A DNA stretch of 64,000 nucleotides, taken from Candidatus Latescibacterota bacterium. Lineage in GTDB: Bacteria > Krumholzibacteriota > Krumholzibacteriia > Krumholzibacteriales > Krumholzibacteriaceae. The position numbers were made by a program, and so were the translations under genes. The notes beneath the pieces are model-generated. The model ran no database searches. It was given only the letters and a program-made list of their open reading frames with translations, and had not been told where the DNA came from. The DNA is taken from positions 1,687 to 65,686 of the forward strand of contig JAHOYU010000078.1 in assembly GCA_019038625.1 (NCBI GenBank). The letters are read 5' to 3'. The first letter of the stretch is position 1; every line of letters starts with the position of its first letter. Positions 1-64,000 of the stretch are shown here, one piece after another.

Positions 1-6
1 GGACAT

Positions 7-480
7 ATGAAGATGTGGAGGAAGGGTCGCAAGAAAGTGACGAAGCAGGCTACCGAGATCGCTGCGGTCGAATTCAATGGAACAGCAGACATGTCGATCT
101 GTATTCCCATGGCCGAGGTAAAGACTTCCCTGGGCAAAGAGGGCGTAATGCTCGTAGATGTCAGGGATCCCGAAGAATATGCCGGCGAGAAGGGCATTAC
201 CGAGCGGAAGGGTCATCTTCCCGGAGCGGTCCGGTTCGATTTCAACAGTATCCTCAATGCTGATGGAACGGTAAAGAGCAAGGACGAGCTTGCGGCGCTG
301 TTTACGGCGGCTGGAATCGTATCTGGCAATCAGAACATCCTCTACTGTGACACAAGCATAAGAGCAGGAATGATCTACATGGTCCTTAACGCTATTCTGG
401 AATATCCGAATGTGAGGGTATATGACGGCGCCATGTCTGAATGGGCAGCCGACCCGGCAAATCCTCTCGATAAGGGTTAA
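7..480 (+). CDS. Rhodanese-domain sulfurtransferase (single domain); may extend upstream of the window
   Basis: Rhodanese-like fold with a putative active-site Cys loop 'YCDTSIRAG' near the C-terminus; ~157 aa. First of a sulfur-relay trio. Confidence 0.65.
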   Translation: MKMWRKGRKKVTKQATEIAAVEFNGTADMSICIPMAEVKTSLGKEGVMLVDVRDPEEYAGEKGITERKGHLPGAVRFDFNSILNADGTVKSKDELAALFTAAGIVSGNQNILYCDTSIRAGMIYMVLNAILEYPNVRVYDGAMSEWAADPANPLDKG

Positions 481-503
481 GACCGGTTCTGAAAGGAGTT
501 CTT

Positions 504-863
504 ATGAGCAAGATGGCAATGACCATAAACGGCGCGAAAGCTGACAACATTTTCCCGGCGATAACGCTGGCGGTGTCCGCGGCAGCTACCGGCGACGAAG
601 TGATCATCTACTTCACCCCCGGCGGAGCCCCGATCCTTGTCAAAGGCGCGATGGAAAAGCTGAACGAAGAGACGGCGAACATGCCGGATCTCATGGAGAT
701 GATGGAAGGGCTGAAAATGCTGGGCGCGCGACTTCTGATGTGTGAGCTGGCGTTGGAGGCAAACGGCATCAAAGAAGAAGATCTTATGGAGGAAGTAGAA
801 GTAGTCGGCGCAACTACATTTGTCGGAGCGGCAGATGGCGCCGGACTTACATTCTCGTTCTAG
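504..863 (+). CDS. DsrE/DsrF-like (YchN-like) sulfur-relay family protein
   Basis: ~119 aa, Gly/Ala-rich alpha/beta pattern typical of the DsrE/DsrF family with a conserved Cys ('LLMCELAL'). RBS 'GGAGTTCTT' upstream. Sits between rhodanese and TusA, as in sHdr/Dsr sulfur-trafficking loci. Confidence 0.5.
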   Translation: MSKMAMTINGAKADNIFPAITLAVSAAATGDEVIIYFTPGGAPILVKGAMEKLNEETANMPDLMEMMEGLKMLGARLLMCELALEANGIKEEDLMEEVEVVGATTFVGAADGAGLTFSF

Positions 864-889
864 ACACGATTGACAGAGAGGAGAAAATT

Positions 890-1114
890 ATGGCTGTAGT
901 ACAGCTGGACGCGATGGGGTTGAAGTGCCCCCAGCCGATACTCAAGGTAATGGCTTTGATCCCGACGCTGACCGGAGGCGAGATCCTTGAAGTAACAGCG
1001 GATTGCCCTTCGTTTCCTACGGATATCAAGGCATGGGCCGAGAAGACAGGCAAGCCCCTTCTCATGTGTTCGAGCGACGGTACTGGCAAGCATACGGCTC
1101 AGATACAGCTTTAG
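890..1114 (+). CDS. tusA: TusA-like sulfur carrier protein
   Basis: 74 aa with the N-terminal 'GLKCPQPILK' CPxP motif diagnostic of TusA/SirA; RBS 'GAGGAGAAAATT' upstream. Confidence 0.75.
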   Translation: MAVVQLDAMGLKCPQPILKVMALIPTLTGGEILEVTADCPSFPTDIKAWAEKTGKPLLMCSSDGTGKHTAQIQL

Positions 1115-1204
1115 AGAGATCGGATCAGGGGCGCTCCGAAAAGAGGAGCCTGTGGCTTCGTTATTTGGACGCCCCTTCCTTATCATCGGTTCTGGACAGG
1201 GAAG

Positions 1205-1654
1205 ATGCAGGAGATCATGGAAAATCAGGAACTGGATCAATTTAAACCAAAAATAGTCGGATTTCTGTGCAACTGGTGCACATACGCGGCAGCTGATCTC
1301 GCGGGTTCGTCGAAGATGGAGATCGATCCGGCACTCACCGTAATCAGGGTGATGTGTTCGAGCAGGGTCGACCATAATCTCGTTTTGACGACTTTTTTCA
1401 GCGGCGCAGACGGCGTGTTGATCGCAGGATGTCATCCGGGCGATTGCCACTATGGAGCTGGCAACTATTACGCGAGGCGCCGGTACGCTCTTCTGAAAAA
1501 AGTGATGGAGTCTCTTGGCCTCGAATCCGAAAGGCTGAAATTGTCATGGATCTCCGCCGCCGAGGGCAACCGCTACGCTGAAGTCGTAAACGGTTTTTCA
1601 GATAAGATCAGGCAATTGGGACCCAACCCGATCAATAAGATGTCAGGCTTATAG
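1205..1654 (+). CDS. mvhD: MvhD/FlxD-like protein (methyl-viologen-reducing hydrogenase delta subunit family), copy 1
   Basis: 'FLCNWCTYAAADLAG...VMCSSRVD...GCHPGDCHY' is the characteristic MvhD Cys pattern; ~149 aa. Confidence 0.8.
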   Translation: MQEIMENQELDQFKPKIVGFLCNWCTYAAADLAGSSKMEIDPALTVIRVMCSSRVDHNLVLTTFFSGADGVLIAGCHPGDCHYGAGNYYARRRYALLKKVMESLGLESERLKLSWISAAEGNRYAEVVNGFSDKIRQLGPNPINKMSGL

Positions 1655-1670
1655 TAAAGGTTAAGCAAAT

Positions 1671-2969
1671 ATGAGTCATTCAGAAAACGTTCTGATAATC
1701 GGAGCCGGCCTGGCCGGGATGACAGCGGCCCTTGAACTGGCACATGCCGGCAAGAAGGTCCACATTGTCGAACGGCTGCCCCTGATCGGGGGCAAGGTCA
1801 TCAAGGACGAGGAGAGTTTTCCCAATCTCGAATGTTCCACCTGTATGGTGGCGCCCGTGCAGCAGGACGTGCTGCAGAATCCTAATATCGTGACCATGAC
1901 TTTTAGTAATGTGGAAAAAATAGAGGGCGAAGCAGGTACTTTCCACGTCACAATAAAGAAGAACGCCCGTTATGTCAGTATGACCGATTGTATAGGGTGC
2001 GGGATGTGTTACGAGCCTTGTCCCGTAACGCAGAAGAACGAATGGGAAGAAAATCTCGGTGATATAAAAGCTATTTACGTTCCCTGCGCGGGTGCGCTTC
2101 CCAATGTGCCGGTCATAGATGCTCAGATCTGCCTCAAGCTCACGGGGAAAGAAGAGTGCAGTGCCTGCGCCGATTCATGCATGTTCGGAGCGATAAAGCT
2201 TGATGATACAGATGAGATTGTGGAGCTTGACGTGGGAGCGATCGTCGTCGCGACCGGAGCCGGGAACTATGATGCCACTACCCTGCCTCAGCTCGGATAC
2301 GGAAAACTTCCCGGAGTATATACGCCTTTCGAATTTGAGAGGCTTTTCGCGTCGAACGGCCCGACCCTGGGAGAATTGACCCTCCGTGACTCTGAAAAGA
2401 ATCCTGAAAAAGTAGTCATCGTACATTGTGTCGGGCGCGAGGAAGTGGGCTATTGTTCCAGCGTCTGTTGCATGTATTCGATGAAATTTGCTCATTTCAT
2501 AAAAAAGAAACTGCCCGACGCGGAGATATTCAATATCTATTCAGATGTCTGCGTGCCAGACAAAAACTATCAGAAATTCTTTAGAAAAGTAGAGGGAGCC
2601 GATACGAAGATGATCTTTTCTCCCGCGATAGACAGCGTGAAAGTGTCGGGGAACGGTTCGGGAATGAAGGTTTCCTATAGCAGTGGAGACGGGTCCGATG
2701 AATCGCTGGACGCGGACATGGTGATATTGGCTACTGCTGTCGTACCCGATCCCGAAGCCGGGACGCTGGCGGAGATGGTGGGCCTCGAGCTGGATCAGCA
2801 TGGCTTTATGGCGGTGAAGGACGATGTCGCTGGTTCAGTTGAAACATCAAGAGAGGGCCTGTTCGTCGCCGGAACTGCGGAAGGACCAAAAGACGTTCAG
2901 ACGGCTGTCATCCAGGCGGAAGCAGTAGTCGGCAGAGTGATGTCATATCTTGGGAAGGTGACCGGATGA
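1671..2969 (+). CDS. hdrA: HdrA-like FAD/Fe-S oxidoreductase (QmoA-like, first-half module of a tandem HdrA)
   Basis: N-terminal GxGxxG FAD fold 'VLIIGAGLAGMTAALELA', inserted ferredoxin 'CIGCGMCYEPCP' / 'CSACADSCMFG', and the HdrA signature 'HCVGREE..YCSSVCCMYSMK'. Stop overlaps the next start (ATGA). Confidence 0.75.
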   Translation: MSHSENVLIIGAGLAGMTAALELAHAGKKVHIVERLPLIGGKVIKDEESFPNLECSTCMVAPVQQDVLQNPNIVTMTFSNVEKIEGEAGTFHVTIKKNARYVSMTDCIGCGMCYEPCPVTQKNEWEENLGDIKAIYVPCAGALPNVPVIDAQICLKLTGKEECSACADSCMFGAIKLDDTDEIVELDVGAIVVATGAGNYDATTLPQLGYGKLPGVYTPFEFERLFASNGPTLGELTLRDSEKNPEKVVIVHCVGREEVGYCSSVCCMYSMKFAHFIKKKLPDAEIFNIYSDVCVPDKNYQKFFRKVEGADTKMIFSPAIDSVKVSGNGSGMKVSYSSGDGSDESLDADMVILATAVVPDPEAGTLAEMVGLELDQHGFMAVKDDVAGSVETSREGLFVAGTAEGPKDVQTAVIQAEAVVGRVMSYLGKVTG

Positions 2970-4651
2970 AAGCAAAAGTCGGAGTATATGTATGTGAATG
3001 CGGCCCGAACATCTCCGAGAAGATAGATATCGACAGGATACTGGAGGCTCTGCCCGGACTCGAGGAGTACAGGGATATCGAGCTTGTCGTGAAGAGATTC
3101 GGCCTGCTCTGTTCAGGAGATGGAAAAACATTTCTTGAAGATGAGATTAACAATAATGGACTTACTCATCTTGTTCTGGGCGCCTGTTCGCCCCGCGACC
3201 ATGACAAGACCTTCATCGCGGTCTGCAAGAAGACCAGCCTCAATCCGTTCCTTTACAAGATAATCAATATCCGTGAGCACTGTGCGTGGATCATTCCGGA
3301 TAAGGACCAGGCTACTGATAAGGCGATCACATACATGAGGGCTGGTATCAACAGGGTGCTGTTTCAGTCGGCTCTCATGGAGAAGAAACTCGATATCAAT
3401 CCGGATGTCATCATAGTCGGCGGCGGGATAGCGGGGATCGAAGCATCTCTTTCTCTCGCGGCAAAAGATAGAATGGTCTATCTGGTCGAAAAGGATGACC
3501 ATCTCGGCGGTAAGGCTGTTTTGTTCGGCGGACTTCTTCCCAGGCAGGGTGGAGGATCAGCAAAGATCAGAGAAAAGATAGAGAGTGTGCTCGGCAATGA
3601 CAGGATAAAGGTATACCTCGAATCGGAACTTAAAAACGTTATCGGGTTCCTCGGCAATTTCGAAGTAATGGTAGCCGGTGGGGAAGGCGGAGAGGAAAGA
3701 GAGCTCAAGGTCGGAGCGATAATAGTCGCAACGGGCAGCGGGATGTCTGATCCATCCGCTCTCGATGGCCTGAAGTATTCGGAAGCAGATGAAGTCATCA
3801 CATCCATGGACGCAGAGCGGATGTTCGCGAAAGATGGGAAGATCTCGTTGAAATCGGGTGGGGAACCAAAATCGGTTGCCCTGATCCACTGCGTAGGCAG
3901 AGAGGAAAAGGGATACTGTTCGAGGATCTGTTGCAACTATATGATGAAGATCGCTGGCTATCTGAAGGATCAGTCGGCGGATATGAGGGTCATAGAGTTT
4001 CACCGGGGGCTCTGTCTGCCGGACAAGGCTGACCAGGGATTCCAGAAAGAGACCGAAGGACGCGGGGTTGAGTTCAAGAGAGTACGGGAATTGACAATAG
4101 CAGGAACAAAAGTCAACGCTGAAGGGATGGACGGCAAGTCCGAGGCCCTCGATTTCGACCTGGTCATCCTGGCTCCTGCTCTAGAACCGTCCGAGGGAAC
4201 GGAAGGTATGGCCGAGCTTCTGGGCGTTCCATTGAGCGAGTCGGGGTATTATCAGGAGATCCACCAGACTACCAACCCGGTCGCTACATCGATCGAGGGT
4301 GTATTTGTAGTTGGAGCAGCGCACAGCCCCAAGGGTATAACGGATTCGATGCTGTTCGCGCAGGCCTCGGCGGGAAAGATACTCAGTCAGCTGATTCCAG
4401 GAGGAAAGATCACACCCGAGATCAAGGTCTCCGAGATCCTCGAAGCGTATTGCACGGGATGTGGAAATTGTCTCGATGTCTGTGTTTACGGGGCGATTTA
4501 TTACGATGAGGGTAGAGGCATATCCGTTGTCAACGAAGCGGTGTGCAGAGGTTGCGGAAACTGTTTCGGAAGCTGCCCGTCGGGCGCGCTCCGCACGAAA
4601 CATTTTACCAATACCCAGCTATACGAAGAAATGAGAGAGGCTATACGATGA
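2966..4651 (+). CDS. hdrA: HdrA-like FAD/Fe-S oxidoreductase (second-half module with HdrA N-terminal-like domain and C-terminal 2x[4Fe-4S])
   Basis: 'VGVYVCECGPNI...EHCAW' domain, second FAD site 'VIIVGGGIAGIEASLSLA', 'HCVGREEKGYCSRICCNYMMK', and C-terminal 'CTGCGNCLDVCVYG...CRGCGNCFGSCP'. With the previous gene it equals the 1019-aa fused protein at 7406. Confidence 0.7.
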   Translation: MKAKVGVYVCECGPNISEKIDIDRILEALPGLEEYRDIELVVKRFGLLCSGDGKTFLEDEINNNGLTHLVLGACSPRDHDKTFIAVCKKTSLNPFLYKIINIREHCAWIIPDKDQATDKAITYMRAGINRVLFQSALMEKKLDINPDVIIVGGGIAGIEASLSLAAKDRMVYLVEKDDHLGGKAVLFGGLLPRQGGGSAKIREKIESVLGNDRIKVYLESELKNVIGFLGNFEVMVAGGEGGEERELKVGAIIVATGSGMSDPSALDGLKYSEADEVITSMDAERMFAKDGKISLKSGGEPKSVALIHCVGREEKGYCSRICCNYMMKIAGYLKDQSADMRVIEFHRGLCLPDKADQGFQKETEGRGVEFKRVRELTIAGTKVNAEGMDGKSEALDFDLVILAPALEPSEGTEGMAELLGVPLSESGYYQEIHQTTNPVATSIEGVFVVGAAHSPKGITDSMLFAQASAGKILSQLIPGGKITPEIKVSEILEAYCTGCGNCLDVCVYGAIYYDEGRGISVVNEAVCRGCGNCFGSCPSGALRTKHFTNTQLYEEMREAIR

Positions 4652-5811
4652 ACGATTCTGCAGCACTGGGAGCGAAGACGAAGGCGGCTGACGGTCCGGG
4701 AGAGGCGATAAGAGCTTTTCTCAGGATGGCGGTGGAAAAGAAGGTCGCCGACGCGGTTCTTGTCCCGGTAAAAGTCCCGGCAGGGAATTCTTACGCATGG
4801 ATACTGGCGACAGACATGTCGATCCTTGATGAGGCCTCGCCGATAGCGCCCGTAATGCCGGTCCAGGGAGCGAAAGCTCTGAAGAGCCTGACAAGGAAAG
4901 GGCACGGCGAGCTGACTGTGATGGCCGTGATGAGGCCCTGCGAGATACGGGGGACGTTTGAGCTCCTCAAGCTCAATCAGGTGAACCTCGAGAAAGTGAT
5001 CCTGGTCAGTTACGATTGCCCGGGCGCCATTCCTTTCCGCGATTATGTGAAAGATCCGGGGGTTGGCGAAAAGAATTTTCAGGCAGTCATGTCGGCAGGT
5101 ACGCCCGCAGAGGAAAATGTCAAACCGGCCTGTATCATCTGCGACGAGTTTTCACAGGTAGACTCCGACATTCATTTCGGATGGTTCGGAGAGTCTGAAG
5201 ATTCGGTTATCGTCCTTCCGTTCAGTAATAAGGGTGGGGAAGTACTGGAATCAATGGGGATGGAATGTTCCGATGATATTTCCGACTGGAAGAAGACGGT
5301 CGCGGGGCTGAAGGAAAAGAAGACAGGGACACGGACCACTACTCTCGCCGAAACAGGCAAAAAGGTTCAGGGGCTGGATGGTCTCATGGGCACGTTCAGT
5401 GAATGTATCGGATGTCACAATTGCATGGCCGTATGTCCCATCTGTTATTGCAGACAATGTTATTTTGATTCGGAAGTCGCAAAGAAGACTTCCGATTTTA
5501 TTCTTGAGACCGCAAAAAAACGTGGTGGATTCGCATTTCCGTCTGACAGAGTGATGTTCCATACGGGCAGGATGACTCACATGAGTCTCTCCTGCGTATC
5601 CTGCGGAATGTGCACCGACGCATGCCCGGTCGATATACCTGTCGCGGAAATTTTCAGTTACATGGCCGACATCACGCAGCCGGCGTTCGAATATACTGCC
5701 GGCCGCAACGACGGAGTTCCCCTGCCACTGAGAAAATATGAGGAGAAAGAAGTGCCCCAGGTACACGAGATAGTGAAAGAAGCCGAGGGAGAGGAGGCTG
5801 CTCATGAGTAG
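4648..5811 (+). CDS. AsrA/HydB/FlxB-FlxC-family Fe-S protein (sulfhydrogenase-beta-like), copy 1
   Basis: 'CIGCHNCMAVCPICYCRQCYFD' followed by '...RVMFHTGRMTHMSLSCVSCGMCTDACP' is the AsrA-type cluster pattern. Start re-assigned to the ATG at 4648, which overlaps the upstream stop. Confidence 0.55.
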   Translation: MNDSAALGAKTKAADGPGEAIRAFLRMAVEKKVADAVLVPVKVPAGNSYAWILATDMSILDEASPIAPVMPVQGAKALKSLTRKGHGELTVMAVMRPCEIRGTFELLKLNQVNLEKVILVSYDCPGAIPFRDYVKDPGVGEKNFQAVMSAGTPAEENVKPACIICDEFSQVDSDIHFGWFGESEDSVIVLPFSNKGGEVLESMGMECSDDISDWKKTVAGLKEKKTGTRTTTLAETGKKVQGLDGLMGTFSECIGCHNCMAVCPICYCRQCYFDSEVAKKTSDFILETAKKRGGFAFPSDRVMFHTGRMTHMSLSCVSCGMCTDACPVDIPVAEIFSYMADITQPAFEYTAGRNDGVPLPLRKYEEKEVPQVHEIVKEAEGEEAAHE

Positions 5812-6901
5812 GATAGATGTACAGAAAGCTTCCTCTAAAGGATTGAAAGAGCTAATCGCCTATCTGCTCGAGAGCGGGAGAGTCTCAGCTGTATTTTCCT
5901 TGAGAAAGGATTCGAAAACCGGCTCTTATGACCTCGGCCTGATCACTGAAGAGGCCGGGATGGAAACAGCGGAACCGCTGGCGCCGGTCATGATAGCGAA
6001 CGCGGGACAGGTTCTTTCCTCCTTCGCTCCACCGGCAGAACCGATAGCCGTGGTCCTGAAGCCATGCGAACTCAGAGCCTTTATCGAAAGAGCAAAGAGG
6101 GAGCAGGGCAGCCTGGAGAATATCCTGACAATATCCATGACCTGCGGTGGAGTCCTGACGCGGGACAGGGTCGTCAGCGGATTCGACAGTGACAAGGTCG
6201 GCGATTATGAAAATCATTGTTTTGCTGGAGATATACATCCCGAGACTCGTGATACCTGCAAGGCATGTGAATATTTTGTTCCCATGAATGCCGACATAAC
6301 CGTTTCTATGGCAGGCCAGGAAGATGCCGGGACCAGGTGCCATATATATCTGAACACCGATCTGGCCAGGGAAATGGCGAAGGGGTTCGGCCCGGACCCT
6401 GCCGAAGAAGATTTCGATAGCTCGATTACCGAGGGGCTGGCATCAAAAAGGGCGGCTGAAAAAGAGAGGCTTTACGGCGCGGTGATGTCGGGCAAGGGTG
6501 GGCTGGATGCCGTTATCGATACGTTCGGAAAATGTCTGGGATGTCACGGTTGCAGCAGGGTCTGTCCGATATGTTATTGCATGATCTGTGATTTCGAATC
6601 GAGAAATTTCGATAACGACATGCCGTATTTCGAAAAAGAACTGGAGCAGAAAGGGGCGCTGAGGCTTCCTCCGGATACGATGTTCTTTCATATAGGCAGG
6701 ATGATCCACATGAGTTTTTCATGTGTAGGTTGCGGCCAGTGTTCCGATGTCTGTCCGGCTGATATCCCGGTGGCGTCAGTGTTCAAGAAGGTCGGCGAAC
6801 AGACCGCGGCGATATTCGAATATGTGCCCGGCAGGGACATCGAGGAATCGATACCTGTGATGGTGTTCAAGGAAGAAGAGTTTACAGAATTTATTGACTG
6901 A
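5804..6901 (+). CDS. AsrA/HydB/FlxB-FlxC-family Fe-S protein, copy 2
   Basis: 'CLGCHGCSRVCPICYCMICDFE ... FFHIGRMIHMSFSCVGCGQCSDVCP'; paralogous to the previous gene; ATGAGTAG overlap with the upstream stop. Confidence 0.55.
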   Translation: MSRIDVQKASSKGLKELIAYLLESGRVSAVFSLRKDSKTGSYDLGLITEEAGMETAEPLAPVMIANAGQVLSSFAPPAEPIAVVLKPCELRAFIERAKREQGSLENILTISMTCGGVLTRDRVVSGFDSDKVGDYENHCFAGDIHPETRDTCKACEYFVPMNADITVSMAGQEDAGTRCHIYLNTDLAREMAKGFGPDPAEEDFDSSITEGLASKRAAEKERLYGAVMSGKGGLDAVIDTFGKCLGCHGCSRVCPICYCMICDFESRNFDNDMPYFEKELEQKGALRLPPDTMFFHIGRMIHMSFSCVGCGQCSDVCPADIPVASVFKKVGEQTAAIFEYVPGRDIEESIPVMVFKEEEFTEFID

Positions 6902-6938
6902 TAGAAGGCGCGGATAGAAGCCGGCCGGGGAGCGGGAG

Positions 6939-7364
6939 ATGGAAAAGAAATTCGTACCAAGAATAACGAGTTTTCTCTGCACATGGTGTTCGTATACCGG
7001 TGCGGATCTGGCCGGAACGGGGAGGATGCAGTACCCGACAGCGATCATACCGATCAAGGTGATGTGCTCAAGCCGCGTGGATCCTGTTTTTATCCTCAAG
7101 GCGTATCTGAAAGGTTCCGACGGAGTGTTTCTCGGTGGCTGCCATCCAGGCGATTGTCATTACGAAGTGGGAAACTACCATACACGCAGAAGATTCGCGA
7201 TTGTGAAAAAGGTATTTGAATTGCTCGGCCTGGAATCGGAAAGGCTCCGGCTGTCATGGATATCGGCCTCTGAAGGCCCGAAGTTTGCCAGGGTGGCGAA
7301 CGAATTCACAGAAAAGATCATTGAGATGGGTGAGAACGAAGCAAAGAAAAAGATATTTCTATAG
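6939..7364 (+). CDS. mvhD: MvhD/FlxD-like protein, copy 2
   Basis: 'FLCTWCSYTGADLAG...VMCSSRVDP...GGCHPGDCHY'. Confidence 0.8.
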   Translation: MEKKFVPRITSFLCTWCSYTGADLAGTGRMQYPTAIIPIKVMCSSRVDPVFILKAYLKGSDGVFLGGCHPGDCHYEVGNYHTRRRFAIVKKVFELLGLESERLRLSWISASEGPKFARVANEFTEKIIEMGENEAKKKIFL

Positions 7365-7405
7365 CCAAACATGGCGAGTCACAGCGAAGGCTCAAGGAAG
7401 GACCG

Positions 7406-10400
7406 ATGGGTACCAAAAGGAAATCAGCACTTGTTGTAGGCGCTGGAATAGCGGGGATTCAGGCAGCTCTTGATCTTGCGGATATGGGAGTGAAAGTACA
7501 TCTCATTGAGGATACACCGACTATCGGCGGACGCATGCCGCAGCTCGATAAGACATTTCCTACAAACGACTGTTCCATGTGCATCCTTTCGCCCAAGATG
7601 AGTGAGTGTTCAAGGCATCCGAATATTACTATTCATATCCTTTCTTCTCTTGATTCGATATCGGGAGTCCCCGGTAATTTTACATGCACTATCACCGAGA
7701 GGGCGAAGTATGTCGATCCGGTCAAATGCGTGGCCTGCGGACTCTGCGAGGAAAAGTGTCCTGTCAAGATATCTGATGATTTCGACACAGGCCTGAGAAA
7801 CCGCAAGGCTATCTCGAGGTATTTTCTCCAGTCCATCCCGGCCGAATATACGATCGACGCGGAGAAGTGCCTTTACCTGACAAAAGGTGTATGCAGACTT
7901 TGCGAAAAGGTCTGTACCGCCGGCGCGATAAAATACGACGATACCGACAAGGCGATCGAACTCAAAGTCGGCGCCGTCATCATGGCTGCTGGTATAGATC
8001 CCTTCGACCCGATCGGATTCGGTCATTTCGGATATAAAAGGTACGACAATGTAGTCACCTCCCTGGAGTTTGAGAGGATGCTGTCGGCTTCCGGTCCGCT
8101 GGGAGGACACGTGGTCAGGGCCTCTGACGGGAAAGAACCAAAAAGGCTCGCGTTCATCCAGTGCGTAGGGTCGAGGGACGAGGGGATAAAGAAAAATTAC
8201 TGTTCATCGGCGTGTTGTATGTTCGCGATCAAACAGTCGATAATTGCCAGGGAACATATAAAAGATCTCGATGCCACGATCTTCTACATGGATATAAGGG
8301 CGTTCGGCAAGGATTTCGACAAGTACTATGATAAGGCCGAGAATCAGTACAACGTGAAATTCACAAGGTCGAAGGTCGCGGACATCCTCGAAAACGATGA
8401 TGGCACGCTGAGGCTGAGGCATACGCTGGAGAACGGCGAGATCCACTACGAGGAGTTCGACATGGTCGTACTCTCGATCGGCCTTCAGGCCCGGGAAGCG
8501 AACAAGGTTCTGTCGAAAGATCTGGACTTCAAACTCAACGAATTTGGTTTCTGCCGTTCGGACAGGTTCAAACCGCTTCAGACGACTCGCGAGGGGATCT
8601 TTGTCTGCGGCGCGATGAACGGGCCGAAGGATATCCCCGAGTCGGTCGTATCGGCATCGGGAGCCGTGGCCAACGCGGTGAGGTTCCTCAAGCTTGAGAG
8701 ACAGGAACTTCCCTCTGGCGAAGATGCCATACAGGAAAAAGATGTTTCAGGCGACCGGCCGCGAGTCGGCGTGTTTGTCTGCCACTGCGGGATTAATATC
8801 GCGGGTGTGGTCGACGTGAAGAACGTGGCCGAATATGCCTCGACCCTGGAAAATGTCGAGCATTCCGAAGATGTCATATATGCCTGTTCACCTGATGGCC
8901 TGGAAACGATAAAGAAAAGGATCGAGGAGCAGGGACTCAATCGGGTAGTGGTCGCGGCTTGTACGCCCAGGACTCATGAGCCTCTGTTCAGGGAGACGAT
9001 CAACGAGAAGGGGCTCAACCCCTATCTCTTTGAGATGGCCAATATACGCGATCAATGTTCATGGCCCCATATGGATCAGCCAGAACTGGCCACGACAAAA
9101 TCCCGCGACCTCGTTGAGATGGGTGTCGCGAAAGCAAGAGGGCTTACACCGTTGAAGAGGCTGCCGATAGGGATAGATCCGAAAGCCCTTGTCGTTGGTG
9201 GTGGTCTTGCAGGCATGACGGCGGCTCTGTCGCTTGCCGATGCCGGGCAGCAGGTATATCTGGTCGAGAAGGAAGCCGAGCTCGGCGGGAATATGAGAAA
9301 TATCTTTTTCAATTTCGGCGACGACCCCCAGGTCTTCTTAAAGAAATTGATCAAGCAGGTCAAGCGGCACAAGAAGATAGACGTCTTTACTGGAAGTAGG
9401 ATAGATAATATTGCTGGATACATAGGCAATTTCAAGACCACGGTGAACGGAAGTAATGGAGGGGGCTCCAGCACGGTTGATCATGGAGTCGTTATCGTAG
9501 CGACAGGCGGAGAAGAACACGAGACCGAAGAATACATGTCGGGGAAAAGCACGAGGATAGTCAGCCAGGTCGAGTTCGAGCGCATGCTCAAGGAAAACGA
9601 CTTTCCTGTCGGCAGGCTGAATAAAGTCGTGATGATCCAGTGCGTAGGTTCTAGAGAGGAAGGCCGGATGTACTGCAGCAGGGTCTGTTGTACCAAGGCG
9701 GTCAAGAACGCACTCGAATTGAAAAAACTCAAGGCGAAGGCAGACATCTACTTCGCGTACAGAGATATGAGGACTTATGGGTTCAGAGAGAAATATTACA
9801 CTGACCTCCGGGATGAAGGGGCAGTATTTCTCCGATATTCACTTGAACAGAAACCGGTCGTAAAGCTGATCGATCCGGAAGAACCCGATAGCAGGGCTAT
9901 AGTCACTGTCGTCGATCCGATCCTCGAAAAGGAAGTCGTTATCGAAGCAGATCTACTTGTCCTGGCCAAGGCGATCGACGCGCCGAAAGAGAACGAAGAG
10001 TTGGCGAAGATGCTGAAGGTCCCCCTGAACGGGGAAGGGATGTTCCTCGAGGCCCACGTGAAGCTGCGGCCTGTTGATTTTGCTACGGAAGGCGTTTTCG
10101 TATGTGGTCTGGCTCACGGGCCGAAAGATATGGACGAATCCCTCGCCCAGGCAAGGGCAGCGGCGAGCAGGGCGCTGACCTTCCTTAACAGGAAGGAGAT
10201 CCTGGCCGAGGGCACGATATGCCAGGTCCAGGAATCCCGATGCTCGGGGTGTGCCTATTGTGAATCTATATGCGCCTATTCCGCGATCGAGGTCGACCCG
10301 GAAAAGCAGATCGCCATTGTCAACGAGGCTCTCTGCAAGGGTTGTGGAGCATGCGCAGCTTCATGCCGTTGCGGGGCACTGGATTTGAGAGGGTTTACGA

Positions 10401-10465
10401 ACGAGCAGCTGTATTCTGTTTTTGATTCACTGGATATGGCAATAACAGAACAAATTGGAGATTAA
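7406..10465 (+). CDS. hdrA: Tandem (double) HdrA-like flavoprotein, 1019 aa
   Basis: Two FAD folds ('ALVVGAGIAGIQAALDLAD...TNDCSMC' and 'ALVVGGGLAGMTAALSLADAG'). Two HdrA signatures ('QCVGSRDEG..YCSSACCMFAIK', 'QCVGSREEGRMYCSRVCCTKAVK'). An inserted ferredoxin, a middle 'VGVFVCHCGINI...DQCSWPH' domain and a C-terminal 2x[4Fe-4S]. Strong RBS 'AAGGAAGGA'. Confidence 0.8.
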   Translation: MGTKRKSALVVGAGIAGIQAALDLADMGVKVHLIEDTPTIGGRMPQLDKTFPTNDCSMCILSPKMSECSRHPNITIHILSSLDSISGVPGNFTCTITERAKYVDPVKCVACGLCEEKCPVKISDDFDTGLRNRKAISRYFLQSIPAEYTIDAEKCLYLTKGVCRLCEKVCTAGAIKYDDTDKAIELKVGAVIMAAGIDPFDPIGFGHFGYKRYDNVVTSLEFERMLSASGPLGGHVVRASDGKEPKRLAFIQCVGSRDEGIKKNYCSSACCMFAIKQSIIAREHIKDLDATIFYMDIRAFGKDFDKYYDKAENQYNVKFTRSKVADILENDDGTLRLRHTLENGEIHYEEFDMVVLSIGLQAREANKVLSKDLDFKLNEFGFCRSDRFKPLQTTREGIFVCGAMNGPKDIPESVVSASGAVANAVRFLKLERQELPSGEDAIQEKDVSGDRPRVGVFVCHCGINIAGVVDVKNVAEYASTLENVEHSEDVIYACSPDGLETIKKRIEEQGLNRVVVAACTPRTHEPLFRETINEKGLNPYLFEMANIRDQCSWPHMDQPELATTKSRDLVEMGVAKARGLTPLKRLPIGIDPKALVVGGGLAGMTAALSLADAGQQVYLVEKEAELGGNMRNIFFNFGDDPQVFLKKLIKQVKRHKKIDVFTGSRIDNIAGYIGNFKTTVNGSNGGGSSTVDHGVVIVATGGEEHETEEYMSGKSTRIVSQVEFERMLKENDFPVGRLNKVVMIQCVGSREEGRMYCSRVCCTKAVKNALELKKLKAKADIYFAYRDMRTYGFREKYYTDLRDEGAVFLRYSLEQKPVVKLIDPEEPDSRAIVTVVDPILEKEVVIEADLLVLAKAIDAPKENEELAKMLKVPLNGEGMFLEAHVKLRPVDFATEGVFVCGLAHGPKDMDESLAQARAAASRALTFLNRKEILAEGTICQVQESRCSGCAYCESICAYSAIEVDPEKQIAIVNEALCKGCGACAASCRCGALDLRGFTNEQLYSVFDSLDMAITEQIGD

Positions 10466-10885
10466 ATGAGTGAATGGGAGCCAAAGATTCTTGCAGTCCT
10501 GTGTAACTGGTGTTCATACGCCGGGGCTGATCTCGCGGGTGTTTCGAGGATGCAATATCCGCCGAACATCCGTGTAGTGAGAGTGCCCTGTTCGGGCAGG
10601 GTCGATCCTCTCTTTATCCTCAAGGGTCTGCAGAGCGGGTACGATGGGGTCCTGGTTTCGGGATGTCATCCTGGAGATTGTCATTATATTTCGGGCAACT
10701 ATGTCGCGCGAAGACGTTTCGCGGTTCTCAAGCCTCTTCTCGAGTTCGTCGGAATAGAGCCGGACAGGGTCCAGTTCTCCTGGATATCTGCCGGTGAGGG
10801 AGAGCGTTTCGCGGAAGTAGTCAGCAAGGTCACAGAGGATATAAAGAAGATCGGTCCCGCGAAGAGACTGGTCAAGGGAGCATGA
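10466..10885 (+). CDS. mvhD: MvhD/FlxD-like protein, copy 3
   Basis: 'VLCNWCSYAGADLAG...VPCSGRVDP...GCHPGDCHY'; immediately follows the tandem HdrA. Confidence 0.8.
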   Translation: MSEWEPKILAVLCNWCSYAGADLAGVSRMQYPPNIRVVRVPCSGRVDPLFILKGLQSGYDGVLVSGCHPGDCHYISGNYVARRRFAVLKPLLEFVGIEPDRVQFSWISAGEGERFAEVVSKVTEDIKKIGPAKRLVKGA

Positions 10886-11850
10886 CAGTGAAAGAATTGA
10901 GGGAGACTGTAAAAAGCCTTCTGACCGAGGGAAAAGTCGATCTGGTGATAGGATGGGAAAAAGGCACGATGCCCGGGGCATCGACTCCCGTATTCATCGA
11001 TACCGCAGAGAAGGCAGACAGCCTGATCTTCGACTCGACCTGCAGGAACAACCTCTCCGTCTATTTCACAAAAGACAGGAGAGAGCTGGCGAAGGACGAC
11101 AAGAAGATAGGTGTCGTAGTAAAAGGTTGTGATTCCAGGTCCCTCGTTCTGAATATAACTGAAAAACAGATCGATCGGGAAAAGGTGACCATAATCGGCG
11201 TTCCATGCAACGGTGTGCTCGACATGAAGAAGGTCACCGGCAAGGTGGACGGAAAAGAGATCCTCGAATTCACGGACGATGGCGAAAGGGTGACGGTGAA
11301 GGGACGGGAATTCGAGCAGACATTTCCGCTGGACGAAGTCATCAGTGATTCATGTGTAACCTGTGTGCGTCGTGATGCCGTGGAACACGACCTTTTCATT
11401 GGCGAAGCCCGCGAACCCGGGAGCGACGAGAATGCCTACGTTGAGGTGGAGGAGTTCGAGAAGCTGGATTCAGGGGAGAGATGGGCACGGATGGAGCAGG
11501 AATATTCGGCCTGTATACGTTGCTACGCGTGTAGAAACGTCTGCCCGTCCTGTTATTGCAACGTCTGCTTTGTCGACCAGAACGACCCTCAGTGGATAGG
11601 CAAATCGCCCGAGATAACCGATACGATGATATTTCACATTATCAGGAATCTTCACGTAGCCGGCAGGTGTGTGGAATGTGGAGCCTGTGAAAGAGCCTGT
11701 CCGATGGACATAAAACTGCTTCTTCTTAACAGGAAGGTGGCCAAGGAAGTCAGGGACAGATTCGGTAGCGTTACGGGAACAGGATTAGAAAACAAACCGG
11801 CCATGGCCGATTTCAAGGAAGATGAGAACCAGGATTTCATAATGGGGTAG
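10882..11850 (+). CDS. AsrA/FlxC-family Fe-S protein, copy 3
   Basis: 'CIRCYACRNVCPSCYCNVCFVD ... CVECGACERACP'; ATGA overlap with upstream mvhD. Confidence 0.55.
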   Translation: MTVKELRETVKSLLTEGKVDLVIGWEKGTMPGASTPVFIDTAEKADSLIFDSTCRNNLSVYFTKDRRELAKDDKKIGVVVKGCDSRSLVLNITEKQIDREKVTIIGVPCNGVLDMKKVTGKVDGKEILEFTDDGERVTVKGREFEQTFPLDEVISDSCVTCVRRDAVEHDLFIGEAREPGSDENAYVEVEEFEKLDSGERWARMEQEYSACIRCYACRNVCPSCYCNVCFVDQNDPQWIGKSPEITDTMIFHIIRNLHVAGRCVECGACERACPMDIKLLLLNRKVAKEVRDRFGSVTGTGLENKPAMADFKEDENQDFIMG

Positions 11851-11855
11851 GGAGA

Positions 11856-12890
11856 ATGATCAGAATAGAAAAGGAAAGGATCGATGAATTCATCCGGACT
11901 CTCATGGAGACCCGGGCTGTGTATGCTCCTGCCCTGGATGGAAAGAACACCATGTTCGCGCCTGTAGAGGATCCGGCAGGAATCGATCACAACATCTTCA
12001 ATACGGACAAATCGCCGAAGGAGATATTCTTCCCGCATTCGGAAGTGCTCTTTGAATATGAAGGTGAAGAGATAAAGAAAGTTGAAAGAGATGTCAGGCC
12101 GATAGTGGTTTGGGGGCTGAGGGGTTGTGACGCGAGGAGCCTGAGACTTCTCGACAAGGTCTTCGGCAGCGCGTGGCAGAAGCCGGGCAATGACATGTTC
12201 GAGGATCCCTACTGGAAGGAAAAATACGACGATGCCATCATCTTTGGCACTGCCTGTAACGAACCCCGCTCAACATGTTTCTGCAACTGGTTTGGGTCCG
12301 GGCCTCACGACGATGCGGGCATGGATGTGAAGGTCGTAGATACGGAAGAAGCTTTTATCCTCGATCCGGTGAGTGAAAAGGGAAAGAAGTTTATCGGGTC
12401 CCTCAAAGGATGGGCGGAAGCGACCAAAAAAGATCTTGCTACGATAAAGGCAGTCAGAGAAAAGGCGGAGGGTTTGATGGGAGAGGCCTTTGGCATGGAA
12501 GGCATAGCGGAAAAGATGGCGGATCTTTTCTTCAAACCTGTCTGGGACGATATTGGAGCGAAATGCGTCAATTGCGGCGCCTGTGCCTTTATCTGCTCCA
12601 CCTGTCATTGTTTCGATGTGCAGGATGAGGGGAAGAAGGGTAAAAAAGGAAAAAGGATACGGATCTGGGACACATGCATGTTCCCCCTCTTTACAAAGGA
12701 GGCGTCCGGACATAATCCGAGAGATATGTCGAAGGATCGCCTCAGGCAGAGGTTCATGCACAAGTTCAGTTATTTTATAAGCAATTATGATGAGCATCTC
12801 TGCACTGGTTGCGGGAGATGTGTGTCGGTCTGTCCAGTCAACCTCGATATCAGGGATGTCGTGAGAGCAGTCATGACCTCAGAAGCGTAA
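11856..12890 (+). CDS. AsrA/FlxB-family Fe-S protein (anaerobic sulfite reductase subunit A-like / sulfhydrogenase beta-like), copy 4
   Basis: 'CVNCGACAFICSTCHCFD ... IWDTCMFPLF ... RLRQRFMHKFSYF ... CTGCGRCVSVCP' matches the AsrA motif architecture closely; contains a Lys/Gly-rich insert 'DEGKKGKKGKRIR'. Confidence 0.65.
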   Translation: MIRIEKERIDEFIRTLMETRAVYAPALDGKNTMFAPVEDPAGIDHNIFNTDKSPKEIFFPHSEVLFEYEGEEIKKVERDVRPIVVWGLRGCDARSLRLLDKVFGSAWQKPGNDMFEDPYWKEKYDDAIIFGTACNEPRSTCFCNWFGSGPHDDAGMDVKVVDTEEAFILDPVSEKGKKFIGSLKGWAEATKKDLATIKAVREKAEGLMGEAFGMEGIAEKMADLFFKPVWDDIGAKCVNCGACAFICSTCHCFDVQDEGKKGKKGKRIRIWDTCMFPLFTKEASGHNPRDMSKDRLRQRFMHKFSYFISNYDEHLCTGCGRCVSVCPVNLDIRDVVRAVMTSEA

Positions 12891-12900
12891 GGAAGTCCAG

Positions 12901-13734
12901 ATGAGCAATACATATATCCCCATCCAGATGAAAGTGGAGCGGATAGAGATCGAAGATCCCGACAAGGCATTGCGTACGTTTGACCTCGTTTTTGTGAATG
13001 AGGAAGATAAAAAGAATTTCGAATATATGCCGGGGCAGTTTTGTGAATGGTCGCTGCTCGGACTGGGCGAATCGCCGTTCGGAATAGCGTCGTCACCGAC
13101 TGAGACCGATTTTCTGCGGTTTACCGTGAGCAGGACGGGTTCTGTGACGAACGAGATTCATTACCTGCGGGAAGGCGACACTATAGGTATCCGTGGCCCG
13201 ATGGGGAACTGGTATCCGGTTGAGAAATTTAAAGGTGGGAATGTAGTCATCATCGGTGGAGGCTTCGCATTTACTACCCTCAGGTCCCTGATAGTCTACA
13301 TGCTTGAACATCGTGAAGACTATGGGGATATAACGGTGATCTACGGAGCGAGGGCACCGGAGCTTTTCATTTACAAAGATGAGATCTCAGAGTGGCAGAA
13401 ACGCGATGACATCGATATTCAGCTCACGATAGACAATCCGGCGGATGGATGGGATGGCAGGACCGGCTTTGTTCCCGCGGTGACAAAAGAGATCGCTCCC
13501 TCGACGGAGAACACCTGGGTCGTCGTCTGTGGCCCCCCGATCATGATCAAGTTTACCCTGCCTGTCCTCAGCGAGCTGAAGTTTGCTGACGACCGGATCT
13601 ATACATCGCTCGAGAGAAGAATGAAATGCGGGATCGGTAAATGCGGAAGATGCAATATCGGCTCGAAATATATATGTATCGACGGCCCGGTTTTTTCGCT
13701 GGCCGAACTGAAGAAAATACCAGAAGCGTTTTAA
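12901..13734 (+). CDS. FlxA/AsrB/HydG-like FAD-NAD(P)-binding oxidoreductase with C-terminal [2Fe-2S] (PyrK-like), copy 1
   Basis: FNR-like fold 'VVIIGGGFAFTT' and C-terminal 'CGIGKCGRCNIG..YICIDGPVF' cluster motif; ~277 aa. Confidence 0.7.
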   Translation: MSNTYIPIQMKVERIEIEDPDKALRTFDLVFVNEEDKKNFEYMPGQFCEWSLLGLGESPFGIASSPTETDFLRFTVSRTGSVTNEIHYLREGDTIGIRGPMGNWYPVEKFKGGNVVIIGGGFAFTTLRSLIVYMLEHREDYGDITVIYGARAPELFIYKDEISEWQKRDDIDIQLTIDNPADGWDGRTGFVPAVTKEIAPSTENTWVVVCGPPIMIKFTLPVLSELKFADDRIYTSLERRMKCGIGKCGRCNIGSKYICIDGPVFSLAELKKIPEAF

Positions 13735-13749
13735 AAGGAGAATGACCGG

Positions 13750-14220
13750 ATGGAAAAGATCATACTCAGCGAGAAGGATCCCAACTTCAAGAACGAGATC
13801 GCGTCCCAGCCGGGAGCTGAGAGTTTCATGCGCTGCTTCACATGTGGCACATGCACAGCATCCTGTCCCGTAGCCGAAGTACACGACGAATATGATCCGA
13901 GACGGATCATCAGGATGGCCGTCTTGGGGATGCGCGAAGAGGTACTCTCGTCTGATATCCTCTGGATGTGTTCGAGATGTTACACCTGCGCGGCTCTTTG
14001 CCCCCAGAATGTCAAGTTCACCGATGTGATCAGCATTTTGAGAGATATGGCGGTCAAGCAGGGATACGCGTCCAAGGAAAGGCTGGAACAGGCCAGGGAT
14101 CTGGACAGGATGATTCAGACGATACGATGCAGAGTGATCGACAATAAGCTGCATCCTGATAAGAAAAATGTAGAAGAGATTAAGTTGATGGTAGATGAAG
14201 AGCTGAATAACAAGTGGTAA
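13750..14220 (+). CDS. hdrC: HdrC-like 2x[4Fe-4S] ferredoxin subunit
   Basis: Two CxxCxxCxxxCP motifs separated by ~50 aa ('CFTCGTCTASCP', 'CSRCYTCAALCP'), ~156 aa, typical HdrC/SdhC-like layout. The only HdrC in the window. Confidence 0.65.
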   Translation: MEKIILSEKDPNFKNEIASQPGAESFMRCFTCGTCTASCPVAEVHDEYDPRRIIRMAVLGMREEVLSSDILWMCSRCYTCAALCPQNVKFTDVISILRDMAVKQGYASKERLEQARDLDRMIQTIRCRVIDNKLHPDKKNVEEIKLMVDEELNNKW

Positions 14221-14272
14221 TGGTCCGTCTGGCTGCGGACGTCTTCAGGGAGACCCTGTAAGAGGAGAGCTC

Positions 14273-15397
14273 ATGAAACCTGAAAAAATATGGTCATTTG
14301 ACGATCTCAGGGAAGAAGTAGTCCTGGCAGATCTTTGTGGAAAGTGTGGAGGATGCGTGTCGTTCTGCTCCGCGAACAGGATCGGGGCGCTCGTGATGGA
14401 TGATAAAGGATACCCGGATTACAAGGACAAGGATCTCTGCCTCCAGTGCGGGATGTGCTACATGGTCTGTCCCCAGACTCATCCGATGAAGGAAGAAGTC
14501 GACGAAGCGTACAACTGGAAAGAGCCGATCGGGCACTTCATGGATGTCTTTTCGGCCAGGAGCACAGACTTGGGGATACGGAAAGTTGCTACAGACGGAG
14601 GCGTAGTTACCGCGCTTCTGGCAAATATGCTGGACAAGGGACATATCGATGGGGCTGTCGTATCTCTCGGGAAGTCCCTGTTGAAAAGAGAAGTAAAAGT
14701 AGCGACGACAAGAGAAGAACTTATAGAGGCCGCCGGGTCACATTTTTCAGAGTTGCCTCATCTGGAAGAGATGGGCGAAGGATATTCGACTTTTGTGCCA
14801 GTCGTGAAATACATACAGGAACTTGGGGCTGTAAAGACTGTCAGGGTCGCAGTTGTGGGGACCCCTTGTCAGATAGGCGCAATCCGAAAAATGCAGATTC
14901 TCAATGTAGTGCCGGCTGACATCGTGACCTTTGCCGTCGGCCTGTTCTGCATGCAGTGCTTCGAGATGGAACATCTCCTGGACAAGGACTTCATCCGGCA
15001 GTACGGGATAACGGCCGACGATATAGCCAGGGTGAATATCAAGGAAGATTTCATGCTTACCATGAAGTCTGGAGTGACTGTGCATATACCGCTGAAAGAG
15101 ATCGAGGAGATCGTCAGGCCCGCCTGTCTCTCCTGCGAACTTTTCTCTAACGATTATGCCGACATTTCGGTTGGCGGCCTTGGTTCGACGGACGGATATA
15201 CCACGGTGATGGTCCGTACGGTGAAGGGCAAGGAAATGATGGCCGATGCCATTTATGGTGGAGCAATAGAGCGGAAGGTCAGGAAATATCCTGAAGACAA
15301 CGAGATCGAGAAAAAGCGTACTATTTCCCTCGTGAAGGAATTCACAGGATTGAAAAAATCACGGGGGCTGGAATATAGAATGAAAAACAGGAGTTGA
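14273..15397 (+). CDS. FrhB/FdhB-family protein (F420-hydrogenase/dehydrogenase beta-like) with N-terminal 2x[4Fe-4S]
   Basis: N-terminal 'CGKCGGCVSFC...CLQCGMCYMVCP', then a FrhB-like N/C domain pattern ('GGVVTALLANML', 'VAVVGTPCQIGAIRK', 'PACLSCELFSNDYADISVGGLG'). Occupies the position where HdrB would normally be. Confidence 0.6.
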   Translation: MKPEKIWSFDDLREEVVLADLCGKCGGCVSFCSANRIGALVMDDKGYPDYKDKDLCLQCGMCYMVCPQTHPMKEEVDEAYNWKEPIGHFMDVFSARSTDLGIRKVATDGGVVTALLANMLDKGHIDGAVVSLGKSLLKREVKVATTREELIEAAGSHFSELPHLEEMGEGYSTFVPVVKYIQELGAVKTVRVAVVGTPCQIGAIRKMQILNVVPADIVTFAVGLFCMQCFEMEHLLDKDFIRQYGITADDIARVNIKEDFMLTMKSGVTVHIPLKEIEEIVRPACLSCELFSNDYADISVGGLGSTDGYTTVMVRTVKGKEMMADAIYGGAIERKVRKYPEDNEIEKKRTISLVKEFTGLKKSRGLEYRMKNRS

Positions 15398-15436
15398 AGG
15401 ACAACTCGAAAAAAGATCGGACAGGAAAACGGTGTG

Positions 15437-16312
15437 ATGATCAAAAAAACGAAAAAAACGAAATCGGGATCCGTTCTGGTAGTTGGTGGAGGTATCGCGG
15501 GTATCCAGTCGTCGCTTGATCTCGCGGAGTCTGGATTCAAGGTGCATCTCCTTGAAGAAACGCCGGCGATCGGTGGAACGATGGCGCAGCTGGACAAGAC
15601 ATTTCCCACGAATGATTGTGCCATGTGTGTCATTTCACCGAAACTTGTCGGGGCCGGGCGCCATTTGAATATTGAGCTTACTACAAACTCGGAAATAATG
15701 GGTGTGAGTGGTGAGGCTGGAAATTTCAAGGTAAAGATCAAAAAGAAACCAAGGTATATCGACGCGGATAAATGTACGGGCTGTGGAGCCTGCACGCTGA
15801 ATTGTCCGGTGATCAACGTAATATACCCTGTTGAGAAACCGTATGTAAAACTGAGTATTGAAGTCATGCGAAAAGTCAGGCCTATCCTGGATGAATATCA
15901 TGGTAAAAAAGGCAACCTCATGCCGATCCTGCAGCAGATAAATCATACATTCAATTATCTGCCGCCCGATGTGTTGAGCTATATTTCCATAGAACTGGAT
16001 ATAAGATTGTCGGAGATCTATAATATCGCTTCATTTTATAATTCTTTCAGTCTCACGCCGCGCGGGCGACACATCATAAAAATATGTATGGGAACTACCT
16101 GCTACGTTAAGGGTGGAGAAAGACTGTTCAATAAGGTGAGAGACGAGTACGGAATCGAAAATGGGGAAACAACGAAGGATATGAGATTTACCATAGAGTC
16201 TGTCGCGTGTCTTGGTTGCTGCGGTCTCGCGCCGGCAATTATGGTCGATGATGAGGTATACGGAAAAGTAAAAGTAAGCAGTATAATGAAAATCCTTGAA
16301 AAGTATAAATGA
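15437..16312 (+). CDS. Fusion protein: HdrA N-terminal FAD-fold fragment + NuoE-like [2Fe-2S] thioredoxin-like subunit
   Basis: N-terminal ~150 aa match the first part of HdrA ('VLVVGGGIAGIQSSLDLAESG...DKTFPTNDCAMCVISPK...CTGCGACTLNCPV'). C-terminal ~140 aa are NuoE/HoxE-like ('ICMGTTCYVKGG...CLGCCGLAPAIMVDDEVYG'). The ORF track starts at a GTG (15434); the ATG at 15437 is used here. Confidence 0.7.
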   Translation: MIKKTKKTKSGSVLVVGGGIAGIQSSLDLAESGFKVHLLEETPAIGGTMAQLDKTFPTNDCAMCVISPKLVGAGRHLNIELTTNSEIMGVSGEAGNFKVKIKKKPRYIDADKCTGCGACTLNCPVINVIYPVEKPYVKLSIEVMRKVRPILDEYHGKKGNLMPILQQINHTFNYLPPDVLSYISIELDIRLSEIYNIASFYNSFSLTPRGRHIIKICMGTTCYVKGGERLFNKVRDEYGIENGETTKDMRFTIESVACLGCCGLAPAIMVDDEVYGKVKVSSIMKILEKYK

Positions 16313-16361
16313 GAATAATTTGACCGTATCATGAATACATTGAATCAGCAGAAGGAAAATA

Positions 16362-18215
16362 ATGGCTAAAATTTCAAATATTAAAGCCTTTGAAAAGTTG
16401 AAAAAGAAACTTGAAGAGGGAATAGATCTCAACAGAAAATCCATCTGTGTCTGTGGAGGATCTGCCTGTATCGCTACCGGAAGCCTCGGGTTGATCGACT
16501 TGTTTGAAAAAGAACTTAAAAAGCATGGAATAGACGATGAAGTCGATATCCTGGTCACCGGATGTCACGGGTTCTGCGAGAAAGGGCCTTTAGTCGTTAT
16601 CCGTCCGGAAGGCATATTCTATCCCCTGGTAAAAAAAGAGAATGTGCCGGACATCGTCACAGAATCGGTCATTGAGGGAAAGCCGATCGAATCTCTTCTA
16701 TACACGGATCCGATGACTGACGAGAAGATTGTTTTTGAACATGATGTTCCATTTTATAAAAAGCAGAAGCGACTTGTTCTCGGGAACAATGGATTGATCG
16801 ATCCGATGGTCATCACAGATTATATCCGCGTGGGTGGTTACAAGGCTTTAGCCACAGCCCTGGATTCGATGACTTCTGATAAGGTGATCGAGACGATCAT
16901 TGAATCCGGACTGAAAGGCCGCGGTGGTGGAGGCTTTCCGACAGGCGTGAAATGGAAGCTTTGCAAAAATGCCAAAGGAAAGACCAAGAATATAGTCTGT
17001 AATGCAGACGAAGGGGACCCCGGGGCATACATGGACAGGTCTATCCTGGAGGGCAATCCTCATTCTGTCATCGAGGGGATGCTCATAGGCGGCTTTGCTA
17101 TTACCGCATCCACAGGATATATATATGTCCGCACAGAGTATCCACTTGCGATACAGCGACTGAAACAGGCTATCAAGCAGGCAAAGGCGCTCGGGTTCAT
17201 CGGGAAAAACATTCTCGGCACAAAGTTTTCATTCGATATAGAGATAAGGGAAGGTTCCGGGGCCTTTGTATGTGGCGAAGAGACCTCTCTGATGCATTCG
17301 ATCGAGGGATTATCTCCGGAACCAAGCCAGAGGCCTCCGTTTCCGACTGAATCGGGGCTTTGGGGAAATCCTACGAACATCAACAATGTGGAGACCTGGG
17401 CTGTCGTTCCTCTGATTATAAACGAGGGAAGCAAATTCTTTTCCAGCATTGGAACGGAGAACAGCAAGGGGACCAAGATATTTTCTCTTGTAGGGAAAAT
17501 CAATAATTCGGGACTGGTAGAGGTGCCCATGGGGATATCGATGGGAGAGATCATCAATGGTATCGGGGGCGGCATACCTGACGGAAAGGCTTTTAAGGCG
17601 GTCCAGACCGGGGGCCCCTCTGGAGGGTGTATCCCCGCCGCATTGATGGACATTCCTGTCGATTACGAAAAGCTTGCTGAAGTAGGATCGATAATGGGCT
17701 CTGGCGGTATGGTCGTAATGGACGAAGATACATGTGTCGTCGATATCGCGAAGTATTTCCTTTCTTTCACGAATGACGAATCGTGTGGCAAGTGTACTTC
17801 CTGCAGGGATGGCAGCAGGATGATGCTGAATATCCTCACGCGGATATCGGAAGGACAGGGCAAACCTGAGGATATCGATCTGCTTCTTGAGCTTGGTGAA
17901 GCGATCAAGGATGCCTCTCAGTGCGGGCTTGGACAGACCCTGTCAAATCCTGTGCTCTCTACGATAAGGTATTTCAGGGATGAGTATAATGCTCATATTG
18001 TGGACAAGAGATGCCCCGCGCATGTCTGTAAGGAACTTGTCAATTACAGCATAGATCCTGAAGCGTGTATCGGGTGTGGAGTCTGTCTTAAGAACTGTTC
18101 TGTCGGAGCAATCACCGGCAAGATCAAAGAAGCACATTTAATCGATCCTGATGAATGCACAAAATGTGGTGTGTGCAGGGAAGTCTGCAAATTCAATGCG
18201 GTCATTGTGGAGTAA
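16362..18215 (+). CDS. nuoF: NuoF-like NADH-binding FMN/Fe-S subunit (51-kDa family; HndC/HydB-like with extra N- and C-terminal Fe-S domains)
   Basis: 'GRGGGGFPTGVKWKL' FMN/NADH site and an SLBB/4Fe-4S region ('ESCGKCTSCRDG'). N-terminal thioredoxin-like [2Fe-2S] ('CVCGGSACIATG...GCHGFCEKGP') and C-terminal 2x[4Fe-4S] ('CIGCGVCLKNC...CTKCGVCREVCKF'). Confidence 0.8.
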   Translation: MAKISNIKAFEKLKKKLEEGIDLNRKSICVCGGSACIATGSLGLIDLFEKELKKHGIDDEVDILVTGCHGFCEKGPLVVIRPEGIFYPLVKKENVPDIVTESVIEGKPIESLLYTDPMTDEKIVFEHDVPFYKKQKRLVLGNNGLIDPMVITDYIRVGGYKALATALDSMTSDKVIETIIESGLKGRGGGGFPTGVKWKLCKNAKGKTKNIVCNADEGDPGAYMDRSILEGNPHSVIEGMLIGGFAITASTGYIYVRTEYPLAIQRLKQAIKQAKALGFIGKNILGTKFSFDIEIREGSGAFVCGEETSLMHSIEGLSPEPSQRPPFPTESGLWGNPTNINNVETWAVVPLIINEGSKFFSSIGTENSKGTKIFSLVGKINNSGLVEVPMGISMGEIINGIGGGIPDGKAFKAVQTGGPSGGCIPAALMDIPVDYEKLAEVGSIMGSGGMVVMDEDTCVVDIAKYFLSFTNDESCGKCTSCRDGSRMMLNILTRISEGQGKPEDIDLLLELGEAIKDASQCGLGQTLSNPVLSTIRYFRDEYNAHIVDKRCPAHVCKELVNYSIDPEACIGCGVCLKNCSVGAITGKIKEAHLIDPDECTKCGVCREVCKFNAVIVE

Positions 18216-18217
18216 AT

Positions 18218-21200
18218 ATGGGAGCAAAAACAGAAATGATCAGTCTGACTATTGATGATAGACCTGTTGAAATGGCGGAAGGCGCCACAATCCTCGAGGC
18301 TTGTGGCAAGCTCGACATCAAGATCCCCACGCTTTGTTATCATAAAGCGCTTTCTTCCTACGGGGCATGTCGCCTGTGCCTGGTAGAGATAGAAGAGAAC
18401 GGCAGGACTTCGATACGCACTTCATGTAACTATCCGGTCTCGGAAGGTATCAAGGTCAGGACGGACACAGAGAGGATCATTCGAAACCGGAAAATAATGG
18501 CGGAACTTCTCCTTGCGAGGTGTCCCGATTCCAAAAAGATCCAGAGTGTGGCCGCGGCGCTTGGTGTGACAGGAAATAGAATGGACCTGAAGCACGAGGA
18601 TTGCATCCTGTGTGGTCTGTGCGTCCGTATGTGCAGGGAACGGATGGGCAAGGGAGTCCTCGGGTTTTCCAACAGGGGCAGCGAAAGAATCGTGTCGCCC
18701 GCCTTTAACGAACAATCGGAAGAGTGTCAGACCTGCGGGGCCTGTTACTATATCTGTCCCGTAGAAAAAGGCATCAAGCTTGACGAGATATCTGAAAACA
18801 AACCCAAGTTTATAAGTTCCGATTTCGACGCCGGGCTGGTCGGCAGGCCTGCCGTTTATATCCCATATGCGCAGGCGGTGCCGAATTACGCGAATATCGA
18901 TCCGGAACTGTGCGTACATCTGACCACGGGCGAATGTCAGATATGTACGGAATTCTGCGAAGCGGAAGCGATCGATTTCAATCAGAAAGAAGAGCTGGTC
19001 GATCTCGATGTCGGCTCGATCATCATCACGACAGGAGCCGACACATTCGATCCGACCGGAATGCATGAGCTTGGTTATGGCAGATACAGCAATGTTCTGA
19101 CAAGTATTCAGTTTGAGCGGATTCTTGCCGCATCGGGTCCGTTCGAGGGGCATCTTCAGAGACCTTCGGACGGGAAGGTCCCGGTCAAGATAGCATGGCT
19201 GCAGTGTGTTGGGTCCAGGACAGAGGACTCGAGTATGCCTTATTGTTCTTCGGTCTGTTGCATGTATGCCATGAAAGAAGCCATAATCGCGAAAGAACAT
19301 GTCCCCACAGTGGAACCGAAGATCTTCTTTATGGACATGAGGGCGCATGGGAAAGATTTTGATAAATATTACGATCAGGCTAAAAATACCGGAGTGGAAT
19401 TTGTCAGAGGCAGAATCGGAAAGATCAGGGAGATCCCCGATACGGGCAACCTGGTACTCTACTACACGAGCGAGAAGGGTGAAGTAAAACAGGAAGAATT
19501 CGATCTGGTCGTTCTGTCTATCGGTCTTACTCCAAGAAAAAATGCCGGAGAACTTTCCGACAGGCTGGGGATACGGCTGAACGAATTTAATTTTATCGAA
19601 CATATCGGAAATTCGCCTATCGAGACTACGAAGCCGGGCATTTTTGTCTGTGGCCCCGCTGTTCAGCCCAAAGATATTCCCGAAACGGTGATGCAGGCTT
19701 CGGCGGCTGTCGCCGGCGCCGCGGAACTGCTTTCGGATGTGAGGGGCACAGAGATAACCGTAAAAGAATACCCTGCTGAAAAAGAAGTGCGGGGGCAGAG
19801 GCCGAGGATCGGTGTCTTTGTCTGTCATTGCGGCACCAATATTGGCAGCATCGTCGATGTTCCCTCTGTGGTCGAGTATGTTAAATCATTGCCTGATGTA
19901 GTCTATGCTGAAGAGAATCTCTTTACCTGTTCACAGGATACACAGGAAAAGATGAAAGAGATCATTGAGGAACATAAGCTCAACAGGGTAGTCGTCTCAT
20001 CATGCTCGCCCAGTACTCATGAGCCGCTTTTCCAGGAGACCCTCAGGGAGTCGGCACTGAATCCCTATCTCTTCGATATGGCAAATATACGTAACCAGTG
20101 CAGTTGGGTACACAGGGCCGACCACGCGAAAGCGACCGATAAGGCCAAGATCCTCACCCGGATCGCGATCGGCAAGGCGAGACTGCTCGAGCCGCTTCAT
20201 ACGATAGCGCTCGACGTCACTCAGAAGGGTCTGGTCGTCGGGGGAGGGCTGGCCGGGATGGTTGCCGCCCTTTCAATAGCGGATCAGGGGTTCGAGGTGG
20301 CTCTCATCGAGAGAGACTACAGATTGGGTGGCAACCTGAACAGGTTGAAGAGAAGGCCGAATGGCGAGAAGGTCATAGACTGTCTTGAGGATTACAGGCA
20401 GAGGATCGCAGACAACCCGAAGGTAAGGGTCTTCCTTGATTCGGAAATATTGGCCATAGATGGATATGTCGGCAATTATGTGACCTCGATACGCAATAGT
20501 AAATCGGAAAATGTCGATGATTATGAACATGGGGTCATTGTCATAACAACCGGCGCGAAAGAGACTGAGCCAAAGGAATATCTTTTCGAAGATGACAGGG
20601 TGATATCTCAGCTCGATCTCGAAGATGTATTTGAGGAAGATGAAAAGACTCTCTCAAAACTGAAAAATGTAGTGATGATACAGTGCGTCGGTTCGCGTGA
20701 TGAAGAACACCCCTATTGTTCGAGAGTCTGTTGCACCCAGGCGGTCAAGAACTCGATCCGGTTAAAGAAACTCAATCCGAAGATGAACGTCTACGTCCTC
20801 TATCGCGACGTTCGTACTTACGGGTTCAACGAGATATATTATCAGGAAGCAAGGGCGCTCGGGGTGACTTTTATAAGGTATGAGGAAGACGCGAAGCCTG
20901 TCGTGGAGTACGTGGATGACGAGAAGAAACAGATCTCGGTCAGCGTTATGGATATCGTTCTCGGGGGCGAGGTGGAGATCAGGCCGGACAGGGTCATACT
21001 GGCGCCGGCGATGATTCCCCAGGACGACGCGTCGACGATATCTCAGATGCTGAAGATACCCCTGAACGAAGACAGCTTTTTCATGGAAGCGCACGTAAAG
21101 CTCAGGCCGGTCGATTTTTCTGCCGAGGGTATTTACCTCGCCGGACTCGCCCACTCTCCCAAGCAGATGGACGAGACGGTATCCCAGGCAAAAGCGGCGG

Positions 21201-21490
21201 CCGAAAGAGCATGTATAATAATAAGCTCTGACGAGTATGTCTCTGTTGCGAATATTGCCGAGGTCGACGTGGATACCTGCGCGGCCTGTGGGATGTGCGT
21301 GGCTGCCTGTCCTTATGGGGCTCCCGGGCTTGTCTGGCTCGGAGGCAGACAGGTCTGTCAGATCAACACAGCTCTCTGCAAGGGTTGCGGCAGCTGTGGG
21401 GCGGTCTGTCCGTCGGGAGCGATGCAGCAGCTCGGATTCAAGGAGATCCAGACTCTCGAGATGGTGAACCAGTCACTTGGGTTGTTATAG
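18218..21490 (+). CDS. Fusion protein: NuoG/HydA-type N-terminal Fe-S domain ([2Fe-2S] + His/Cys 4Fe-4S) + HdrA remainder (lacking first ~150 aa) + second complete HdrA
   Basis: N-terminus 'CYHKALSSYGACRLCLVEIEENGRT...SCNYPV' ([2Fe-2S], Cx10CxxCx13C) and 'HEDCILCGLCVRMC', 'CQTCGACYYICP'. It then joins HdrA at the inserted-ferredoxin point ('CVHLTTGECQICTEFCEAEAI...TTGADTFDP'). 'LQCVGSRTEDSSMPYCSSVCCMYAMK' follows, then 'VGVFVCHCGTNI', a second FAD site 'LVVGGGLAGMVAALSIADQG', 'QCVGSRDEEHPYCSRVCCTQAVK' and a C-terminal 2x[4Fe-4S]. Start moved to the ATG at 18218, 2 nt after the nuoF stop. Confidence 0.75.
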   Translation: MGAKTEMISLTIDDRPVEMAEGATILEACGKLDIKIPTLCYHKALSSYGACRLCLVEIEENGRTSIRTSCNYPVSEGIKVRTDTERIIRNRKIMAELLLARCPDSKKIQSVAAALGVTGNRMDLKHEDCILCGLCVRMCRERMGKGVLGFSNRGSERIVSPAFNEQSEECQTCGACYYICPVEKGIKLDEISENKPKFISSDFDAGLVGRPAVYIPYAQAVPNYANIDPELCVHLTTGECQICTEFCEAEAIDFNQKEELVDLDVGSIIITTGADTFDPTGMHELGYGRYSNVLTSIQFERILAASGPFEGHLQRPSDGKVPVKIAWLQCVGSRTEDSSMPYCSSVCCMYAMKEAIIAKEHVPTVEPKIFFMDMRAHGKDFDKYYDQAKNTGVEFVRGRIGKIREIPDTGNLVLYYTSEKGEVKQEEFDLVVLSIGLTPRKNAGELSDRLGIRLNEFNFIEHIGNSPIETTKPGIFVCGPAVQPKDIPETVMQASAAVAGAAELLSDVRGTEITVKEYPAEKEVRGQRPRIGVFVCHCGTNIGSIVDVPSVVEYVKSLPDVVYAEENLFTCSQDTQEKMKEIIEEHKLNRVVVSSCSPSTHEPLFQETLRESALNPYLFDMANIRNQCSWVHRADHAKATDKAKILTRIAIGKARLLEPLHTIALDVTQKGLVVGGGLAGMVAALSIADQGFEVALIERDYRLGGNLNRLKRRPNGEKVIDCLEDYRQRIADNPKVRVFLDSEILAIDGYVGNYVTSIRNSKSENVDDYEHGVIVITTGAKETEPKEYLFEDDRVISQLDLEDVFEEDEKTLSKLKNVVMIQCVGSRDEEHPYCSRVCCTQAVKNSIRLKKLNPKMNVYVLYRDVRTYGFNEIYYQEARALGVTFIRYEEDAKPVVEYVDDEKKQISVSVMDIVLGGEVEIRPDRVILAPAMIPQDDASTISQMLKIPLNEDSFFMEAHVKLRPVDFSAEGIYLAGLAHSPKQMDETVSQAKAAAERACIIISSDEYVSVANIAEVDVDTCAACGMCVAACPYGAPGLVWLGGRQVCQINTALCKGCGSCGAVCPSGAMQQLGFKEIQTLEMVNQSLGLL

Positions 21491-21768
21491 GAATTAGGGG
21501 TAAGAGAGATATCCCGTGCCGGGCGCGGAAGCAGGAATGAGCCCGGCGAAGCAACAAAATTTTACTACTATGGTCTGAGATTTTTTCTGTCTTTTGGCCC
21601 AGCGCTATAGGATTTCCCGCATTTATTAATGCCAGCGTCGGATTCTGCTTGCTTAATTACTTAAATAAATTATCTTGACATCTATCTGACGTTTATGACA
21701 GACTGCCGTCTGTTATATTGGACTAGGCGTTACGCATCGGTTGATAAATCAAATAAGGGGCCGCTGAA
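21491..21768. promoter_or_regulatory. 278-bp AT-rich intergenic region inside the cluster with a perfect inverted repeat ACAGAC-N4-GTCTGT (21698-21713) flanked by TTGACA (21675-21680) and TATATT (21714-21719)
   Basis: The only sizeable non-coding gap inside the co-directional cluster. The palindrome is read directly from the sequence. Spacing of the -35/-10-like hexamers is non-canonical, so promoter assignment is tentative. Confidence 0.3.
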
Positions 21769-21801
21769 GTGGCCGTAACATTCTTTCAGGAAAAGAATTA
21801 T

Positions 21802-22854
21802 ATGCGATTCATCGACTCAACGAATTTTGAAAGACTACTGAAGAAGCTCTCCGGCGAAGGTGAGCTTTTCGTGCCTGTACTTGATGAGGATTCACAAAAG
21901 AATCACTTTGAGCGAGTAGAGGCCTTCCCTCTTCCCGAAGGAACGAACTTCGAAGGTTTCAGGGCCGTCGAGACTCTAAAGGGTTTTGCTCAGCTTGTTC
22001 GTTCGATGGTGGCGAGGTATCCGACCGAAGGCATGGACGAGATGGATGTGGCGGAGTTACTTCCCACTTTCGTCATAGTCGGGGCCAAGGCCTGCGATGT
22101 CCGCGCCATGCAGCTCGTGGATAAGGTACAGGTCGAGGGTGAATTTACGGATCCTTTCTACAAGGCTCGCAGGGACAAGATGATCATTATCGCGTCGGAT
22201 TGTACTGAAGCGGGTGAAACCTGTTTCTGCAATCTGCTGGGCAGCAATCCATGGCCTGAAAGCGGTTTCGATCTTTCGATCTCGAAGGTCAACGGCGGCT
22301 ATCTGCTCGAGACTGGCAGTGACCGCGGAAAGGCGATCGAGGAAGAGAACAAGGACCTGTTTACCGATCCTCGAGAGGGCCAGGAGAAGAGCAGGGACGA
22401 GATCAGGATGACAGTCCTTGCCGGACTCAAGGCCACGAACAGGGATTACCCTTCCGGTGATAAAGTAACAGAACCACTCAGAGAAGCCCTGTCCGATCCA
22501 CTATGGCACGATGAAGCGGCCCGCTGCCTGGAATGCGGAGCCTGCACGAATATATGTCCCACATGCTACTGCTTCCTGCTCTTCGACCAGAAGGATGAGA
22601 GCGGTGAAGGGTACAAGAGAATAATGTCCTGGGATTCCTGCCAGGTAACGGGGTATGCCAGAATGGCCGGAATGGGGAATCCAAGGCCTCGACTCTCCGA
22701 TCGCGTGAAGCACCGCCTGTACCATAAGTACGATTATCTCGTGCTCAGTCACGGTGAAATATTCTGTACAGGTTGCGGAAGATGCATCGATGCCTGTTCC
22801 GCGAGCATTGACATGAGAGAAGTTTTTGGCAGGGTAACCAAGGCAGCCAAGTAA
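21802..22854 (+). CDS. AsrA/FlxB-family Fe-S protein, copy 5
   Basis: 'CLECGACTNICPTCYCFLLFD ... SWDSCQVTGYARMAGMGNPRPRLSDRVKHRLYHKYDY ... CTGCGRCIDAC'. Start moved to the ATG at 21802, behind RBS 'AGGAAAAG'. Confidence 0.65.
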   Translation: MRFIDSTNFERLLKKLSGEGELFVPVLDEDSQKNHFERVEAFPLPEGTNFEGFRAVETLKGFAQLVRSMVARYPTEGMDEMDVAELLPTFVIVGAKACDVRAMQLVDKVQVEGEFTDPFYKARRDKMIIIASDCTEAGETCFCNLLGSNPWPESGFDLSISKVNGGYLLETGSDRGKAIEEENKDLFTDPREGQEKSRDEIRMTVLAGLKATNRDYPSGDKVTEPLREALSDPLWHDEAARCLECGACTNICPTCYCFLLFDQKDESGEGYKRIMSWDSCQVTGYARMAGMGNPRPRLSDRVKHRLYHKYDYLVLSHGEIFCTGCGRCIDACSASIDMREVFGRVTKAAK

Positions 22855-22867
22855 GGGAGAGAAGGGT

Positions 22868-23686
22868 ATGAACAACCCGTATTATCCCATAGATACGGTC
22901 CTGGAAGATGTAATAACAGAGACACCTACGATTAAGACCTTCTGTCTCAAGCCAGTGCGTCCGGTCAAATTCAAATCTGGGCAGTTCATGCAGTTGACCG
23001 TTCCCGGTGTTGGTGAAGCCCCCTTCACTCCCAGTTCCGATCCGAACATCACGGAGAAGATGGAGATCACCATCCTCAAGACGGGTAAGGTAACAGACGC
23101 TCTTCACGAACTCAAGCCGGGGGCGAAAGTAGGGCTCCGGGGTCCCTTCGGCAAAGGGTACCCGCTGGAAAAACTTGAAGGCAAGGAAGTGGTCGTTGTA
23201 GGTGGTGGAGTAGGCCTGGCTCCGATGAGATCTTTACTCTACGGACTTTTCGATGATCCTTCAAAATACAAACGGATATCCATAAAGTTCGGCGCTCGTG
23301 AACCTGCCGAACTCTGTTTCAAGCGCCAGTACAACGAATGGGTCAATCTATCGCCGAACATCGACCTTACAACTACGATCGACATTCCTCATCCCGAATG
23401 GGATGGAAAGGTCGGCCTGGTGACGACACTGCTGGACGATCTGGATATAAACATAGCGGAAAGCTACGCGCTTTCCTGTGGTCCCGAGATCATGCTGAAG
23501 TTTGTTACGCTGAAGCTTCTCGAGGTTGGATACAAGCCGCCCCAGATATACCTTTCGATGAACAGGAAGATGTCCTGCGGAATGGGTAAGTGTGGGCGAT
23601 GCAATGTCGGGCATTACTATCTCTGCGTAGATGGCCCCGACATGTGTTACGACAAAATAAAGCACGTTCCAAATGTATTCGGTTAG
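22868..23686 (+). CDS. FlxA/AsrB/HydG-like FAD-NAD(P)-binding oxidoreductase with C-terminal [2Fe-2S], copy 2
   Basis: 'VVVVGGGVGLAPMRSL' and C-terminal 'CGMGKCGRCNVGHYYLCVDGP'; paralogue of 12901. Confidence 0.7.
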   Translation: MNNPYYPIDTVLEDVITETPTIKTFCLKPVRPVKFKSGQFMQLTVPGVGEAPFTPSSDPNITEKMEITILKTGKVTDALHELKPGAKVGLRGPFGKGYPLEKLEGKEVVVVGGGVGLAPMRSLLYGLFDDPSKYKRISIKFGAREPAELCFKRQYNEWVNLSPNIDLTTTIDIPHPEWDGKVGLVTTLLDDLDINIAESYALSCGPEIMLKFVTLKLLEVGYKPPQIYLSMNRKMSCGMGKCGRCNVGHYYLCVDGPDMCYDKIKHVPNVFG

Positions 23687-23740
23687 GATCATCCTGTTTG
23701 GGCTTCGGACCTGAGCCGGGGCCGGGAAGAAAAATCGTCT

Positions 23741-25531
23741 ATGAGTGAGATAAAAAACTATTGCTCCCTTTGTTCGCTGGCCTGCCCTGTTATTTTCAGG
23801 GGCGGAAAAAGAGGACCCATTTTTTCGAAGGATTCGCTTCTGACGATTGACTGGGACACCAGCGAAGAATCCAAATACGGCGGTAGTCTCTGTGCTCGTG
23901 GAAATGCCGCAATCGAATTCGTATCCCATCCGAAAAGAATCAATTATCCATTCGTTATCGGTGAGAGGACAAGGATAGAAGCGGCTGTCAAGGAGACTGC
24001 GAAAAATCTTTCTGCCATTAAGGATGAATCAGGTGGCGAGAAGATCGGTGTCCTGATAGGAGAGAATCTTACAAACGAAGAGGCAGCTCTGGCTCTGAAG
24101 TTCGCGAAAGAAGTCCTGGGGACTTCGAAGGTCGAGCTGTTCGCTCCAGATGATACACCATTATTCCGTTCATGGCTGGGGTGTGACCTTTCAGCCCTCG
24201 CGTCGACGGCAGAAAAACCGGCCGGCACGAAGAAAACCTTTCTCATAATCGGTGATTCTTTCTCTGAACATCCATGTACGGCAAAGCCGGTCCTCGCTGC
24301 CAGGTATTCGGGGAGGGGCAACGAAATAATCGTGATCAGTCCCGAGATCAGTCATACGGCATGGTTCGCGGGCAGGCACCTGCGGTGCAGGCCGGGAGGA
24401 GAAGCTGCTGTGGTAGCCGGCATGCTTAAGTCGGTTGCTGAGACGACGGCAAACGGTCTTGTGCCTGAATTGAAAAAACTGATGGACGGGGTCGAGTGGA
24501 ATGATATTGAAAGACTCGGGGGCGTGAAGCAGGACGCTATCGAAGGCGCCGCGGCTTCGGTCCTCGGTGCTGTAGGAATAGAGACTTACGTATCCAATAT
24601 CTTTGGCCGGTTCGCGATGCCAGGGCTCGTGTCGATCCTTGCAGAGGCGCTTACGGCGATATGCCCGGGGGATTCGAAATTCGATGCCCAGTTCGTGCAG
24701 CAGAATTCCTGGGGTATATATTCGGTGCTTGCAGCGGGCGAGACAACTCCGTTTCTCTCAAATCTCGAAGGTGAAGAGGTGGAGGCTCTGGTGATTCTGG
24801 GGCTGGATATCTTCTCGGCGTATCCCGCGGGCCCAATTGAAAACGCGCTGCGTGAAAAGAAATTTACAGTCGCTTCGCAGATGTTTTTCGGTCAGACCGC
24901 TTCGAGGGCGAATGTCGTTATTCCTGCGGCATGCCTGATGGAAAAGAAGGGGACTGTTTCTCCATCGTTCGGTGAAGACCTTGTCAGAGAAGACGTTATC
25001 GATCCTCCTGGAGGAGTGCTGACCGATGGTGAGTTCCTGGTCGCGCTTGCAAAGGAGATGGGTTCTGATCTTTCGGGTCCTGTCGATGTAGTGAGAAAGA
25101 TTTCCAGAGGCAGTTCGGGCGAAGGCGTTGTAGCGGACTGGACCGCCTTTTCGAACACCATCAGGGAGTTGGACGCGTCAGGAATGGTGTTGATACCCTG
25201 GAGCGAAGCTGTTCATGTCGCGGATGGTTCGACCAGCAGGAACCTTCACTGGTCAGAAGTGACATGTCCGGAACCAAGGCTGTATGTATCGAAAGAGACG
25301 ATGGATGAGCTTAACCTTGCCGAAAACGATCTGGTCAAGGTCTCTTCCGAGGGTGGAGAGGCTGTGCTGCCGGTCGAGGCGACCGAAAAACTGCAGGGCG
25401 GAACGGTAGCCGCGACGATTCATTTCCCCTCGGTAAGAAAGCTTTTCCCATGGAAGCTGGATGATCGCCGTGGAGAGGTGCTGCTCGCGCCGGTCCCGGT
25501 CAACCTTGACAGTCAGAGTGAGAAGAGCTGA
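23741..25531 (+). CDS. Molybdopterin-oxidoreductase-family protein (formate-dehydrogenase-alpha/NuoG-C-terminal-like), probably non-catalytic
   Basis: N-terminal Mo-bisPGD-type 4Fe-4S motif 'CSLCSLACP...(35 aa)...GSLCARG'. Only 596 aa. In the region aligning with the FdhF 'CCARVU/CHGPSVAG' active-site loop, no Cys/Sec-His was recognised by eye. Confidence 0.55.
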   Translation: MSEIKNYCSLCSLACPVIFRGGKRGPIFSKDSLLTIDWDTSEESKYGGSLCARGNAAIEFVSHPKRINYPFVIGERTRIEAAVKETAKNLSAIKDESGGEKIGVLIGENLTNEEAALALKFAKEVLGTSKVELFAPDDTPLFRSWLGCDLSALASTAEKPAGTKKTFLIIGDSFSEHPCTAKPVLAARYSGRGNEIIVISPEISHTAWFAGRHLRCRPGGEAAVVAGMLKSVAETTANGLVPELKKLMDGVEWNDIERLGGVKQDAIEGAAASVLGAVGIETYVSNIFGRFAMPGLVSILAEALTAICPGDSKFDAQFVQQNSWGIYSVLAAGETTPFLSNLEGEEVEALVILGLDIFSAYPAGPIENALREKKFTVASQMFFGQTASRANVVIPAACLMEKKGTVSPSFGEDLVREDVIDPPGGVLTDGEFLVALAKEMGSDLSGPVDVVRKISRGSSGEGVVADWTAFSNTIRELDASGMVLIPWSEAVHVADGSTSRNLHWSEVTCPEPRLYVSKETMDELNLAENDLVKVSSEGGEAVLPVEATEKLQGGTVAATIHFPSVRKLFPWKLDDRRGEVLLAPVPVNLDSQSEKS

Positions 25532-25533
25532 TC

Positions 25534-26013
25534 ATGGAAAAAAGAATATACATAAACATGAATCTTTGCAGCGGGTGTCGAGCCTGCGCAGCGGCCTGTG
25601 CTAACGGGCATCTCGAACAGGGCCTTCTCAAGCATGGGCCGGTCGAGGAAACTGCGTTGATGCCTCTTCACTGCCGTCATTGTGACAAGCCCCTCTGTCT
25701 TGAGGTCTGTCCGCAGGATGCGATCAAAAAGGACGAGAACGGGACGATAGTAAGGATGAGCCAGTTGTGTGTCGGGTGTAAGTCATGTATCATGGCGTGC
25801 CCGTTCGGCGTTATGTTCGTGCATTCTACCTGGCACGTATCACCGAAGTGCGATCTATGCCATGACAGGCTCGAAGATGATAAGGAGCCGAGATGCGTAT
25901 CGACATGCACATCCGGCGCGCTGGTTTTCGAAGAACTGACTGAACTGGAAAAGACTAACAGGAATGTTACCGAGGGCGGGCGATATTTCACCCGTTGGAT
26001 GTTGACTCGATAG
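25534..26013 (+). CDS. HycB/HyfA-like 4x[4Fe-4S] ferredoxin (formate-hydrogenlyase small Fe-S subunit family)
   Basis: Multiple CxxCxxCxxxC(P) motifs ('CSGCRACAAAC', 'CRHCDKPLCLEVCP', 'CVGCKSCIMACP', 'CDLCHDRL...CVSTC') in 159 aa. Confidence 0.7.
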   Translation: MEKRIYINMNLCSGCRACAAACANGHLEQGLLKHGPVEETALMPLHCRHCDKPLCLEVCPQDAIKKDENGTIVRMSQLCVGCKSCIMACPFGVMFVHSTWHVSPKCDLCHDRLEDDKEPRCVSTCTSGALVFEELTELEKTNRNVTEGGRYFTRWMLTR

Positions 26014-26025
26014 TGGAGAGGACAA

Positions 26026-26958
26026 ATGGACGCAGCACGGTATCTGATTGATTATCTGATATTCCCGGGGTTTTTGTTTACCGCGGTAGTAGGTCTTCTT
26101 ACCACCTGGGTCGACCGCAAGGTCACAGCGAGGGTCCATTGGAGGGTCGGACCTCCCTGGTACCAGCCCTTCGCTGACACGGTAAAACTTCTGGGCAAGG
26201 AAGTCATCGTTCCCGCCGGAGCGAGAAAGACGGGATTTCTTCTAATGCCGGTCGTTGGCCTGGCGGCGGCGACGCTGGCCTCTACCATCCTCTGGAAAGC
26301 TAATCTCGATCCTGGGAGTTCTTTCATCGGCGATTCGATAGTGGTCCTCTATATCATGACGATTCCGGCTATCGCGATGATCCTCGGGGCAAGCGCTTCA
26401 GGCAACCCGCTCGCCATTCTCGGTGGGGCCAGGGAGATGAAACTGCTTTTCGCCTACGAACTCCCACTTGTAATAGCTATGCTGACCACCGTGTACAAGG
26501 CTGGATCATTCTCCTTTGAAAACATCCTTGGTATGCAGGCTGCTTCGGGACAGTTTCTCGGCAGTTTTTCGGGGACCCTGGCTTTCATAGTAGCTATTTT
26601 CTGCGCGCAGGCAAAATGTTCGATCCTGCCTTTCGACATAGCAGAGGCCGAGACCGAACTTGCCGGGGGAGCTCATATAGAGTATTCCGGCGCTCCATAC
26701 GCGGTAGTCAGACTGAATATGGCGATCATGTTTTTCATCGTGCCGGTATTCATCGTAACGATGTTCTGGGGAGGATTCACCTTCGTCGGGTGGAAGATTC
26801 TCACATCCATCCTCAAATATGTCGCAATAATCGTTATCATGGTCCTTATAAAGAATACAAATCCAAGAGTCCGGATAGACCAGGCAGTGAGGTTTTTCTG
26901 GGGACCCATGCTGGTATTATCGATAATAGCCCTGATCCTGGCGGTGCTGGGTTACTAG
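26026..26958 (+). CDS. NuoH/HycD/MbhM-like membrane subunit of group-4 hydrogenase
   Basis: Polytopic membrane protein with the NuoH-family N-terminal signature 'TWVDRKVTARVHWRVGPPWYQPFADTVKL'. Confidence 0.8.
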   Translation: MDAARYLIDYLIFPGFLFTAVVGLLTTWVDRKVTARVHWRVGPPWYQPFADTVKLLGKEVIVPAGARKTGFLLMPVVGLAAATLASTILWKANLDPGSSFIGDSIVVLYIMTIPAIAMILGASASGNPLAILGGAREMKLLFAYELPLVIAMLTTVYKAGSFSFENILGMQAASGQFLGSFSGTLAFIVAIFCAQAKCSILPFDIAEAETELAGGAHIEYSGAPYAVVRLNMAIMFFIVPVFIVTMFWGGFTFVGWKILTSILKYVAIIVIMVLIKNTNPRVRIDQAVRFFWGPMLVLSIIALILAVLGY

Positions 26959-26973
26959 GTCGCGGAGGCAAGT

Positions 26974-27387
26974 ATGTCGCTGACTTTGAAAGCATTAAAG
27001 AAATCACCGTGGGTGTTTCATGTCAATACGGGTGCATGCAACAACTGTGACATTGAAATTCTAGATGCTCTGACTCCAAGGTTCGATGTGGAAAGATTCG
27101 GCATCGTACTTGTCGGAAGCATAAGGCATGCTGATGTTCTTTTGATCAGCGGCCCGGTCTCGAGAAATATTCTTCCGAGATTGAAGCGTCTTTATGACGC
27201 GGCGCCTAAACCGATCAAGGTGATCGTCGTAGGGGCATGTGGTTGCACGTGTGGGATCTTTAAGGACGGGTACAACATTATCGGCCCGGTCGACAAGCAC
27301 ATCCCCGTGGATGCGTATGTGCCGGGATGTCCGCCGAAGCCTGAAACGCTGATTGCGGGAGTGGTGAAAGTACTCAGTACGCTGTAG
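26974..27387 (+). CDS. NuoB/MbhJ/EchC-like hydrogenase small subunit (proximal 4Fe-4S)
   Basis: 'CNNCDIE', 'VGACGCTCG', 'YVPGCPPKPE' are the four Cys ligands of the N2-type cluster. Confidence 0.85.
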   Translation: MSLTLKALKKSPWVFHVNTGACNNCDIEILDALTPRFDVERFGIVLVGSIRHADVLLISGPVSRNILPRLKRLYDAAPKPIKVIVVGACGCTCGIFKDGYNIIGPVDKHIPVDAYVPGCPPKPETLIAGVVKVLSTL

Positions 27388-27427
27388 ACAGGATAACAGG
27401 GCGGCCCATCGCCAGAGAGAGCGCAGA

Positions 27428-27949
27428 ATGCAGAAAGAAGAACTGAAAAAGAAAATAGCCGAAAAGTTCGGAGAAAAGGTCACAATAGATGAACGTTCGG
27501 AGAAACGTGTATACATCTACGTAGAGAACGATATCTGGGTAGACCTGGCCGATTTCCTGTTCAACGATATGGACATCCGTTTTGATACGGGGGTTGGACT
27601 CGATGACCGGGATGGAGTCGAAATAATGTTTTTCTTCCCTGTCGACAGCGAACATTACTTTGTGACGATCAAGACTTTCCTTAAAAAACCTCATCCGGCA
27701 ATTGAGTCGATCTCGAATATCATACCGGGTGCAAAGTGGATAGAGAGAGAGATCTTCGAGATGTTTGAAGTGAATTTCCTCAATCATCCGGATCTCAGGC
27801 CCGTTCTCAGGTGCGATACGCGTCCCAAGGACTTCTATCCCCATAAGAGGGAAAATAAGGATGACCACGAGACGGCAAGAAGGAAGAACGACGGAGACGA
27901 TAGATTCAACGAAATCTGGGGGAAGCCCTACAAGGGCAAGAATCCCTGA
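27428..27949 (+). CDS. NuoC/MbhK-like 30-kDa-family subunit
   Basis: NuoC-like 'AKWIEREIFEMFEVNFLNHPDLRPVL' region; ~173 aa between NuoB-like and NuoD-like genes. Confidence 0.65.
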   Translation: MQKEELKKKIAEKFGEKVTIDERSEKRVYIYVENDIWVDLADFLFNDMDIRFDTGVGLDDRDGVEIMFFFPVDSEHYFVTIKTFLKKPHPAIESISNIIPGAKWIEREIFEMFEVNFLNHPDLRPVLRCDTRPKDFYPHKRENKDDHETARRKNDGDDRFNEIWGKPYKGKNP

Positions 27950-27993
27950 GCCAGTTCCGGCATTCAGTGCCGTTTTGATAATGAGGTGAACGA

Positions 27994-29199
27994 ATGGTAA
28001 AAAAGATCCCAATCGGCCCGTTTCATCCGATTCTTGAAGAACCCGAGTTTTTCGAGCTGCATGTCGATGGTGAAAAAGTAGTCGATATTGACATGACGAT
28101 AGGCTGGAGCCACCGTGGGATCGAGATCCTGTCGGAGCACAAGACATGGGATCAGGTCCCGTTTCTGGTGGAGAGGATCTGCGGTATCTGTTCCTGCTCC
28201 CATCCATATGCATACGTGAAGGCTGTAGAGGACCTTTTACAGGTGGAAGTGCCGAAACGCGCTCAGTATGTACGGGTGATAATAGCAGAGTTGGAAAGGC
28301 TTCACAGCCATCTGCTGTGGACAGGCCTTGCCGGCCATTTCATCGGCTATAACACTGTTTTCATGTGGTGCTGGAAATACAGGGAACCTGTTCTCGACAT
28401 CCTCGAGGCCGTAACAGGAAACAGGAACCATTACGCGATGATGCGTATCGGAGGCGTAAGACGGGATATCCCCATGGAGGAGTACGGAAATATCCGAAAG
28501 CTTCTCGATTATGTCTGGGAAAAGAACAACATGCTGACGAACGCGATTCTCGATGATCCGGTAATACACGCGCGGACCAAGAATGTCGGGATCCTGGATA
28601 AGAAGCATTGCAGACTGTATGGAGCTCTTGGACCAACGGCAAGGGCGGGTGGTTATGATGTCGACGCGAGACGGGACCACCCGATCGACGCCTATGGAGA
28701 ACTCGATTTCGACGTGATCGTCTGCAAGAACGGTGATGTGTTCGACAAGGCTGTCGTAAGACAGCTCGAGAACTTCGAATCGATAAAGATCATCCGCCAG
28801 TGTCTCGACAGGCTCGAGGATCTGGGGCCGGGTACGGAAGAGGATCTCTGCCTTGAGATAGGCGAGATTCCTCCGGGAGAAGGTATCGGCACATACGAAG
28901 CGCCGAGAGGAGAGGTTTTTCACTATATACGTTCGAATGGAAAGAATATGCCTATGAGGCACAAGGTGAGAGCCCCGAGCTTCAACAATATTCTGACGAA
29001 CGAACACAGTGTGATTGGAAATTCCGTTGCGGACGCAGGCCTGATAACCGCGGCTGTCGATCCGTGCTATTCATGCACAGAGAGAGTCGGCAGGGTGGAT
29101 GTAGGCACTGGTGACCGTTATATGATGAGCGAGGGAGACCTTATCAGGCTTTCTCAGGAGAAGACAGAACAGATAAGAAAAGAACTGGAAGGTAACTGA
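27994..29199 (+). CDS. Group-4 membrane-bound [NiFe] hydrogenase large subunit (MbhL/EchE/NuoD-like)
   Basis: Both NiFe-ligating motifs intact: L1 'RICGICSCSH' (RxCGxCxxxH) near the N-terminus and L2 'DPCYSCTER' (DPCxxCxxR) at the C-terminus; 401 aa. Confidence 0.85.
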   Translation: MVKKIPIGPFHPILEEPEFFELHVDGEKVVDIDMTIGWSHRGIEILSEHKTWDQVPFLVERICGICSCSHPYAYVKAVEDLLQVEVPKRAQYVRVIIAELERLHSHLLWTGLAGHFIGYNTVFMWCWKYREPVLDILEAVTGNRNHYAMMRIGGVRRDIPMEEYGNIRKLLDYVWEKNNMLTNAILDDPVIHARTKNVGILDKKHCRLYGALGPTARAGGYDVDARRDHPIDAYGELDFDVIVCKNGDVFDKAVVRQLENFESIKIIRQCLDRLEDLGPGTEEDLCLEIGEIPPGEGIGTYEAPRGEVFHYIRSNGKNMPMRHKVRAPSFNNILTNEHSVIGNSVADAGLITAAVDPCYSCTERVGRVDVGTGDRYMMSEGDLIRLSQEKTEQIRKELEGN

Positions 29200-29233
29200 G
29201 GCCGAATAACAGGACGGTTCCGGAGAAAAAAAC

Positions 29234-31111
29234 ATGAATGATCTTCTGTATATTATTATCGTTGCGGCAGTAGCTGGCATTATTCCTCTCCTGGTCCCAA
29301 GGAAGGGCAGCATCGTCGCCGGGATAACAAGCCTGATAGCAGCCGTCTGGATCTTTATCCGTTCGATGCAGCTTTTCAACGCCGGTGAGATCGCATGGAG
29401 TGTCCCTCTGTTCAACCTTGGAGGAGAGATACCGTTCGAGTTCGCGCTGAGGCTGACAGGGTTCAGTTCATTCGTCCTGTTGTTTATCAGCCTCTTCGGA
29501 GTGCTTATCATCCTGTATTCTCTCGGGTATATGAGAGGCAAGGGTCAGGCTTCGATCTATTATTCGTATCTTATGTGGACCCTTGCTGCCGCGGCAGGAG
29601 TGGTCATGGCAGACAACCTGCTTATTCTTCTCGTATTCTGGGAGATTCTGACGGCGATCCTTTTCTTCCTGATAAACATGGGTGGAGAAGGACACGAGAA
29701 GGCTGCGGCGAAGACTTTCACGATACTTGGATTCACCGATGCTACGATGCTTCTCGGAATCATACTCATATGGACGACCTTCGGAACGATATCGATCTCC
29801 GAACTGGCGGCGAATCCGATAGTACCTTCGTCCCCGGTCACAATAATCGCTTTCATATGTCTGTTTATCGGCGCTATCGCCAAGGCCGGCGGGATGCCTT
29901 TTCACAGCTGGATACCTGCTATCGCCAAGCCGACCCACGCTTCGGTCATCGCCTTCCTTCCAGCATCGCTTGACAAGCTTCTTGGCATATATCTGCTGGG
30001 ATTGCTGACTCTGAGGATATTTGCCATCGAACCAGGCGGGCCTCTTTCGATGATGATGATGATAGTCGGCGCGGTTACGATAGTCTTTGCCGTTCTGATG
30101 GCACTCATTCAGAAAAACGTCAAAAAACTTCTTTCCTTTAACGCCATCAGCCAGGTTGGATACATGGTGCTCGGAGTAGGAAGCGGAATCCCCGTCGCCA
30201 TCGCGGGTGGACTCTTTCATATGGTCAACCACGCGATATACAAGAGCGGACTCTTTCTCGGTGCCGGTGCTGTGGAGAAAATGACTGGAACGACTGAGCT
30301 CGAAGATCTCGGAGGACTGGCGAGGTTGATGCCAGTGACGTTCATTACGATGTTAATAGCGGGACTCACTATGTCTGGCGTTCCGCCATTCAGCGGGTTC
30401 GTTTCCAAATGGCTCCTTTACCAGGGGATGCTCGAAGGAAAATACATGATTTTCCTCATAGTGGCGATCTTCGGCAGCGCCCTGACGATGGCTTCGTTCA
30501 TAGGAGTTTTCCACGCTATCTTCCTCGGCCGCAGGCCCGAGAAATTCGATAATGTTCGTGAAGTCGACTTCTCCATGCAGCTTCCGATGATTTTCATAGC
30601 AATTCTCTGTATCGGGTTTGGAATATTCGCCAGCTATCCGCTGCAGAATTTCATTCTTCCTGTAGTAAGCGATGCGAGCGGGATCTCGATGTCCGGTTTT
30701 GAAGTGATCACTGAGAACACGAATGGATTCTGGAGCCCGACGAGCGCTACGATCCTTATGGTGGTAGGGCTGGTAGTAGGACTGATAATCTTTGCCTTCG
30801 GACGCATCAAAAAGAACCTGAGATATGACGATAATACGTGGACAGGGGGAAACATCCTCGAGAATGAAGAGATAAGGATCCCCGGCACACATTTCTATAA
30901 AACAGTGACAGATGAACTGAACCCGGTTGCGACCGGAGCATTCAACGATGGAGAGAAAGGCGCCTATGATCTGTACAATATCTTTGGCCGCCTTGGAGAT
31001 CTCGTTGTTCAGTTCCTGAGGTCCATGCATGACGGGATCCTGTCCACCTATCTTTCGTGGGCCGTGATAGGTCTCGGTGTACTTGCATTCATACTAATGT
31101 TCCGTTGGTAA
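29234..31111 (+). CDS. MrpA/NuoL-like cation/proton antiporter-type membrane subunit (MbhH-like, long form)
   Basis: 625 aa, ~16+ TM helices, NuoL/M/N-family conserved region ('SQVGYMVLGVGSG...HMVNHAIYKSGLFLGAG'). Confidence 0.75.
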   Translation: MNDLLYIIIVAAVAGIIPLLVPRKGSIVAGITSLIAAVWIFIRSMQLFNAGEIAWSVPLFNLGGEIPFEFALRLTGFSSFVLLFISLFGVLIILYSLGYMRGKGQASIYYSYLMWTLAAAAGVVMADNLLILLVFWEILTAILFFLINMGGEGHEKAAAKTFTILGFTDATMLLGIILIWTTFGTISISELAANPIVPSSPVTIIAFICLFIGAIAKAGGMPFHSWIPAIAKPTHASVIAFLPASLDKLLGIYLLGLLTLRIFAIEPGGPLSMMMMIVGAVTIVFAVLMALIQKNVKKLLSFNAISQVGYMVLGVGSGIPVAIAGGLFHMVNHAIYKSGLFLGAGAVEKMTGTTELEDLGGLARLMPVTFITMLIAGLTMSGVPPFSGFVSKWLLYQGMLEGKYMIFLIVAIFGSALTMASFIGVFHAIFLGRRPEKFDNVREVDFSMQLPMIFIAILCIGFGIFASYPLQNFILPVVSDASGISMSGFEVITENTNGFWSPTSATILMVVGLVVGLIIFAFGRIKKNLRYDDNTWTGGNILENEEIRIPGTHFYKTVTDELNPVATGAFNDGEKGAYDLYNIFGRLGDLVVQFLRSMHDGILSTYLSWAVIGLGVLAFILMFRW

Positions 31112-31136
31112 GAGCGGGTAAGGGAAAGGCAGAAGA

Positions 31137-31733
31137 ATGGAGATTTTTCTCCTCGTATTGACGATATTCATGATTGTTGGATCGATCGTGGCGATAGAAT
31201 CAAAGAACCTTCTTTCGTCGGTGATCTCTGTCGGTATAGTCGGCTTCAGTCTCGGGATCATTTTTCTTATGCTGGGGGCTCCCGATATTGCGATCACACA
31301 GGTCGTAGTAGAGATACTGATACTCGTTATCCTGATCAGAGCGACGATCACAACTGACAATACTGCTATCGAAAAGCACAAGGACACCTTTCCTGTCGTT
31401 GTCAGCCTGATCTTTTTCGGGCTGTTCCTGATCTTCGCCTATTTTGCGGTTCAGGAACTTCCGCAGTTCGGAGATCCTCTTCCCAGAGAAGCGGCAGCTC
31501 ACTATCTCGAAAATGGCGCAGAAGAGACGGGCGCTATGAATATTGTTACAGCCGTGCTTCTCGATTACAGGGCCTATGATACCATGGGGGAAGCGACCGT
31601 ACTTTTTGCTTCTATCGTAGGTTCATTTGTCATCCTGAGAAGACGCGGGAGAAAACATCGGAAGGAAGAAGATACTGAAAAGGTCGGGATCCTCGAAGAT
31701 GAGGATATCAAAAAGAACTTCGAGGGATTCTAG
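31137..31733 (+). CDS. MrpB-N-terminal-like (MbhD/MbhE-like) membrane subunit
   Basis: Small hydrophobic protein at the MrpB position of Mrp-Mbh operons; weak family assignment. Confidence 0.45.
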   Translation: MEIFLLVLTIFMIVGSIVAIESKNLLSSVISVGIVGFSLGIIFLMLGAPDIAITQVVVEILILVILIRATITTDNTAIEKHKDTFPVVVSLIFFGLFLIFAYFAVQELPQFGDPLPREAAAHYLENGAEETGAMNIVTAVLLDYRAYDTMGEATVLFASIVGSFVILRRRGRKHRKEEDTEKVGILEDEDIKKNFEGF

Positions 31734-31743
31734 AGGGAGCGCT

Positions 31744-32244
31744 ATGGATAAGATGGATAAATACATAAAGGACAGCAAGAGCGGGATGACTCCTATAGTC
31801 AAGACGGTAGTGCGTTTTGTCATGGGTATCATCTTTATCTTCGGCGCCTATGTCGTTCTTTACGGCCATCTCACCCCGGGCGGAGGCTTCGCTGGCGGAG
31901 TGATACTTGCCTGTGGATTCATAATCCTTACTCTCGCTTTCGGTAAGGGGCTCGGACTTTCGAAGCTGAGCGATACCTGGGCGTCCATTCTTGATAATTC
32001 CGCTGCCCTGTTATTTCTCACGATCGGTTTTATAGGTTTTTCCGGGGGTTACTTTTTTACGAACGTACTTGGAAAGGGCAAGGAGTTTGCTCTTTTCAGC
32101 GCGGGAACCATACCCCTTTGCAATATAGCTATCGGATTGAAGGTCACAGCGTCCGTATTCGCGGTATTTCTTACGCTTTCGATCTTCGGACGGTTTATTT
32201 CAAAACTTGTTGATGATTATGAAGATGATACTGAAAAGGAGTAA
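31744..32244 (+). CDS. MnhB-domain membrane subunit (MrpB C-terminal-like, MbhF-like)
   Basis: 'GHLTPGGGFAGG' matches the MnhB signature GHxxPGGGFxGG. Start moved to the ATG at 31744 behind RBS 'AGGGAG'. Confidence 0.6.
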   Translation: MDKMDKYIKDSKSGMTPIVKTVVRFVMGIIFIFGAYVVLYGHLTPGGGFAGGVILACGFIILTLAFGKGLGLSKLSDTWASILDNSAALLFLTIGFIGFSGGYFFTNVLGKGKEFALFSAGTIPLCNIAIGLKVTASVFAVFLTLSIFGRFISKLVDDYEDDTEKE

Positions 32245-32250
32245 GGCCTG

Positions 32251-32601
32251 ATGATCCTGTACTTTCTGACGCTGGTGCTTTTCGTGATGGGACTTTACTG
32301 TCTCGTGGCGAAAAAGAATATCATAAAGAAGATCATCGGGATCGTCATCACCGAGTATTCCATCAACCTTTTCCTGGTGCTTGTCGGCTGGCGTAAAGGC
32401 GGGATAGCTCCGATCCTTCTTAAGGGTATGCAGAAGAGTGAGATCGTGGAGAAAGGCGTAGATCCATTACCCCAGGCGCTGGTACTGACTTCGATCGTGA
32501 TCGGGCTCGGTGTACTGGCTCTGATGGTGTCGATCTGCCTGAGACTTTACGAAAAATACAAGACATTCGATATGTCCGAGATTAACAGGCTTCGAGGATA
32601 G
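32251..32601 (+). CDS. MrpC/NuoK-like membrane subunit (MbhG-like)
   Basis: 116 aa, three TM helices, NuoK/MnhC-like. Confidence 0.55.
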   Translation: MILYFLTLVLFVMGLYCLVAKKNIIKKIIGIVITEYSINLFLVLVGWRKGGIAPILLKGMQKSEIVEKGVDPLPQALVLTSIVIGLGVLALMVSICLRLYEKYKTFDMSEINRLRG

Positions 32602-32620
32602 CGTACAAGCAGGAGTACAA

Positions 32621-34120
32621 ATGCAGGCATATTTTCCATTATTTACAGCGATTCCACTGGCCATGGCCTTCATCAATCTGCTGGTCACAAAGGTCAACAA
32701 GAAGGTAACTGATTTTCTTGCATTCCTGGCGATGATCAGCCTGGCCTCAATGGCTATCATGATGCTTTTCGAGTCTCCTTTCTCTTATCAGTTGGGCGGG
32801 TGGGCGCCACCCATCGGTATCCTGCTGGTATCGGATGGCCTCAGCTCGGTGATGCTGGTCATCATCAATGTTATTGGCCTGCTGTCCATGATCTACTCGA
32901 TGAAGTACATGACCACATATACGGCCAAGCCGAAGTTCTACACACTGTTCCTTCTGATGATCGCAGGGATGAACGGCGTAGTCATAACTGGAGACATGTT
33001 CAACTTGTATGTCTTCCTTGAGATCGCGTCGATCGCCTCGTACGCTCTCGTAGGATTTGGCTGCGAGAAAAATGAACTCGAGGCCTCGTTCAAGTACCTG
33101 ATCCTGGGTGGAGTGGCCAGCACGGTTGTACTCTTTGGAATAGCCTTCCTCTATTCGATGACTGGAACTCTCAACATGCCGGATCTCGCGGTCAAGATTC
33201 CAGAGATCGGACACAACCACGCGATGGGATTCGTAATGGCTCTGTTCATCATGGGATTCGGGCTCAAGGCGTCGTCTGTTCCGTTCCATGCCTGGTTGCC
33301 AGACGCGCATCCGAGCGCGCCAGCTCCCATATCCGCCATGCTCTCAGGCGTACTTATCAAGGCTCTTGGCATCTATTCGATCGCAAGGATCATGTTCAAC
33401 ATATTCGGTTCAGACACTATGGTCTCTTCGATACTCATGTTCCTGGGAGCGCTTTCGATGCTTGTCGGCGTCTTCCTCGCTGTCGGACAGCATGATTTTA
33501 AAAGAATGCTGGCGTATCACTCGATAAGCCAGATGGGATATGTGATGATGGGGCTCGGTCTTGGTCTCAATCCGAACGTACCCCCGGCGCTCGCGGCGCT
33601 GGCGTTATTCGGCGGGCTCTTTCATATGGTCAACCACGCTGTTTTCAAGTCCTGCCTCTTTCTCTGTGCCGGTTCTTTCGAATACCGGACGGGGACGAAA
33701 GACAAAACAGAAATGGGTGGGCTTATCAGGCGTATGCCTTTCACATCTGCTACCTGCTCGATAGCCTCGTTATCGATTTCAGGTGTGCCGCCATTTAACG
33801 GATTCTGGAGCAAGCTGATCATCATCGTTGCGTTCATGAAAGCCGGATATACGATATATGGTATTCTGGCGATCCTGGTCGCCTTTATGACGATGATCTC
33901 TTTCATCAGATTACAAATGAATGTTATTTTCGGAAAGCTTCCGGAGAAGTTCGAGAAAATCAAAGAAGCTCCCTTCGCGATGGTACTACCATTGGTCATT
34001 CTGGCAATTCTGTGCCTTGCGCTAGGTATCTTCTATCCGTTGGTCGATCAGAACCTGATCGAAGCTGCGAAAGACGCGTTACTGGACAAGGCGCAATATA
34101 TAAGTTTTCTGGGCAGGTAA
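32621..34120 (+). CDS. MrpD/NuoM-like antiporter-type membrane subunit (second large antiporter subunit)
   Basis: 499 aa; 'SQMGYVMMGLGLG...HMVNHAVFKSCLFLCAGS' NuoL/M/N-family signature. Confidence 0.75.
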   Translation: MQAYFPLFTAIPLAMAFINLLVTKVNKKVTDFLAFLAMISLASMAIMMLFESPFSYQLGGWAPPIGILLVSDGLSSVMLVIINVIGLLSMIYSMKYMTTYTAKPKFYTLFLLMIAGMNGVVITGDMFNLYVFLEIASIASYALVGFGCEKNELEASFKYLILGGVASTVVLFGIAFLYSMTGTLNMPDLAVKIPEIGHNHAMGFVMALFIMGFGLKASSVPFHAWLPDAHPSAPAPISAMLSGVLIKALGIYSIARIMFNIFGSDTMVSSILMFLGALSMLVGVFLAVGQHDFKRMLAYHSISQMGYVMMGLGLGLNPNVPPALAALALFGGLFHMVNHAVFKSCLFLCAGSFEYRTGTKDKTEMGGLIRRMPFTSATCSIASLSISGVPPFNGFWSKLIIIVAFMKAGYTIYGILAILVAFMTMISFIRLQMNVIFGKLPEKFEKIKEAPFAMVLPLVILAILCLALGIFYPLVDQNLIEAAKDALLDKAQYISFLGR

Positions 34121-34137
34121 ATGAAAAAGGGTAATCG

Positions 34138-34623
34138 ATGAAACGATTCTTACATTTTCTGATTCTACTGGGCATCTGGATGCTTTTGACGTGGTCCGTC
34201 GCCTGGCAGGAAGTTCTGGTCGGTGTCGTTGTCGCGCTTATAGCGGAACTGCTGCTTGGAGATATCTTTCCAATAGGAGCGATCAAGCTCTTCAACCCGA
34301 TCAGGCTCTACTGGATGATAGTCTATGCTGTCGTATTTTTAGGTTATGTCATACGGGCGAACTTCGATGTTGCCTACCGGGTCCTGAATCTCTACATGCC
34401 GATCCGCCCCGGGATCGTCAAGGTCAAGATGAGGTTGAAGAGTGATATGGCGAGGACGTTCCTTGCGAATTCTATCACGCTGACACCCGGAACGCTGACG
34501 GTGGATTGTGTCGGTGAAAACCTGTACGTTCACTGGATAAACATTACTTCCGACGATCCGGAGAAGGAAACGGAGATCATCGTATCCCGTTTCGAAAATC
34601 TGTTAGAAAGGATATTTGAGTGA
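34138..34623 (+). CDS. MrpE/MnhE-like subunit (MbhA-like)
   Basis: ~161 aa with two N-terminal TM helices and a soluble tail, in the conserved Mrp order E-F-G. Confidence 0.5.
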   Translation: MKRFLHFLILLGIWMLLTWSVAWQEVLVGVVVALIAELLLGDIFPIGAIKLFNPIRLYWMIVYAVVFLGYVIRANFDVAYRVLNLYMPIRPGIVKVKMRLKSDMARTFLANSITLTPGTLTVDCVGENLYVHWINITSDDPEKETEIIVSRFENLLERIFE

Positions 34624-34874
34624 GTGTCTTTATCGCGCTGTTGATTCTCTGCATTTTCCTCTGCCTGTACAGGGTAGGGAAGGGGCCTACAGCACCCGAC
34701 AGGACGGTGGCGATTGATATTCTTGGAACCCTCGTAGTCGGTTTCTGCGCGATATACTCGATCATCACCAAGAAAGACCTGTATATGAATATCGGAATAT
34801 CCTGGGCTCTTCTGAGTTTCATCGGAACGCTTGCCCTGTCAAAATACCTTGAGGGGAGGGGTTTCGATGAATGA
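34620..34874 (+). CDS. MrpF/MnhF-like subunit (MbhB-like)
   Basis: 84 aa, three TM helices; overlaps the neighbouring genes by a few nt. Confidence 0.5.
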   Translation: MSVFIALLILCIFLCLYRVGKGPTAPDRTVAIDILGTLVVGFCAIYSIITKKDLYMNIGISWALLSFIGTLALSKYLEGRGFDE

Positions 34875-35211
34875 GACGATAGGCCTGATATTTCTTATCA
34901 TCGGTATCACTTTTGACGTAATCGGTTGTATCGGCCTGGTAAGGCTACCCGATGTATATAACCGCCTCCAGGCGGCCACTAAATGCGTCACTCTGGGAAC
35001 GAGCATGATATTACTGGCGGTAGTCTTTTATACCGGCATAAACTCGATCGGTGTAAAAGCCCTGCTCTGTATCTGGTTCGTCCTGATAACTTCTCCAACG
35101 GGAGCTCATGCCATAGCGAGAGCTGCTCACAAGTCAGGTGTCCGGTTATGGAAGGGCAGCGTAATGGATAAATATGCTGAGGACAATGAAGGTGCCGACA
35201 GCTCCTCCTGA
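34867..35211 (+). CDS. MrpG/MnhG-like subunit (MbhC-like)
   Basis: 'MNETIGLIFLIIGITFDVIGCIGLVRLPDVYNRLQAATK' is the typical MnhG N-terminus; ATGAATGA overlap with mrpF. Confidence 0.55.
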   Translation: MNETIGLIFLIIGITFDVIGCIGLVRLPDVYNRLQAATKCVTLGTSMILLAVVFYTGINSIGVKALLCIWFVLITSPTGAHAIARAAHKSGVRLWKGSVMDKYAEDNEGADSSS

Positions 35212-35250
35212 CACGGGAGGCTTTAACTGTAGCGGGGGTTGGTAGATATA

Positions 35251-35877
35251 ATGCGTTATCCAAAACTGAGAGAACTCAAGGAAGCTATCACAGCCCTGAT
35301 CAAGGGGCCGTACACATCGAAGTTCCCCAAGGTACCCGCGACGGTTCCTGAACATTTCCGTGGTACACCGACCTATGTGCCTGACGAATGTGTCGGTTGC
35401 GGTTCGTGCGCCCAGGTATGCCCGGCCGGGGCCATAGAGATCGTTGATGAATACAGGGAAGATGAAGGGAAGATGGTACGCAGGATCGAGAGAAATTGGG
35501 GCAACTGCATATTCTGCAGCCAGTGCTATGAGTACTGCATCACAAACAAGGGAATCGAGCTCGACCCTGATTTCGAGAAATCATGCTTTGATATGGCTGA
35601 TGCGATCAACACGCATGACAAGGAACTGCTCTTCTGCGAGCATTGCAGTACCCCTATCACGGCAAAAGACCATATTAAGTGGATCGGCAAAAAGCTTGGA
35701 GAGCTTTCGTTCGCGAACCCGACCCTTACAGTATACAAATATGGAGAATTAAAATTGGTGGAAGAGGGAACCGGGGACAATCCTCGGAAAAATCTCGAAA
35801 GAGATAATTTCATCAGGGTCCTCTGCCCGAACTGCCGTGCCGCTTATATCCTTTCGGATGAGTGGGGGACAAGCTGA
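35251..35877 (+). CDS. NuoI/MbhN/EchF-like 2x[4Fe-4S] ferredoxin subunit
   Basis: 'CVGCGSCAQVCPAGAI' and 'CIFCSQCYEYC'. The ORF track begins at a TTG (35239); the first ATG is 35251. Confidence 0.7.
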   Translation: MRYPKLRELKEAITALIKGPYTSKFPKVPATVPEHFRGTPTYVPDECVGCGSCAQVCPAGAIEIVDEYREDEGKMVRRIERNWGNCIFCSQCYEYCITNKGIELDPDFEKSCFDMADAINTHDKELLFCEHCSTPITAKDHIKWIGKKLGELSFANPTLTVYKYGELKLVEEGTGDNPRKNLERDNFIRVLCPNCRAAYILSDEWGTS

Positions 35878-35900
35878 CCCGGATGGGATCTTGCGAATTC

Positions 35901-35931
35901 AGGCCTCCCTCTTCGGGGGCCTTTTTTTTTG
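35901..35931 (+). terminator. Rho-independent terminator after the Mbh membrane module
   Basis: Hairpin AGGCCTCCC-tcttc-GGGGGCCT followed by T9. Confidence 0.5.
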
Positions 35932-36028
35932 ATCTTGTAAATGAGAGGGAATGGCACTTCATTAATCAGGACGGCAGGTGATGAGAGTTCCCTGCCAGGG
36001 GAATCGTACCCGGGAGGTGCTTGGATAT

Positions 36029-36517
36029 ATGGAGAAGTTGAGGGAAAAATTGCTGGCACGCCTTGAAGGCAAGCGTTTCGGCGTAGTCGGTATAGGCAAT
36101 GTGATCAAGGGAGATGATGGCGCCGGCTGTGTAGTCGTAGAGGGTCTTCAGGGGAAGATAGACCTCCCGATCGTCGATTGCGCCGAGGTCCCTGAAAATT
36201 ACGGGGGATGGGTAGAGAGGCAGGATCTTGACAGTGCTATATACATCGATGCTGTTGATTTCGGAGGAGAACCGGGGGAAGTGAGGATAATTCCTCTGGA
36301 AAAGATGATGGTGACAGCGAGCAGTACGCATACCCTGTCTCTGCATTATATGATCATCTATCTGAGAGATGAGTGGAAGGGCGATCCGATCATGATCGGG
36401 ATCCAGCCGAAAGAGATGAGGATCGGAGACGGGCTCAGTGATGAGGTGAGCGCCGGGGTGAAGAAATTGACCGATATTCTGATCGAGGCAGCTCTGACTG
36501 ACAAGCAGGATAGATAA
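36029..36517 (+). CDS. hycI: [NiFe]-hydrogenase maturation endopeptidase (HycI/HybD family)
   Basis: 'FGVVGIGNVIKGDDGAGCVVVEGL' N-terminal motif of hydrogenase maturation proteases; start placed at 'MEKLREKL'. Confidence 0.7.
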   Translation: MEKLREKLLARLEGKRFGVVGIGNVIKGDDGAGCVVVEGLQGKIDLPIVDCAEVPENYGGWVERQDLDSAIYIDAVDFGGEPGEVRIIPLEKMMVTASSTHTLSLHYMIIYLRDEWKGDPIMIGIQPKEMRIGDGLSDEVSAGVKKLTDILIEAALTDKQDR

Positions 36518-36549
36518 AAAACTGAACAGGCTCGCAATTTCTGGAAAAA

Positions 36550-36583
36550 CCCGTGGAGAACAGTCTCCGCGGGTTTCTTTTTT
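36550..36583. terminator. Bidirectional intrinsic terminator between convergent hycI (+) and iorB (-)
   Basis: CCCGTGGAGA-acag-TCTCCGCGGG hairpin followed by TTTCTTTTTT; A-rich tract upstream allows function on both strands. Confidence 0.5.
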
Positions 36584-36611
36584 CCTGGGTCCCTGGTTTT
36601 GAAGGCCGACT

Positions 36612-37193
36612 CTATTTTACTTCCCTGCCCGCCATGAATGCCTTCTTGTTCAATTCACCGGTCCCCTTGGGAGCCATACGCTCGATGACCTTCAGCCAGG
36701 TCTCCTCCTCTATCTCAAGAGAGAGAGAAAGAACACCCAGAAGGATCGTGTTGACCAGGCGCGAATTGCCGAGGTCCATAGCGATCTGATATGCATCAAC
36801 TACGATAGCTCCTGGAACGAGAGTTTTTATCTTATCGACGACCTTTTCGGGATAGAAGAACTTGCCGGTCGTTGTGATCGTCGGGATGATCTTCTGCTCG
36901 TTGATGATGATATTGCCATCAGGATGAAGATCGCCAACCCAGCGAAGAGCTTCGGCCAGCTCGAAAGCCAGGATAACGTTGGCCTCCCGTGAGGGGATAA
37001 GTGGAGACATCACCTCTTCGCCGAATCTGATGTGGCTTGTCACTATCCCACCCCTCTGGGACATCCCATGCACTTCACTCTTTTTCGCGTCCAGCCCGCT
37101 TTCTTTTGCTACTTCGGTGAGGATCTCGCTGGCCAGAAGTACCCCCTGCCCTCCGACTCCGACGATCAGAACATTTGTAGTGCCGTTTTTCAT
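36612..37193 (-). CDS. iorB: Indolepyruvate:ferredoxin oxidoreductase beta subunit
   Basis: 'NVLIVGVGGQGVLLASEIL' N-terminus of IorB/2-oxoacid:Fd oxidoreductase gamma-like subunits; start trimmed to 'MKNGTT'. Confidence 0.7.
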   Translation of the reverse strand: MKNGTTNVLIVGVGGQGVLLASEILTEVAKESGLDAKKSEVHGMSQRGGIVTSHIRFGEEVMSPLIPSREANVILAFELAEALRWVGDLHPDGNIIINEQKIIPTITTTGKFFYPEKVVDKIKTLVPGAIVVDAYQIAMDLGNSRLVNTILLGVLSLSLEIEEETWLKVIERMAPKGTGELNKKAFMAGREVK

Positions 37194-37222
37194 ATCTCGG
37201 GTCCTTTCTATTTCAGTCCTGA

Positions 37223-38995
37223 TCAGGATTCGATCTTTACTATGGCATCGACGGGACAGACCTGTGCACATATGGTGCAGCCGGTACAGGTGTACTCGTC
37301 TATTACTGCTTTAGGTCTGCCCTTTTCGTTAGTCTCTTCCGAGATCGATATAGACGGGCAGCCTACATTGAAACAGGCACCACAGGCGATACAGTTGTCG
37401 GCTTCTACCGTGTAGGGTTCGTCCTTGATCTTTTTAGGAAAGAGCATGCAGGGCCTGTTGGTGATTATCACCGAGACGGCTTCCCTGTCCAGTTCTTCTT
37501 TAAGGACCTTGTATGACTCATCAACGTCATATGGATCGACTTCGCGGACATGCTTCACACCGACGGCCCTGCAGATCTCAGCGAGATTGACAGGCTCAAC
37601 GGCGTCTCCCATAAGAGTCTTCGATGTCGAGGGGTTGTCCTGCCCTCCAGTCATCGCGGTGATCCTGTTGTCGACGATGATATTCGTCGTAGTGCCTCCG
37701 TTGTACACTACGCTGGCCAGGGCTGTGATGCCGCTGTGAAGGAAGGTGCTGTCCCCGATCAGGGCGACTGCCTTCTTTTCGGTCTTGCCGGCCCTTTCAA
37801 TGCCGAACGCGTTGCCGATCGAGGCGCCCATGCAGAGGCAGGAATCTATCTGGTTCAGTGGTGGAAGCGCGCCCAGAGTGTAACAACCGATATCTCCGTT
37901 TGTATAGACTCCAGCCTTTTTCAGAGCCACCATGATGCCCCTGTGAGGGCACCCTGAGCAAAGGACCGGAGGACGAGGAAGGACTGATTCTGTCTCAACC
38001 GATTCAGGCATGACAGATGAATCGAGTACTCCCGCCTCGATGAAGCCTTTCCGGACGCGGTCTACATTGAGTTCCATGTGATTGGAGAAGAACTTCTTGC
38101 CCTCGACCTTGATCCCCTCGGCGGCTATGATCTCCTCGTAGAATCCTTCGAGTTCTTCTACTACAAAAAGTCTGTCGACTTTTGAAGCAAATTCGCGGAT
38201 CTTTTTTATCGGTAGAGGGTACCCCATGCCGAGCTTGAGGATACTCGCATCGGGCATCGCCTCGCGGGCGTGCTGGTAAGCGATCGCCCCGGTGATAATA
38301 CCGATCTTTTTGTCGTTCCATTCTATATAGTTGATCTCCGAAGTCTCGGCGTATTCCTTGAGCTTTTCAAGGCGCTCAATCACCAGTTTGTGTCTTTTAG
38401 CGGCATAAGCAGGGACCATTACGTACTTTTCTATATTTCTCTCGAACCCCTTGTTTTCTACGGTCTTGCGTTCGCCTATCTCGACCAGGCCCTTGGCGTG
38501 GCAGATCCTGGTAGTAAGCCTGAGAATTACAGGAGTATCGAACTGCTCGCTTATCTCGAATCCGATCTTGACGAAATCCTTCGCTTCCTGGCTTGTCGAT
38601 GGTTCAAGCACCGGGACAGAAGCCATTTTTCCGTAATACCGGTTGTCCTGTTCATTCTGGGATGAGTGGAGGCTCGGATCGTCTGCGCTGACAATGATCA
38701 GGCCAGCCCCTACTCCAGTATATGAAAGGGTCATGAACGCATCGGCAGCGACATTGAGCCCGACATGTTTCATCGCGGCCAGTGTCCTGGCTCCGCCGTA
38801 GCTGGCGCCTACTGCTACTTCCAGAGCCACTTTCTCGTTTACCGCCCACTCGGCGTAAACGTCGTCCTTGAAAAACTTCGCTATGACCTGAAGTATCTCC
38901 GTGCTCGGAGTGCCCGGATAGGCCGAGGCGAATTCGCCGCCGTATTCGTACATACCGCGGGCAAGCGCCTGGTTGCCGGAAAGCAGCATTGCCAT
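37223..38995 (-). CDS. iorA: Indolepyruvate:ferredoxin oxidoreductase alpha subunit (TPP-dependent, C-terminal 2x[4Fe-4S])
   Basis: 590 aa, TPP-binding 'GDSTFLHSG' region, C-terminal 'CIACGACFNVGCP...CTGCTICAQVCP'. Confidence 0.8.
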   Translation of the reverse strand: MAMLLSGNQALARGMYEYGGEFASAYPGTPSTEILQVIAKFFKDDVYAEWAVNEKVALEVAVGASYGGARTLAAMKHVGLNVAADAFMTLSYTGVGAGLIIVSADDPSLHSSQNEQDNRYYGKMASVPVLEPSTSQEAKDFVKIGFEISEQFDTPVILRLTTRICHAKGLVEIGERKTVENKGFERNIEKYVMVPAYAAKRHKLVIERLEKLKEYAETSEINYIEWNDKKIGIITGAIAYQHAREAMPDASILKLGMGYPLPIKKIREFASKVDRLFVVEELEGFYEEIIAAEGIKVEGKKFFSNHMELNVDRVRKGFIEAGVLDSSVMPESVETESVLPRPPVLCSGCPHRGIMVALKKAGVYTNGDIGCYTLGALPPLNQIDSCLCMGASIGNAFGIERAGKTEKKAVALIGDSTFLHSGITALASVVYNGGTTTNIIVDNRITAMTGGQDNPSTSKTLMGDAVEPVNLAEICRAVGVKHVREVDPYDVDESYKVLKEELDREAVSVIITNRPCMLFPKKIKDEPYTVEADNCIACGACFNVGCPSISISEETNEKGRPKAVIDEYTCTGCTICAQVCPVDAIVKIES

Positions 38996-39191
38996 ATTCT
39001 TAGTCCTCCTGTTTCATTTATTGATAGCCGACTTACTTTCTTTCATTATCAGCTAAAGATAGCCCCTCCACCATAAAGGAAAAGTAAAAAATACTCAATA
39101 GACCAGTTTATTTCGGTATATAAAAAATGATTAGCCAAGCTCTCCGGAATCCGTTATTATCAAAGGAGTTAATGAGCAGGAGGATAATCAG

Positions 39192-40379
39192 ATGAGTGCA
39201 GGCCCCACCTATGTCACAGATGGTGAAATAAAGCCATTCGACGAGCGCGATACAGTCTTTTCCAGAGAAGCTCTTGTCGAGGGTTCTCCCAACGAGGTCG
39301 CATATCATTCCCTGCACCCCGAGAATATCGAAATCGACAGAAAACTTGCCAGATTCATTACCCTGAAAATGGAGCCGGGCGGCAGTGACGATCTACTTGC
39401 CGATGCCATATATGAGGCTCATTTCAAGAGTTCCGCGGCACTTGCCCTTCCGGACATGGTAGACGGTGAACCGGCGCTTGAGAAGGCAGACTGGTCACCT
39501 GCCGAGGCGGCGGCAAAGGTTAAGGCCTTTGCGCGGGCCATCGGAGCAGATGATGTGAGGATCGGCCCGTTGAAACAGGAATGGGTATACAGCCACAGGG
39601 GATCGAGGCCATTCTTTGAGGGCGGATATACGAACGCCCCGTATTTCAGTGGTATACCGGAAGGATACCAGGGGGCAAAGTATGGTGGCCCGATAGAACT
39701 GAAGCATTCCGGCGCCATATCGATGGCTTTTGATCAGAAAAAGGAACTGGTCGGTACCGGTTCGACGAGGGCTGTGGATTTCGAGGTCGGCAGGGTCTAC
39801 GCGAAGAGCGTGCTTGTTTCGGTTCAGCTTGCCAGATTCATCAGGGCATTGGGCTATCCTGCCAGGGCTCACCACCTTAGAAATTATTTGATCATGCTGG
39901 TCCCTGTTGCCGTCGATTCAGGTATCGGCGAACTCGGGAGGTGTGGATATCTTGTCAGCCGACAGTCCGGCGCGAATTTCCGGCTGGCTGCGGTGACCAC
40001 CGATCTGCCTCTTGAGTTTGACGACCCGGTCGACATAGGGATGCAGGATTTCTGCGATAAATGCAAAAAATGCGCTGTTACCTGTCCTTCGGGCGCGATT
40101 CCTCTCGAAAAGACCCTGGTGAACGGTAGCTGGAGATGGAAGCTCAACCCCGAAGCATGTCTCCAGTACTGGGGCCACACCGGATATACCTGCGGGATAT
40201 GCCAGGCGGTGTGTCCATGGACGAAGCCTAAGAACATATTTCACCGTACTATCGCGAGCGCGGCGGTCAATCTTCCATGGATCAGGCGGGCTCTCGTCAA
40301 GGGAGACGATATTGTCTACGGGGCCGGATTCAGCCCTCTGCCTGTACCACGATGGCTCGAGGATGAACAGAAGTCCTGA
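39192..40379 (+). CDS. Reductive-dehalogenase-like / QueG-family Fe-S protein (cytoplasmic; no Tat signal)
   Basis: C-terminal 'CDKCKKCAVTCP' and 'CGICQAVCPW' 4Fe-4S pair, placed as in RdhA-superfamily proteins. No RR motif at the N-terminus. Confidence 0.4.
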   Translation: MSAGPTYVTDGEIKPFDERDTVFSREALVEGSPNEVAYHSLHPENIEIDRKLARFITLKMEPGGSDDLLADAIYEAHFKSSAALALPDMVDGEPALEKADWSPAEAAAKVKAFARAIGADDVRIGPLKQEWVYSHRGSRPFFEGGYTNAPYFSGIPEGYQGAKYGGPIELKHSGAISMAFDQKKELVGTGSTRAVDFEVGRVYAKSVLVSVQLARFIRALGYPARAHHLRNYLIMLVPVAVDSGIGELGRCGYLVSRQSGANFRLAAVTTDLPLEFDDPVDIGMQDFCDKCKKCAVTCPSGAIPLEKTLVNGSWRWKLNPEACLQYWGHTGYTCGICQAVCPWTKPKNIFHRTIASAAVNLPWIRRALVKGDDIVYGAGFSPLPVPRWLEDEQKS

Positions 40380-40404
40380 GTTTTCCCCGACTGTGCCTGA
40401 TCTG

Positions 40405-41544
40405 TCAGACAGCGCGTCTGCGGAAGTGGATTGCGCGAATGGCCAGAATGATCGAGACGAAAAGAAGTGACCCAGCCGAAAGTATGATGGTGAATTTTCT
40501 CTCCGGTAACGGGAATCTCGCCATGGAATGGTGAAGGGACGAAAAAAGCCCTGCCGCAAGGATAAGCCCCCGGATCATCTTACCACCCATGTCAGGCCTG
40601 TCCAGTATCCCCGCGATCAGGGCGAAGAAGGAGATCGCAGCTGGAGCCATCAGCCTTTCGTTGTTTGAACCGAAGAACGCGCTTACCAGGACCAGGATGA
40701 AAAACAGGGAGATGTCGGTATTTTCCCTGACAAAACGCCCCGTTTCCCTGAAAAATATAAGGGGAAGAAATGTCAGGGGGATAAACGGGTTCAGAAGGAG
40801 CCCGAACCATGTCATGGGGTATTTCAATTTACCACCGTAGTGGACGGCAGCTTCGAATAGAGACATTCCTCCGACAGGCGGGATCACGAGGCGGATGACT
40901 ACGAAGACTATCAAAGCCGGCAGAACGACGAGGATCGGGTTTTTCCAGTTCCCCGGGAGTCGTCCCTTAATAAAGTCATACAGGAACAGAACCGGTATCA
41001 TGAGAAGGGCCAGTTCTCCTGAGGCGGCTCCCACGGCAAGAGCCACGCTGAATACTATTCTTCTGTCATTACGCAGCGCAAGAAACATTACGGCCACAAG
41101 GGCCATGGATAATGTGTCTTTTACCTGAAATATGTTCCAGTTGCCTGAACCGAACAGATGCTTGTTGAGTACGAGCATGACGAGAGCGAGGAAGGCCGAT
41201 GAGCGGGAGATCCCCATCGAGATAAACAAAAAATAGAGGCAGATGACCATAGCGAGAGAGGAAAATATGGTGAGCAGTTGGAAACCTGCTATCCTGCCGT
41301 CTCCCGCGAGACCTGAAAGGTACGGGCCAAGGAGTCTGTATGAGAAAGGCCGGGGCACTTCCATATCGACCGAGGGAGACGCGTCAGCTATCAGCCGATA
41401 ATATTTGAGGTCCATATCGACGAATGGACTGGAAGCGTAGTCGATCCGGCCGTAGAAGAAAATGGCGGCGAGAGTGACAAGGATCAATAAAGGTATTCTT
41501 TTATCCATAGTTCCGGGTCTCGTCAGCGGTACCATACAGTCCAC
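40405..41544 (-). CDS. Polytopic integral membrane protein (possible glycosyltransferase-C-fold/DUF2029-like), hypothetical
   Basis: ~10 predicted TM helices from hydrophobicity; no recognised catalytic motif; start may be 'MDKRIPLL'. Confidence 0.35.
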   Translation of the reverse strand: MDCMVPLTRPGTMDKRIPLLILVTLAAIFFYGRIDYASSPFVDMDLKYYRLIADASPSVDMEVPRPFSYRLLGPYLSGLAGDGRIAGFQLLTIFSSLAMVICLYFLFISMGISRSSAFLALVMLVLNKHLFGSGNWNIFQVKDTLSMALVAVMFLALRNDRRIVFSVALAVGAASGELALLMIPVLFLYDFIKGRLPGNWKNPILVVLPALIVFVVIRLVIPPVGGMSLFEAAVHYGGKLKYPMTWFGLLLNPFIPLTFLPLIFFRETGRFVRENTDISLFFILVLVSAFFGSNNERLMAPAAISFFALIAGILDRPDMGGKMIRGLILAAGLFSSLHHSMARFPLPERKFTIILSAGSLLFVSIILAIRAIHFRRRAV

Positions 41545-42047
41545 AGGTCGCTGGATCCTCTTATTGCCGTGATGAAGAATGGGCCATAATCCGTGCCGCG
41601 TTCAGGATATGGTGTAAATCCTGCCATCGGAGTCGAGAGAAGAAGTTCTTTTAATCTTTTGGAAAAGACCGGGGATTCAAGGTCAGCCCTTATCGTGACC
41701 CTGAATGCCGGCCAGCATGGGCCGCTGGCAATTTGAATCAGTTCGGACCTGCCCGTGACGTCGATACCGACAGAATCGATCAGCGCTGTAAGCTCGATCG
41801 CGACATCCCGAAAGAGTTTTTTTCCGCGGTCCTCGATCGATCTCAGTTCGATCCGGCCTGTTCCGGTCGATCCGTGGACAATCGGAATAGCGATCCCGAT
41901 ACAGATCGTATCGATAGAGCATCCTCCTACCATTTTTTCTGTTCCAGCTTCTTTCTTCTTCTGTGAAGAAGCTCCGCTGCAGCAGGTAAGGGCGAGGATC
42001 ATAACGAATGAAAACAGGCAGGCCGGCATAGTCATTCTTCTCATCAT
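41523..42047 (-). CDS. Putative lipoprotein, hypothetical
   Basis: Signal peptide with lipobox-like 'LALTCCSG'. Confidence 0.35.
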   Translation of the reverse strand: MMRRMTMPACLFSFVMILALTCCSGASSQKKKEAGTEKMVGGCSIDTICIGIAIPIVHGSTGTGRIELRSIEDRGKKLFRDVAIELTALIDSVGIDVTGRSELIQIASGPCWPAFRVTIRADLESPVFSKRLKELLLSTPMAGFTPYPERGTDYGPFFITAIRGSSDLWTVWYR

Positions 42048-42079
42048 GGTCTCTCTCCCTGAAAGGATCTCCCGCGTGC

Positions 42080-42751
42080 TCAGTAAGGCCTTGGGGGTTT
42101 CAACCAGATATTTACGCCGATCCTAAGATCGAAAGATGAAAACCTGTCGTTGAGCGGCTTCTCCGCACTGTCCCGGATCGCGTCATGATGGCTGGTTTCC
42201 AGAAAGGGCGAACTGAAACGTTTTTCAGAAAAGGATATCAAATATATGCCCTCGACAAGAAGGCTGATATTATCCTTGACCCGGTGCTCAAGTTGAAGGA
42301 CCGCCAGGCCCTCGAACCCGTCAAGTTTGCCGGTGCCGTTGATGAGGTTGGCCGAACCATAGCCGAGGCCGATGCCGACCCAGGGAACGAACGACTTGCT
42401 GTCCGGGCGGAGACATCTCTTGAAAACGAAAGCATAACTGTATTTCGTGAGGTCCGCGTCGAAGTTCTCAAAATCGTTCTGATAATGTATCGCCGGATAT
42501 CGCGATACAGCGACCCAGGCCTCGCCTGCCCAGCTTCCGTTCTGAAAAGTCTTTCCCAGGGATACCGCAAGGCCGTAGCCGACGGAGAGGTCTTCGTTGC
42601 CCTGAAGCGAAAGCTCGCTGGAAAGCGAGGGAAGGATAGGGTGGCTGCCGCCTCCCGAAGCCTTGAGGTAAAAACGATTTTCCCCCGCGGCCGAAATGGA
42701 CGGGATCACCGCTATCAGAGTCGTGATGATAAACAGACTAAGCGCTTTCAC
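42080..42751 (-). CDS. Putative small outer-membrane beta-barrel protein, hypothetical
   Basis: Signal peptide 'MKALSLFIITTLIAVIPSISAAG'; alternating hydrophobic pattern; aromatic-rich C-terminus. Confidence 0.35.
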   Translation of the reverse strand: MKALSLFIITTLIAVIPSISAAGENRFYLKASGGGSHPILPSLSSELSLQGNEDLSVGYGLAVSLGKTFQNGSWAGEAWVAVSRYPAIHYQNDFENFDADLTKYSYAFVFKRCLRPDSKSFVPWVGIGLGYGSANLINGTGKLDGFEGLAVLQLEHRVKDNISLLVEGIYLISFSEKRFSSPFLETSHHDAIRDSAEKPLNDRFSSFDLRIGVNIWLKPPRPY

Positions 42752-42783
42752 ATGTGCCTCCTGCGGGCTCAGGCCGGATGAAC

Positions 42784-43245
42784 TTACAGCAGAGGGCCAC
42801 TGCCGGGGATGATATCGTCCGCCGCACCCGGTTCATCGTTCGGTAATGTCGGATTTTCCTGAAGTGCTGGGCGTTCTTTTCCTGATATATTCATTTCGAT
42901 CCATTCCTTCAGGGGATCGAGAGGGATCAGGCCCGTGTGGCTCTCGACCGGTTTTCCATCACGGAAGAAGAAGATCGCCGGGACGCCCTTTATACCGAGT
43001 CTCGAAGCGGTTGCCGGGTTCTTTGTGACGTCGAGCTTGAAGAACCTTGCCTGATCAGCGTAGTCGGGGCCGACTTCGTTGAGTAGACCTCCCATTACCT
43101 GGCAGGATGAACACCAAAGACTGAAGCAATAGACAAAACAGGGCAGTCCACTTTCCGCTATTTCCTCGTCGAACCGTTCATCGGTCAACGGGGCGGGTTC
43201 TCCCGGTTTGGTCTCAAGTCCGAGAAGTCTTTTAATAAATCCCAT
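42784..43245 (-). CDS. Thioredoxin-like protein with non-canonical WCSSC active site
   Basis: 'VYCFSLWCSSCQVMGG...GIKGVPAIFFFRDGKPV' thioredoxin fold; start trimmed to 'MGFIKRL'. Confidence 0.55.
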   Translation of the reverse strand: MGFIKRLLGLETKPGEPAPLTDERFDEEIAESGLPCFVYCFSLWCSSCQVMGGLLNEVGPDYADQARFFKLDVTKNPATASRLGIKGVPAIFFFRDGKPVESHTGLIPLDPLKEWIEMNISGKERPALQENPTLPNDEPGAADDIIPGSGPLL

Positions 43246-43408
43246 CGGATCCCCTTTCTGTACCGGTCCAATATAACATTTCGGAGGTGTATTCTCCATA
43301 AAAAGAGATGTTCAAAGAATCTCGTAAAAAAATGGAGCAAATCGACCGACGCAGCTTTATAATATATAGAAGCAGAAAATCATTGGGGACTAAAAAGGCG
43401 GTAGACCG

Positions 43409-44320
43409 ATGAAGAAACGAATTTTATTGAAGATCGCTGCCATGGTGATACTCGTGGTCACGTGGAGTGGGCTCTGTCCGGCAGAAGAACAGGCGGCCGA
43501 GGGCCTTCTGCCCGCATCCGGGCAGCTCGAAGGATGGGCCAGGGACGGGGATGTCATATCGTACCTGCCCGACAACTTGTGGGAGTATATAAACGGCTCT
43601 GCCGAAAGCTTTCTCATGTACGATTTCAGGCAGGTCGTGGCCATGCATTATCTCGATCCATCGGAACGGGAGATCAAGGTAGAGATCTATGATCATGGCA
43701 GTCCCCTGATGACATTCGGTATCTATTCGATGCTGAGAAGTCCTGACGCGGAATATCTGGAGATCGGTTGTGAGGCGTTCGGAGACGAGTATACGCTCCA
43801 TTTCTGGAAAGACAGGTTTTATGTAAAGGTCTATTCATACAGTGAAGGACCGGGGATGAAAGAGGCGATGAAGACTTTCGCCGCTGAGATCGCAAAAACG
43901 ATAAAAGGGTTTGGAGGGGAACCTTCCGAGGTGGCGCTGTTCCCGAAGGAAGATCTTGTAAAGAAAAGCATCACTTATATGACAACAGGTGTCATGAGCA
44001 GTTCAAAGCTGCCCCCCGCATTCGTTGCCCGGTATGAAAGAGATTCCGTGAAGGGGAAGGTGTATCTGTTCACATCTCCAGATGCGGATGAGGCTGCGGG
44101 GCTTATATCTTCGTACGCGGAGATGATAGGAACCGGAGTTGAAAAGGCTGAACTTTCCGGAGTCAGTTGCCTGATGGTGGATGGTGAGGCTCCCTATAGA
44201 GGCCGGGTAGTCGCCGTACAGGTCGGCAGGTGGATGGCTGTGGTAACAGGTTTCGAAGAGGATCCGGCTCTTGCCGACAGTCTGGCAGGCAGGCTTGTCA
44301 CCGGGATCAACGGAAAATAA
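43409..44320 (+). CDS. Secreted hypothetical protein
   Basis: N-terminal signal peptide 'MKKRILLKIAAMVILVVTWSGLCPA'. Confidence 0.35.
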   Translation: MKKRILLKIAAMVILVVTWSGLCPAEEQAAEGLLPASGQLEGWARDGDVISYLPDNLWEYINGSAESFLMYDFRQVVAMHYLDPSEREIKVEIYDHGSPLMTFGIYSMLRSPDAEYLEIGCEAFGDEYTLHFWKDRFYVKVYSYSEGPGMKEAMKTFAAEIAKTIKGFGGEPSEVALFPKEDLVKKSITYMTTGVMSSSKLPPAFVARYERDSVKGKVYLFTSPDADEAAGLISSYAEMIGTGVEKAELSGVSCLMVDGEAPYRGRVVAVQVGRWMAVVTGFEEDPALADSLAGRLVTGINGK

Positions 44321-44419
44321 AAAGATCCGGTGTCTGGAACAGAATAATGAAAAGGCCCCTCAACGAGGGGCCTTTTTCTATAATATTTACCTGCCCGGAC
44401 CAGTGTCCGTGAGGGTCTT

Positions 44420-44998
44420 TTAATTGGGCATAAGCTGTTTGATCGCGCCCCAGCTGAACGATTCGGCTCCGGTCGTCGAGCATTCAGCGTCGACTCCCTG
44501 TACAGAATTCACATAGATGCTCGTGTATGCCTTGCAGGGTTCAATCGGCTGGCCCTCCAGGCAGTTAGAGAACTGGTATGCTGGCGTAGAAAGTCCCGGA
44601 TGTTCGATAATCCGTAATGTGTTCTTCGCGACCGTAGTGACCCAGAGGACCTGGGAGAGCGGAGCGTGCCATTCTGTCTGGCAGGTCAGGAAGCAGACGC
44701 TCATTCCGGTGTCGAGACCACCCATTGAGACCGAGATGTAATCTTCCAGTATCACCGCGGTCTTGATGATACCGGGGTCGTCTGAGTAGTCTATCGCGAA
44801 TTCGGCGCACATCTGCCCGTTCTCCCCCGGAAGGCACCAGATATACATGGTAAATGAATAGGTGGGAGTGCCCGGGGGACACCAGACCGAGTGTTCGGAG
44901 TCCACGAAGAGGCCGATATAGCCGAGCGGAGGTAACTGCGCAAGCGCCGCTGTGGAGATCAACATCAGGGCCAGGGTCATCAATAAGCATTTCTTCAT
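44420..44998 (-). CDS. Secreted Cys-rich hypothetical protein
   Basis: Signal peptide 'MKKCLLMTLALMLISTAALA'; 10 Cys. Confidence 0.35.
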   Translation of the reverse strand: MKKCLLMTLALMLISTAALAQLPPLGYIGLFVDSEHSVWCPPGTPTYSFTMYIWCLPGENGQMCAEFAIDYSDDPGIIKTAVILEDYISVSMGGLDTGMSVCFLTCQTEWHAPLSQVLWVTTVAKNTLRIIEHPGLSTPAYQFSNCLEGQPIEPCKAYTSIYVNSVQGVDAECSTTGAESFSWGAIKQLMPN

Positions 44999-45223
44999 TC
45001 TGGTTCCTCCCTTTCAATCGACAGGCTACTGTCAATTTTCCATTCACTGGCCGGGTGATTATCACTCATGGCCACCAGGGTGTTTCTGCGGCTGCATGTT
45101 TGCAGTAATCCAGTCCCCGATTGAAAAAACACCCGTTCCTCCAACTATCCTCTTCCATGCAAAGCAGGCTGTCAACCCATTTTTGACTATTTTACTTCAA
45201 ACAGATACAAGTACCGTGCCCTG

Positions 45224-46231
45224 TCATCCAAATATTTTCCCGGCTTTTTCAAGTAATTCAGGGATGGGGAGGTGATAGGGGCACTTCGCCAGGCATTCGC
45301 CGCACTCGGTGCAGGCATCATAAGATGTGTCGAGAGTGGCAAGCCGACTTCTGGCCCAGTCCTCCAGCCCGTAGCGCGTAAAGTAGACTTCGAGGAGAAG
45401 AAGGAATGGAATATTCAGCCCTGATGGACAGGGCAGGCAGTATCCGCAGCGCCGACAGAACAGTTCGCCCCAGAAAGATTTTTCTTCGGCGAGAATAGAG
45501 AGTTCTTTTTCAGTGAGTTTGTCCAGATTCTCACCAGCGGAGACGTTTTCATCGACCTGTTTGACAGAATCCATGCCTGGTATCGATACGGTCATCCCCC
45601 TGGTCAGTGTGAAACGTATCGAAAGGGACACATTATGAATGGCTCCCCCTGCCACGGGTTTCATGCCTATCGTTCCCATTCCGGCTTTGGCAGCCGCCGG
45701 GATCAAAGCATCTTCCCACTCGGTCTCTATAGGGTTGTACGGGAACTGGACAGTGTCGAAAAGGCCTGTTGCTACGGCTTTCAGAAGAATATCCTTCGAG
45801 TGTCCAGTGATCCCGATAAATCTGACCTTGCCTTCTTCCCTGGCCTTGACCAGCGCGGGATACGCTCCTCCCGGGCCGATGACTTTTTCCAGTTGCTGTT
45901 CCGAGCCGACGGCATGCAACTGGTAGAGATCGATCATCTCCGTGTCGAGTTTTTTCAGGCTTGTCTCGAGTTCGCCCATCATCGATCTGCCATCGCGGGA
46001 CATCGCTTTTGATGCCAGGTAGATCTTGTCGCGATGCTGCCCCAGGGCCCGGCCGATCTTTTCCTCGCTGTCGGTATATCCCCTGGCCGAATCAAAGAGA
46101 TTGATCCCGCCATCGAAAGCCCGCAGCAGGACTTTTTCTGCTTCTTCGAAAGAGAGGCCCTGTATCGGGATCCCACCGAACCCGACTACTGATACATTCA
46201 TATCTGTCTTACCGAGAATTCGTTTTTTCAT
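45224..46231 (-). CDS. Aldo/keto reductase with C-terminal Fe-S (ferredoxin-like) extension
   Basis: AKR N-terminus 'ILGKTDMNVSVVGFGGIPIQ' and a C-terminal Cys cluster 'CRRCGYCLPCPSGLNIP...CTECGECLAKCP'. Confidence 0.7.
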   Translation of the reverse strand: MKKRILGKTDMNVSVVGFGGIPIQGLSFEEAEKVLLRAFDGGINLFDSARGYTDSEEKIGRALGQHRDKIYLASKAMSRDGRSMMGELETSLKKLDTEMIDLYQLHAVGSEQQLEKVIGPGGAYPALVKAREEGKVRFIGITGHSKDILLKAVATGLFDTVQFPYNPIETEWEDALIPAAAKAGMGTIGMKPVAGGAIHNVSLSIRFTLTRGMTVSIPGMDSVKQVDENVSAGENLDKLTEKELSILAEEKSFWGELFCRRCGYCLPCPSGLNIPFLLLLEVYFTRYGLEDWARSRLATLDTSYDACTECGECLAKCPYHLPIPELLEKAGKIFG

Positions 46232-46494
46232 GGGGGGAGAATAACTCAATCGACGAATATTTGCCAGCACAACAAACGGAGCTTTCCTTCTGCCAGGTGT
46301 AAAAAGGATTATTTATTTAAATGACTCCACAACAACGCCGATAAGAATAAAGAATAACCTTTGATTAAATCAGGGGCGCGACATAGAATCGACCCAGAGA
46401 AACGGGTCTGAAAACACGGAAAGCAACAGTGAACAGAGTTGTACAATGACAGCGAAAGAGGCATCGTGGCCATGATCCTGTCGATGGAGGAATA

Positions 46495-47898
46495 TTGAAA
46501 AGAGCAAAGATAATATGTACGATCGGTCCAGCTTCGAGGGACGAAGACACTCTGAAGAAGCTTGTGGATGCGGGGATGAACGTGGCGAGGATCAATTTCT
46601 CTCACGGGAGTCATGCGGACCATCTGGAAGTAGTAAAAAGGATACGGGGAATCAGCGGTACGGTCGCTGTCATGCAGGACCTGCAGGGTCCGAAGATAAG
46701 GGTGGGCGAGCTTGATGATGGGGGTGTAGTCCTGGTCAGGGGAAGCGAGATCGTCCTGACTACGGGGGGCGACCCTGTCGAAGACGGGATGATCCCGGTG
46801 ACATATACCAGCCTGCCAGACGATGTCGTTCCAGGGAACAGCATATTTTTGAACGATGGATTGATCCATCTATCGGTAAAAAGTATCAAGGACAGGAAAG
46901 TCACCTGTGATGTGGTCCATGGAGGACTGCTGACTTCAAGAAAGGGAGTCAACCTGCCCGGCGTCAAGATCAGTTCCCCGGCGCTTACAGAAAAAGACAG
47001 GGAAGATCTGGATTTCGGCCTCGATATCGGGGTGGATTATGTCGCCCTGTCATTTGTGAGAAGCCCTGATGAAGTCCTTGAAATACAGGATATTATAAAT
47101 CACGCGGATTCTTCCGCTCGCGTGATCGCGAAGATCGAGAAACAGGAGGCACTCGACTGTATCGACAAGATCATAGAGGTCGCCGACGGGATAATGATCG
47201 CAAGGGGGGACCTGGGGGTGGAGATCCCGGCGGAGGAAGTGCCGATCGTCCAGAAGGAGCTTATCAATGCCTGTTTGAAAAGAGGCAAACCGGTGATCAC
47301 CGCGACTCAGATGCTCGAGTCGATGGTCTCGTCTGAAAGGCCTACGAGAGCAGAGGCGAGCGATGTTGCCAACGCTGTCATAGATGGTACAGATGCCGTC
47401 ATGCTGTCCGCCGAGACGGCGACGGGCAAGTTTCCGGTAAGGACAGTCAGAGTGATGTCCAGGATCATTGAAAAGGCAGAGGAGTTCAGTCTGTGCCGGC
47501 GGGAAAAGATCAGCCAGGGTGAAGTGATAACCTCAGACAAGGATATGATATTCACCGATGCTATATGTTCGGGTGTGGCTGCTGTGGCCAGAGATATCGA
47601 TGCCACCGCGATCGCCGTCCTGACCCATGGAGGACATACAGCCAGATTGATATCCAGACGCAGGCCGAATGTACCTGTACTGGCACTGACAGATTTTCTG
47701 CCTGTTGTCAGGCAGATGGCTCTTGTGTGGGGAGTGAGAGGCATCTCTGTCGAATGTATTGAAGAGACCGAGGCTATCTTCGCTATTGTCAAGGATATGG
47801 TGAGGAAAGTGGGGTTCAGCGGAAAGGTAGTGGTCACTGCCGGAATCCCGACTAAAGAGAGAAGGCCGAGCAATACCATTCATGTAATTGACATTTAA
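46495..47898 (+). CDS. pyk: Pyruvate kinase (TTG start)
   Basis: 'KIICTIGPAS...MNVARINFSHGSH' and 'MIARGDLGVEIP' signatures; RBS 'GGAGGAATA' upstream. Confidence 0.85.
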   Translation: MKRAKIICTIGPASRDEDTLKKLVDAGMNVARINFSHGSHADHLEVVKRIRGISGTVAVMQDLQGPKIRVGELDDGGVVLVRGSEIVLTTGGDPVEDGMIPVTYTSLPDDVVPGNSIFLNDGLIHLSVKSIKDRKVTCDVVHGGLLTSRKGVNLPGVKISSPALTEKDREDLDFGLDIGVDYVALSFVRSPDEVLEIQDIINHADSSARVIAKIEKQEALDCIDKIIEVADGIMIARGDLGVEIPAEEVPIVQKELINACLKRGKPVITATQMLESMVSSERPTRAEASDVANAVIDGTDAVMLSAETATGKFPVRTVRVMSRIIEKAEEFSLCRREKISQGEVITSDKDMIFTDAICSGVAAVARDIDATAIAVLTHGGHTARLISRRRPNVPVLALTDFLPVVRQMALVWGVRGISVECIEETEAIFAIVKDMVRKVGFSGKVVVTAGIPTKERRPSNTIHVIDI

Positions 47899-47952
47899 GG
47901 AAAGAAACTTTACGCGCTAGGGGCGACCGTTAAATATTTTTATTATCAAGGA

Positions 47953-47980
47953 GCAGGGGATTATTCCCCTGTTTTTCTTT
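47953..47980 (+). terminator. Intrinsic terminator after pyk
   Basis: CAGGGGA-ttatt-TCCCCTG followed by TTTTTCTTTT. Confidence 0.45.
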
Positions 47981-48282
47981 TATGACCCTGAATTTGCCGG
48001 GCAGAGCCGCCTGGCGAGGGCGCAACCCGTTTTATATAAAGGAGTTAAAAACCGTCTGGCTGAAGGGTGGGATGGGGGGCTTGTGCTGTCCCGTTATTCA
48101 TAGTAAATGGCCCCTTCTGGCATGGTACTTGATGTATCGTATAACCAGTACCATTGAGCCCGCGGAAGCTCTTTCTGAATACGGGGCCTCCCCCCCCAAC
48201 GTTAAGAGAATGGCTCAGGTAGGGTACTGAAAACCGAAGGGGCCATGAGCAGCAAGATTTCTTCTTTACCTTCGGGACCATA

Positions 48283-48314
48283 GGGACGGGCAGGACCACC
48301 CGTCCCGTTTTTTT
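48283..48314 (+). terminator. Intrinsic terminator ending a ~300-nt structured non-coding segment
   Basis: GGGACGGG-caggacca-CCCGTCCC then G+T7. A -35/-10-like pair (TTGACA 48327-48332, 17-nt spacer, TAGCTT) lies just downstream, before the citrate lyase gene. Confidence 0.5.
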
Positions 48315-48463
48315 ATCCATTCCTTTTTGACATCTAAAGGATTATTATGTAGCTTGTTTCATGCTCGTCCGTTTATATATCGAGCTGTCCAGGAAAAGTG
48401 TCCGGCCGTCTGTCTGGCCGGGTAGTATTCGTAGATAGGGGCCTTATCTTACCGGAGTTGATC

Positions 48464-49672
48464 ATGAGTGATATGAACGAGACTCGTGTTGGCAGAGAGG
48501 AGAAAAAAGGTGATCTTTCAGTTCTCCTCAAAAAGAAAGACAAAGGCGGAATCTCGATCGAGGTCGAGAGCAGCGTCGGACATATGTTCGGAGATCAGAT
48601 CAGGAAGACTGTCGAAGAGACCCTCGATCGGCTTGGTGTCGCAGATGCGGATATAAAAGTAGCCGATATGGGAGCATTTGATTACGTCATCCAGGCACGC
48701 GTGGAAGCTGCCGCCAGGAGGGTGTTCGAGATATCGGGCCCCGGGGTCCTACCGGATACCGTAGTAGAATACGATGAGGCGCGCAGGGACAGGCTCCGGC
48801 GGACCAGGCTCTACATGCCGGGGAACAATCCCGACCTTATGAGGAACGGAGGGTTGTTCGGCGCTGACTGCGTTATCCTTGACCTGGAAGATTCAGTATC
48901 TCCCCGGGAGAAAGACGCCGCGCGAGTCCTGATAAGAAACACACTGATAACAATAGATTATGGAAAGGCCGAAAGGATCGTAAGGATCAACCCCATGTCG
49001 ACAGAGTTCGGAGCGGACGATCTGAAGATGATAATCCCTGCCAGGCCAAATACGATCCTCATCCCGAAATGCGAGACCGCTGCCGATGTGACCGCAGTGG
49101 AAAAGATAGTCGAGGAGATTGAGAAACGTGAGAACATAGAGACCCCGACGCTGCTGATGCCATTGATCGAGACGGCGAATGGTATTCTCAACGCACGGGA
49201 GATCGGATCTTCGAGCAGTAGAGTGGTCGCGCTCTGTTTCGGCGCGGAAGACTTTACCGCGGATATCGGAGTCGCACGGACCAGAGAGGGTGGGGAGAGC
49301 CTGACGGCAAGATGTATGCTGGTGCTTGGAGCGAAAGCCTCCGGCGTCCAGGCGATCGACACGGTCTTCTCCGACATCAATGATATCGAGGGGCTGATCG
49401 AATCGACCCGCGAGGCGATGGCTCTCGGATTCGAGGGCAAGGGCGTCATCCATCCTTCGCAGATAAAGCCGATACACGAGGTGTTTTCGCCTACCCCCGA
49501 GAGAATAGAGTACGCGAAGAAAGTCGTGGCGGCGATCGAAAAAGCGAGAGCCAGTGGCAGCGGGGTGGCCACGATCGGAAGCAAGATGGTAGACGCGCCC
49601 ATAGAGTTGCGGGCAAGGAAGATCCTGAAACTGGCCGAAGCGCTTGGCCTTCTGGGCGAGGACGAAAAATGA
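48464..49672 (+). CDS. citE: Citrate lyase acyl-carrier (CitD-like) domain fused to citrate lyase beta subunit (citryl-CoA lyase, CitE)
   Basis: N-terminal ~90 aa resemble CitD ('GGISIEVESSVGHMFGDQIRKTV'). The remainder is a CitE/HpcH-family fold ('RTRLYMPGNNPDLM...DCVILDLEDSV'). Start at the ATG at 48464. Confidence 0.6.
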   Translation: MSDMNETRVGREEKKGDLSVLLKKKDKGGISIEVESSVGHMFGDQIRKTVEETLDRLGVADADIKVADMGAFDYVIQARVEAAARRVFEISGPGVLPDTVVEYDEARRDRLRRTRLYMPGNNPDLMRNGGLFGADCVILDLEDSVSPREKDAARVLIRNTLITIDYGKAERIVRINPMSTEFGADDLKMIIPARPNTILIPKCETAADVTAVEKIVEEIEKRENIETPTLLMPLIETANGILNAREIGSSSSRVVALCFGAEDFTADIGVARTREGGESLTARCMLVLGAKASGVQAIDTVFSDINDIEGLIESTREAMALGFEGKGVIHPSQIKPIHEVFSPTPERIEYAKKVVAAIEKARASGSGVATIGSKMVDAPIELRARKILKLAEALGLLGEDEK

Positions 49673-49733
49673 TAGACACCTCCGGCCGGTACCCGGTCCG
49701 GAAGGTGGAAAAGTATACGACTATTGAAAAAGA

Positions 49734-51293
49734 ATGGGGGTAAGGATCGTGAAGATGGTCCGCAATGCCGTTGGGAGAATGATTCCTGAGGAGATCGATG
49801 GAAAAAAGATAAAGCCTTTCATGGGTGCCCACGAGGATCACGGAGGCGGAAGAAAAGCAGCACCTCCGATCCGCGCTGTCGTCGATTACGAGAACAAGAT
49901 GCTGGCTTCTCTCGACGAGGCGATCGAAGCATGCGAGATCAGGAACGGCATGACGGTCTCTTTTCATCATCATCTTAGAAATGGCGATCACGTCGTCAAT
50001 ATGGTAGTCGACAAACTCGCCAGAAAGGGGTTGAAGAACCTCACTCTGGCACCTTCCGCCCTCTTTCCAGTACACGAGCCCCTGGTGCAGCATGTAGAGA
50101 ACGGCGTGATATCACATATCGAGGGCTCGATGAACGGGCCGGTCGGCCGCGCCTGTTCTCTCGGAAAGATGAGTAAGACATGTATCCTTCGATCGCATGG
50201 AGGCAGATACAGGGCTATTCAGGATGGTGACCTCCACGTCGACGTCGCCTTCATCGCGGCACCTGTCGCAGACTCTTTAGGAAACTGCAACGGATACGGG
50301 GGCCCCTCCGCATGCGGAGTGATGAGCTACGCTCTTGCGGACTCCCTCTACGCGGACAAGGTCGTAGTCCTGACCGACAATCTGGTACCTTTTCCGAATT
50401 ATCCCTGGATAATCCGCGGCGGAAACGTCGATTATATCTGCCAGCTGGAGAATCTCGGTGATCCGGAAAAGATAGTGTCCGGGACAACGAGGATCACCAA
50501 AAGCCCGACAAGACAGCTGATAGCGGAGTATGCCGCGAGGCTGGTCAGCGATCTTGGCCTGATGGAAGAACCGGAGTTTTCCTTCCAGGCAGGAGCGGGG
50601 GGCATATCGCTCGCCTTCCTGAAGTATATGGGGGACATGCTTCGTGAAAAGGGGCTTAAAGCCTCTTTCGCCCGCGGTGGGTCGAACAAGTTCCTCGTCG
50701 ATCTTCTGGAGGAGGGTCTGATAGAGTATATCCTGGACGGCCAGTGTTTCGACCAGGTCGGAGTCCGCTCTCTCGGGGAGAATCCGCGCCACATCGAAAC
50801 AGACCCTTTCACCTCATATAATTATCATACGAAGGGAAACTTCGCTACGAGAGTAAAGGCCGCCGTACTCGGCGCGACCGAGATAGATGTCGATTTCAAT
50901 GTGAATGTAAACACGCATTCCGATGGATGGCTTCTTCACGGTATCGGTGGGTTCGCCGATGTCTGCGACGCCTGGTGTACGATCATAACGGTGCCCCTGC
51001 ACAGGGGAAGGCTGGCTACGATCGTCGACAGCGTCACGACTGTGACAGTGCCCGGTGAGACCGTCGATGTACTCGTCACAGAGCGGGGTATAGCCGTAAA
51101 TCCTGCCAGGACCGATATCCTGGAACGTCTTAAAGATACGGACCTGCCTGTCGTACCAATCGAAAAACTGAGGAAGATGGCGCTGGATCTTGCCGGCGAA
51201 CCGAAAAAACCGGAGTTCGAGGAGCGGATAGTCGCCCTCATAGAATACCGGGATGGCACGGTTATTGATACTGTCCGGCAATTGAAGGCATAG
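49734..51293 (+). CDS. citF: Citrate lyase alpha subunit (citrate CoA-transferase)
   Basis: 519 aa, immediately downstream of citDE; this length and position are typical of CitF. Confidence 0.7.
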   Translation: MGVRIVKMVRNAVGRMIPEEIDGKKIKPFMGAHEDHGGGRKAAPPIRAVVDYENKMLASLDEAIEACEIRNGMTVSFHHHLRNGDHVVNMVVDKLARKGLKNLTLAPSALFPVHEPLVQHVENGVISHIEGSMNGPVGRACSLGKMSKTCILRSHGGRYRAIQDGDLHVDVAFIAAPVADSLGNCNGYGGPSACGVMSYALADSLYADKVVVLTDNLVPFPNYPWIIRGGNVDYICQLENLGDPEKIVSGTTRITKSPTRQLIAEYAARLVSDLGLMEEPEFSFQAGAGGISLAFLKYMGDMLREKGLKASFARGGSNKFLVDLLEEGLIEYILDGQCFDQVGVRSLGENPRHIETDPFTSYNYHTKGNFATRVKAAVLGATEIDVDFNVNVNTHSDGWLLHGIGGFADVCDAWCTIITVPLHRGRLATIVDSVTTVTVPGETVDVLVTERGIAVNPARTDILERLKDTDLPVVPIEKLRKMALDLAGEPKKPEFEERIVALIEYRDGTVIDTVRQLKA

Positions 51294-51361
51294 AGGGGCC
51301 CATCTGACTTCAGTGCAGCGCTTCGGGTCCCCAGCCCGAGCGATTTTCAAAATAATCCGTA

Positions 51362-53341
51362 ATGCGCGGAACTACGCGCGGTTCTGTCTATAACAAGGGA
51401 GTTGTCGTGCCTGACTCCAGCGGGGCCATTTCAAAAACCCTGGCAGACCGATTGACAGGTTATGCCGTAAATACCGGCAATTTTGTGTCTGACTCTTACA
51501 GGATCCTTACCCTTTCTCTGAAAGACAGCGTTACACTTGAAGCCAGATCGGCGAAGGATGTCCTGAATAAAAATGGCAGCCTCTCATATATCACCAGGAA
51601 GACGAGTCGTTCCGCCGCTATGACCGAGATCTTTTTCGGAGACCCGGACAAGAGACAGTCCGGGATCATGGAAGCAGCTTGTGAATATATTGAGCGGCGC
51701 ATCGACGGGGGTATGGAGCTTCTTTACTTGGACAAGCTGATGGGCCTTCATCCGGACCACTCACATTATTGCAGGACCATTATCACCCCGGAATTTGCCA
51801 GGATGCTTGTGATGTGGGACAGGCTGATATTCGACGTTCCAGAGGAGAGGTTGGGTGGTGGGCCGGACCAGGTACAGGTCATGATCCCTGAATGGGCGGA
51901 ATACGCAAGGCTGAACGGATTGCCGGAGGTGGCTATCCTGGTGGATGCAGTGAATAATGTGACCTTTGCTCTCGGAAGCGATTATTTCGGCGAGATCAAG
52001 AAAGGTCATCTCCGCATGGCGATGTACCGTGAAAAACTGAAATACAGGGATGGTTCCGGTGGTGGCCTGGGAGTGCATGCCGGTGGAAAAGTGATCAGGG
52101 CGAAGGATTCAGCGAGCGGAAGGCTGGAGGAAAAGGGAGCACTTTTTTTTGGACTGAGCGGCACTGGAAAGACGACGCTCTCTGTCCATCACTTCTGGCT
52201 CGATCCCGAGCAGGGCGAGTCCGTAATAATCAGGCAGGACGATTTTTTTGTGCTGGCCGCCGACTCTGCGGCCTTCGGGACCGAAGACAATGCCTATATA
52301 AAGACTGAAGGGCTGGAGCCGAAAAGCCAGCAGCTGCTTTTTGAGGGCGCGATGAGTCCACACTCGATACTGGAGAATGTGTATGTCGACCCAGAGACGC
52401 TCGAACCCGATTTCTTCAGGTTCGACCACCCCTGGACTCCCGGGGGAATGTGCTATAACGGCCGGGGAATAGTCATAAGAAAAGAACTCGATTTCACAGA
52501 TGACAGGGTCGATCTTGACAGGGTAGATATGATCTTTTTTATCACGCGAAGGGAAACGGTCATTCCCCCTGTCATGCGCCTCAGCACGGAGCAGGCTGCC
52601 GCAGCCTTTATGCTCGGAGAGTCTATCCTGACCTCCGCGGCGGATCCGACGAAGGCGGGCCAGTCGGTTCTCGAAGTGGGGACCAATCCGTTCATCGTAG
52701 GCTCGGGAGGAGAGGAAGGGAATATCTTCTACAGTATTCTTAAAAATAATCCTCATATCAGGTGTTATCTTTTCAATACCGGTGGGTTTGGAGGAAGGAA
52801 CGTGGATGCCGGCTCGGAAAACCTCGCTGGTGAAGGTGTGATGGAAGTGTTGAAAAGTTACCTTGCGGGGCAATGGCAGGAGGGAAAGGGATGTCTCGTC
52901 CGGCGGAAACTGATGGACGGGGCCGAGGAGGAATTCAAAGTGGAGCGAGTCCGCCTGGAACTCGATGGGGACGGCAGGCGGTACAGGTCGCGTGGGGAGA
53001 TCCAGACGGTCGTAGACATGGTTGAGGCCGGGGAAATCGACGCGAAGGATTTCCAGCTGGTCAGAGTCGAAGTACTGGCTGGCCAGAAAGTAAAGATACA
53101 GGATTCATCAGCCTTTATCAGAGAGATCGCCAGGGGGACGGTGGAGTGGGCGAAAGAAGATTACTGGGGATACGATGTTCCCACGTCGATGCCTGGTATG
53201 GATCTTTCGCGGTTCGATGAAAAGAGATACTACACAGAATCAGAGATCAAAGAGTTGAAGGACAGGATCAGGGCCGAAAGGATCGAGTGGCTGCATTCGT
53301 TCGATGACCTCGATCCTGAGATCAGGGATATTTTCGGGTAA
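51362..53341 (+). CDS. pckA: Phosphoenolpyruvate carboxykinase (ATP) with ~100-aa C-terminal extension
   Basis: Kinase-1a 'FFGLSGTGKTTLS' and 'GSDYFGEIKKG' motifs at the positions expected from PckA; the protein is ~120 aa longer than typical. Confidence 0.7.
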   Translation: MRGTTRGSVYNKGVVVPDSSGAISKTLADRLTGYAVNTGNFVSDSYRILTLSLKDSVTLEARSAKDVLNKNGSLSYITRKTSRSAAMTEIFFGDPDKRQSGIMEAACEYIERRIDGGMELLYLDKLMGLHPDHSHYCRTIITPEFARMLVMWDRLIFDVPEERLGGGPDQVQVMIPEWAEYARLNGLPEVAILVDAVNNVTFALGSDYFGEIKKGHLRMAMYREKLKYRDGSGGGLGVHAGGKVIRAKDSASGRLEEKGALFFGLSGTGKTTLSVHHFWLDPEQGESVIIRQDDFFVLAADSAAFGTEDNAYIKTEGLEPKSQQLLFEGAMSPHSILENVYVDPETLEPDFFRFDHPWTPGGMCYNGRGIVIRKELDFTDDRVDLDRVDMIFFITRRETVIPPVMRLSTEQAAAAFMLGESILTSAADPTKAGQSVLEVGTNPFIVGSGGEEGNIFYSILKNNPHIRCYLFNTGGFGGRNVDAGSENLAGEGVMEVLKSYLAGQWQEGKGCLVRRKLMDGAEEEFKVERVRLELDGDGRRYRSRGEIQTVVDMVEAGEIDAKDFQLVRVEVLAGQKVKIQDSSAFIREIARGTVEWAKEDYWGYDVPTSMPGMDLSRFDEKRYYTESEIKELKDRIRAERIEWLHSFDDLDPEIRDIFG

Positions 53342-53453
53342 TCCGAAACCAGCCAATAGCTTACGGACGCAAAGCCGGAATCGAATCTTTATTCTCCAAA
53401 AGCACTCACTTGACAGATGAGAGATCTGGTGTATACTCGACGGACTACAGATA

Positions 53454-53825
53454 TTGGAGGCATCAATGAGATTCTTACGGGGAAATTCGATTCGGTTCAT
53501 AGTCTTCCCGGTACTCCTTGCCATCTCATTCGTCCTTCTTCCGCTGAGATCACATGCCCGCGACGAAAGCCTGATCAAGATCGAAGTACAGGCCATGTAT
53601 GATACCGGGCAGTTCGGGGAGCCGGGGCACGACCCGTTCCTCAGCAGATTTCAGCCGGGGGGACAGGGATCAAATGGAGACCGCGAAGGGGGATCCCTTA
53701 CCGACCCTGACTCCGGACAAAACGGAGAAGGGCAGGGAGGCCCACCTCTCTCGGAATGGGATATTGAGACTATTATCCGGACCCTGGGCAAGAGCCTGGT
53801 CGGAACAATCAATCAGCTGTTCTGA
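53454..53825 (+). CDS. Small secreted Gly/Gln-rich hypothetical protein
   Basis: Signal peptide 'FIVFPVLLAISFVLLPLRSHA'; low-complexity mature region. Confidence 0.3.
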   Translation: MEASMRFLRGNSIRFIVFPVLLAISFVLLPLRSHARDESLIKIEVQAMYDTGQFGEPGHDPFLSRFQPGGQGSNGDREGGSLTDPDSGQNGEGQGGPPLSEWDIETIIRTLGKSLVGTINQLF

Positions 53826-53901
53826 TCTCTTGTCCGTGTGTGAGAAATAGTGCCATTAACCAGACCGGGTGGTATCCGCCAGGAATCTGACGCGGAGGAC
53901 C

Positions 53902-56337
53902 ATGCCGGAGAGCCGACCAGATATGGTTGAAGTAGATAAACTGATTCGCAGGATCGAATCTTATGTGGACAGCAAGGATTACAGGTCTGCCCTGTCGACT
54001 CTTGACCGTTCGGACTGGCTGGACCTTGCCGAGATCCCTTCGGCCGGGCACAGGGAACTGTCGCTTCTTCTCGCCAGGACACTTTATAACTCGTATGAAC
54101 ATGACAGAGCCTCTTCGGTCCTCGACACCCTGCTCGATCTCTATCCCGATATCCGGGCAGAAAAAGACTTTATTTTCCTCAAGTCTCAGATATTGATCAA
54201 GACCGGAGACCCTTCCGGAGCCGAGAGACTGCTTCGCGCGTCTCTGGATGATGAACATAGCCGGGAAGACGAATTTTTCCTGAGATTCTGCCTGGGCAAG
54301 GCCTGTTTCTGGAAAGGGGACTATCTCAGCGCGAATCTTCTCCTGGAGGCCTGCAGACAGTATTATCTCTCTTCCGATGACAGGTTCATGCTGGGTAATG
54401 TCCAGTATATGCTGGGCTATACGTCCTTTCAGAGGTCTTTCTTCGAACAGGCCGAGGAATACTATAATAACGCGACCGACTGTTTCAATATCACCGGCGA
54501 TGGGAAGCAGCTTGCGGCGACCTGTCATATGATGGGTATCCTTTTGTACCGGACCGGAAAATACAGAGAGGCTGAAGAACTTCTCATCAGGTCGGGCAAG
54601 TCATTCGAGACTCTCGGAGATTCCATCGGAGTAGCCGAATCCTGGATAGCCAGGGCCCGGGTGAACATGTATCTCGGAAAGTACAAAGATGCCGAGCGGC
54701 TGTTGGACAGGGCATACAGGAGGGCCAGAGAGTCGGGATACAGGAGAGGTGAGGCGCTTGCCGCCGAATTCCTCGGAGAGACGGCGCTTAAGAGAGGCGA
54801 TCATCTGAGGGCAGGGAGATTTCTTGTCAAAGCAGAAAGACTTGCTCTGGAAATAGCTCCTTCCGGGGATATAGCGGCCGAAGTGTACAGAAGACTTGGA
54901 GACCTCAACGTAGCCTGCGGAGACTTCGACGAAGCGAAGACTGTCCTGGAGAAGAGTATGAGGCTGACGACAAGCCTCCATGATGACTATGAGCTGGGTT
55001 GTGTCCTGCGGGCATTCGGTCGTCTCGAAGCCGCGATGGGACATTATGAGCTTTCAATGTCGTATTTTAACGAAGGTATATCGATTCTGCGCATGATCAA
55101 GGAATCGTTCGAGCTGGCGAACACATGCGTGTCGGCCGCGGAGGCTCTCACGGGATGGGCCAGGAAGGCCGACGGCGAAGGATCTGACAATAAAAGATTA
55201 TTCTCTGAAGCGAGGACTTATGCCATGGAGGCGGCTCACCTCTACCAGTCGATAGGACTGGAGGACGAGGTGTCCAGATGCGACAAGCTGACCGGGAAGC
55301 TGTTGAATGAATCCTGGCAGGAAGAGGATCTCTCGGGCTTTACAAGGTTGAAGTTCGATGACGAATGGCTTTGTGAGGGCTCTGCGGTCGCCAGGTCGGC
55401 TCAGATGCGCCACGTCGTGGCGAGGGCGGTCTCGCTCGCGTCCAGCACGATCCCGGTCCTGATCACGGGAGAGACGGGAACTGGCAAGGAAGTCATCGCC
55501 AGGCTCCTTCACCGGTGCAGCGACAGGGCTGACGGACCCTTTATCGCTATCAACTGCGCCTCTATAACAGAGAGTGTATTTGAAAGCGAGCTGTTCGGTC
55601 ACCGAAAAGGCGCGTTCACCGGGGCCGACAGGGACAGGATGGGGATCATAGAGAGAGCCTCGGGAGGAACTCTTTTTCTCGACGAGATCTCTGAACTTTC
55701 AGTCTCACAGCAGGCGAAGCTTCTGAGATTCTTCCAGGAGCAAAAGATAAGAAGAGTAGGTGAATCGAAAGAACGACAGGTCAATATCAGGCTTGTCTCG
55801 GCATCGAACCAGAATCTCGAATCTCTGTTGAAAAACGGCGGGCTCAGGAAGGATTTTTACTACAGGGTGCTTACGGCGTCGATAGAGCTTGAACCGCTGA
55901 GAAGAAGGAAAGAAGATATAGAGGCGTTGTTCTCCTGGTACATGAGACAGTCGGGATGCGATCCCCTCGTCGAGAACGGGCTTGTGGAGCTTCTCAAGGT
56001 CTACCACTGGCCGGGGAATGTAAGGCAGTTGATAAGTGTCGTCAAGATACTGGCCATAATAGGTAAAAGCACGGGACGGATCGGAAGAAACGACCTGCCC
56101 GTGAATATCAGGAGCCACTACATCGGTGGGCTCGACAGCAGGACGACTGAGAATGGCAGTCCGCTGAAGACGAAGGAGATCCCTTCGATAGGACTTGTGA
56201 GGGATCCGCTGGAGATCCGGAGTCTCGTAATATCGAGTCTCGTAAAGACGAACGGGAACAAGTCAGCCGCCGCCAGGGAACTCGGTGTTTCGAGAAGCAC
56301 CTTCTACAGGGTGCTGAAGGACATGGATATTTATTAG
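53902..56337 (+). CDS. Sigma-54-dependent transcriptional activator with N-terminal TPR-repeat sensor region and C-terminal Fis-type HTH
   Basis: AAA+ sigma-54 interaction domain ('[19 protein letters not shown]', 'GAFTGA', 'GGTLFLDEI') and a C-terminal HTH ('[17 protein letters not shown]'). The N-terminal ~450 aa are TPR-like. Confidence 0.75.
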
Positions 56338-56403
56338 ATTTCTGTTATATTCAATTTGTGATCTGGTTGTTTATTAATCCCGCCCCTGATATGTGAGGTC
56401 GAT

Positions 56404-57897
56404 ATGTATCGTTCTGTATTCACCTGTGTGCTGTTGTGTCTGACCGTGTCAATCCTGTCGGTGACTGCTGTCGGCGAAGACGTAGCGGACGTCGAGAACG
56501 AGCTTGAAGCGCTGAGGCAGATCATAGCGGAAAAGGGGTACAGCTTTACAGTCGGGCGGACTCCCCTTACGGGACTCTCGAAAGAACAGCTGGCGCAAAG
56601 GACCGGTTTTATCCCGCCTTCGAAGGAGGAATGGGGTTCGCTGCCGCGGTTCGTGCCAGGCGCGCTCAGCTATCCCGGGGCAGATATCAGCGATCCGGTC
56701 TTCGACTGGAGGACTCTTGGCAATGTGACCGGAGTGAGGAACCAGGGCGCCTGTGGTTCGTGCTGGGCCTTCGCCGCGATAGCTCAGCTGGAGGGACATA
56801 TTGCCATCTATGACAACATGATGATGGATCTTTCCGAGCAGCATATAATCGATTGTAACGAGGACGAGAAAAACTGTGACGGCGGCAACGCCTATGCTGC
56901 TTATAAGCTCCTGCTTTCTTTCGGCTCCGTGACAGAGGACTGTATTCCATATACCCAGTCGGACGAAGGAGAGTGCGGGCAGGCCTTCTGCACTTCTGTC
57001 GCGGTCATTGCGGATTATCCAGATGTGGAAGACTTCAATGTCACAGCGATCAAGACGGCGCTTCTGAGCGGACCTGTCTATACGGCGATCAGGACGAGCG
57101 CTTTATTTAATAGCTACATCGAAGGATGTTTCGATTATAACGACACTAACAATTACCCGGATCATGCCGTGCTGATAGTCGGATGGGACGACACGGCCTG
57201 CGATGAAGGGGGAGCCTGGATCGTTAAGAACAGCTGGGGGGAGGGCTGGGGCGAGGATGGATTTATGCATATCAAGTACGGTGTAAGTTACATAGGGATG
57301 TACGTTTCACAGATCCTGTATTCGCCTTTCGTAAGCCTGACCTCTCCAAACGGAGGGCAGACGATCTATGGGGATACGGAGTACAGGATCCAGTGGAGCA
57401 ATCCCGGGATCGAACCGGACTCCGTCTCGCTTGCGTACAGCATCGGCGGTGCTGCCGGGCCATTCGACAACCCGATAGTCTCCGGGCTGACAGGAGTCGA
57501 GACTTACCTGTGGACCGTTCCCGAGATAACGAGCGAATCGGTCATGGTGAGGGTAACGGCCTGGCTGGACGGCGATATCAGGGCGTATGACCTCAGCGAC
57601 GAAGTATTCGAGATCGCAGCATTTTCAAATACTGCCTCATCCTATCCCAATCCGTTCCAGGAAAAGATCAGCATCCTGTACGAGGTAGATTCTCCGGGGC
57701 GTGTAAAGATCACGATATTCGATGTGAGGGGTGGAGTGGTGAAAGTCGTGGAAGAGATCGACCGGGATACGGGCAATTATGTGGCGGAATGGGATGGAAC
57801 GGAAGCTGACGGCGCTCCGGCAAATCCAGGTGTCTATTTCTATCTTCTCGATGCGCCGGGAACGACACGGTCAGAGAAGATCATCCTGTTGCGTTAG
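56404..57897 (+). CDS. Secreted papain-family (C1) cysteine peptidase with C-terminal T9SS-type sorting domain
   Basis: Signal peptide; 'QGACGSCWAFA' catalytic Cys motif; 'HAVLIVGWD' His; C-terminal ~80 aa 'YPNPFQEKISILYEV...VYFYLLDAPG' resemble the T9SS CTD. Confidence 0.75.
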   Translation: MYRSVFTCVLLCLTVSILSVTAVGEDVADVENELEALRQIIAEKGYSFTVGRTPLTGLSKEQLAQRTGFIPPSKEEWGSLPRFVPGALSYPGADISDPVFDWRTLGNVTGVRNQGACGSCWAFAAIAQLEGHIAIYDNMMMDLSEQHIIDCNEDEKNCDGGNAYAAYKLLLSFGSVTEDCIPYTQSDEGECGQAFCTSVAVIADYPDVEDFNVTAIKTALLSGPVYTAIRTSALFNSYIEGCFDYNDTNNYPDHAVLIVGWDDTACDEGGAWIVKNSWGEGWGEDGFMHIKYGVSYIGMYVSQILYSPFVSLTSPNGGQTIYGDTEYRIQWSNPGIEPDSVSLAYSIGGAAGPFDNPIVSGLTGVETYLWTVPEITSESVMVRVTAWLDGDIRAYDLSDEVFEIAAFSNTASSYPNPFQEKISILYEVDSPGRVKITIFDVRGGVVKVVEEIDRDTGNYVAEWDGTEADGAPANPGVYFYLLDAPGTTRSEKIILLR

Positions 57898-57968
57898 CCC
57901 GATCTGGTCCCGTCTCCATGGGCGACACCTTTTCTCCGATGGCCGCGGCCTGCAGAACGGCACCGTCC

Positions 57969-60900
57969 CTAGAACAGGCTGCTGAATCCTATCGTCCAGC
58001 GCATGTCCCAGTTCTCCGTCTCTCCGCTGATCTCCGGATGACTCAGATAGAAGGGGAATTCGGCCGTGATGTTCCAGATCTTTATGCCGATTCCGGCATC
58101 CTGAAGCACATAGTCAAAAGCGTTTTCTCCAAGTCTTTCTCCGACTTCATCCGGAAGAGCTTCGAGTGGGTCTTCGCCGAGAGCCTTGCCGTAATCGTAG
58201 AAGAGGTACAGCTCGGGACGCAGTGCATTCGAGAGCTTTTTCCCCAGGGGGAGGAAGGGCAGCTTCAGCTCGATATTCGACGATACGATAGACTTGAAAC
58301 TGAAGTCTCCGTCGAAATATCCGCGAAGATTGGCATCTCCCGCTACATGAAAATTGTTGTAGTAGTCTTCCGGGAAAGCGCCCTTGCTTCTCAGCCAGAA
58401 GAAGTCCTCTTTGTCGACCGGACCGGCTCCTGCCAGGTTGAACATCTCCTGAAGAGGGGGGTCCATGGTGGCCCTGCCGAAGAACAGTCTCATCCTCGGC
58501 TCGATGGGCAGGGGCCAGAATCTGGAGGGCCATATTCTGGCGTTGAACGTCAATTTTTCATAACTGAAGTCACTGCCGTAGAACGACCGTTCGAGTCCGA
58601 GAAAGAAAGAGGTGTTGAATACGTCGGTCTTCGGGTAAGAGGCGATGAACAGGGACGATTTGATGTTCGGGCCTTCCTCATACATGCCGGGATATACATA
58701 GTCGGGGTCTGTGAGTTCCTGATAGCCGAGCTTGAGAGTGTAATGTTTGGTAAGAGGCTCGGAAAGGTGTTTGCGCCTCGTCTTGAAGATCGAAAGACTA
58801 GCCCCCTGCCTGCCTTCCCTGTAATATCCGTCGATTTTCCAGTCGGCTTCCCTGCCGAAATAGGTCAGAGGGTTTTCGAAAGAACCATAGACATCAAACT
58901 CTCCACTTTCGAATCCGTAGAGTCCCTGGAGCGTGAAATTTTTATAGATACCGTCATAGCTGCCCTTCAGGCACAGCCCGGCTTTGCCCCCGTCGATATC
59001 GTTATAAAATCCGAGGGGACTCACCCTGAACTGATAGGCGTCAGATGGATAATAATCGCTCGGAAGAAGTTCGAACATAAGCTCGCGTTTCCTGGGCGCG
59101 AAGTTATCAAGGAGATAGATGTCGAGGATCTCGTTGTCCGGGTTGATAGCGACAGAGACAGGTTCTATCGGGAATGTGAAGGTGTTTTCGTATTCGCGCG
59201 GCATGCCGTCGACCCTCTCCGTGACCGTGTTACCGTTCTTCAGCCGGAAGGCCAGGGTAAGGGGCATCATCATCTCACTCTTCCGCTTCACCTTGACATC
59301 GGCGGTGAATCCGTCGGCAGATTCGGATACTTTGAAGCGATCCACCCTGTAATCGCAATTTTTTGTGGAATGGAGCCATTGAATAAAGAACTCCCCGAGG
59401 TCCTGCCCCGATATCTCTTCGCATACATCGAGGAAAGCGTCTTCGTCGACATGTTTGAATTTCCATTTTTCGAGGTATGTATGCATTATTCTGCGGAAAT
59501 CAGCGTCTCCCACATGATAACGCAGTGCTCTCATGAAAAGCGCGCCTTTCGTGTAGACCATCGTCCGCCCACAGTTATTAAACTCATGATAGGGCGTGGC
59601 GACACGCTCGGCGAATCCTGTACGGTGATAGTAGATGACCTGTCTTGAAAGCCTGTCCCAGATCTTGCGAGGTTTAAAGGACGACAGGAATGATTGCTCT
59701 TTCTCGTCACCATATGGCCCGAATTCGGTCTCTCTGCGGAGGTATGTCTGATAGGTCGTCATACCCTCGTCCATCCAGGCCTCTTCGCGTTCGTCGTTGG
59801 CCAGCATCCCATAGAACCAGTTGTGGCCTATCTCGTGAAGCATGAGGTCTTCATCGGCGGAGCCGTTCATGACCAGCATAGGATATTCCATCCCGCCACC
59901 GCTGTGTACATCGACGATGCTGATCTGTGGATATCCGTACGGGCCGGCGAAGTCTTCCATCCACTTCATACAGCGGACTCCCCTGGCGAGAGCGGAATCG
60001 GCCCAGGAGGAGTTCCATTTCCGGTAAAAGGACCGGATTTCGTACCCGTTGTATTCGGCCTTTTCCAGGGCGAATTCGGGGTCGGCGCACCAGGCGAAAT
60101 CGTGAACGTTTTCAGCTCTGAACTTCACTGTCTTTTCGTGTCCGTATGTATCGGAGGCATCAGCTGTTCCGGCCTGCCCGCCGGTTTCCTGAGCTTTTTC
60201 CCCCGCAGCGGCCAAAGCCTTTTCCCATCCGGCGTCTCCTGAGACGAGAATGCCTGTGGATGCGATGACAAATTCATCGGGGATCGTGATCTCGACATCG
60301 AAATCGCCGAATTCACCGTAGAACTCACCTTTTCTGAACTGGTCGGCGTGCCAGCCGTTTTTATCGTATACGACCATCTTGGGGTACCACTGGCCCAGGG
60401 CGTAGTGGTCTCCAAGGAAGCCGGATCTGCCAAGTTTCTTTCTCACCAGCTCGGAGAAATGTACCTCGATCGATACTGTCCTGCCAGGAACGAGGGGTCT
60501 TGGGAATGTCGCGCTCAGGATCGTCCCGTCAACATCGAACGAGAGACTGTCCCCGTTGACTGTAAGGCTGGTTATATCTATCCAGCCGCGTGCCGAACCG
60601 GTCAGGCCGACAAGGATGGTCCAGACCCCGGGAAGGTGATCTTCGATAAGGGGGGAGGCCTTTTCCCGGTAGGCGTTCGGGTAGAGGTGCAGGTAGAAGG
60701 CATCCAGTGTGTCCGGGGAATTATTGGTGTAACTTATGATATTCGATCCGGTCAGCATGTGTGTCTCGGGGTTCAGCGTGCACATGATCGAATTATCGGC
60801 CTTCTGTTGCCAGTAGGGATCTATGAGGTCCGGGATCTGCGTGGATTGTGCAGCTACCGTGGTTCCGTTCAGGGCGGTCTCGATGACCCCCGAAGAAACT

Positions 60901-60998
60901 TTTTCCGGCGATGCCAGGATCCCGGCGGCCAGAAAGGCTGTTATAGCCATCAAATGGATATATCTGGATATAAAGCTATTTCTCATCTCGTCATTCAT
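57969..60998 (-). CDS. Large secreted M1-family-like zinc metallopeptidase with long C-terminal (possibly beta-rich) extension
   Basis: 'HEIGHNWFYGMLANDEREEAWMDEG' (HExxH-x18-E) with an upstream 'GGMEYP' GAMEN-like motif; signal peptide; 1009 aa. Confidence 0.6.
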   Translation of the reverse strand: MNDEMRNSFISRYIHLMAITAFLAAGILASPEKVSSGVIETALNGTTVAAQSTQIPDLIDPYWQQKADNSIMCTLNPETHMLTGSNIISYTNNSPDTLDAFYLHLYPNAYREKASPLIEDHLPGVWTILVGLTGSARGWIDITSLTVNGDSLSFDVDGTILSATFPRPLVPGRTVSIEVHFSELVRKKLGRSGFLGDHYALGQWYPKMVVYDKNGWHADQFRKGEFYGEFGDFDVEITIPDEFVIASTGILVSGDAGWEKALAAAGEKAQETGGQAGTADASDTYGHEKTVKFRAENVHDFAWCADPEFALEKAEYNGYEIRSFYRKWNSSWADSALARGVRCMKWMEDFAGPYGYPQISIVDVHSGGGMEYPMLVMNGSADEDLMLHEIGHNWFYGMLANDEREEAWMDEGMTTYQTYLRRETEFGPYGDEKEQSFLSSFKPRKIWDRLSRQVIYYHRTGFAERVATPYHEFNNCGRTMVYTKGALFMRALRYHVGDADFRRIMHTYLEKWKFKHVDEDAFLDVCEEISGQDLGEFFIQWLHSTKNCDYRVDRFKVSESADGFTADVKVKRKSEMMMPLTLAFRLKNGNTVTERVDGMPREYENTFTFPIEPVSVAINPDNEILDIYLLDNFAPRKRELMFELLPSDYYPSDAYQFRVSPLGFYNDIDGGKAGLCLKGSYDGIYKNFTLQGLYGFESGEFDVYGSFENPLTYFGREADWKIDGYYREGRQGASLSIFKTRRKHLSEPLTKHYTLKLGYQELTDPDYVYPGMYEEGPNIKSSLFIASYPKTDVFNTSFFLGLERSFYGSDFSYEKLTFNARIWPSRFWPLPIEPRMRLFFGRATMDPPLQEMFNLAGAGPVDKEDFFWLRSKGAFPEDYYNNFHVAGDANLRGYFDGDFSFKSIVSSNIELKLPFLPLGKKLSNALRPELYLFYDYGKALGEDPLEALPDEVGERLGENAFDYVLQDAGIGIKIWNITAEFPFYLSHPEISGETENWDMRWTIGFSSLF

Positions 60999-61287
60999 CC
61001 CTTCCAGGAAAGTCCTTCCGATACCCGGGTCCTATTCAACCAGCTGAAGTTAGCACAGTGATGCGGTCCAATCAAGCGGAATGGACCGTTGGCGGATCAG
61101 TCAATTGCCGGACGATATCCCCGGCCTGAACAATGGGGTACCCTATTTACTCCTATTCCCACCGGAGTGGACCATTTTGCTTGTAAGACAGGAAATCGCC
61201 TGATAATATTCTTCTTTACGCTGGTATCCATATTCGGCCCGGCGATAATCAAGAGAACATGGCAAGGTATTCCTGGAAGGAGGAAGG

Positions 61288-63183
61288 ATGCTCAGAAAAG
61301 GAAGGAGTCTTTTCCTGTCGGCCCTGGTGATTTCGTTCACCATTCTGCTGGTTCAGCCAGCTGGTCAGTGCCAGACGCTGGAGGAAAAGGTCAATGAGTT
61401 CGAACTCGATAACGGGATGAAATTCCTGGTCGTCGAGAGGCATGAAGCCCCAGTGGCGTTCTGCGCGATAGTATTCAATGTGGGGTCTGCCAATGAATGG
61501 CCCAATGTGACGGGGATATCTCATCTTCTCGAACACATGATGTTCAAAGGTACGAAGATGTTGGGAACGAGCGACTACAAGAAAGAGATCCCCTACATAG
61601 AAAAGACCGACGAGCTTGGCGAGATGACTATAGAACTTCGCAAGGAGCTGGGGGAATGGCGCTTCGAAGCGTTCAAGGAATTCCGCGAGACCATCATCGC
61701 CGGCTTTACCGAAGAGGAGACAGAGAAAGCCGGGACAAACAAATATACACAGAACCTTATTCTCGTAGAGAAGATCCGGGCGATGGAAAGCCTTCCCGAA
61801 GAGCTTACATCGAGAAAGTACCTTCTTGAGAAAGACGGCGTCGATTATCTCGAGAAGTATCTGGAATACGAGCAGACATGGGGAGAGATCGTAAGGCTGA
61901 CGGACGAACAGCGCACCCGGTTCGTTGTGAACAACGAACTGTGGGAGACATATATGAACAACGGGTCCCGCATGCTCAACGCGGGAACGTCCTATGATTT
62001 CACCGTCTATTTCGTCTATCTGCCCACCAACAGGCTCGAACTCTGGATGACGATGGAATCAGACCGTATGGATTCTGCCATTTTCAGGGAGTTCTGGATC
62101 GAAAGGGACGTCGTCATGGAAGAGCGGCGGCTGGCCGACAACGATCCCGACGATGTGCTCGACGAAGCATTCAACTCGGTGGCGTTCACCGCCTGTCCCT
62201 ACAAGTGGCCCGTTCTTGGCTGGATGAGCGATCTGCAGACGATCGACAGAAAGGAACTCGCCGAATATCACAAGACCTTCTATGCTCCGAATAACGCGAC
62301 TGCGGTCATAGTGGGTGATGTGGATGTAAAGACTGTCAGGAAGATGGCAAAGAAATATTTCGAGTCGATTTCTGACCAGGAACCACCTCCTCCGCTGGAG
62401 ACGAGAGAACCGAAGCAGCAGGGCGAAAGACGTCTCGTGATCGAACATGATGCGAATCCGAAATTGATGGTCGGTTATCACAAGCCTATTCATCCCGACC
62501 CGGAATCGGTCGTATTCGACGTCATGACCAGCGTGCTGGCCGGTGGCCGGACTTCGAGGCTGTATAAGTCGATATTCGAGGATAAGAAACTCACGGCTGA
62601 GCCGGTGAGAGTCTATACGGGTCCAGGCGAGAGATACGACAACCTCCTGATGTTCACCGCCGAGCCCAGGCATCCTCACACGCTCGAGGAAGTCGAGGCC
62701 GCGATCTACGAAGAGATTGAAAAGCTCAAGACAGAGCCGGTGACCGATAGAGAGCTGCAGAGGATACTCAACCAGCTCGACTCACAGATGGTCCAGCAGC
62801 TCGGATCGAATCTCGGCATCGCGTTCACCGTGCTTATGGGCGAGATCTTCCGTGGCGACTGGCACGCGATGTTCCGGCAGTACGATATGACGAAGGAAGT
62901 CACGGCTGAGGACGTGATGAAGGTAGCTGAAAAATATCTGATAGAGAGCAACAGGACTGTTGGCTGGAGAGTGAAGATCGAAAAAGAAGAAGGCGAAGAA
63001 GGGGGAGAAGCGGGAGATGAAGTCGATCAGCAGGCTCTAAGGGCATGGGTCATGTCCCTGCCACCAGATGAACAGGCGGAGGTCATACAGAAATTCCAGA
63101 GCATGAGGTCGGAAGCCGAAGCGATGGAATATATGAAAGAACTATGGGAACGCGTAAAAGCGTCCGGCGCGGTAAAGGAATAA
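61288..63183 (+). CDS. M16-family (pitrilysin/insulinase) zinc peptidase, catalytic subunit
   Basis: Inverted zinc motif 'HLLEHMMFKGT' (HxxEH) with signal peptide; 631 aa. Confidence 0.75.
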   Translation: MLRKGRSLFLSALVISFTILLVQPAGQCQTLEEKVNEFELDNGMKFLVVERHEAPVAFCAIVFNVGSANEWPNVTGISHLLEHMMFKGTKMLGTSDYKKEIPYIEKTDELGEMTIELRKELGEWRFEAFKEFRETIIAGFTEEETEKAGTNKYTQNLILVEKIRAMESLPEELTSRKYLLEKDGVDYLEKYLEYEQTWGEIVRLTDEQRTRFVVNNELWETYMNNGSRMLNAGTSYDFTVYFVYLPTNRLELWMTMESDRMDSAIFREFWIERDVVMEERRLADNDPDDVLDEAFNSVAFTACPYKWPVLGWMSDLQTIDRKELAEYHKTFYAPNNATAVIVGDVDVKTVRKMAKKYFESISDQEPPPPLETREPKQQGERRLVIEHDANPKLMVGYHKPIHPDPESVVFDVMTSVLAGGRTSRLYKSIFEDKKLTAEPVRVYTGPGERYDNLLMFTAEPRHPHTLEEVEAAIYEEIEKLKTEPVTDRELQRILNQLDSQMVQQLGSNLGIAFTVLMGEIFRGDWHAMFRQYDMTKEVTAEDVMKVAEKYLIESNRTVGWRVKIEKEEGEEGGEAGDEVDQQALRAWVMSLPPDEQAEVIQKFQSMRSEAEAMEYMKELWERVKASGAVKE

Positions 63184-63198
63184 GACCGGAAAGGAAAG

Positions 63199-63999
63199 AT
63201 GACGATGAAAAGAAAGATCCTCATTATAGTCCTGGTGGCAGTCCTTGCCGGCATGCTTGCGACGCCGTTGACGGCAGGAAGAAAGCATCCGAGCAAGCTC
63301 AAGTATCCCGACCTCGAAGTCCAGGTTCCCGAGGTCATGGATATTTCCTTTCCCAACGGGATGAAAGGTTTCATGATCGAGGACCACGAGATCCCCGCGG
63401 TGAATATTGTGATCCTTTTCAAGACCTATTTTCCCGAGAAGGAAAAATACGGATTGAACGAATTGGCCCGCTGGGTCATGCGTAACGGGGGCAGCGAGAG
63501 CTGGCCGGCCGACAAGCTGAACGACGAGCTCGAATTTCTGCCGGCGCAGGTCGAGTTTTTCGGAGGAGATCTCAGCACGAGCGTTTTTATCAACTGCATG
63601 AAGAAAGATCTGGAAAACGTTCTGGGCATACTCGCCGATGTGGTTACCAATCCCTCCTTCCCGGAGGAAAAGGTACAGAAGAAGAAAGACGATATGCTCG
63701 AGGACATACGAAGAAAGAACGACCAGCCGAGAAACATCGTCAACAGGGAGTTCAATAAACTGTTGTACGGTGACCACCCCTACAGCTGGGAGACGGAAGA
63801 GGCGTCGATATCGTCAGTGACCAGAGACGACCTCGTAGCTTTTCATCGCGCCTGGTTCGTTCCGAACAATGCCCTGATCGGTATCAGTGGAGATGTCACC
63901 AAGCCTGAGATCGAAAAACTGATAAGCGAGGCGTTTACCGGATGGGAGCAGGGCGAAGTGAATATCCCGCAGGTTCCGGATGTGGGTGGCAGTCCCGAT
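63199..63999 (+). CDS. M16-family peptidase paralogue (probably the non-catalytic partner), 3'-truncated by the window edge
   Basis: Open frame from the ATG at 63199 to the end of the window, with signal peptide and M16 N-domain-like sequence. No HxxEH was seen in the visible part. Not in the ORF track because no stop lies within the window. Confidence 0.5.
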   Translation, partial: MTMKRKILIIVLVAVLAGMLATPLTAGRKHPSKLKYPDLEVQVPEVMDISFPNGMKGFMIEDHEIPAVNIVILFKTYFPEKEKYGLNELARWVMRNGGSESWPADKLNDELEFLPAQVEFFGGDLSTSVFINCMKKDLENVLGILADVVTNPSFPEEKVQKKKDDMLEDIRRKNDQPRNIVNREFNKLLYGDHPYSWETEEASISSVTRDDLVAFHRAWFVPNNALIGISGDVTKPEIEKLISEAFTGWEQGEVNIPQVPDVGGSPD

Positions 64000-64000
64000 C

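Follow-up and report, generated by a model that had tools for sequence, protein, structure and literature searches.

A putative hybrid bifurcating enzyme: an HdrA module encoded in two pieces around a HydBC/Bfu-type unit

Three adjacent genes in a 64,000-nucleotide stretch of a Candidatus Latescibacterota genome (GTDB Krumholzibacteriota; contig JAHOYU010000078.1; hereafter the window) raise the question of whether one HdrA module can be encoded on two polypeptides, and what is encoded between its parts. The original prediction was that an HdrA FAD domain is divided between the first and third gene products, with a NuoEFG N-module in between. The three open reading frames lie on the + strand at 15434/15437-16312 (291 aa counted from the ATG), 16362-18215 (617 aa) and 18218-21490 (1090 aa). 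We took 18218 as the start of the 1090-aa protein from the starts of its homologues; the listed frame runs from 18155.

The 291-aa product is a fusion protein. By BLASTP, phmmer and motifs, its residues 1-125 (15437..15811, + strand) correspond to the start of the TrxR-like FAD domain of HdrA. They carry a GGGIAG motif at 17-22, the motif DKTFPTNDC61AMC64 and the first Cys motif of the inserted ferredoxin domain (C113, C116, C119, C123-P124). Two features expected of this segment, a GxGxxG start and a ferredoxin Cys motif, are both present, but the HdrA part is about 125 rather than about 150 residues long. Residues 140-291 and the stop codon (15854..16312, + strand) form a NuoE/HydC (BfuC)-type thioredoxin-like [2Fe-2S] domain (Pfam PF01257, 2Fe-2S_thioredx, at 149-291, E 1.4e-48).

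The 1090-aa protein begins with a BfuA/NuoG-type N-domain that ends in a short linker (residues 1-197; 18218..18808, + strand; Pfam and WorA match). The rest of HdrA module 1 occupies residues 198-525 (18809..19792, + strand), as placed by phmmer against 5ODC_A and BLASTP against the window HdrA. It contains the second Cys motif of the inserted ferredoxin domain (C232, C240, C243, C247), the remaining TrxR-like FAD domain and an HA4-type cluster motif (C330, C343, C347, C348), and its E300 and K353 align with E356 and K409 of MtHdrA. Residues 527-661 (19796..20200, + strand) are equivalent to the MvhD-like N-terminal domain of HdrA (phmmer to 5ODC_A 2-~135). This domain, with Cys536, Cys538, Cys571 and Cys596, bridges both HdrA modules. 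A second TrxR-like FAD module follows at residues 662-1005 (20201..21232, + strand). It has a separate GGGLAG (675) and a CC motif (838-839), and neither an NDCxxC motif nor an inserted ferredoxin domain is present. The C-terminal HdrA units of BamE and of the Moorella and Sporomusa HdrAs are laid out in this way too. The protein closes with the C-terminal 2x[4Fe-4S] ferredoxin domain of HdrA (residues 1006-1090 and the stop codon; 21233..21490, + strand; Pfam Fer4 at 1015-1068, and phmmer).

We compared both HdrA pieces with the intact tandem HdrA encoded in the same window at 7406-10465. Residues 8-125 of the 291-aa protein align with residues 3-120 of this reference (BLASTP, 56% identity, E 7e-42), identifying the fragment as HdrA and not as an unrelated Rossmann domain. 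Residues 169-1078 of the 1090-aa protein align with residues 107-1001 (45% identity, E 0), so the complementary coverage that had been predicted was borne out. In phmmer comparisons with HdrA of M. thermolithotrophicus (5ODC_A), residues 12-125 of the 291-aa protein match 145-258, and three segments of the 1090-aa protein follow: 190-453 match 251-511, 527-764 match 2-239, and 940-1083 match 503-646. On this mapping the pieces abut, with nothing lost or doubled except a generic Cys motif. As anticipated, the 1090-aa protein has no Rossmann GxGxxG of its own before residue 675 in a motif scan, and neither the window protein nor any of 120 homologue clusters has such a motif ahead of the first HA4 motif. 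The inserted ferredoxin domain is divided between its Cys motifs, with C113-C123 on one chain and C232, C240, C243 and C247 on the other. Chain breaks flank the 617-aa gene on either side, and HdrA module 1 is therefore produced as a pair of polypeptides. A chimera of residues 1-125 and the second piece gave a predicted model with pLDDT 85 and pTM 0.85, in which a single chain forces contact; it superposes on solved HdrA chains with TM 0.80-0.81 across ~433 columns, the pieces being joined by construction. The chimera thus models as a complete HdrA core fold. Taken together, the comparisons strongly support the view that a single TrxR-like FAD module of HdrA is spread over two complementary parts, and that NuoE-, NuoF- and NuoG(N)-like sequence separates them.

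The 617-aa protein (16362..18215, + strand) decides what kind of module interrupts HdrA. Pfam places in it, in order, an N-terminal Trx-like [2Fe-2S] domain, an FMN/NADH-binding NuoF core, an N3-type [4Fe-4S] domain and a C-terminal 2x[4Fe-4S] ferredoxin domain. Residues 24-614 match NiFe-HydB (7t2r_B) with E 2.5e-237, and the protein also matches HydB (7q4v_B/8a6t_B) and NfnB-Bfu (9n5u_B) over its full length. The match to complex-I Nqo1 is weaker (E 1.8e-114). We therefore rejected the assignment as complex-I NuoF: the protein has the N- and C-terminal cluster domains of HydB, and it matches NiFe-HydB far more strongly than Nqo1. NiFe-HydC (7t2r_C) is the best solved match to the NuoE-like domain (E 1.5e-46). 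The N-domain of the 1090-aa protein (Fer2_4 at 6-84, Fer4_Nqo3-like at 121-182; Pfam) has a [2Fe-2S] site (C40, C51, C54, C70) and a 2x[4Fe-4S] ferredoxin-like region (C129-C139, C170-C180). Inspection of motifs and matches revealed neither a His-ligated cluster motif nor a molybdopterin-like C-domain. Its ungapped match to WorA (9MQX_A residues 6-181, E 7e-34) is the basis of its identity as BfuA(N), as the full-length matches are for BfuB. The predicted NuoG-type N-terminus followed by resumed HdrA therefore holds, except that the CQTCGACYYICP motif at residues 170-181, previously read as HdrA, belongs to the BfuA-type ferredoxin domain.

Judged by these matches, the intervening module is of the electron-bifurcating HydBC/Bfu type and not a respiratory NuoEFG N-module, as first proposed; the locus therefore joins two different bifurcation modules. 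The unit spans about 1000 residues and, by motif count, holds FMN and about seven Fe-S clusters. It departs from the Bfu (HydABC) family (NiFe-HydABCSL, FeFe-HydABC, NfnABC, WorABCSL) in that BfuC bears an N-terminal HdrA fragment and BfuA(N) is joined to HdrA instead of a hydrogenase, GltD or adaptor domain. The published Bfu classes, from a survey that excluded metagenomic data, do not include an HdrA-fused type (PMC9304861), and we found no paper on an HdrA split around a Bfu module.

A search for homologous architectures recovered the identical three-gene layout and breakpoints in dozens of independent MAGs and metagenomes. The trio occurs in Krumholzibacteriota, Eisenbacteria, Fermentibacterota, Planctomycetota (Pirellulales, Phycisphaerae), Cloacimonadota and an Asgard (Promethearchaeota) MAG. 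The gene order, fusion-BfuB-BfuA::HdrA, is the same in all related loci that extend far enough to reveal it; one G-type homologue from Dehalococcoidia (L082) has no adjacent NuoE/F genes. The split layout is real and is found in numerous uncultured bacteria as well as some archaea. Across 120 clusters of fusion-protein homologues, the mean top-residue frequency is 0.80 in the HdrA fragment and 0.66 in the NuoE part. GxGxxG and CxxCxxCxxxCP are present in 120/120 clusters and DKTFPTxDCxxC in 119/120. This pattern strongly supports a conserved arrangement under constraint.

The closest known plan is that of Moorella thermoacetica HdrA (1487 aa) from the MetFV-HdrABC-MvhD methylene-THF reductase; in this protein a GltD NAD(P)H domain interrupts the extra TrxR/ferredoxin module within the same chain (PMC9430772). 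ANME-1 HdrA has an NfnB-like insertion in its inserted ferredoxin domain (PMC9012536). These proteins (HdrA9-11 in ANME-1, with the NfnB/GltD insert) and a 1485-aa form from Delongbacteria (L033) are tandem HdrAs like that of the trio, and all place an NAD(P)H-binding flavo-iron-sulfur module between both Cys motifs of the N-terminal module's ferredoxin domain. A rough tree places the split clade as the sister group of these forms, the Delongbacteria one included. In the trio the insert has three Bfu parts (BfuC, BfuB, BfuA-N) instead of a single GltD domain. It is made as separate chains, and the HdrA module is therefore physically split, unlike in the other forms. The breakpoint also differs, lying directly after the first CxxCxxCxxxCP in the trio and about 35 residues later in the Delongbacteria protein.

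Other HdrA systems share some features with the trio. The class II benzoyl-CoA reductase of Geobacter metallireducens (BamBCDEFGHI) unites a HydBC/Bfu-type NADH/ferredoxin module (BamG, BamH, BamI) and a tandem HdrA (BamE) in one complex. The N-terminal TrxR unit of BamE has a bifurcating FAD, a CxxC pair and an inserted ferredoxin domain (preprint 10.64898/2026.04.10.717634; PMC9304861). BamE, BamG and BamI are separate intact proteins, unlike the trio, and are linked differently, from the BamI clusters through the C-terminal ferredoxin domain of BamE to the MvhD-like BamF. The window proteins scanned include neither of the reductase's output modules, BamBC (the tungsten enzyme) and BamD. Methanogen HdrA (MvhAGD-HdrABC, 5ODC; Fdh-Hdr-Fmd, 7BKB; Elp-Hdr, 8RVU) has the E356/K409 pair and HA4 Cys motif that the trio keeps, but it is a single chain that forms homodimers, and its ferredoxin domain has no insert and docks free ferredoxin or polyferredoxin. 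The NADH dehydrogenase/heterodisulfide reductase FlxABCD-HdrABC of sulfate reducers is, as here, a soluble NADH-linked HdrA system, but NADH enters it through the small FAD/[2Fe-2S] protein FlxA and the MvhD-like FlxD, with neither a NuoF/Bfu module nor a split HdrA.

We conclude that the trio probably encodes one hybrid enzyme module built from two electron-bifurcation machines. In the gene arrangement, a HydBC/Bfu-type unit lies inside the first TrxR-like module of a tandem HdrA and follows directly on the first of the two Cys motifs in the inserted ferredoxin domain. It comprises BfuC (NuoE-like), BfuB (NuoF-like FMN/NADH part with an extra [2Fe-2S] and 2x[4Fe-4S]) and the BfuA N-domain (NuoG-like). 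On the BfuC N-terminus, piece 1 supplies the NDCxxC pair, the beta-alpha-beta motif that binds the FAD dinucleotide and one half of the ferredoxin domain. On the BfuA(N) C-terminus, piece 2 supplies the other half, the E/K flavin markers, the HA4-type cluster motif and what remains of the FAD domain, and an uninterrupted second HdrA unit comes after it. Reassembly would leave one FAD and two [4Fe-4S] clusters held jointly by two chains and would lock the Bfu module onto HdrA. The Bfu core would handle NADH, and probably also ferredoxin. By analogy with Moorella HdrA, NADH entry is a plausible role for the interrupting module, and electrons would then run from the BfuA clusters through the ferredoxin-domain clusters to the HdrA FAD. 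Such entry, first suggested as direct wiring of the NADH/FMN site to the HdrA flavin, is hypothetical and not canonical. The junction falls within the inserted ferredoxin domain, which serves as the low-potential exit arm in the solved HdrA and BamE structures, where input to the FAD runs through the C-terminal ferredoxin domain and MvhD (preprint 10.64898/2026.04.10.717634).

The same hybrid might instead run with the Bfu role reversed, which we consider unlikely. Low-potential electrons would leave the inserted ferredoxin domain for BfuA, and the Bfu core, a built-in acceptor replacing free ferredoxin, would reduce NAD+ and ferredoxin. HdrA would receive its electrons by way of MvhD and its own C-terminal ferredoxin domain, from another donor such as the FrhB-like protein, Flx-like proteins or a hydrogenase. 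The insertion point at the exit domain fits this direction, as do the reversible Bfu cores, which accept mid- or low-potential electrons from BfuA (PMC9304861). Gene neighborhoods point both ways. MvhD and NiFe hydrogenase genes adjoin the trio in the Asgard locus (L081), and an MvhD-like gene lies downstream of it in three bacterial class-2 loci (L025, L028, L029). Against reversal, the metagenomic locus L083 has the operon acs-hdrC-hdrB-[trio]-mvhD(Sec)-metV-metF, in which the trio takes the place of the NADH-oxidising Moorella hdrA beside hdrCB, mvhD and metVF; this operon is of the Wood-Ljungdahl type. The Moorella-type in-chain analogue itself sits in an NADH-oxidising complex, and energy would be wasted if a low-potential electron that is itself a product of bifurcation were bifurcated again down to NAD+.

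It is very unlikely that the HdrA fragment is a vestige or docking tag on the NuoE-like protein, leaving module 1 a flavin-free scaffold and the second HdrA module and Bfu core catalytic. Split Rossmann domains are unusual, and one of the two TrxR modules of BamE was judged non-bifurcating and mainly structural (preprint 10.64898/2026.04.10.717634). Yet no other part of the fusion protein is as well conserved as the fragment, down to its cofactor motifs, and the NDCxxC pair, inserted ferredoxin domain and E/K markers all sit on the split module, whereas module 2 lacks the first two.

A membrane-bound complex, complex-I-like or Mbh-type, is encoded downstream of the trio (26026-34623), and a NuoG-C-like molybdopterin protein and the membrane module lie 2-13 kb away. 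The NuoE/F/G-like parts could on this account be its NADH input and the HdrA likeness incidental domain shuffling, a reading to which we assign hardly any probability. The large subunit of the membrane complex carries NiFe-binding motifs and is therefore a group-4 hydrogenase, not complex I, and the 617-aa protein is HydB-type. Moreover, synteny of the downstream genes is limited to the closest relative (L001), whereas the upstream Hdr/Flx-like neighbors are kept across two candidate phyla. An assembly, frameshift or gene-calling artefact cutting a normal HdrA, for which we found no supporting point, is refuted by the recurrence of the layout and by the complete 617-aa gene between the pieces, with gaps of 49 nt and 2 nt.

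The upstream genes suggest partners for the hybrid enzyme. Flx-like genes (ShyB/AsrA-like, ShyC/AsrB-like, MvhD-like) lie close upstream within the conserved cluster. No MvhD gene directly adjoins the trio in the window, where MvhD genes lie at 1205, 6939 and 10466. Unlike the Moorella system, the window lacks metVF, and the window proteins scanned with Pfam include no product of an HdrB (CCG) gene. An FrhB/FpoF-like flavo-iron-sulfur protein (374 aa; 14273..15397, + strand; Pfam FrhB_FdhB_N, FrhB_FdhB_C and Fer4, and NCBIfam) is encoded directly upstream of the fusion gene, 39 nt away, and is syntenic in 10/11 Krumholzibacteriota/Fermentibacterota loci examined, L013 being the exception. Before it lies the gene for an HdrC-like 2x[4Fe-4S] protein (156 aa; 13750..14220, + strand), matched by NCBIfam CoB_CoM_SS_C with E 1.4e-27, under the curated cutoff; such a gene is upstream of the trio in 22/24 split loci.

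Bfu and tandem-HdrA modules already function as one complex in BCRII (preprint 10.64898/2026.04.10.717634). In the hybrid enzyme proposed here, the high-potential branch would lead from the HdrA FAD through the HA4-type cluster to the HdrC-like protein, its likely first acceptor, and on to a partner that would be FrhB-like in this bacterium and HdrB or HdrB-MetVF in other lineages.

Three co-directional genes on the + strand encode a small fusion protein of 291 aa (15437-16312), a BfuB of 617 aa (16362-18215) and a large fusion protein of 1090 aa (18218-21490), as placed by an ORF map. The intergenic gaps within this trio measure 49 nt and 2 nt. Pfam assigns a Rossmann start (residues 13-50), a single 4Fe-4S motif (residues 106-125) and a NuoE-type thioredoxin-like [2Fe-2S] domain (residues 149-291) to the small protein. 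The 617-aa protein contains a thioredoxin-like [2Fe-2S] domain (2Fe-2S_thioredx, residues 25-100), the NuoF FMN domain (Complex1_51K), the NuoF 4Fe-4S domain (NADH_4Fe-4S) and a C-terminal dicluster ferredoxin (Fer4, residues 563-613). The large protein opens with a Fer2_4 [2Fe-2S] domain (residues 6-84) and a NuoG-like ferredoxin domain (residues 121-182), followed after residue 182 by pyridine-nucleotide-disulfide-oxidoreductase and ferredoxin domains. No full-length NCBIfam model fits either fusion protein; every match was partial and under cutoff. Scanning 13600-22000 for promoters and terminators returned nothing exceeding shuffle expectation, so the operon limits are drawn from gene spacing only.

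We compared both fusion proteins with the intact tandem HdrA encoded in the window (7406-10465, 1019 aa). In BLASTP alignments, residues 8-125 of the small protein matched residues 3-120 of this HdrA (56% identity, E 7e-42), and residues 169-1078 of the large protein matched residues 107-1001 (45% identity, E 0). The original prediction held that one HdrA module is encoded as two complementary pieces, and these alignments do cover the module without loss. When the solved HdrA from M. thermolithotrophicus (5ODC_A) was used instead, residues 12-125 of the small protein covered 145-258, which together with the identity to the window HdrA identifies this N-terminal region as HdrA. The large protein covered 251-511, then 2-239 and then 503-646, the 2-239 match representing the N-terminal domain and a second Rossmann start. 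The GGGIAG motif at residues 17-22 of the small protein is the GxGxxG that opens the TrxR-like FAD domain, the remainder of which lies on the other polypeptide. A motif scan of the large protein found no Rossmann GxGxxG before residue 675, a position within the second HdrA module, in agreement with the proposal that this protein lacks an FAD-binding N-terminus of its own. HdrA homology ends at '...NCPV' in the small protein and restarts at 'ISSDFDAGL' in the large one, and these points are just two residues apart in intact HdrA. In solved HdrAs and in BamE, the entire catalytic module resides on one polypeptide, whereas here it is divided between the products of the genes at 15437 and 18218. 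We consider the observation of a split HdrA to be solid.

The two pieces appear to overlap at residues 107-120 of the window HdrA (251-258 on 5ODC_A), which correspond to a CxxCxxCxxxCP motif present in both proteins. Going by the BLASTP alignment, the large protein would complete the HdrA ferredoxin domain in cis with its own CQTCGACYYICP motif. We rejected this pairing for two reasons. The motif, together with its partner C129-C139, finds an uninterrupted match in the BfuA ferredoxin domain of WorA and HydA, and the 16 cysteines in four motifs suit two complete 2x[4Fe-4S] domains. The segments C170-C180 and C129-C139 align without gaps to the short BfuA subunit WorA (9MQX_A) 6-181 (E 7e-34), and HydA was matched too. 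Given these matches we assign C170-C180 to a BfuA-type domain, and the overlapping CxxCxxCxxxCP of the large protein is accordingly not part of HdrA. This assignment implies that the HdrA inserted ferredoxin domain is itself divided between the two proteins. Its first Cys motif (C113, C116, C119, C123) is found on the small protein and its second (C232, C240, C243, C247) on the large protein, and the inserted 2x[4Fe-4S] domain has both of its Cys motifs only when the two proteins are combined.

The fold of the joined pieces was examined by modeling a chimera, in which residues 1-125 of the small protein and 198-525 of the large protein form a single chain, with AlphaFold2. Using a 121-row alignment, the model reached a pLDDT of 85 and a pTM of 0.85, with low confidence in residues 1-4 and in cofactor loops 48-63 and 123-153. 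A model made without an alignment (pLDDT 33) was discarded. Foldseek matched the chimera to the solved HdrA chains 8RWN_A, 8RVU, 5ODC_A and 7BKE_A with E values of 1e-42 to 1e-47 and TM scores of 0.80-0.81 over 432-447 columns. The model shows that the two pieces together make up a complete HdrA core, but it is no proof of association because a single chain forces them together.

The break falls in the first of the two HdrA units. This module 1 retains the inserted ferredoxin domain, an HA4-type Cys motif and E300/K353, and its DKTFPTNDC61xxC64 segment is located on the small protein. On the large protein, C330, C343, C347 and C348 align with MtHdrA C386, C399, C403 and C404 (HA4-type, CxGSR...C...CC). 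E300/K353 align with MtHdrA E356/K409, equivalents of which serve as markers of a bifurcating flavin (PMC9430772). Module 2, the uninterrupted unit starting at residue 662, has its own GGGLAG and CC...K motifs; a motif scan of the large protein found neither NDCxxC nor an inserted ferredoxin domain in it. BamE has been described with the same plan: its bifurcating FAD and a Cys59-Cys62 pair are located in the TrxR unit at its N-terminus (preprint 10.64898/2026.04.10.717634). Moorella and Sporomusa HdrAs share this two-module plan as well.

We examined the identity of the module encoded between the HdrA pieces, which had been taken for a NuoEFG N-module. The 617-aa protein matched NiFe-HydB (7t2r_B) over residues 24-614 with an E value of 2.5e-237 and other HydB/BfuB chains with E values of 1e-194 to 1e-225. 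Its match to Thermus Nqo1 (E 1.8e-114) was confined to the core. In addition to the NuoF core, it contains the N-terminal Trx-like [2Fe-2S] domain and the C-terminal 2x[4Fe-4S] domain that define BfuB. Residues 140-291 of the small protein align with residues 5-156 of NiFe-HydC (7t2r_C, E 1.5e-46), its best match, and supply the NuoE-like [2Fe-2S] subunit expected of BfuC. The BfuA(N) portion of the large protein has a [2Fe-2S] site and a 2x[4Fe-4S] domain that match WorA 6-181; the conserved proximal clusters of the BfuA N-domain are named A1 and A2 (PMC9304861). No HxxxCxxCxxxxxC motif for a His-ligated cluster was seen in the NuoG-like part of the large protein, which ends near residue 182 and gives way to HdrA sequence, with no molybdopterin-like C-domain. 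The trio thus does not present the N5 cluster, NuoG C-domain and plain NuoF of the respiratory complex I N-module. The NuoEFG label had to be abandoned because the 617-aa protein carries the two domains specific to HydB and its scores strongly favor HydB over Nqo1/NuoF. By these comparisons, the intervening module is of the Bfu/HydBC type rather than complex-I NuoEFG.

The Bfu unit is joined covalently to either end of the HdrA break, which would lock it within the HdrA complex. There it would act as the NADH site, and probably also as the ferredoxin site. By motif count, the three proteins would together hold roughly 3 [2Fe-2S] and 11 [4Fe-4S] clusters. From FMN, electrons would run via the clusters of BfuB and BfuA to those of the reassembled ferredoxin domain and then to the HdrA FAD, while a high-potential branch would exit via HA4 to the HdrC-like protein and its partner. 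This predicted mechanism, which is plausible, is the one we consider most likely. The main alternative reverses the electron assignment, so that Bfu would be a built-in acceptor for the low-potential arm of HdrA. It is favored by the role of the inserted ferredoxin domain as the low-potential exit in solved HdrA and in BamE (preprint 10.64898/2026.04.10.717634).

The genomic context bears on the partners of the trio. The upstream cluster encodes the tandem HdrA (7406, + strand), MvhD (10466), an Fe-S protein (10882), Flx-like ShyB/AsrA-like (11856) and ShyC/AsrB-like (12901) proteins, an HdrC-like protein (13750) and an FrhB-like flavo-Fe-S protein (14273). Krumholzibacteriota and Fermentibacterota MAGs keep this block (7406-15397, + strand) in synteny with the trio, and 22 of 24 split loci have an HdrC-like gene ahead of the trio. 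HdrB (CCG), MetF, DUF5981 and AOR-family proteins were absent among the window proteins scanned with Pfam. Downstream, a 278-nt gap separates the trio from a second ShyBC-like pair (21769-23686, + strand), consisting of a ShyB/AsrA-like protein (361 aa) and an FAD/NAD-binding protein (272 aa). The + strand region at 23741-36517 encodes an Fdh-like molybdopterin protein with similarity to the NuoG C-domain, a 4Fe-4S protein, NuoH/B/C/D-like proteins, antiporter-like subunits, MbhD/E, MnhE and a HycI protease. Its large subunit (27994-29199) contains the NiFe-binding motifs RICGICSCSH and DPCYSC, and the region looks like a formate-hydrogenlyase/Mbh-type group-4 membrane-bound NiFe hydrogenase, not complex I. 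The second ShyBC-like pair, the Fdh-like gene and the hydrogenase are syntenic with the trio only in its closest relative (L001). This synteny and the NiFe motifs led us to reject the trio as the N-module of the downstream membrane complex. Elsewhere in the window, a 576-aa + strand ORF (57918-59648) lies nearly all within a 1009-aa - strand ORF (57969-60998) that has an M1 peptidase domain. The 576-aa ORF is probably spurious given this overlap and its lack of a Pfam match.

We searched databases for the split architecture, and homologs recur across many bacterial groups and in archaea. Full-length homologs of the small protein form at least 120 clusters (90% identity) in public metagenomes, at 55-95% identity, and all are annotated as NuoE, as NAD(P)H-dependent oxidoreductase subunit E or as hypothetical. 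Conservation across these clusters is higher in the HdrA fragment (0.80) than in the NuoE part (0.66), and the three cofactor motifs of the fragment are kept in 119-120 of 120. Among species-representative genomes, a Candidatus Krumholzibacteriia MAG is the closest relative (94%), and further homologs belong to Eisenbacteria, Aegiribacteria/Fermentibacteria/Sabulitectum, Pirellulales, Phycisphaerae and Cloacimonadota. On every contig of sufficient length, the fusion gene is followed by the BfuB gene and then the BfuA::HdrA gene. A search with residues 1-525 of the large protein recovered BfuA(N)::HdrA lacking the HdrA start in WOR-3, Aminicenantes, Aerophobetes, Latescibacterota, Planctomycetota, Dehalococcoidia and Desulfobacterota, as well as in Thermoprotei, Thermoplasmatota and Promethearchaeota. 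None of the 120 listed clusters of these relatives has a Rossmann motif before the first HA4 motif. In a Dehalococcoidia genome (L082, CP070810.1), an 820-aa protein of this type (6001-8462) has neither a NuoE nor a NuoF gene nearby. CBS-HATPase, DRTGG, PHP and HATPase genes, a set usually seen in HydABC operons, lie ahead of it. This protein could be a relic, or it could have partners encoded at another site.

A 50%-identity library contained about nine full-length representatives that cross the junction, and a similar number of fragments, in two length classes (~300 aa and ~420-436 aa). Class 1 comprises this window, Krumholzibacteriota, Fermentibacterota and a JGI metagenome contig (L083), with small proteins of ~290-300 aa and large proteins of ~1090 aa (tandem HdrA). 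Class 2 comprises Pirellulales, Phycisphaerae, Cloacimonadota and an Asgard MAG (L081), with small proteins of ~420-435 aa and large proteins of ~590-615 aa (single HdrA). The class-2 small protein is longer because the HdrA N-terminal domain precedes its Rossmann start. Five of the six bacterial class-2 loci have HdrC- and HdrB-like genes upstream of the trio; downstream of it, L025, L028, L029 and L081 have an MvhD-like gene. Between its fusion gene and bfuB, L026 carries accessory genes of the HydABC-operon type (a small Trx-like [2Fe-2S] protein, DRTGG, CBS-HATPase, PHP and HATPase). The window has a third HdrA system at 1205-4651 (+ strand), homologs of which are found directly downstream of the class-2 trio in L028 and L029. 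In the Promethearchaeota MAG L081 (8710-13491), the genes after the trio and MvhD encode the small and large subunits of a NiFe hydrogenase and an 801-aa HdrA::MvhD fusion, and an intact 646-aa HdrA is encoded 5' of them all.

An unsplit relative, a single chain of 1485 aa, is present in Delongbacteria and Neomarinimicrobiota. Its GltD/NfnB-like domain sits in the same ferredoxin domain, ~35 residues beyond the breakpoint of the trio. Tandem HdrAs of ~1485-1500 aa with this Moorella-type insert (Delongbacteria locus L033, 8004-12461; L032, L034, L035 and others) are common in Delongbacteria, Neomarinimicrobiota and Cloacimonadota and also occur in Thermoplasmatales; ~1500-aa representatives are numerous in the 50% library. 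A neighbor-joining tree of the module-1 remainder placed class 1 as sister to the GltD-insert forms, and class 2 and the Asgard copy elsewhere. We tentatively suggest that the split arose more than once, although a tree without support values makes several origins possible rather than established.

We compared the trio to known HdrA-containing systems. Among the window proteins scanned with Pfam, none had the AOR-family or CCG domains expected of the class II benzoyl-CoA reductase (BCRII) set (tungsten AOR-type BamB, BamC and HdrBC/HdrD-like BamD with BamE-I). Nor was the Moorella arrangement, with metF, metV, hdrB, hdrC and mvhD adjoining the trio, seen among these proteins; only an HdrC-like gene is adjacent. 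The full Moorella-type adjacency does occur in L083. In L083 and L084, both JGI metagenome contigs, a class-1 trio (297, 636 and 1088 aa) is found in the order CODH, ACS, CdhD-type CFeSP subunit, AcsE, HdrC, HdrB, trio, MvhD, MetV, MetF. This order is the Moorella-type hdrCBA-mvhD-metVF layout with the trio at the hdrA position. The L083 MvhD gene (13146-13595) has an in-frame TGA (…VAG*MEGECH…) that the gene caller resolves as two FlpD fragments and that probably encodes selenocysteine, as in BamF. The Moorella MetFV-HdrABC-MvhD complex oxidizes NADH. HdrA with an in-chain GltD/NfnB interruption (PMC9430772, PMC9012536), Bfu and tandem HdrA in one complex in BCRII (PMC9304861; preprint 10.64898/2026.04.10.717634) and nuoEFG-mvhD-hdrA gene neighborhoods in a sulfate reducer (PMC4046663) have all been described. 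We found no description in the full-text literature of an HdrA in two polypeptides around a Bfu module, though an earlier mention in a review is possible.

Flavin-based electron bifurcation has four known solutions, among them the HdrA-type and Bfu-type modules. To our knowledge, BCRII is the sole characterized enzyme that couples them. It does so through separate subunits, whereas the trio interleaves both at the gene level. With more doubt than confidence, we propose that the trio represents a widespread, previously undescribed enzyme class in which two mechanistically different bifurcation centers, the Bfu FMN/Fe-S site and the HdrA FAD, are hard-wired to each other for good through ferredoxin and flavin domains that are each built from two subunits. 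The predicted sharing of one flavin site and two [4Fe-4S] clusters between chains is a strong, testable structural prediction. If the proposal is true, confurcation and bifurcation could proceed in sequence among NADH, ferredoxin and a high-potential acceptor with no soluble carrier between the steps. The trio is also evidence that the loop region of the HdrA inserted ferredoxin domain has served repeatedly as a socket for NAD(P)H modules, filled by a GltD/NfnB domain in-chain or by an entire Bfu module in pieces. The trio further corrects the labels 'NuoE', '(2Fe-2S)-binding protein' and 'FAD-dependent oxidoreductase, partial' in many candidate phyla and an Asgard MAG. Hard-wiring would make the L083-type trio the NADH/ferredoxin-coupling part of methylene-THF reductase in Wood-Ljungdahl organisms, a role that would bear on the question in the literature of the second, low-potential acceptor of the Moorella-type complex. 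Through its metVF/acs operon link in one lineage, the trio is a candidate for coupling NADH and ferredoxin to methylene-THF reduction in some uncultured acetogen-like organisms.

Follow-up and report, generated by a model that had tools for sequence, protein, structure and literature searches.

In both the Escherichia coli FdhF-HycB formate hydrogenlyase (FHL) and the Thermococcus Fdh-Mfh-Mnh type, a formate dehydrogenase (FDH)-fold subunit precedes a HycB-type four-cluster ferredoxin and a [NiFe] hydrogenase of group 4. Proteins of the same fold also occur in catalytically silent forms. The FdhF-like domain of StnC is catalytically inactive and lies within a NuoG-like, NADPH-linked electron-transfer subunit (PMC10482914), and in the StnC/NfnABC-type (Bfu) transhydrogenases (8OH5, 9BOV) this inactive FDH-like Fe-S domain is an electron-transfer/assembly element beside an NADPH-binding module (PMC10482914). 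The C-terminal domain of NuoG has a Mo-bisPGD fold without a Cys/Sec ligand and one N7/FS0-type [4Fe-4S] motif, and QrcB of the Desulfovibrio Qrc complex is a molybdopterin-family subunit annotated as cofactor-less ("molybdopterin-binding-like"). A group-4 [NiFe] hydrogenase region of Saganbacteria RX5A was called "enigmatic" by Matheus Carnevali et al. in 2019 (PMC6349859), who noted that its molybdopterin protein "could not be identified as a formate dehydrogenase" (PMC6349859). That paper mentions related large subunits for Zixibacteria and Omnitrophica, not Krumholzibacteriota, contains no residue-level analysis or clade definition, and takes function as far as "similar to Mbh" (PMC6349859). 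This description was the only one found in our literature search on this complex in Krumholzibacteriota/Latescibacteria or on an NADPH-linked Mbh; papers on Thermodesulfovibrio, Staphylothermus and Ace Lake and those of Nobu et al. proved irrelevant to this complex.

We analyzed a 64,000-nucleotide stretch of DNA (here referred to as the window) whose genes at 21769-35877 match the RX5A region in content and order (asrA-asrB-MoPt-cooF-Mbh-Mrp; PMC6349859), as compared by description only. The gene content was thus already on record, as "enigmatic," and was never characterized. The features of the cluster are collected in Table 1. The best PDB matches of the two genes at its start were the beta and gamma subunits of Pyrococcus furiosus sulfhydrogenase 1 (9nez_B, 4e-41, and 9nez_C, 1e-47, respectively), and the hydrogenase large subunit matched MbhL best (6cfw_L, 4.7e-92), with HycE (7z0s_E) next. 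Because the large subunit has both NiFe-binding CxxC motifs and a gene for a HycI-type protease follows, the cluster encodes a true [NiFe] hydrogenase. The upstream pair therefore corresponds to the sulfhydrogenase I diaphorase of P. furiosus, and the large subunit and Mrp-type membrane arm to Mbh. In Pyrococcus, however, these belong to two separate enzymes, a soluble NADPH-linked group 3b and a ferredoxin-linked group 4 hydrogenase, whereas the window cluster joins the diaphorase to a group-4 Mbh via degenerate FDH-like and HycB-like subunits.

Table 1. Features of the hydrogenase gene cluster, with positions in the window
Feature	Position	Strand	Basis
AT-rich intergenic gap, 278 bp; probable start of the hydrogenase operon	21491..21768	+	Largest gap in the gene array
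Sulfhydrogenase-beta/AsrA-like Fe-S subunit, 361 aa	21769..22854	+	Pfam Fer4_22 (3.8e-29); NCBIfam ShyB/HydB/AsrA
Sulfhydrogenase-gamma/AsrB-like FAD- and NAD(P)H-binding subunit with C-terminal 2Fe-2S domain, 272 aa	22868..23686	+	Pfam NAD_binding_1, FAD_binding_6, DHODB_Fe-S_bind
FdhA/NuoG-C-terminal-like Mo-bisPGD-fold protein without catalytic residues, 596 aa	23741..25531	+	Finding of this study
[4Fe-4S] (FS0/N7-type) segment: Cys8, Cys11, Cys15, Cys51-Ala-Arg53-Gly54	23762..23902	+	Translation, alignment
Pro136-Asp137-Asp138 loop in place of the Sec/Cys-His active-site loop	24146..24154	+	Translation, alignment
HycB/CooF-like polyferredoxin, 159 aa; 16 Cys in four [4Fe-4S] motifs	25534..26013	+	Pfam Fer4_11
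NuoH/MbhM-like membrane subunit	26026..26958	+	Pfam NADHdh (5.9e-66)
NuoB/MbhJ-like hydrogenase small subunit	26974..27387	+	Pfam Oxidored_q6
NuoC/MbhK-like subunit	27428..27949	+	Pfam Complex1_30kDa
Group-4 [NiFe] hydrogenase large subunit, MbhL-like, with C-terminal extension	27994..29199	+	Both CxxC motifs: RICGICSCSH, DPCYSCTER
Mrp/Mbh antiporter-type membrane module	29234..35211	+	Pfam; same order in relatives
MbhH-like	29234..31111	+	Pfam
MbhD/E	31137..31733	+	Pfam
MnhB	31699..32244	+	Pfam
NuoK-like	32251..32601	+	Pfam
MrpD-like	32621..34120	+	Pfam
MnhE	34138..34623	+	Pfam
MrpF	34620..34874	+	Pfam
MnhG	34831..35211	+	Pfam
2x[4Fe-4S] MbhN/NuoI/HycF-like subunit	35239..35877	+	Pfam Fer4_7, Fer4; same place in relatives
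HycI-type hydrogenase maturation protease	35978..36517	+	Pfam HycI (1e-11)

Synteny around this hydrogenase is fixed. In ~45 related loci, including relatives at just 23 to 32% identity, a colinear block runs in the order beta-like, gamma-like, 596-aa homolog, HycB-like, NuoH/B/C, NiFe large subunit and MbhH, beginning with the gene right after the 278-bp gap. The beta-like gene lies directly 5' of the AsrB-like gene in every locus that extends that far, and the HycB-like gene is always directly 3' of the molybdopterin-fold gene. A soluble version of the cluster, from which the membrane genes are all gone, keeps the beta-like, gamma-like and HycB-like genes, the 596-aa homolog and the hydrogenase. 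Identity of the gamma-like subunit among Krumholzibacteriota loci is 79 to 86%. A promoter may lie in the gap; a scan of the gap for the sigma-70 consensus, which is not informative for this phylum, returned zero sites. No Moco-biosynthesis or fdhD genes were detected in the window or in eight Pfam-annotated ±10-kb contexts of relatives.

The 596-aa open reading frame starts with ATG and has no internal stop, hence no in-frame TGA. With 127 close homologs (50 to 92% identity, each ~595 aa) and an AF2 model of high confidence (pLDDT 89.4, pTM 0.91), we consider it a real gene. Its product matches Pfam Molybdopterin (PF00384, 42 bits; cutoff, 24) and Molydop_binding (PF01568, 43 bits; cutoff, 26.8). 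A Foldseek search with the model matched FDH, FdhF and Nap at TMq values of 0.75 to 0.78 (E values of about 1e-31 to 1e-33; 0.77 for FdhF 7z0t_A), and the value for NuoG was lower, at 0.62; the protein is thus predicted from its model to keep the four-domain Mo-bisPGD fold. It has no Fer2_4 or Fer4 N-terminal domain, and the chain begins at the FS0 motif, at residue 8, in a clade whose stand-alone members are 550 to 620 aa long. The four cysteines (Cys8-x2-Cys11-x3-Cys15...Cys51) match FdhF Cys8/11/15/42 column for column. We used a family alignment (A1) and a broader one (A2; 40 sequences, 18 to 68% identical to the query); Cys8, Cys11 and Cys51 are invariant in A2 and Cys15 is at least 90% conserved, placing the FS0 cysteines among the few positions conserved across it. 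Judged from this motif, the protein would keep its [4Fe-4S] cluster. A Sec-containing gene split by TGA was considered and rejected, as the frame starts at the FS0 motif exactly like FdhF and is uninterrupted; a periplasmic enzyme was likewise rejected, the N terminus carrying no Tat signal.

To compare individual residues, E. coli FdhF and 17 Cys-type FDHs were aligned with the family using MAFFT. FdhF Sec140 and His141 correspond to Asp137 and Asp138, the FdhF loop CARVUHGPS facing LFAPDDTPL (24137-24163); HMMER against FdhA (7bkb_D) gave the same replacement one residue out of register, with Asp138-Thr139 at Sec/Cys-His. The catalytic Arg333 of the FdhF R-G-Q-N-N motif is replaced by Phe318 in QFVQQN, and by Phe, Leu or Pro across the wider clade. 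A smaller MAFFT run placed this segment differently, and an Arg is available in neither alignment. Lys44, which lies between FS0 and the pterin in FdhF, is Arg53, invariant in the family, and Asn176 is Asp. Both Rossmann ribose-binding Asp residues are gone (D202 to S200 and D429 to Q380), Arg581 and Lys679 of the cofactor site are replaced, and five conserved cofactor-site glycines have turned bulky (G153L, G298I, G320T, G334V and G345L). What is retained of the cofactor contacts is the TA..AN-VVIPAA...EK.GT segment, the His-Pro of G-x-x-x-x-x-H-P, and Asp429, which aligns to FdhF Asp478. Among 105 columns conserved in Cys-type FDHs, the family keeps 41 to 47, compared to 75 in FdnG, 64 in NapA and 35 in the cofactor-free E. 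coli NuoG; where these columns are also common to NapA and FdnG, it keeps 22/50 and NuoG keeps 17/50. In one alignment, all 16 Cys-His sequences have K44 and N176, and among the 53 sequences without Cys-His, NuoG included, position 176 is Asp in 45 and position 44 is Arg in 40; K44R and N176D were seen only in the latter set. The score against the FDH alpha model TIGR01591 was 130.6 bits (cutoff, 666).

At the level of sequence, these comparisons show that the catalytic residues have been lost, support the view that the protein is not a canonical FDH, and make absence of the Mo/W-bisPGD cofactor probable. The sequence-only reading of this DNA had described a 596-aa Mo-bisPGD-type protein with a 4Fe-4S motif, lacking a Cys/Sec-His loop and an in-frame TGA and not a true FDH. 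The Pfam matches and aligned cysteines, the uninterrupted frame and the replacement of Sec/Cys140, His141, Arg333 and Lys44 agree with it throughout, and the alignment to FdhF/FdhA and NuoG that it proposed as a check found the Cys/Sec ligand and most cofactor-site residues gone. It had not remarked on the conservation of Asp138 at the ligand position. Pro136-Asp137-Asp138 is invariant in the 41-sequence family alignment, and Asp138 is found in 27/27 distant clade members and in at least 90% of A2, the clade having no more than 21 to 68% identity to the query.

Several of these characters are shared with the C-terminal domain of NuoG, as that reading had also proposed. FdhF residues 343-373 and 516-552 are deleted in both, K44 is Arg in three of four NuoG sequences compared, N176D is common to both, and the sizes are alike (about 600 to 620 aa). 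NuoG likewise joins an NAD(P)H-oxidizing flavoprotein module to a group-4-hydrogenase-type module. In contrast to NuoG, the 596-aa protein stands alone, without the N-terminal 2Fe-2S and 4Fe-4S domain (N1b, N4 and N5) that carries the main electron chain, and scores 42.4 bits against TIGR01973 (NuoG; cutoff, 470). Its partners are sulfhydrogenase beta/gamma-like rather than NuoE/NuoF, the terminal module, with a NuoD homolog that keeps the NiFe cysteines, is a genuine [NiFe] hydrogenase rather than a quinone reductase, and the P-[D/E]-D loop conserved in the clade is missing from the NuoG sequences examined. In a neighbor-joining tree (Kimura distances, 200 bootstraps), the 37 stand-alone proteins were monophyletic with 100% bootstrap and grouped with NuoG with 54%; this weak sister relationship could reflect long-branch attraction among degenerate sequences. 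Similarity to 8OH5 and 9BOV was weak (7e-11 and 2.5e-9). The StnC domain is fused to GltD-like and NuoG N-terminal domains in a ~1170-aa protein of a soluble bifurcating enzyme, whereas the 596-aa protein is a polypeptide of its own and belongs to a hydrogenase complex. The match to the QrcB model (NCBIfam NF041783) was also weak (3.4e-10; 38.7 bits, cutoff 440), and QrcB, only distantly similar, is periplasmic and part of a quinone reductase.

We consider it fairly probable that the 596-aa protein, devoid of catalytic activity and probably of cofactor, serves an NAD(P)H-linked membrane hydrogenase as an electron-relay and adaptor subunit. It would derive by catalytic degeneration from an FDH of the FdhA/FdhF type, which would make it a protein like the NuoG C-terminal domain, and possibly its sister. 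The complex would consist of the beta/gamma-like diaphorase (FAD, NAD(P)H and Fe-S), the 596-aa protein, the HycB-like four-cluster ferredoxin, the Mbh-type [NiFe] hydrogenase and an Mrp-type ion-translocating module. Electrons would run between the gamma-like NAD(P)H/FAD site and the [NiFe] site, through the beta-like clusters, the [4Fe-4S] cluster of the 596-aa protein and/or the HycB-like clusters, and then the MbhN-like and MbhJ-like clusters; homology suggests that the substrate is NAD(P)H. As a scaffold, the degenerate FDH body would retain the docking role through which FdhF was once fastened to HycB; in the complex as a whole, ion translocation would be coupled with NAD(P)H:H+/H2 oxidoreduction. 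Of nine subunits compared, the 596-aa protein shows the lowest conservation in 20 of 21 loci (median identity, 59%, versus 63 to 88%), and a scaffold therefore fits better than a catalytic subunit. The connector role proposed earlier is consistent with the standing of the [4Fe-4S] cysteines among the best-conserved positions of the clade, despite this low overall conservation. Several points pull the other way. The modeled fold is nearer to active FDH and Nap than to NuoG, and some cofactor-contact motifs are retained. Without a pterin, electrons would need another route from the beta-like subunit to the buried [4Fe-4S] cluster, and the diaphorase might instead dock on HycB directly; and the conserved Asp138, at or beside the metal-ligand position, is not obviously needed by a pure scaffold. 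An evolutionary extension of the relay reading is possible, though doubtful: the stand-alone clade may be a sister or surviving ancestral form of the NuoG C-terminal domain, and the complex, a previously uncharacterized ion-translocating NAD(P)H:H+/H2 oxidoreductase, an intermediate between FHL and the complex I N module, in which a dead formate dehydrogenase served to attach an NAD(P)H-oxidizing flavoprotein module to a group-4 hydrogenase that pumps ions. The Asp loop would then be a new, noncatalytic use of the former active site, for instance filling the pterin cavity through a salt bridge with Arg53 or contacting the diaphorase.

In NarG-type enzymes, Mo is genuinely coordinated by Asp, and the protein might likewise be active, as a Mo/W-bisPGD enzyme whose metal is held by Asp, oxidizing or reducing a small substrate and passing electrons to protons via HycB/Mbh and/or to NAD(P)+ via the beta/gamma pair. 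The family-invariant Asp137-Asp138, a fold very near those of active FDH and Nap, many invariant polar residues and several retained domain II/III/IV motifs speak for such an enzyme. We nevertheless regard it as unlikely, considering that the ribose-binding Asp pair, Lys44, Asn176, Arg581, Lys679 and all five cofactor-site glycines are replaced, that retention of the generic Mo-bisPGD columns is near that of cofactor-free NuoG, and that K44R with N176D is confined to sequences missing Cys-His. Deletion of two segments of the canonical catalytic subunit, as in NuoG, the low conservation of the subunit and the lack of nearby Moco or fdhD genes point the same way. That one or both pterin dinucleotides persist without a catalytic metal site, as a conducting or structural element between the beta-like subunit and the [4Fe-4S] cluster, seems improbable: the ribose- and phosphate-binding residues are lost, and a bis-PGD relay without metal has, to our knowledge, no precedent. 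In its favor, electrons need some path by which to get from the surface to the buried cluster, domain III/IV motifs are kept in part, and a pterin with no metal or a different metal could be capped by the conserved acidic loop.

The partners of the protein bear on the two remaining alternatives. The sequence-only reading had paired it, as a split NuoG, with a NuoG-like N-terminal Fe-S domain fused to HdrA. The fusion is indeed there, as a 1111-aa protein (18155-21490) with a NuoG/HydA-type N-terminal domain, encoded on the same strand 2.2 kb upstream and arranged alike in a 92% relative (L014); together with the resemblance to the NuoG C-terminal domain, this would suit a detached NuoG C-terminal half linking a NuoE/NuoF/HdrA flavin-bifurcating module to the hydrogenase. 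However, the fusion is found upstream only in this genome and L014, so the pairing is unsupported. Fusion and NuoF are both missing from ±6 to 10 kb around ~45 other loci, Krumholzibacteriota relatives at 61 to 68% identity have a thioredoxin/AhpC-like gene before the operon instead, and the 278-bp gap parts the fusion from the conserved operon. The universal partners are the two genes standing between the fusion and the molybdopterin-family gene, which the earlier reading passed over and which all ~45 loci keep: the sulfhydrogenase I beta/gamma homologs, an NAD(P)H/FAD module. We therefore think a split NuoG quite improbable. A genuine FDH with a noncanonical active site, making the cluster an Mrp-type FHL like Thermococcus Fdh-Mfh-Mnh, with which it has Mrp subunits in common, is very improbable. 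The gene order is FHL-like (FDH-like, HycB-like, Mbh/Mrp), FDHs are the best HMM and PDB matches, and a group-4 large subunit with both CxxC motifs and a HycB-type ferredoxin are present as in FHL, but a competent FDH subunit is missing. Compared to FdhF, the 596-aa protein is ~120 aa shorter, lacks the Sec/Cys, His and Arg, falls far below the TIGR01591 cutoff and has a decayed cofactor site, and the diaphorase pair that always precedes its homologs is foreign to FHL. Since the protein is not a canonical FDH, the cluster is unlikely to be an FHL, in line with the earlier suggestion.

Automated annotation names homologs of the 596-aa protein "anaerobic selenocysteine-containing dehydrogenase," "formate dehydrogenase major subunit" or "NuoG." With FDH-type names, metagenome surveys read the cluster as a formate hydrogenlyase, and formate-to-H2 capacity would be overcalled in Krumholzibacteriota, in Latescibacteria-annotated relatives and in other metagenomic lineages with this clade. 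We found no characterized NAD(P)H-linked activity of a group-4 hydrogenase in the literature. The characters shared with NuoG make the clade a concrete test object for the gain of the NADH-input module by complex I. If NAD(P)H is tied directly to a [NiFe] hydrogenase coupled to Mrp subunits, fermenters would be able to dispose of NAD(P)H electrons in the form of H2 by spending ion-motive force; if the reaction runs in reverse, ion-motive force would be gained from H2-driven NAD(P)+ reduction.

The reading frame of the formate dehydrogenase (FDH)-like protein is open throughout its 596 codons, and the gene is both real and under selection. In Pfam, the protein matches the molybdopterin oxidoreductase (PF00384) and molybdopterin dinucleotide-binding (PF01568) domains with modest scores that lie above the curated cutoffs. 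Its top solved relatives are FDH alpha subunits (7bkb_D, E value of 2.7e-22; 9t1s_L; 7qv7_S; 6tg9_A; and FdhF, 1aa6), but the NCBIfam FDH-alpha model gave 131 bits (cutoff, 666) and the NuoG models 42 to 79 bits. An AlphaFold2 model built from an alignment of 41 homologs was confident (pLDDT 89.4, pTM 0.91) and resembled FDH, FdhF, and Nap structures (query-normalised TM-score of 0.75 to 0.78) more closely than mycobacterial NuoG (0.62). The 127 close homologs (~595 aa, 50 to 92% identity) carry the source names of Candidatus Krumholzibacteriota or Latescibacteria MAG proteins. At this gene, the window shares 92% identity with L014, the homologous locus of a Krumholzibacteriia MAG.

To place the active site, we aligned the family of 41 close Krumholzibacteriota-type homologs with 27 distant relatives, 17 Cys-type FDHs from an exhaustive representative search, and E. 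coli fdhF, nuoG, napA, and fdnG. The [4Fe-4S] motif is conserved, Cys8, Cys11, Cys15, and Cys51 matching Cys8, Cys11, Cys15, and Cys42 of FdhF exactly, and the FDH active site is dead. Sec140 and His141 of FdhF align with Asp137 and Asp138 (the HMMER register is one residue off, pairing Cys with Asp138 and His with Thr139), Arg333 with Phe318, and Lys44 with Arg53, so that all residues defining FDH catalysis are replaced. The sequence-only reading was therefore correct that the protein has no Cys/Sec-His pair and its uninterrupted gene no TGA; these replacements and the low FDH-alpha score also bear out its claim that the protein is not an FDH. The loop at the former active site is nonetheless not random, and that reading had missed its conserved Asp. 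Pro136-Asp137-Asp138 does not vary across the 41-sequence family, and Asp138 is found in 27/27 distant members; among 40 aligned sequences with 18 to 68% identity to the query, at least 90% have it. Asp138 could be a metal ligand or a contact to the diaphorase; more speculatively, it might form a salt bridge with the equally conserved Arg53, in place of the Lys44-pterin contact. Of three further cysteines, Cys179 does not vary within the Krumholzibacteriota family, and Cys216 and Cys308 reach at least 90% conservation there; the wider clade of stand-alone relatives conserves none of them.

The conserved acidic loop and the retention of several domain III/IV motifs keep alive the alternative that the FDH-like protein still carries a cofactor. 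Of 105 columns with conservation of at least 85% among Cys-type FDHs, 75 are kept by FdnG, 64 by NapA, 41 to 47 by the family, and 35 by the cofactor-free E. coli NuoG; for the 50 also common to NapA and FdnG, the counts are 22 for the family and 17 for NuoG. Both acidic residues that end beta-2 of the dinucleotide-binding (Rossmann) domains are lost, the Asp202 of "DPR" being Ser200 and the Asp429 of "QD" an invariant Gln380. Bulky residues stand in place of five glycines that all cofactor-binding relatives conserve (G153L, G298I, G320T, G334V, and G345L), as would be expected where a ligand cavity fills in. In a 69-sequence alignment, Lys44 and Asn176 are present in 16/16 Cys-His sequences, and those without Cys-His, bona fide NuoG proteins among them, have Asp176 in 45/53 cases and Arg44 in 40/53. 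The family carries both types of change (K44R and N176D) and shares with NuoG the deletions of FdhF residues 343 to 373 and 516 to 552. Taken together, these features make it most likely that the FDH-like protein is without cofactor.

An exhaustive profile search returned 4735 proteins at an E value of ≤1e-3. Beyond the close family, it recovered a series of 550- to 620-aa proteins with end-to-end matches, in which the loop has the form P-[D/E]-D or PPxD, never Cys-His. In a neighbor-joining tree (590 columns, 200 bootstraps), 37 stand-alone proteins formed one clade with 100% support, whose nearest neighbors were two NuoG proteins (54% support), a grouping that may stem from long-branch attraction among degenerate sequences. 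The proposed likeness to NuoG held up in the common deletions, K44R, and N176D, and weakly in this tree position. Many N-terminally extended FdhA-like proteins in the representative library (~870 to 910 aa; e.g., P0190, P0197, P0206, P0211, P0246, P0247, P0256, P0261, and P0266) likewise have no Cys-His, and most share N176D and/or K44R. Degeneration of FDH domains thus seems to be common outside NuoG as well.

The hydrogenase in the complex is a genuine group-4 [NiFe] enzyme equipped with an Mrp module. Downstream of the FDH-like gene are genes for a HycB-like protein with 16 Cys; NuoH-, NuoB-, and NuoC-like subunits; a large subunit that carries the two NiFe-binding motifs (RICGICSCSH and DPCYSCTER) and, among solved structures, best matches MbhL (4.7e-92) and HycE; a complete Mrp/Mbh membrane set; an MbhN/NuoI-like 2x[4Fe-4S] protein; and a HycI protease. 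The two genes just upstream, skipped in the sequence-only reading, are homologs of P. furiosus sulfhydrogenase I beta and gamma (matching 9nez_B at 4e-41 and 9nez_C at 1e-47, respectively), and the gamma-like protein combines domains for FAD and NAD(P) binding with a 2Fe-2S domain. We compared called genes around eight homologs and searched 50 loci with the window proteins by tblastn. This five-part gene architecture is fixed: as far as each contig extends, the genes run beta-like, gamma-like, FDH-like, HycB-like, NuoH, NuoB, NuoC, NiFe large subunit, and MbhH, even at 23 to 32% identity to the FDH-like protein (L006, L007, L009, L052, and partly L054). One homologous locus, L008, encodes a soluble version (beta-like, gamma-like, FDH-like, HycB-like, NuoB, NuoC, NiFe large subunit, and a 2x[4Fe-4S] protein) without membrane subunits (no NuoH or Mrp genes), and its loop is "LEPE," not PDD. 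A 133-aa protein in the same 90%-identity cluster as the L008 member is annotated as Candidatus Stahlbacteria. Two distant relatives, L007 and L009, have an extra 229- to 260-aa ORF, absent from the window, between the HycB-like gene and NuoH; Pfam gave no match for these ORFs.

Subunit conservation was compared over 21 loci, drawn from L003, L004, and L012 to L049 (L014 excluded), in which all nine genes are present. The FDH-like protein was the least conserved of the nine subunits in 20/21 of these Krumholzibacteriota loci, with a median identity of 59% versus 63 to 88% for the other eight, of which the gamma-like (81%) and NuoB-like (88%) subunits were the most conserved. Such low conservation suits a scaffold more than it does a catalytic subunit. 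The connector role suggested earlier is borne out as probable.

The same reading had taken a NuoG N-terminal half fused to HdrA as the partner of the FDH-like protein, which proved wrong. Among the loci compared, a NuoF-like gene and this fusion lie upstream only in the window and L014, whereas the beta-like and gamma-like genes are constant. In Krumholzibacteriota relatives at 61 to 68% identity, a thioredoxin/AhpC-like gene occupies that place. In the window, 278 bp of AT-rich DNA separate the fusion from the beta-like gene. The "split NuoG" pairing thus reflects local adjacency, not a conserved association, and the earlier interpretation as a whole is partly supported. The gene set containing the fusion, also present in L014, combines Bfu-type and Hdr-type flavin modules and is elsewhere unlinked to the hydrogenase operon. 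The longest ORF for the HdrA fusion has a 61-nt overlap with the NuoF-like ORF of this set, and the true start of the fusion may lie further downstream. Among the other gene sets of the window, a 2-oxoacid:ferredoxin oxidoreductase-like pair directly adjoins the hydrogenase operon on the opposite strand and is a possible source of reduced ferredoxin.

Positions of the FDH-like gene, other gene sets of the window, and features of homologous loci
Feature	Source	Positions	Strand	Content
Second Hdr/Flx-like gene set	Window	5804-14220	+	FrhB/FdhB-like protein, MvhD, 1019-aa HdrA, second MvhD, Fe-S protein; another AsrA-like/AsrB-like pair (344 + 277 aa), small Fe-S protein
FrhB-like gene	Window	14273-15397		After second Hdr/Flx-like set
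Bfu/Hdr-type gene set	Window	15434-21490	+	Next three rows
NuoE/HydC-like protein	Window	Within 15434-21490	+	292 aa; extra N-terminal FAD/NAD Rossmann fragment, Fer4 motif
NuoF/HydB-like protein	Window	16362-18215	+	617 aa
NuoG/HydA-type N-terminal Fe-S domain fused to complete HdrA	Window	18155-21490	+	1111 aa; HdrA2 model, 781 bits
FDH-like gene	Window	23741-25531	+	596 aa
2-Oxoacid:ferredoxin oxidoreductase-like pair	Window	36612-38995	-	POR gamma-type protein; TPP/POR_N protein with 2x[4Fe-4S] tail
Central-metabolism block	Window	46495-53341	+	Pyruvate kinase, citrate-lyase beta fused to ACP domain, CitF (citrate lyase alpha), long PEPCK-like protein (659 aa)
Soluble version of the operon	L008	8188-14730		
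Extra ORF	L007	12344-13126		
Extra ORF	L009	4965-5654		

The cluster itself has been noticed before. An "enigmatic" group-4 hydrogenase with the same gene content was reported from Saganbacteria RX5A by Matheus Carnevali et al. (2019), its molybdopterin oxidoreductase, which "could not be identified as a formate dehydrogenase," lying beside cooF-, asrA-, and asrB-like genes (PMC6349859); a literature search for later characterisation of this Saganbacteria-type cluster found none. The key claim here is the absence of the cofactor, which we infer from sequence features. Inactive proteins of the Mo-bisPGD fold are already known in NuoG, StnC, and QrcB. In formate hydrogenlyase (FHL), the FDH subunit docks on HycB; here, the degenerate FDH would instead act as an adaptor that holds the diaphorase there. 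StnC, in which a catalytically inactive FdhF-like domain is part of an NADPH-linked electron-transfer subunit, provides a precedent (PMC10482914). The beta-like/gamma-like sulfhydrogenase pair would exchange electrons with NAD(P)H, the cluster of the FDH-like protein may relay them, and the whole complex would couple NAD(P)H:H+/H2 oxidoreduction to ion translocation. Given standard potentials of -320 mV for NAD(P)+/NAD(P)H and -414 mV for H+/H2, H2 production from NAD(P)H would require either a low H2 pressure or ion-motive force as an input; in the reverse direction, ion-motive force could be generated. The finding corrects a common mis-annotation as FHL. The FDH-like clade is a distinct and widespread variant whose members are stand-alone subunits within an uncharacterised enzyme architecture, and it can be used to test where the input module of complex I came from.

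Follow-up and report, generated by a model that had tools for sequence, protein, structure and literature searches.

A group 4-type [NiFe] hydrogenase operon in Krumholzibacteriota with two antiporter-like subunits and a putative NAD(P)(H)-linked redox module

Which electron carrier would be used by a membrane-bound [NiFe] hydrogenase that has two antiporter-like subunits and an additional set of redox proteins encoded upstream? We addressed this for a locus of an uncultured Krumholzibacteriota bacterium, lying within a window of 64 kb, the whole stretch of DNA analysed. An initial annotation had described a complete cluster at 26026–35877. All 13 genes noted there were confirmed at these coordinates on the + strand, each with a strong Pfam match (Table 1), but this interval cuts off four upstream genes (21769–26013) of the same conserved unit. 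From the beta-like through the NuoI-like gene, neighbours are separated by -44 to 54 nt, and the only terminator-like hairpins follow the NuoI-like gene and hycI. Thus, we regard the genes from 21769 to the NuoI-like gene as one unit. Together with hycI, this 17-gene operon occupies 21769–36517 on the + strand. The presumed promoter region is the sole long gap in the row of genes; a sigma-70 consensus scan of this region gave nothing above shuffle expectation. IorA/IorB-like genes are found immediately downstream of the locus on the opposite strand.

Table 1. Predicted features of the hydrogenase locus (all on the + strand; positions refer to the window).
Coordinates	Feature	Length	Basis and remarks
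21491..21768	Presumed promoter region	278 nt	AT-rich, intergenic, 5′ of first operon gene
21769..22854	Sulfhydrogenase-beta/AsrA-like Fe-S subunit	361 aa	Pfam Fer4_22, 4e-29; from GTG, alternative start possible (ATG at 21802)
22868..23686	Sulfhydrogenase-gamma/AsrB-like subunit, FAD + NAD(P)-binding + [2Fe-2S]	272 aa	Pfam NAD_binding_1, FAD_binding_6, DHODB_Fe-S_bind
23741..25531	Formate-dehydrogenase-like (Fdh-like) bis-PGD-fold protein	596 aa	Weak Pfam Molybdopterin, Molydop_binding
25534..26013	HycB/CooF-like ferredoxin	159 aa	Pfam Fer4_11, 6e-21
26026..26958	NuoH/MbhM-like membrane anchor	310 aa	Pfam NADHdh, 6e-66
26974..27387	NuoB/MbhJ-like small subunit, proximal [4Fe-4S]	137 aa	Pfam Oxidored_q6, 3e-28
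27428..27949	NuoC/MbhK-like subunit	173 aa	Pfam Complex1_30kDa, 5e-18
27994..29199	[NiFe] large subunit	401 aa	Complex1_49kDa, 2e-65; NiFeSe_Hases, 1e-17
29234..31111	MrpA-N-terminal/MbsH′-type antiporter-like subunit	625 aa	Proton_antipo_M, 7e-49
31137..31733	MbhD+MbhE fusion	198 aa	Pfam MbhD, 9e-16; MbhE, 2e-10; Oxidored_q3
31699..32244	MrpB/MbhF-like subunit	181 aa as ORF	Pfam MnhB, 2e-22; start at ATG 31744 would abolish 35-nt overlap
32251..32601	MrpC/MbhG/NuoK-like subunit	116 aa	Pfam Oxidored_q2, 9e-26
32621..34120	MrpD/MbhH-type antiporter-like subunit	499 aa	Proton_antipo_M, 2e-66
34138..34623	MrpE/MbhA-like subunit	161 aa	Pfam MNHE, 2e-41
34620..34874	MrpF/MbhB-like subunit	84 aa	Pfam MrpF_PhaF, 2e-17
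34831..35211	MrpG/MbhC-like subunit	126 aa as ORF	Pfam PhaG_MnhG_YufB, 1e-26; probable start ATG at 34867
35239..35877	NuoI/HycF/MbhN-like 2x[4Fe-4S] subunit	212 aa	Pfam Fer4 families
35901..35930	Terminator-like hairpin + T-run		3′ of NuoI-like gene; 8-bp stem, 6 GC pairs, T8 tail
35978..36517	HycI-type maturation endopeptidase	179 aa as ORF	Pfam HycI, 1e-11; plausible start ATG at 36029
36547..36585	Second terminator-like hairpin		3′ of hycI; 13-bp stem, then T-run

Re-inspection of the large-subunit translation showed both pairs of Ni-Fe cysteines, at L1 (RICGICSCSH, aa 61–70) and L2 (DPCYSCTER, aa 356–364), followed by a 37-aa C-terminal extension. Such a tail is expected, as maturation would be carried out by the adjacent HycI, which scores 93.5 bits with the NCBIfam model hydrog_prot (cut-off 47.45). 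Both Cys pairs and an extension of 35–43 aa are retained in all orthologues examined. Among solved structures, P. furiosus MbhL scores best (312 bits), followed by HycE (255) and MbsL (183), and close homologues carry the JGI name “membrane-bound hydrogenase subunit alpha” or MbhL. These results agree with the earlier view that this is a true hydrogenase rather than a derivative of the Mbx/Mbs or Nuo kind; the protein is a bona fide group-4-type [NiFe] subunit with a protease-cleavable tail. That hycI is the only maturation gene also holds within the 64-kb window, where no other hyp genes were found. The small subunit has Cys at positions 22, 25, 89 (also 91 and 93) and 119. In the NuoI-like subunit an extra C-terminal CxxC...CxxC is seen (Cys 133/136 and 196/199); its best NCBIfam match is the formate hydrogenlyase (FHL) iron-sulfur subunit (95 bits), and in the PDB it matches HycF (66 bits) and MbhN (59 bits).

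In the membrane arm, equivalents of Mrp A–G are all present, and PDB and NCBIfam matches bear out the proposal of two antiporter-like subunits where Pyrococcus MBH has a single MbhH. The 499-aa protein matches MbhH (6cfw_H, 306 bits) over its full length and NCBIfam PRK08376 (413 bits), and is an MbhH/MrpD orthologue. For the 625-aa protein the best NCBIfam model is PRK08668 (312 bits, full length), with PDB matches to MbhH (169 bits), MrpA (164 bits) and MbsH′ (157 bits, spanning residues 1–545); Foldseek returned MrpA (7qru_A) as top match and the highest TMq (0.72) for MbsH′. The C-terminus of its AF2 model has low confidence. Here, hydropathy and hydrophobic moment predict TM15 (∼502–526), a conserved loop with invariant W536, G538, G539, N540, P550, G551 and T552, an amphipathic helix HL (∼579–600) and TM16 (∼602–622). 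The Glu, Lys and His channel residues are intact in both subunits: E137, K217, H329, K337 and K392 are conserved in the longer one and E134, K216, H223, H335, H339, K343 and K398 are near-invariant in the shorter one. The initial annotation had taken MrpB to be split in two. Only the 181-aa product is MrpB, however, while the 198-aa product is the NuoJ-like equivalent of the MrpA C-terminal domain. The divided protein is thus MrpA, in two pieces of 625 aa and 198 aa, an arrangement shared with Mbh and Mbs. The arm is built like those of MBS and Mrp, with two antiporter-like subunits held by a helix-HL/TM16 element, which here belongs to the 625-aa protein. Having two pumps, called more complex-I-like in the initial annotation, is the known MBS/Mrp arrangement and not a step specifically towards complex I.

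The best solved relatives of the beta- and gamma-like subunits are the NADPH-binding beta–gamma pair of P. furiosus sulfhydrogenase I (9nez_B, 144 bits; 9nez_C, 166 bits). The cysteines of the beta-like subunit form sets for three [4Fe-4S] clusters, and its best NCBIfam matches, ShyB and HydB (160 and 156 bits), lie under their cut-offs. Among Krumholzibacteriota orthologues the gamma-like subunit is as well conserved as the catalytic subunit (median identity 81% vs. 79%). Its 2Fe-2S motif is present in 30 of 30 orthologues. Both genes lie upstream of the hydrogenase genes in 28/28 related loci from Krumholzibacteriota, Omnitrophota, Verrucomicrobiota and others, counting only loci with at least 4.6 kb of upstream DNA; across several phyla, beta/gamma identity is 33–51%. 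The HycB-like ferredoxin has 16 Cys in four CxxCxxCxxxC motifs and matches HycB3 of HDCR (83 bits) and HycB of FHL (61 bits) in the PDB. Its gene is spaced 2 nt from the Fdh-like gene on its 5′ side and 12 nt from the NuoH-like gene on its 3′ side.

The Fdh-like protein gave a confident AF2 model (pLDDT 90, pTM 0.92), with Fdh, FdhF in FHL, and Nap as top Foldseek matches (TM 0.77–0.80) at merely 16–18% identity. The Cys of the FS0 [4Fe-4S] cluster are kept, and an alignment of 43 sequences shows no variation at C8, C11, C15, C51 or P136-D137-D138. D138 stands in the place of the Sec/Cys and T139 in that of the His; this replacement of the catalytic dyad by Asp and Thr/Val is seen in 43/43 sequences, and the segment with the catalytic Arg of Fdh did not align to the protein at all. 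The score with the curated Fdh-alpha model was 131 bits, far under its 666-bit cut-off. This is also the least conserved and fastest-evolving subunit (median identity 59%). Its gene is missing in the Omnitrophota and Verrucomicrobiota loci and in L039 (the loci without it being L033, L038 and L039), where gene order is otherwise kept, and it thus appears dispensable. Neither formate channel nor Mo-cofactor genes were seen in the 64-kb window. Most likely, the subunit serves as an electron wire or scaffold and not as a formate dehydrogenase. Its full fold comes with motifs resembling pterin-binding ones and the invariant Asp-Asp at the ligand position; Asp is known as a metal ligand in Nar-type enzymes. 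In view of these features, a catalytic role on some other substrate is conceivable.

Our preferred reading, which we consider probable, is that the locus encodes a hydrogenase that works reversibly, is linked to NAD(P)(H) and translocates ions. From gene order alone we infer that the beta-, gamma-, Fdh- and HycB-like proteins assemble onto the hydrogenase. Electrons would be exchanged between NAD(P)H and the FAD and [2Fe-2S] of gamma, and would pass through the three clusters of beta, FS0 of the Fdh-like subunit where present, the four clusters of the HycB-like and two of the NuoI-like subunit, and the NuoB-type [4Fe-4S] cluster to the NiFe site. Given this extended peripheral arm, the enzyme would equilibrate NAD(P)H/NAD(P)+ with H+/H2 while moving H+ or Na+ across the membrane, and ferredoxin might be accepted too, at exposed clusters. 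H2 formation from NAD(P)H would be uphill by ∼18 kJ/mol at standard state. A two-pump arm is hard to rationalise for forward pumping, because ferredoxin-driven H2 formation by MBH provides only ∼12 kJ/mol per 2e− (PMC8165549) and NAD(P)H yields none. Two modes seem likely: at low H2, this fermenter could evolve H2 from NAD(P)H with the help of the ion gradient, or the enzyme could run backwards, reducing NAD(P)+ with H2 and pumping ions.

Classical MBH, which accepts ferredoxin directly at MbhN, needs no module of this sort, and this counts against our preferred reading. The enzyme could instead be a classical ferredoxin-dependent Mrp-Mbh (HydDB 4d-like), with the beta-, gamma- and Fdh-like proteins forming a separate, soluble oxidoreductase linked to NAD(P)H and sharing no more than the transcript; we consider this rather unlikely. 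In this case reduced ferredoxin, which the adjacent IorAB-like 2-oxoacid:ferredoxin oxidoreductase might supply, would feed the NuoI-like or HycB-like clusters directly. The closeness of the large subunit to MbhL, the JGI names and the adjoining IorA/IorB-like genes are consistent with this alternative, and of the possible forward reactions of a pumping hydrogenase, only that from ferredoxin to H2 is exergonic (12 kJ/mol per 2e− in PMC8165549). Against it stand the 28/28 co-occurrence of beta and gamma with the hydrogenase genes across several phyla at 33–51% identity and the tight spacing around the HycB-like gene. Moreover, L033, L038 and L039 encode no catalytic partner for a stand-alone beta–gamma pair, and HycB-type proteins of FHL connect the donor module to the NuoI-like subunit (7z0s).

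More doubtful is an FHL-like respiratory complex (HydDB 4a/4b-like), in which a catalytically active, Mo- or W-dependent Fdh-like protein would oxidise formate or another small substrate and pass the electrons via HycB to the hydrogenase, with beta and gamma as a side branch to NAD(P). The Fdh-like and HycB-like pair 5′ of the hydrogenase genes does mirror FHL and the Thermococcus fdh-mfh-mnh clusters, and the complete Fdh/Nap fold, the FS0 cluster and the Asp-Asp pair are kept. However, the lost dyad, the unalignable Arg segment, the low Fdh-alpha score, the poor conservation of the subunit, the absence of the gene from sister clusters that keep all else, and the lack of formate channel and Mo-cofactor genes in the window all argue against it. 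That the locus encodes a non-hydrogenase relative (Mbx/MBS-, Ehr- or complex-I-like) merely resembling a hydrogenase is highly improbable and effectively refuted by sequence. An H′ + H membrane arm is the MBS arrangement, and NuoD models head the NCBIfam matches of the large subunit, though none reaches its cut-off. In contrast, the four Ni-Fe Cys are conserved in every orthologue, whereas MBS keeps only two and complex I none (PMC8165549), and the C-terminal extension, the dedicated HycI protease next to it and the low MbsL score point the same way.

The beta-, gamma-, Fdh-like and HycB-like genes appear to define a sub-type distinct from the classical ferredoxin-only Mbh. The order beta–gamma–(Fdh-like)–HycB–NuoH...NuoI–HycI was found in about 30 Krumholzibacteriota MAGs, one Omnitrophota MAG, one Verrucomicrobiota MAG and two unassigned metagenome contigs. 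The same gene set has been reported in Saganbacteria (2019) as an “enigmatic group 4 hydrogenase”, Mbh-like and with a putative oxidoreductase module (PMC6349859), and the same architecture in Elusimicrobia (2020) as “Mbh-Mrp-oxidoreductase type” (bioRxiv 10.1101/765248). The Krumholzibacteriota operon thus represents a gene-cluster type already known from other candidate phyla.

The 401-aa large subunit carries the L1 motif RICGICSCSH at residues 61–70 and the L2 motif DPCYSCTER at residues 356–364, as the initial annotation had reported, and re-inspection of the translation for lost ligands showed all four Ni-Fe cysteines to be present. A tail of 37 residues follows the L2 arginine. All orthologues examined keep both cysteine pairs and a tail of 35–43 residues, with DPCYCCTER/DR variants in other phyla. 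The protein matches the Pfam families Complex1_49kDa and NiFeSe_Hases. We placed it by ranking bit scores against solved structures, where Pyrococcus furiosus MbhL scored highest (312 bits, end to end), followed by Escherichia coli HycE (255), Nqo4 of complex I (206) and MbsL (183). The HycI protein scores above the NCBIfam hydrog_prot cut-off for the hydrogenase maturation protease superfamily, and the large subunit is expected to be matured by Ni insertion and subsequent C-terminal cleavage by this adjacent HycI-type protease. The group 4 partner set is present as well, as seen from Pfam matches and the cysteine inventory: a NuoB-like small subunit with one [4Fe-4S] cluster and NuoC-, NuoH- and NuoI-like proteins. 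Based on the cysteine pairs and tail found in every orthologue, the MbhL ranking and the HycI score, we conclude that the operon, judged from its sequence, encodes a real energy-converting-group [NiFe] hydrogenase and not an Mbx/MBS or Nuo derivative, as originally proposed. A single database protein is 100% identical to the large subunit and comes from a 68-kb contig of a MAG labelled "Bacteroidales bacterium". All other close relatives (77–93% identity, about 30 MAGs) belong to Candidatus Krumholzibacteriota. A Krumholzibacteriota origin of the window is therefore almost certain, and the "Bacteroidales" contig is probably mis-binned or mislabelled.

The 13 genes that had been assigned to positions 26026–35877 are all there, each with a strong Pfam match (NuoH-, NuoB-, NuoC- and NuoD-like, two Proton_antipo_M, MbhD with MbhE, MnhB, the NuoK-like Oxidored_q2, MNHE, MrpF, MnhG and a NuoI-like protein with two [4Fe-4S] clusters), and HycI then follows. 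The cluster was thought to be complete within these boundaries. This is not the case, as the four genes directly upstream belong to the operon; with hycI there are 18 tightly packed ORFs at 21769–36517 on the forward strand. Neighbouring genes are spaced by −44 to 54 nt throughout 21769–35877, and the sole long upstream gap is one of 278 nt (21491–21768). The HycB-like gene starts 2 nt past the Fdh-like stop and ends 12 nt short of the NuoH-like start. Terminator-like hairpins with T-runs are confined to two sites in the operon, after the NuoI-like gene and after hycI. A sigma-70 consensus scan did not single out a promoter (16 found, 14.7 expected from shuffles); promoters of other types may be in use in this phylum. 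Scanning the whole window for tRNAs and Rfam families gave no match. The view that hycI is the only maturation gene nearby is borne out, as no hyp genes are found in the window. Overall, the initial annotation holds in its observation and its core interpretation, and needs correction in its boundaries and in one subunit assignment. The most informative feature, an invariant NAD(P)-type module together with a degenerate Fdh-like subunit, lies outside the coordinates it covered.

Features of the hydrogenase operon and of the region upstream of it, in window positions
Feature	Position	Strand	Description
Pyr_redox proteins (two) and Fer4 protein	in 1671–21490	+	432 and 561 aa; 422 aa
FrhB-like protein	5804–6901	+	weak match
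HdrA-like protein	7406–10465	+	1019 aa; followed by Fer4 protein, 322 aa
Second AsrA/AsrB-like pair	11856–13734	+	followed by HdrC-like protein, 156 aa
FrhB/FdhB-like protein	14273–15397	+	374 aa
Partial-FAD::NuoE fusion and NuoF-like protein	15434–18215	+	292 aa; 617 aa
NuoG-N-terminal::HdrA fusion	18155–21490	+	1111 aa
beta	21769–22854	+	361 aa, Fer4_22; NCBIfam ShyB/HydB 160/156 bits; PDB 9nez_B 144 bits
gamma	22868–23686	+	272 aa, FAD/NAD(P)-binding, C-terminal [2Fe-2S] motif
Fdh-like protein	23741–25531	+	596 aa, formate-dehydrogenase-like
HycB/CooF-like protein	25534–26013	+	159 aa, four CxxCxxCxxxC motifs; matches HycB3 and HycB
Large subunit	27994–29199	+	401 aa
625-aa protein	29234–31111	+	MrpA-N-terminal/MbsH'-type
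198-aa product	31137–31733	+	MbhD + MbhE
499-aa protein	32621–34120	+	MbhH/MrpD orthologue
NuoI-like protein	35239–35877	+	
Terminator-like hairpin and T-run	35901–35930		after NuoI-like gene
Terminator-like hairpin and T-run	36547–36585		after hycI

We mapped the window proteins onto 37 GTDB-species loci and three contigs obtained by exact-protein look-up. The gene order is beta-gamma-(Fdh-like)-HycB-NuoH-NuoB-NuoC-NuoD-H'-MbhDE-MrpB-MrpC-MrpD-MrpE-F-G-NuoI-HycI throughout, and beta and gamma were found in every one of the 28 loci whose sequence reaches 4.6 kb or more beyond the NuoH-like gene on its upstream side. This cluster type occurs in about 30 Krumholzibacteriota species-level MAGs and in Omnitrophota, Verrucomicrobiota and unassigned metagenome contigs. 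In the Verrucomicrobiota locus (L038) and in one metagenome contig (L039) hypA lies 3' of hycI, joined in L038 by hypB and hypF (15002–17919); upstream, at 1–2451, L038 also holds another NiFe hydrogenase, unrelated to the first and accompanied by a HycI of its own. L039 contains a NuoC-NuoD fusion of 557 aa (10001–11674) and an MrpG-CBS fusion (17795–18493), and a further locus, L040, has three antiporter-like genes (402, 631 and 500 aa; 11173–17120).

Conserved features of beta are a set of four Cys at the N-terminus and a pair of CxxCxxCxxxC motifs. Gamma is matched best by AsrB (195 bits), by "hydrogenase gamma" (194 bits) and, among solved structures, by sulfhydrogenase I gamma (9nez_C, 166 bits). 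Both proteins score below the curated cut-offs of ShyB/HydB/AsrA/AsrB and "hydrogenase gamma". An AsrABC sulfite reductase was considered and rejected, with AsrA at 132 bits against a cut-off of 323, AsrB at 195 against 289, and no AsrC-like gene in the operon.

The Fdh-like protein was modelled with AF2 from a 43-sequence alignment (pLDDT 90.3, pTM 0.92). Its best fold matches are Methylorubrum extorquens Fdh1, Nap, and FdhF as part of E. coli FHL, at TM values of 0.77–0.80 and an identity of no more than 16–18%. The four cysteines of the FS0 cluster (C8, C11, C15 and C51) are invariant among the 43 family members. In every sequence-based alignment to solved formate dehydrogenases, the Sec/Cys position is taken by D138 and the following His by T139 (V in the consensus), and P136-D137-D138 is invariant in the family. 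For the catalytic Arg no equivalent was found, as the segment around 280–343 aligns to no solved formate dehydrogenase, either as a single sequence or as the 43-sequence profile. Against the curated Fdh-alpha model TIGR01591 the protein reaches 131 bits, compared with a cut-off of 666 bits. It is also the least conserved subunit, with a median identity of 59% among Krumholzibacteriota orthologues, where gamma reaches 81% and the large subunit 79%. The gene is absent from the otherwise co-linear loci of Omnitrophota (L033), Verrucomicrobiota (L038) and metagenome contig L039, and L040 holds a 524-aa version with 23% identity. In L028 ("Latescibacteria bacterium 4484_7", 4913–6569) it is found in two ORFs of 300 and 250 aa, possibly through a frameshift or an assembly error, or as a pseudogene.

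Taken by its residues, the Fdh-like protein is not a formate dehydrogenase. Most likely it is an accessory Fe-S or scaffold subunit, and it may be catalytic in another role via the invariant Asp pair. Two further comparisons were made, one for this protein and one for the module as a whole. The NCBIfam NuoG models gave 79 and 42 bits and no NuoG chain was among the top 50 fold matches, so that membership at the level of homology is rejected and the likeness to the NuoG C-terminal domain is kept as an analogy. The NADP-dependent formate dehydrogenase Fdh3 of Thermococcus onnurineus has a different, 39-kDa protein as its NAD(P) subunit and retains Cys-His-Arg; it is therefore not the same module as beta/gamma with the Fdh-like and Fe-S proteins.

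Within the membrane arm, MrpB had been described as split in two. In Pfam the 198-aa product hits MbhD, MbhE and, weakly, NuoJ, and it corresponds to the C-terminal part of MrpA; it is thus MrpA that is the split gene, and MrpB is the 181-aa product alone (MnhB domain). The 499-aa protein is the MbhH/MrpD orthologue, with a full-length match of 306 bits to 6cfw_H and PRK08376 as its best NCBIfam model. The best curated family of the 625-aa protein is PRK08668 (MbxH' type, 312 bits), in which residues 2–619 align to 2–610 of 613. This protein also aligns with MbsH' over residues 1–545 and with MrpA of two Mrp structures, and the best superpositions of its AF2 core are those with MrpA, HycC and MbsH', of which MbsH' has the highest TMq. 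It is an MrpA-N-terminal/MbsH'-type subunit.

Past its 14 core helices, the 625-aa protein has a further TM helix (~502–526) and then a 50-residue loop, in which W536, G538, G539, N540, E546, P550, G551, T552, Y555 and T557 are invariant across 37 homologues. Residues 579–600 are the most amphipathic segment of the protein (muH 0.67), and the last TM helix (602–622) comes next. As the AF2 model has a pLDDT below 50 for residues 520–617, the assignment of HL and TM16 rests on hydropathy, hydrophobic moment, full-length family matches and predicted secondary structure. The TM15-Loop1-HL-TM16 element is part of MbsH' in MBS and separately encoded as MbhI in MBH (PMC7684303); the operon contains no separate MbhI gene. 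Across orthologues, K217, H329, K337 and K392 of the 625-aa protein are conserved in 32 of 32 and E137 in 27 of 32, and in the 499-aa protein E134, K216, H223, H335, H339, K343 and K398 are essentially invariant. The presence of two antiporter-like subunits is confirmed by these canonical channel residues, which are conserved in both. The pumps number one in MBH, two in MBS and three in complex I (PMC7684303). The membrane arm had been called more complex-I-like than Mbh; it is rather arranged as in MBS/Mrp, and is joined to a Ni-Fe site of the MBH type.

The NuoI-like protein scores slightly higher with HycF (66 bits) than with MbhN (59 bits), in line with a HycB-type partner docking on it. 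It is ~70 aa longer than MbhN and has an extra CxxC (133/136) and CxxC (196/199) pair within residues 116–199, possibly a Zn-ribbon or additional metal site.

Upstream of the operon, ~14 flavin/Fe-S oxidoreductase genes lie in a row at 1671–21490 on the same strand, and this run looks like one or more Hdr-type complexes, possibly electron-bifurcating. The Hdr/NuoEF-type cluster (7406–21490) was considered as part of the hydrogenase system. The 1111-aa gene is found upstream only in the closest relative, L001, and not in the other ~30 loci, and we therefore treat the cluster as a neighbour. On the other side, convergent with hycI, are IorB/IorA-like genes for a 2-oxoacid:ferredoxin oxidoreductase (36612–38995, reverse strand; POR-family, TPP, two [4Fe-4S]), a local source of reduced ferredoxin. 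Further along, genes for pyruvate kinase, a citrate-lyase ACP::beta-subunit fusion (48398–49672), CitF and a 659-aa PEPCK-like protein (46495–53341, forward strand) represent central metabolism typical of a fermenter, and are followed by a sigma-54 activator with TPR repeats (53869–56337). A 1009-aa Peptidase_M1 ORF at 57969–60998 on the reverse strand overlaps three forward ORFs (576, 182 and 237 aa; 57918–61061) without Pfam match, and is probably the real gene.

By analogy with FHL (FdhF-HycB-HycF-HycG-HycE) and sulfhydrogenase (NADPH-gamma-beta-delta-alpha), electrons would pass from NAD(P)H to the FAD and [2Fe-2S] cluster of gamma, through three beta clusters and, where present, FS0 of the Fdh-like protein, and on via four clusters of the HycB-like and two of the NuoI-like protein, reaching the Ni-Fe site through the cluster of the NuoB-like subunit. 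Ferredoxin may also enter at exposed clusters, and the IorAB-like genes are adjacent. The standard potentials of NAD(P)H and H2 are −320 mV and −414 mV, respectively, making H2 formation from NAD(P)H uphill by ~18 kJ/mol. Reduction of protons by ferredoxin in MBH yields ~12 kJ/mol per two electrons (PMC8165549). With such small or negative yields a two-pump arm is easier to understand in two modes. In one, ion influx would help to drive NAD(P)H oxidation to H2 at low H2; in the other, the enzyme would act as an H2:NAD(P)+ oxidoreductase that pumps ions.

We consider it very likely that the operon belongs to a type of [NiFe] hydrogenase that is coupled to Mrp and has an additional redox module physically attached. 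That the enzyme as a whole is a reversible, NAD(P)(H)-linked, ion-translocating hydrogenase appears, on the analogies drawn here, somewhat more probable than not, and NAD(P)(H) is about as likely as not to be its physiological partner. A more specific version is tentative and rather doubtful. Here, the product of this operon family would be a hydrogenase counterpart of complex I, one NAD(P)H:proton oxidoreductase complex with FNR-type beta-gamma input and a catalytically dead Fdh-derived Fe-S subunit. It would normally run "backwards", with H+ or Na+ influx through the two-pump MBS-type arm driving uphill H2 evolution.

Among the HydDB classes, 4d is ferredoxin-coupled and Mrp-linked, 4b formate- or CO-respiring and Mrp-linked, and 4g a loose class of unknown function (PMC5037454). 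A classical Mbh using ferredoxin only, with the co-transcribed soluble enzyme unrelated to it, is unlikely. The group 4d trait of MrpA–G homologues accompanying the hydrogenase is present here, but in place of a single MbhH and a separate MbhI there are two Proton_antipo_M subunits, and in place of ferredoxin input without further redox module there is the conserved beta/gamma/(Fdh-like)/HycB module. An FHL-like complex whose Mo/W subunit is catalytically active is still less probable. The HycB-type connector characteristic of groups 4a/4b is present, and the Fdh-like protein lacks the Sec/Cys-His pair of their catalytic Sec/Cys-His(-Arg) site. A non-hydrogenase relative has a negligible probability and is effectively excluded by sequence.

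The cluster type is widespread in uncultured anaerobes, to which the literature adds Saganbacteria, Zixibacteria and Elusimicrobia. As metagenome pipelines usually label it "Mbh" or "NuoD", its redox partner is taken to be ferredoxin. If beta/gamma does couple the hydrogenase to NAD(P)(H), models of H2 production and consumption and of redox balance would change for these sediment and groundwater lineages. With its true Ni-Fe site, two-pump arm and nicotinamide input module, the enzyme would then be a natural intermediate in the development from Mrp via MBH/MBS to complex I. Should it run backwards, fermenters in many candidate phyla could shed reductant carried by nicotinamide as H2, with no need for electron bifurcation or Rnf. 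The window offers a clean and complete example of the cluster, suited to heterologous expression or structural work.

Among known systems, P. furiosus MBH (6CFW, group 4d) has the closest solved large subunit and MbhH orthologue, the same Ni-Fe ligands and equivalents of MbhA–G and MbhJ–N. It differs in gene order, in having one antiporter-like subunit plus the small MbhI, whose TM-loop-HL-TM counterpart is here built into the 625-aa H'-type subunit, and in being without HycB, the Fdh-like protein and the beta/gamma module. P. furiosus MBS/Mbx (6U8Y) shares the two-pump proximal membrane module (MbsH and MbsH') with HL/TM16 on H'. In MBS the Ni-Fe site is lost and polysulfide is reduced at an Fe-S cluster (PMC7684303), its L subunit keeping two of the four Ni-Fe cysteines (PMC8165549), in contrast to the four present here. 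E. coli FHL (7Z0S/7Z0T) and T. onnurineus Fdh2-Mfh2-Mnh2 (4a/4b) have the same layout of an Fdh-fold subunit, a four-cluster HycB and a HycF-like subunit. The large-subunit tail of FHL is cleaved by HycI, and a tail and HycI are likewise found here (HycE 255, HycF 66 and HycB 61 bits). Unlike these complexes, the operon lacks the Sec/Cys-His dyad and adds full MrpE/F/G-type subunits and the beta/gamma NAD(P) module.

The best solved relatives of that module are beta and gamma of P. furiosus sulfhydrogenase I (9NEZ, the NADP-coupled group 3b), with which it shares its FAD/NAD(P) domains, [2Fe-2S] motif and beta Cys clusters. There they serve a soluble group-3b alpha-delta dimer, whereas here they are tied by gene order to a membrane-bound group 4 enzyme. 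Complex I shares a homologous core of NuoB, C, D, H, I, J, K and L/M/N-like subunits and, under the proposed model, would be paralleled by the nicotinamide-nucleotide input, with an Fdh-derived Fe-S subunit as the analogue of the C-terminal domain of NuoG. Complex I has a quinone site and NuoEF input, in contrast to Ni-Fe, MrpE/F/G and an FNR-type beta-gamma pair. Membership in complex I was rejected, with the Ni-Fe cysteines present and the NuoE/F-like genes (15434–18215) located in a separate Hdr-type cluster that is not conserved beside the hydrogenase.

The closest correspondence is with a group 4 NiFe hydrogenase that was described from Saganbacteria RX5A as "enigmatic", with Zixibacteria and Omnitrophica as the reported sources of its nearest relatives (Matheus Carnevali et al., 2019, PMC6349859), and which in Elusimicrobia was named the "Mbh-Mrp-oxidoreductase type", with its oxidoreductase function given as unknown (Meheust et al., 2020, bioRxiv 10.1101/765248). 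The published description comprises a group-4 large subunit, Mrp subunits, asrA-, asrB- and cooF-like genes and an unclassifiable molybdopterin protein (PMC6349859 and Supplementary Note 5; 10.1101/765248). All six components are found here, in order, and the locus is thus a member of this known, biochemically uncharacterised type. Its host is almost certainly a member of Krumholzibacteriota, and the Omnitrophota locus seen in our set (L033) parallels the Omnitrophica relative reported earlier. The operon is therefore not new as a genomic pattern; it is an example from a different phylum, an instance of a known pattern rather than a new kind of system.
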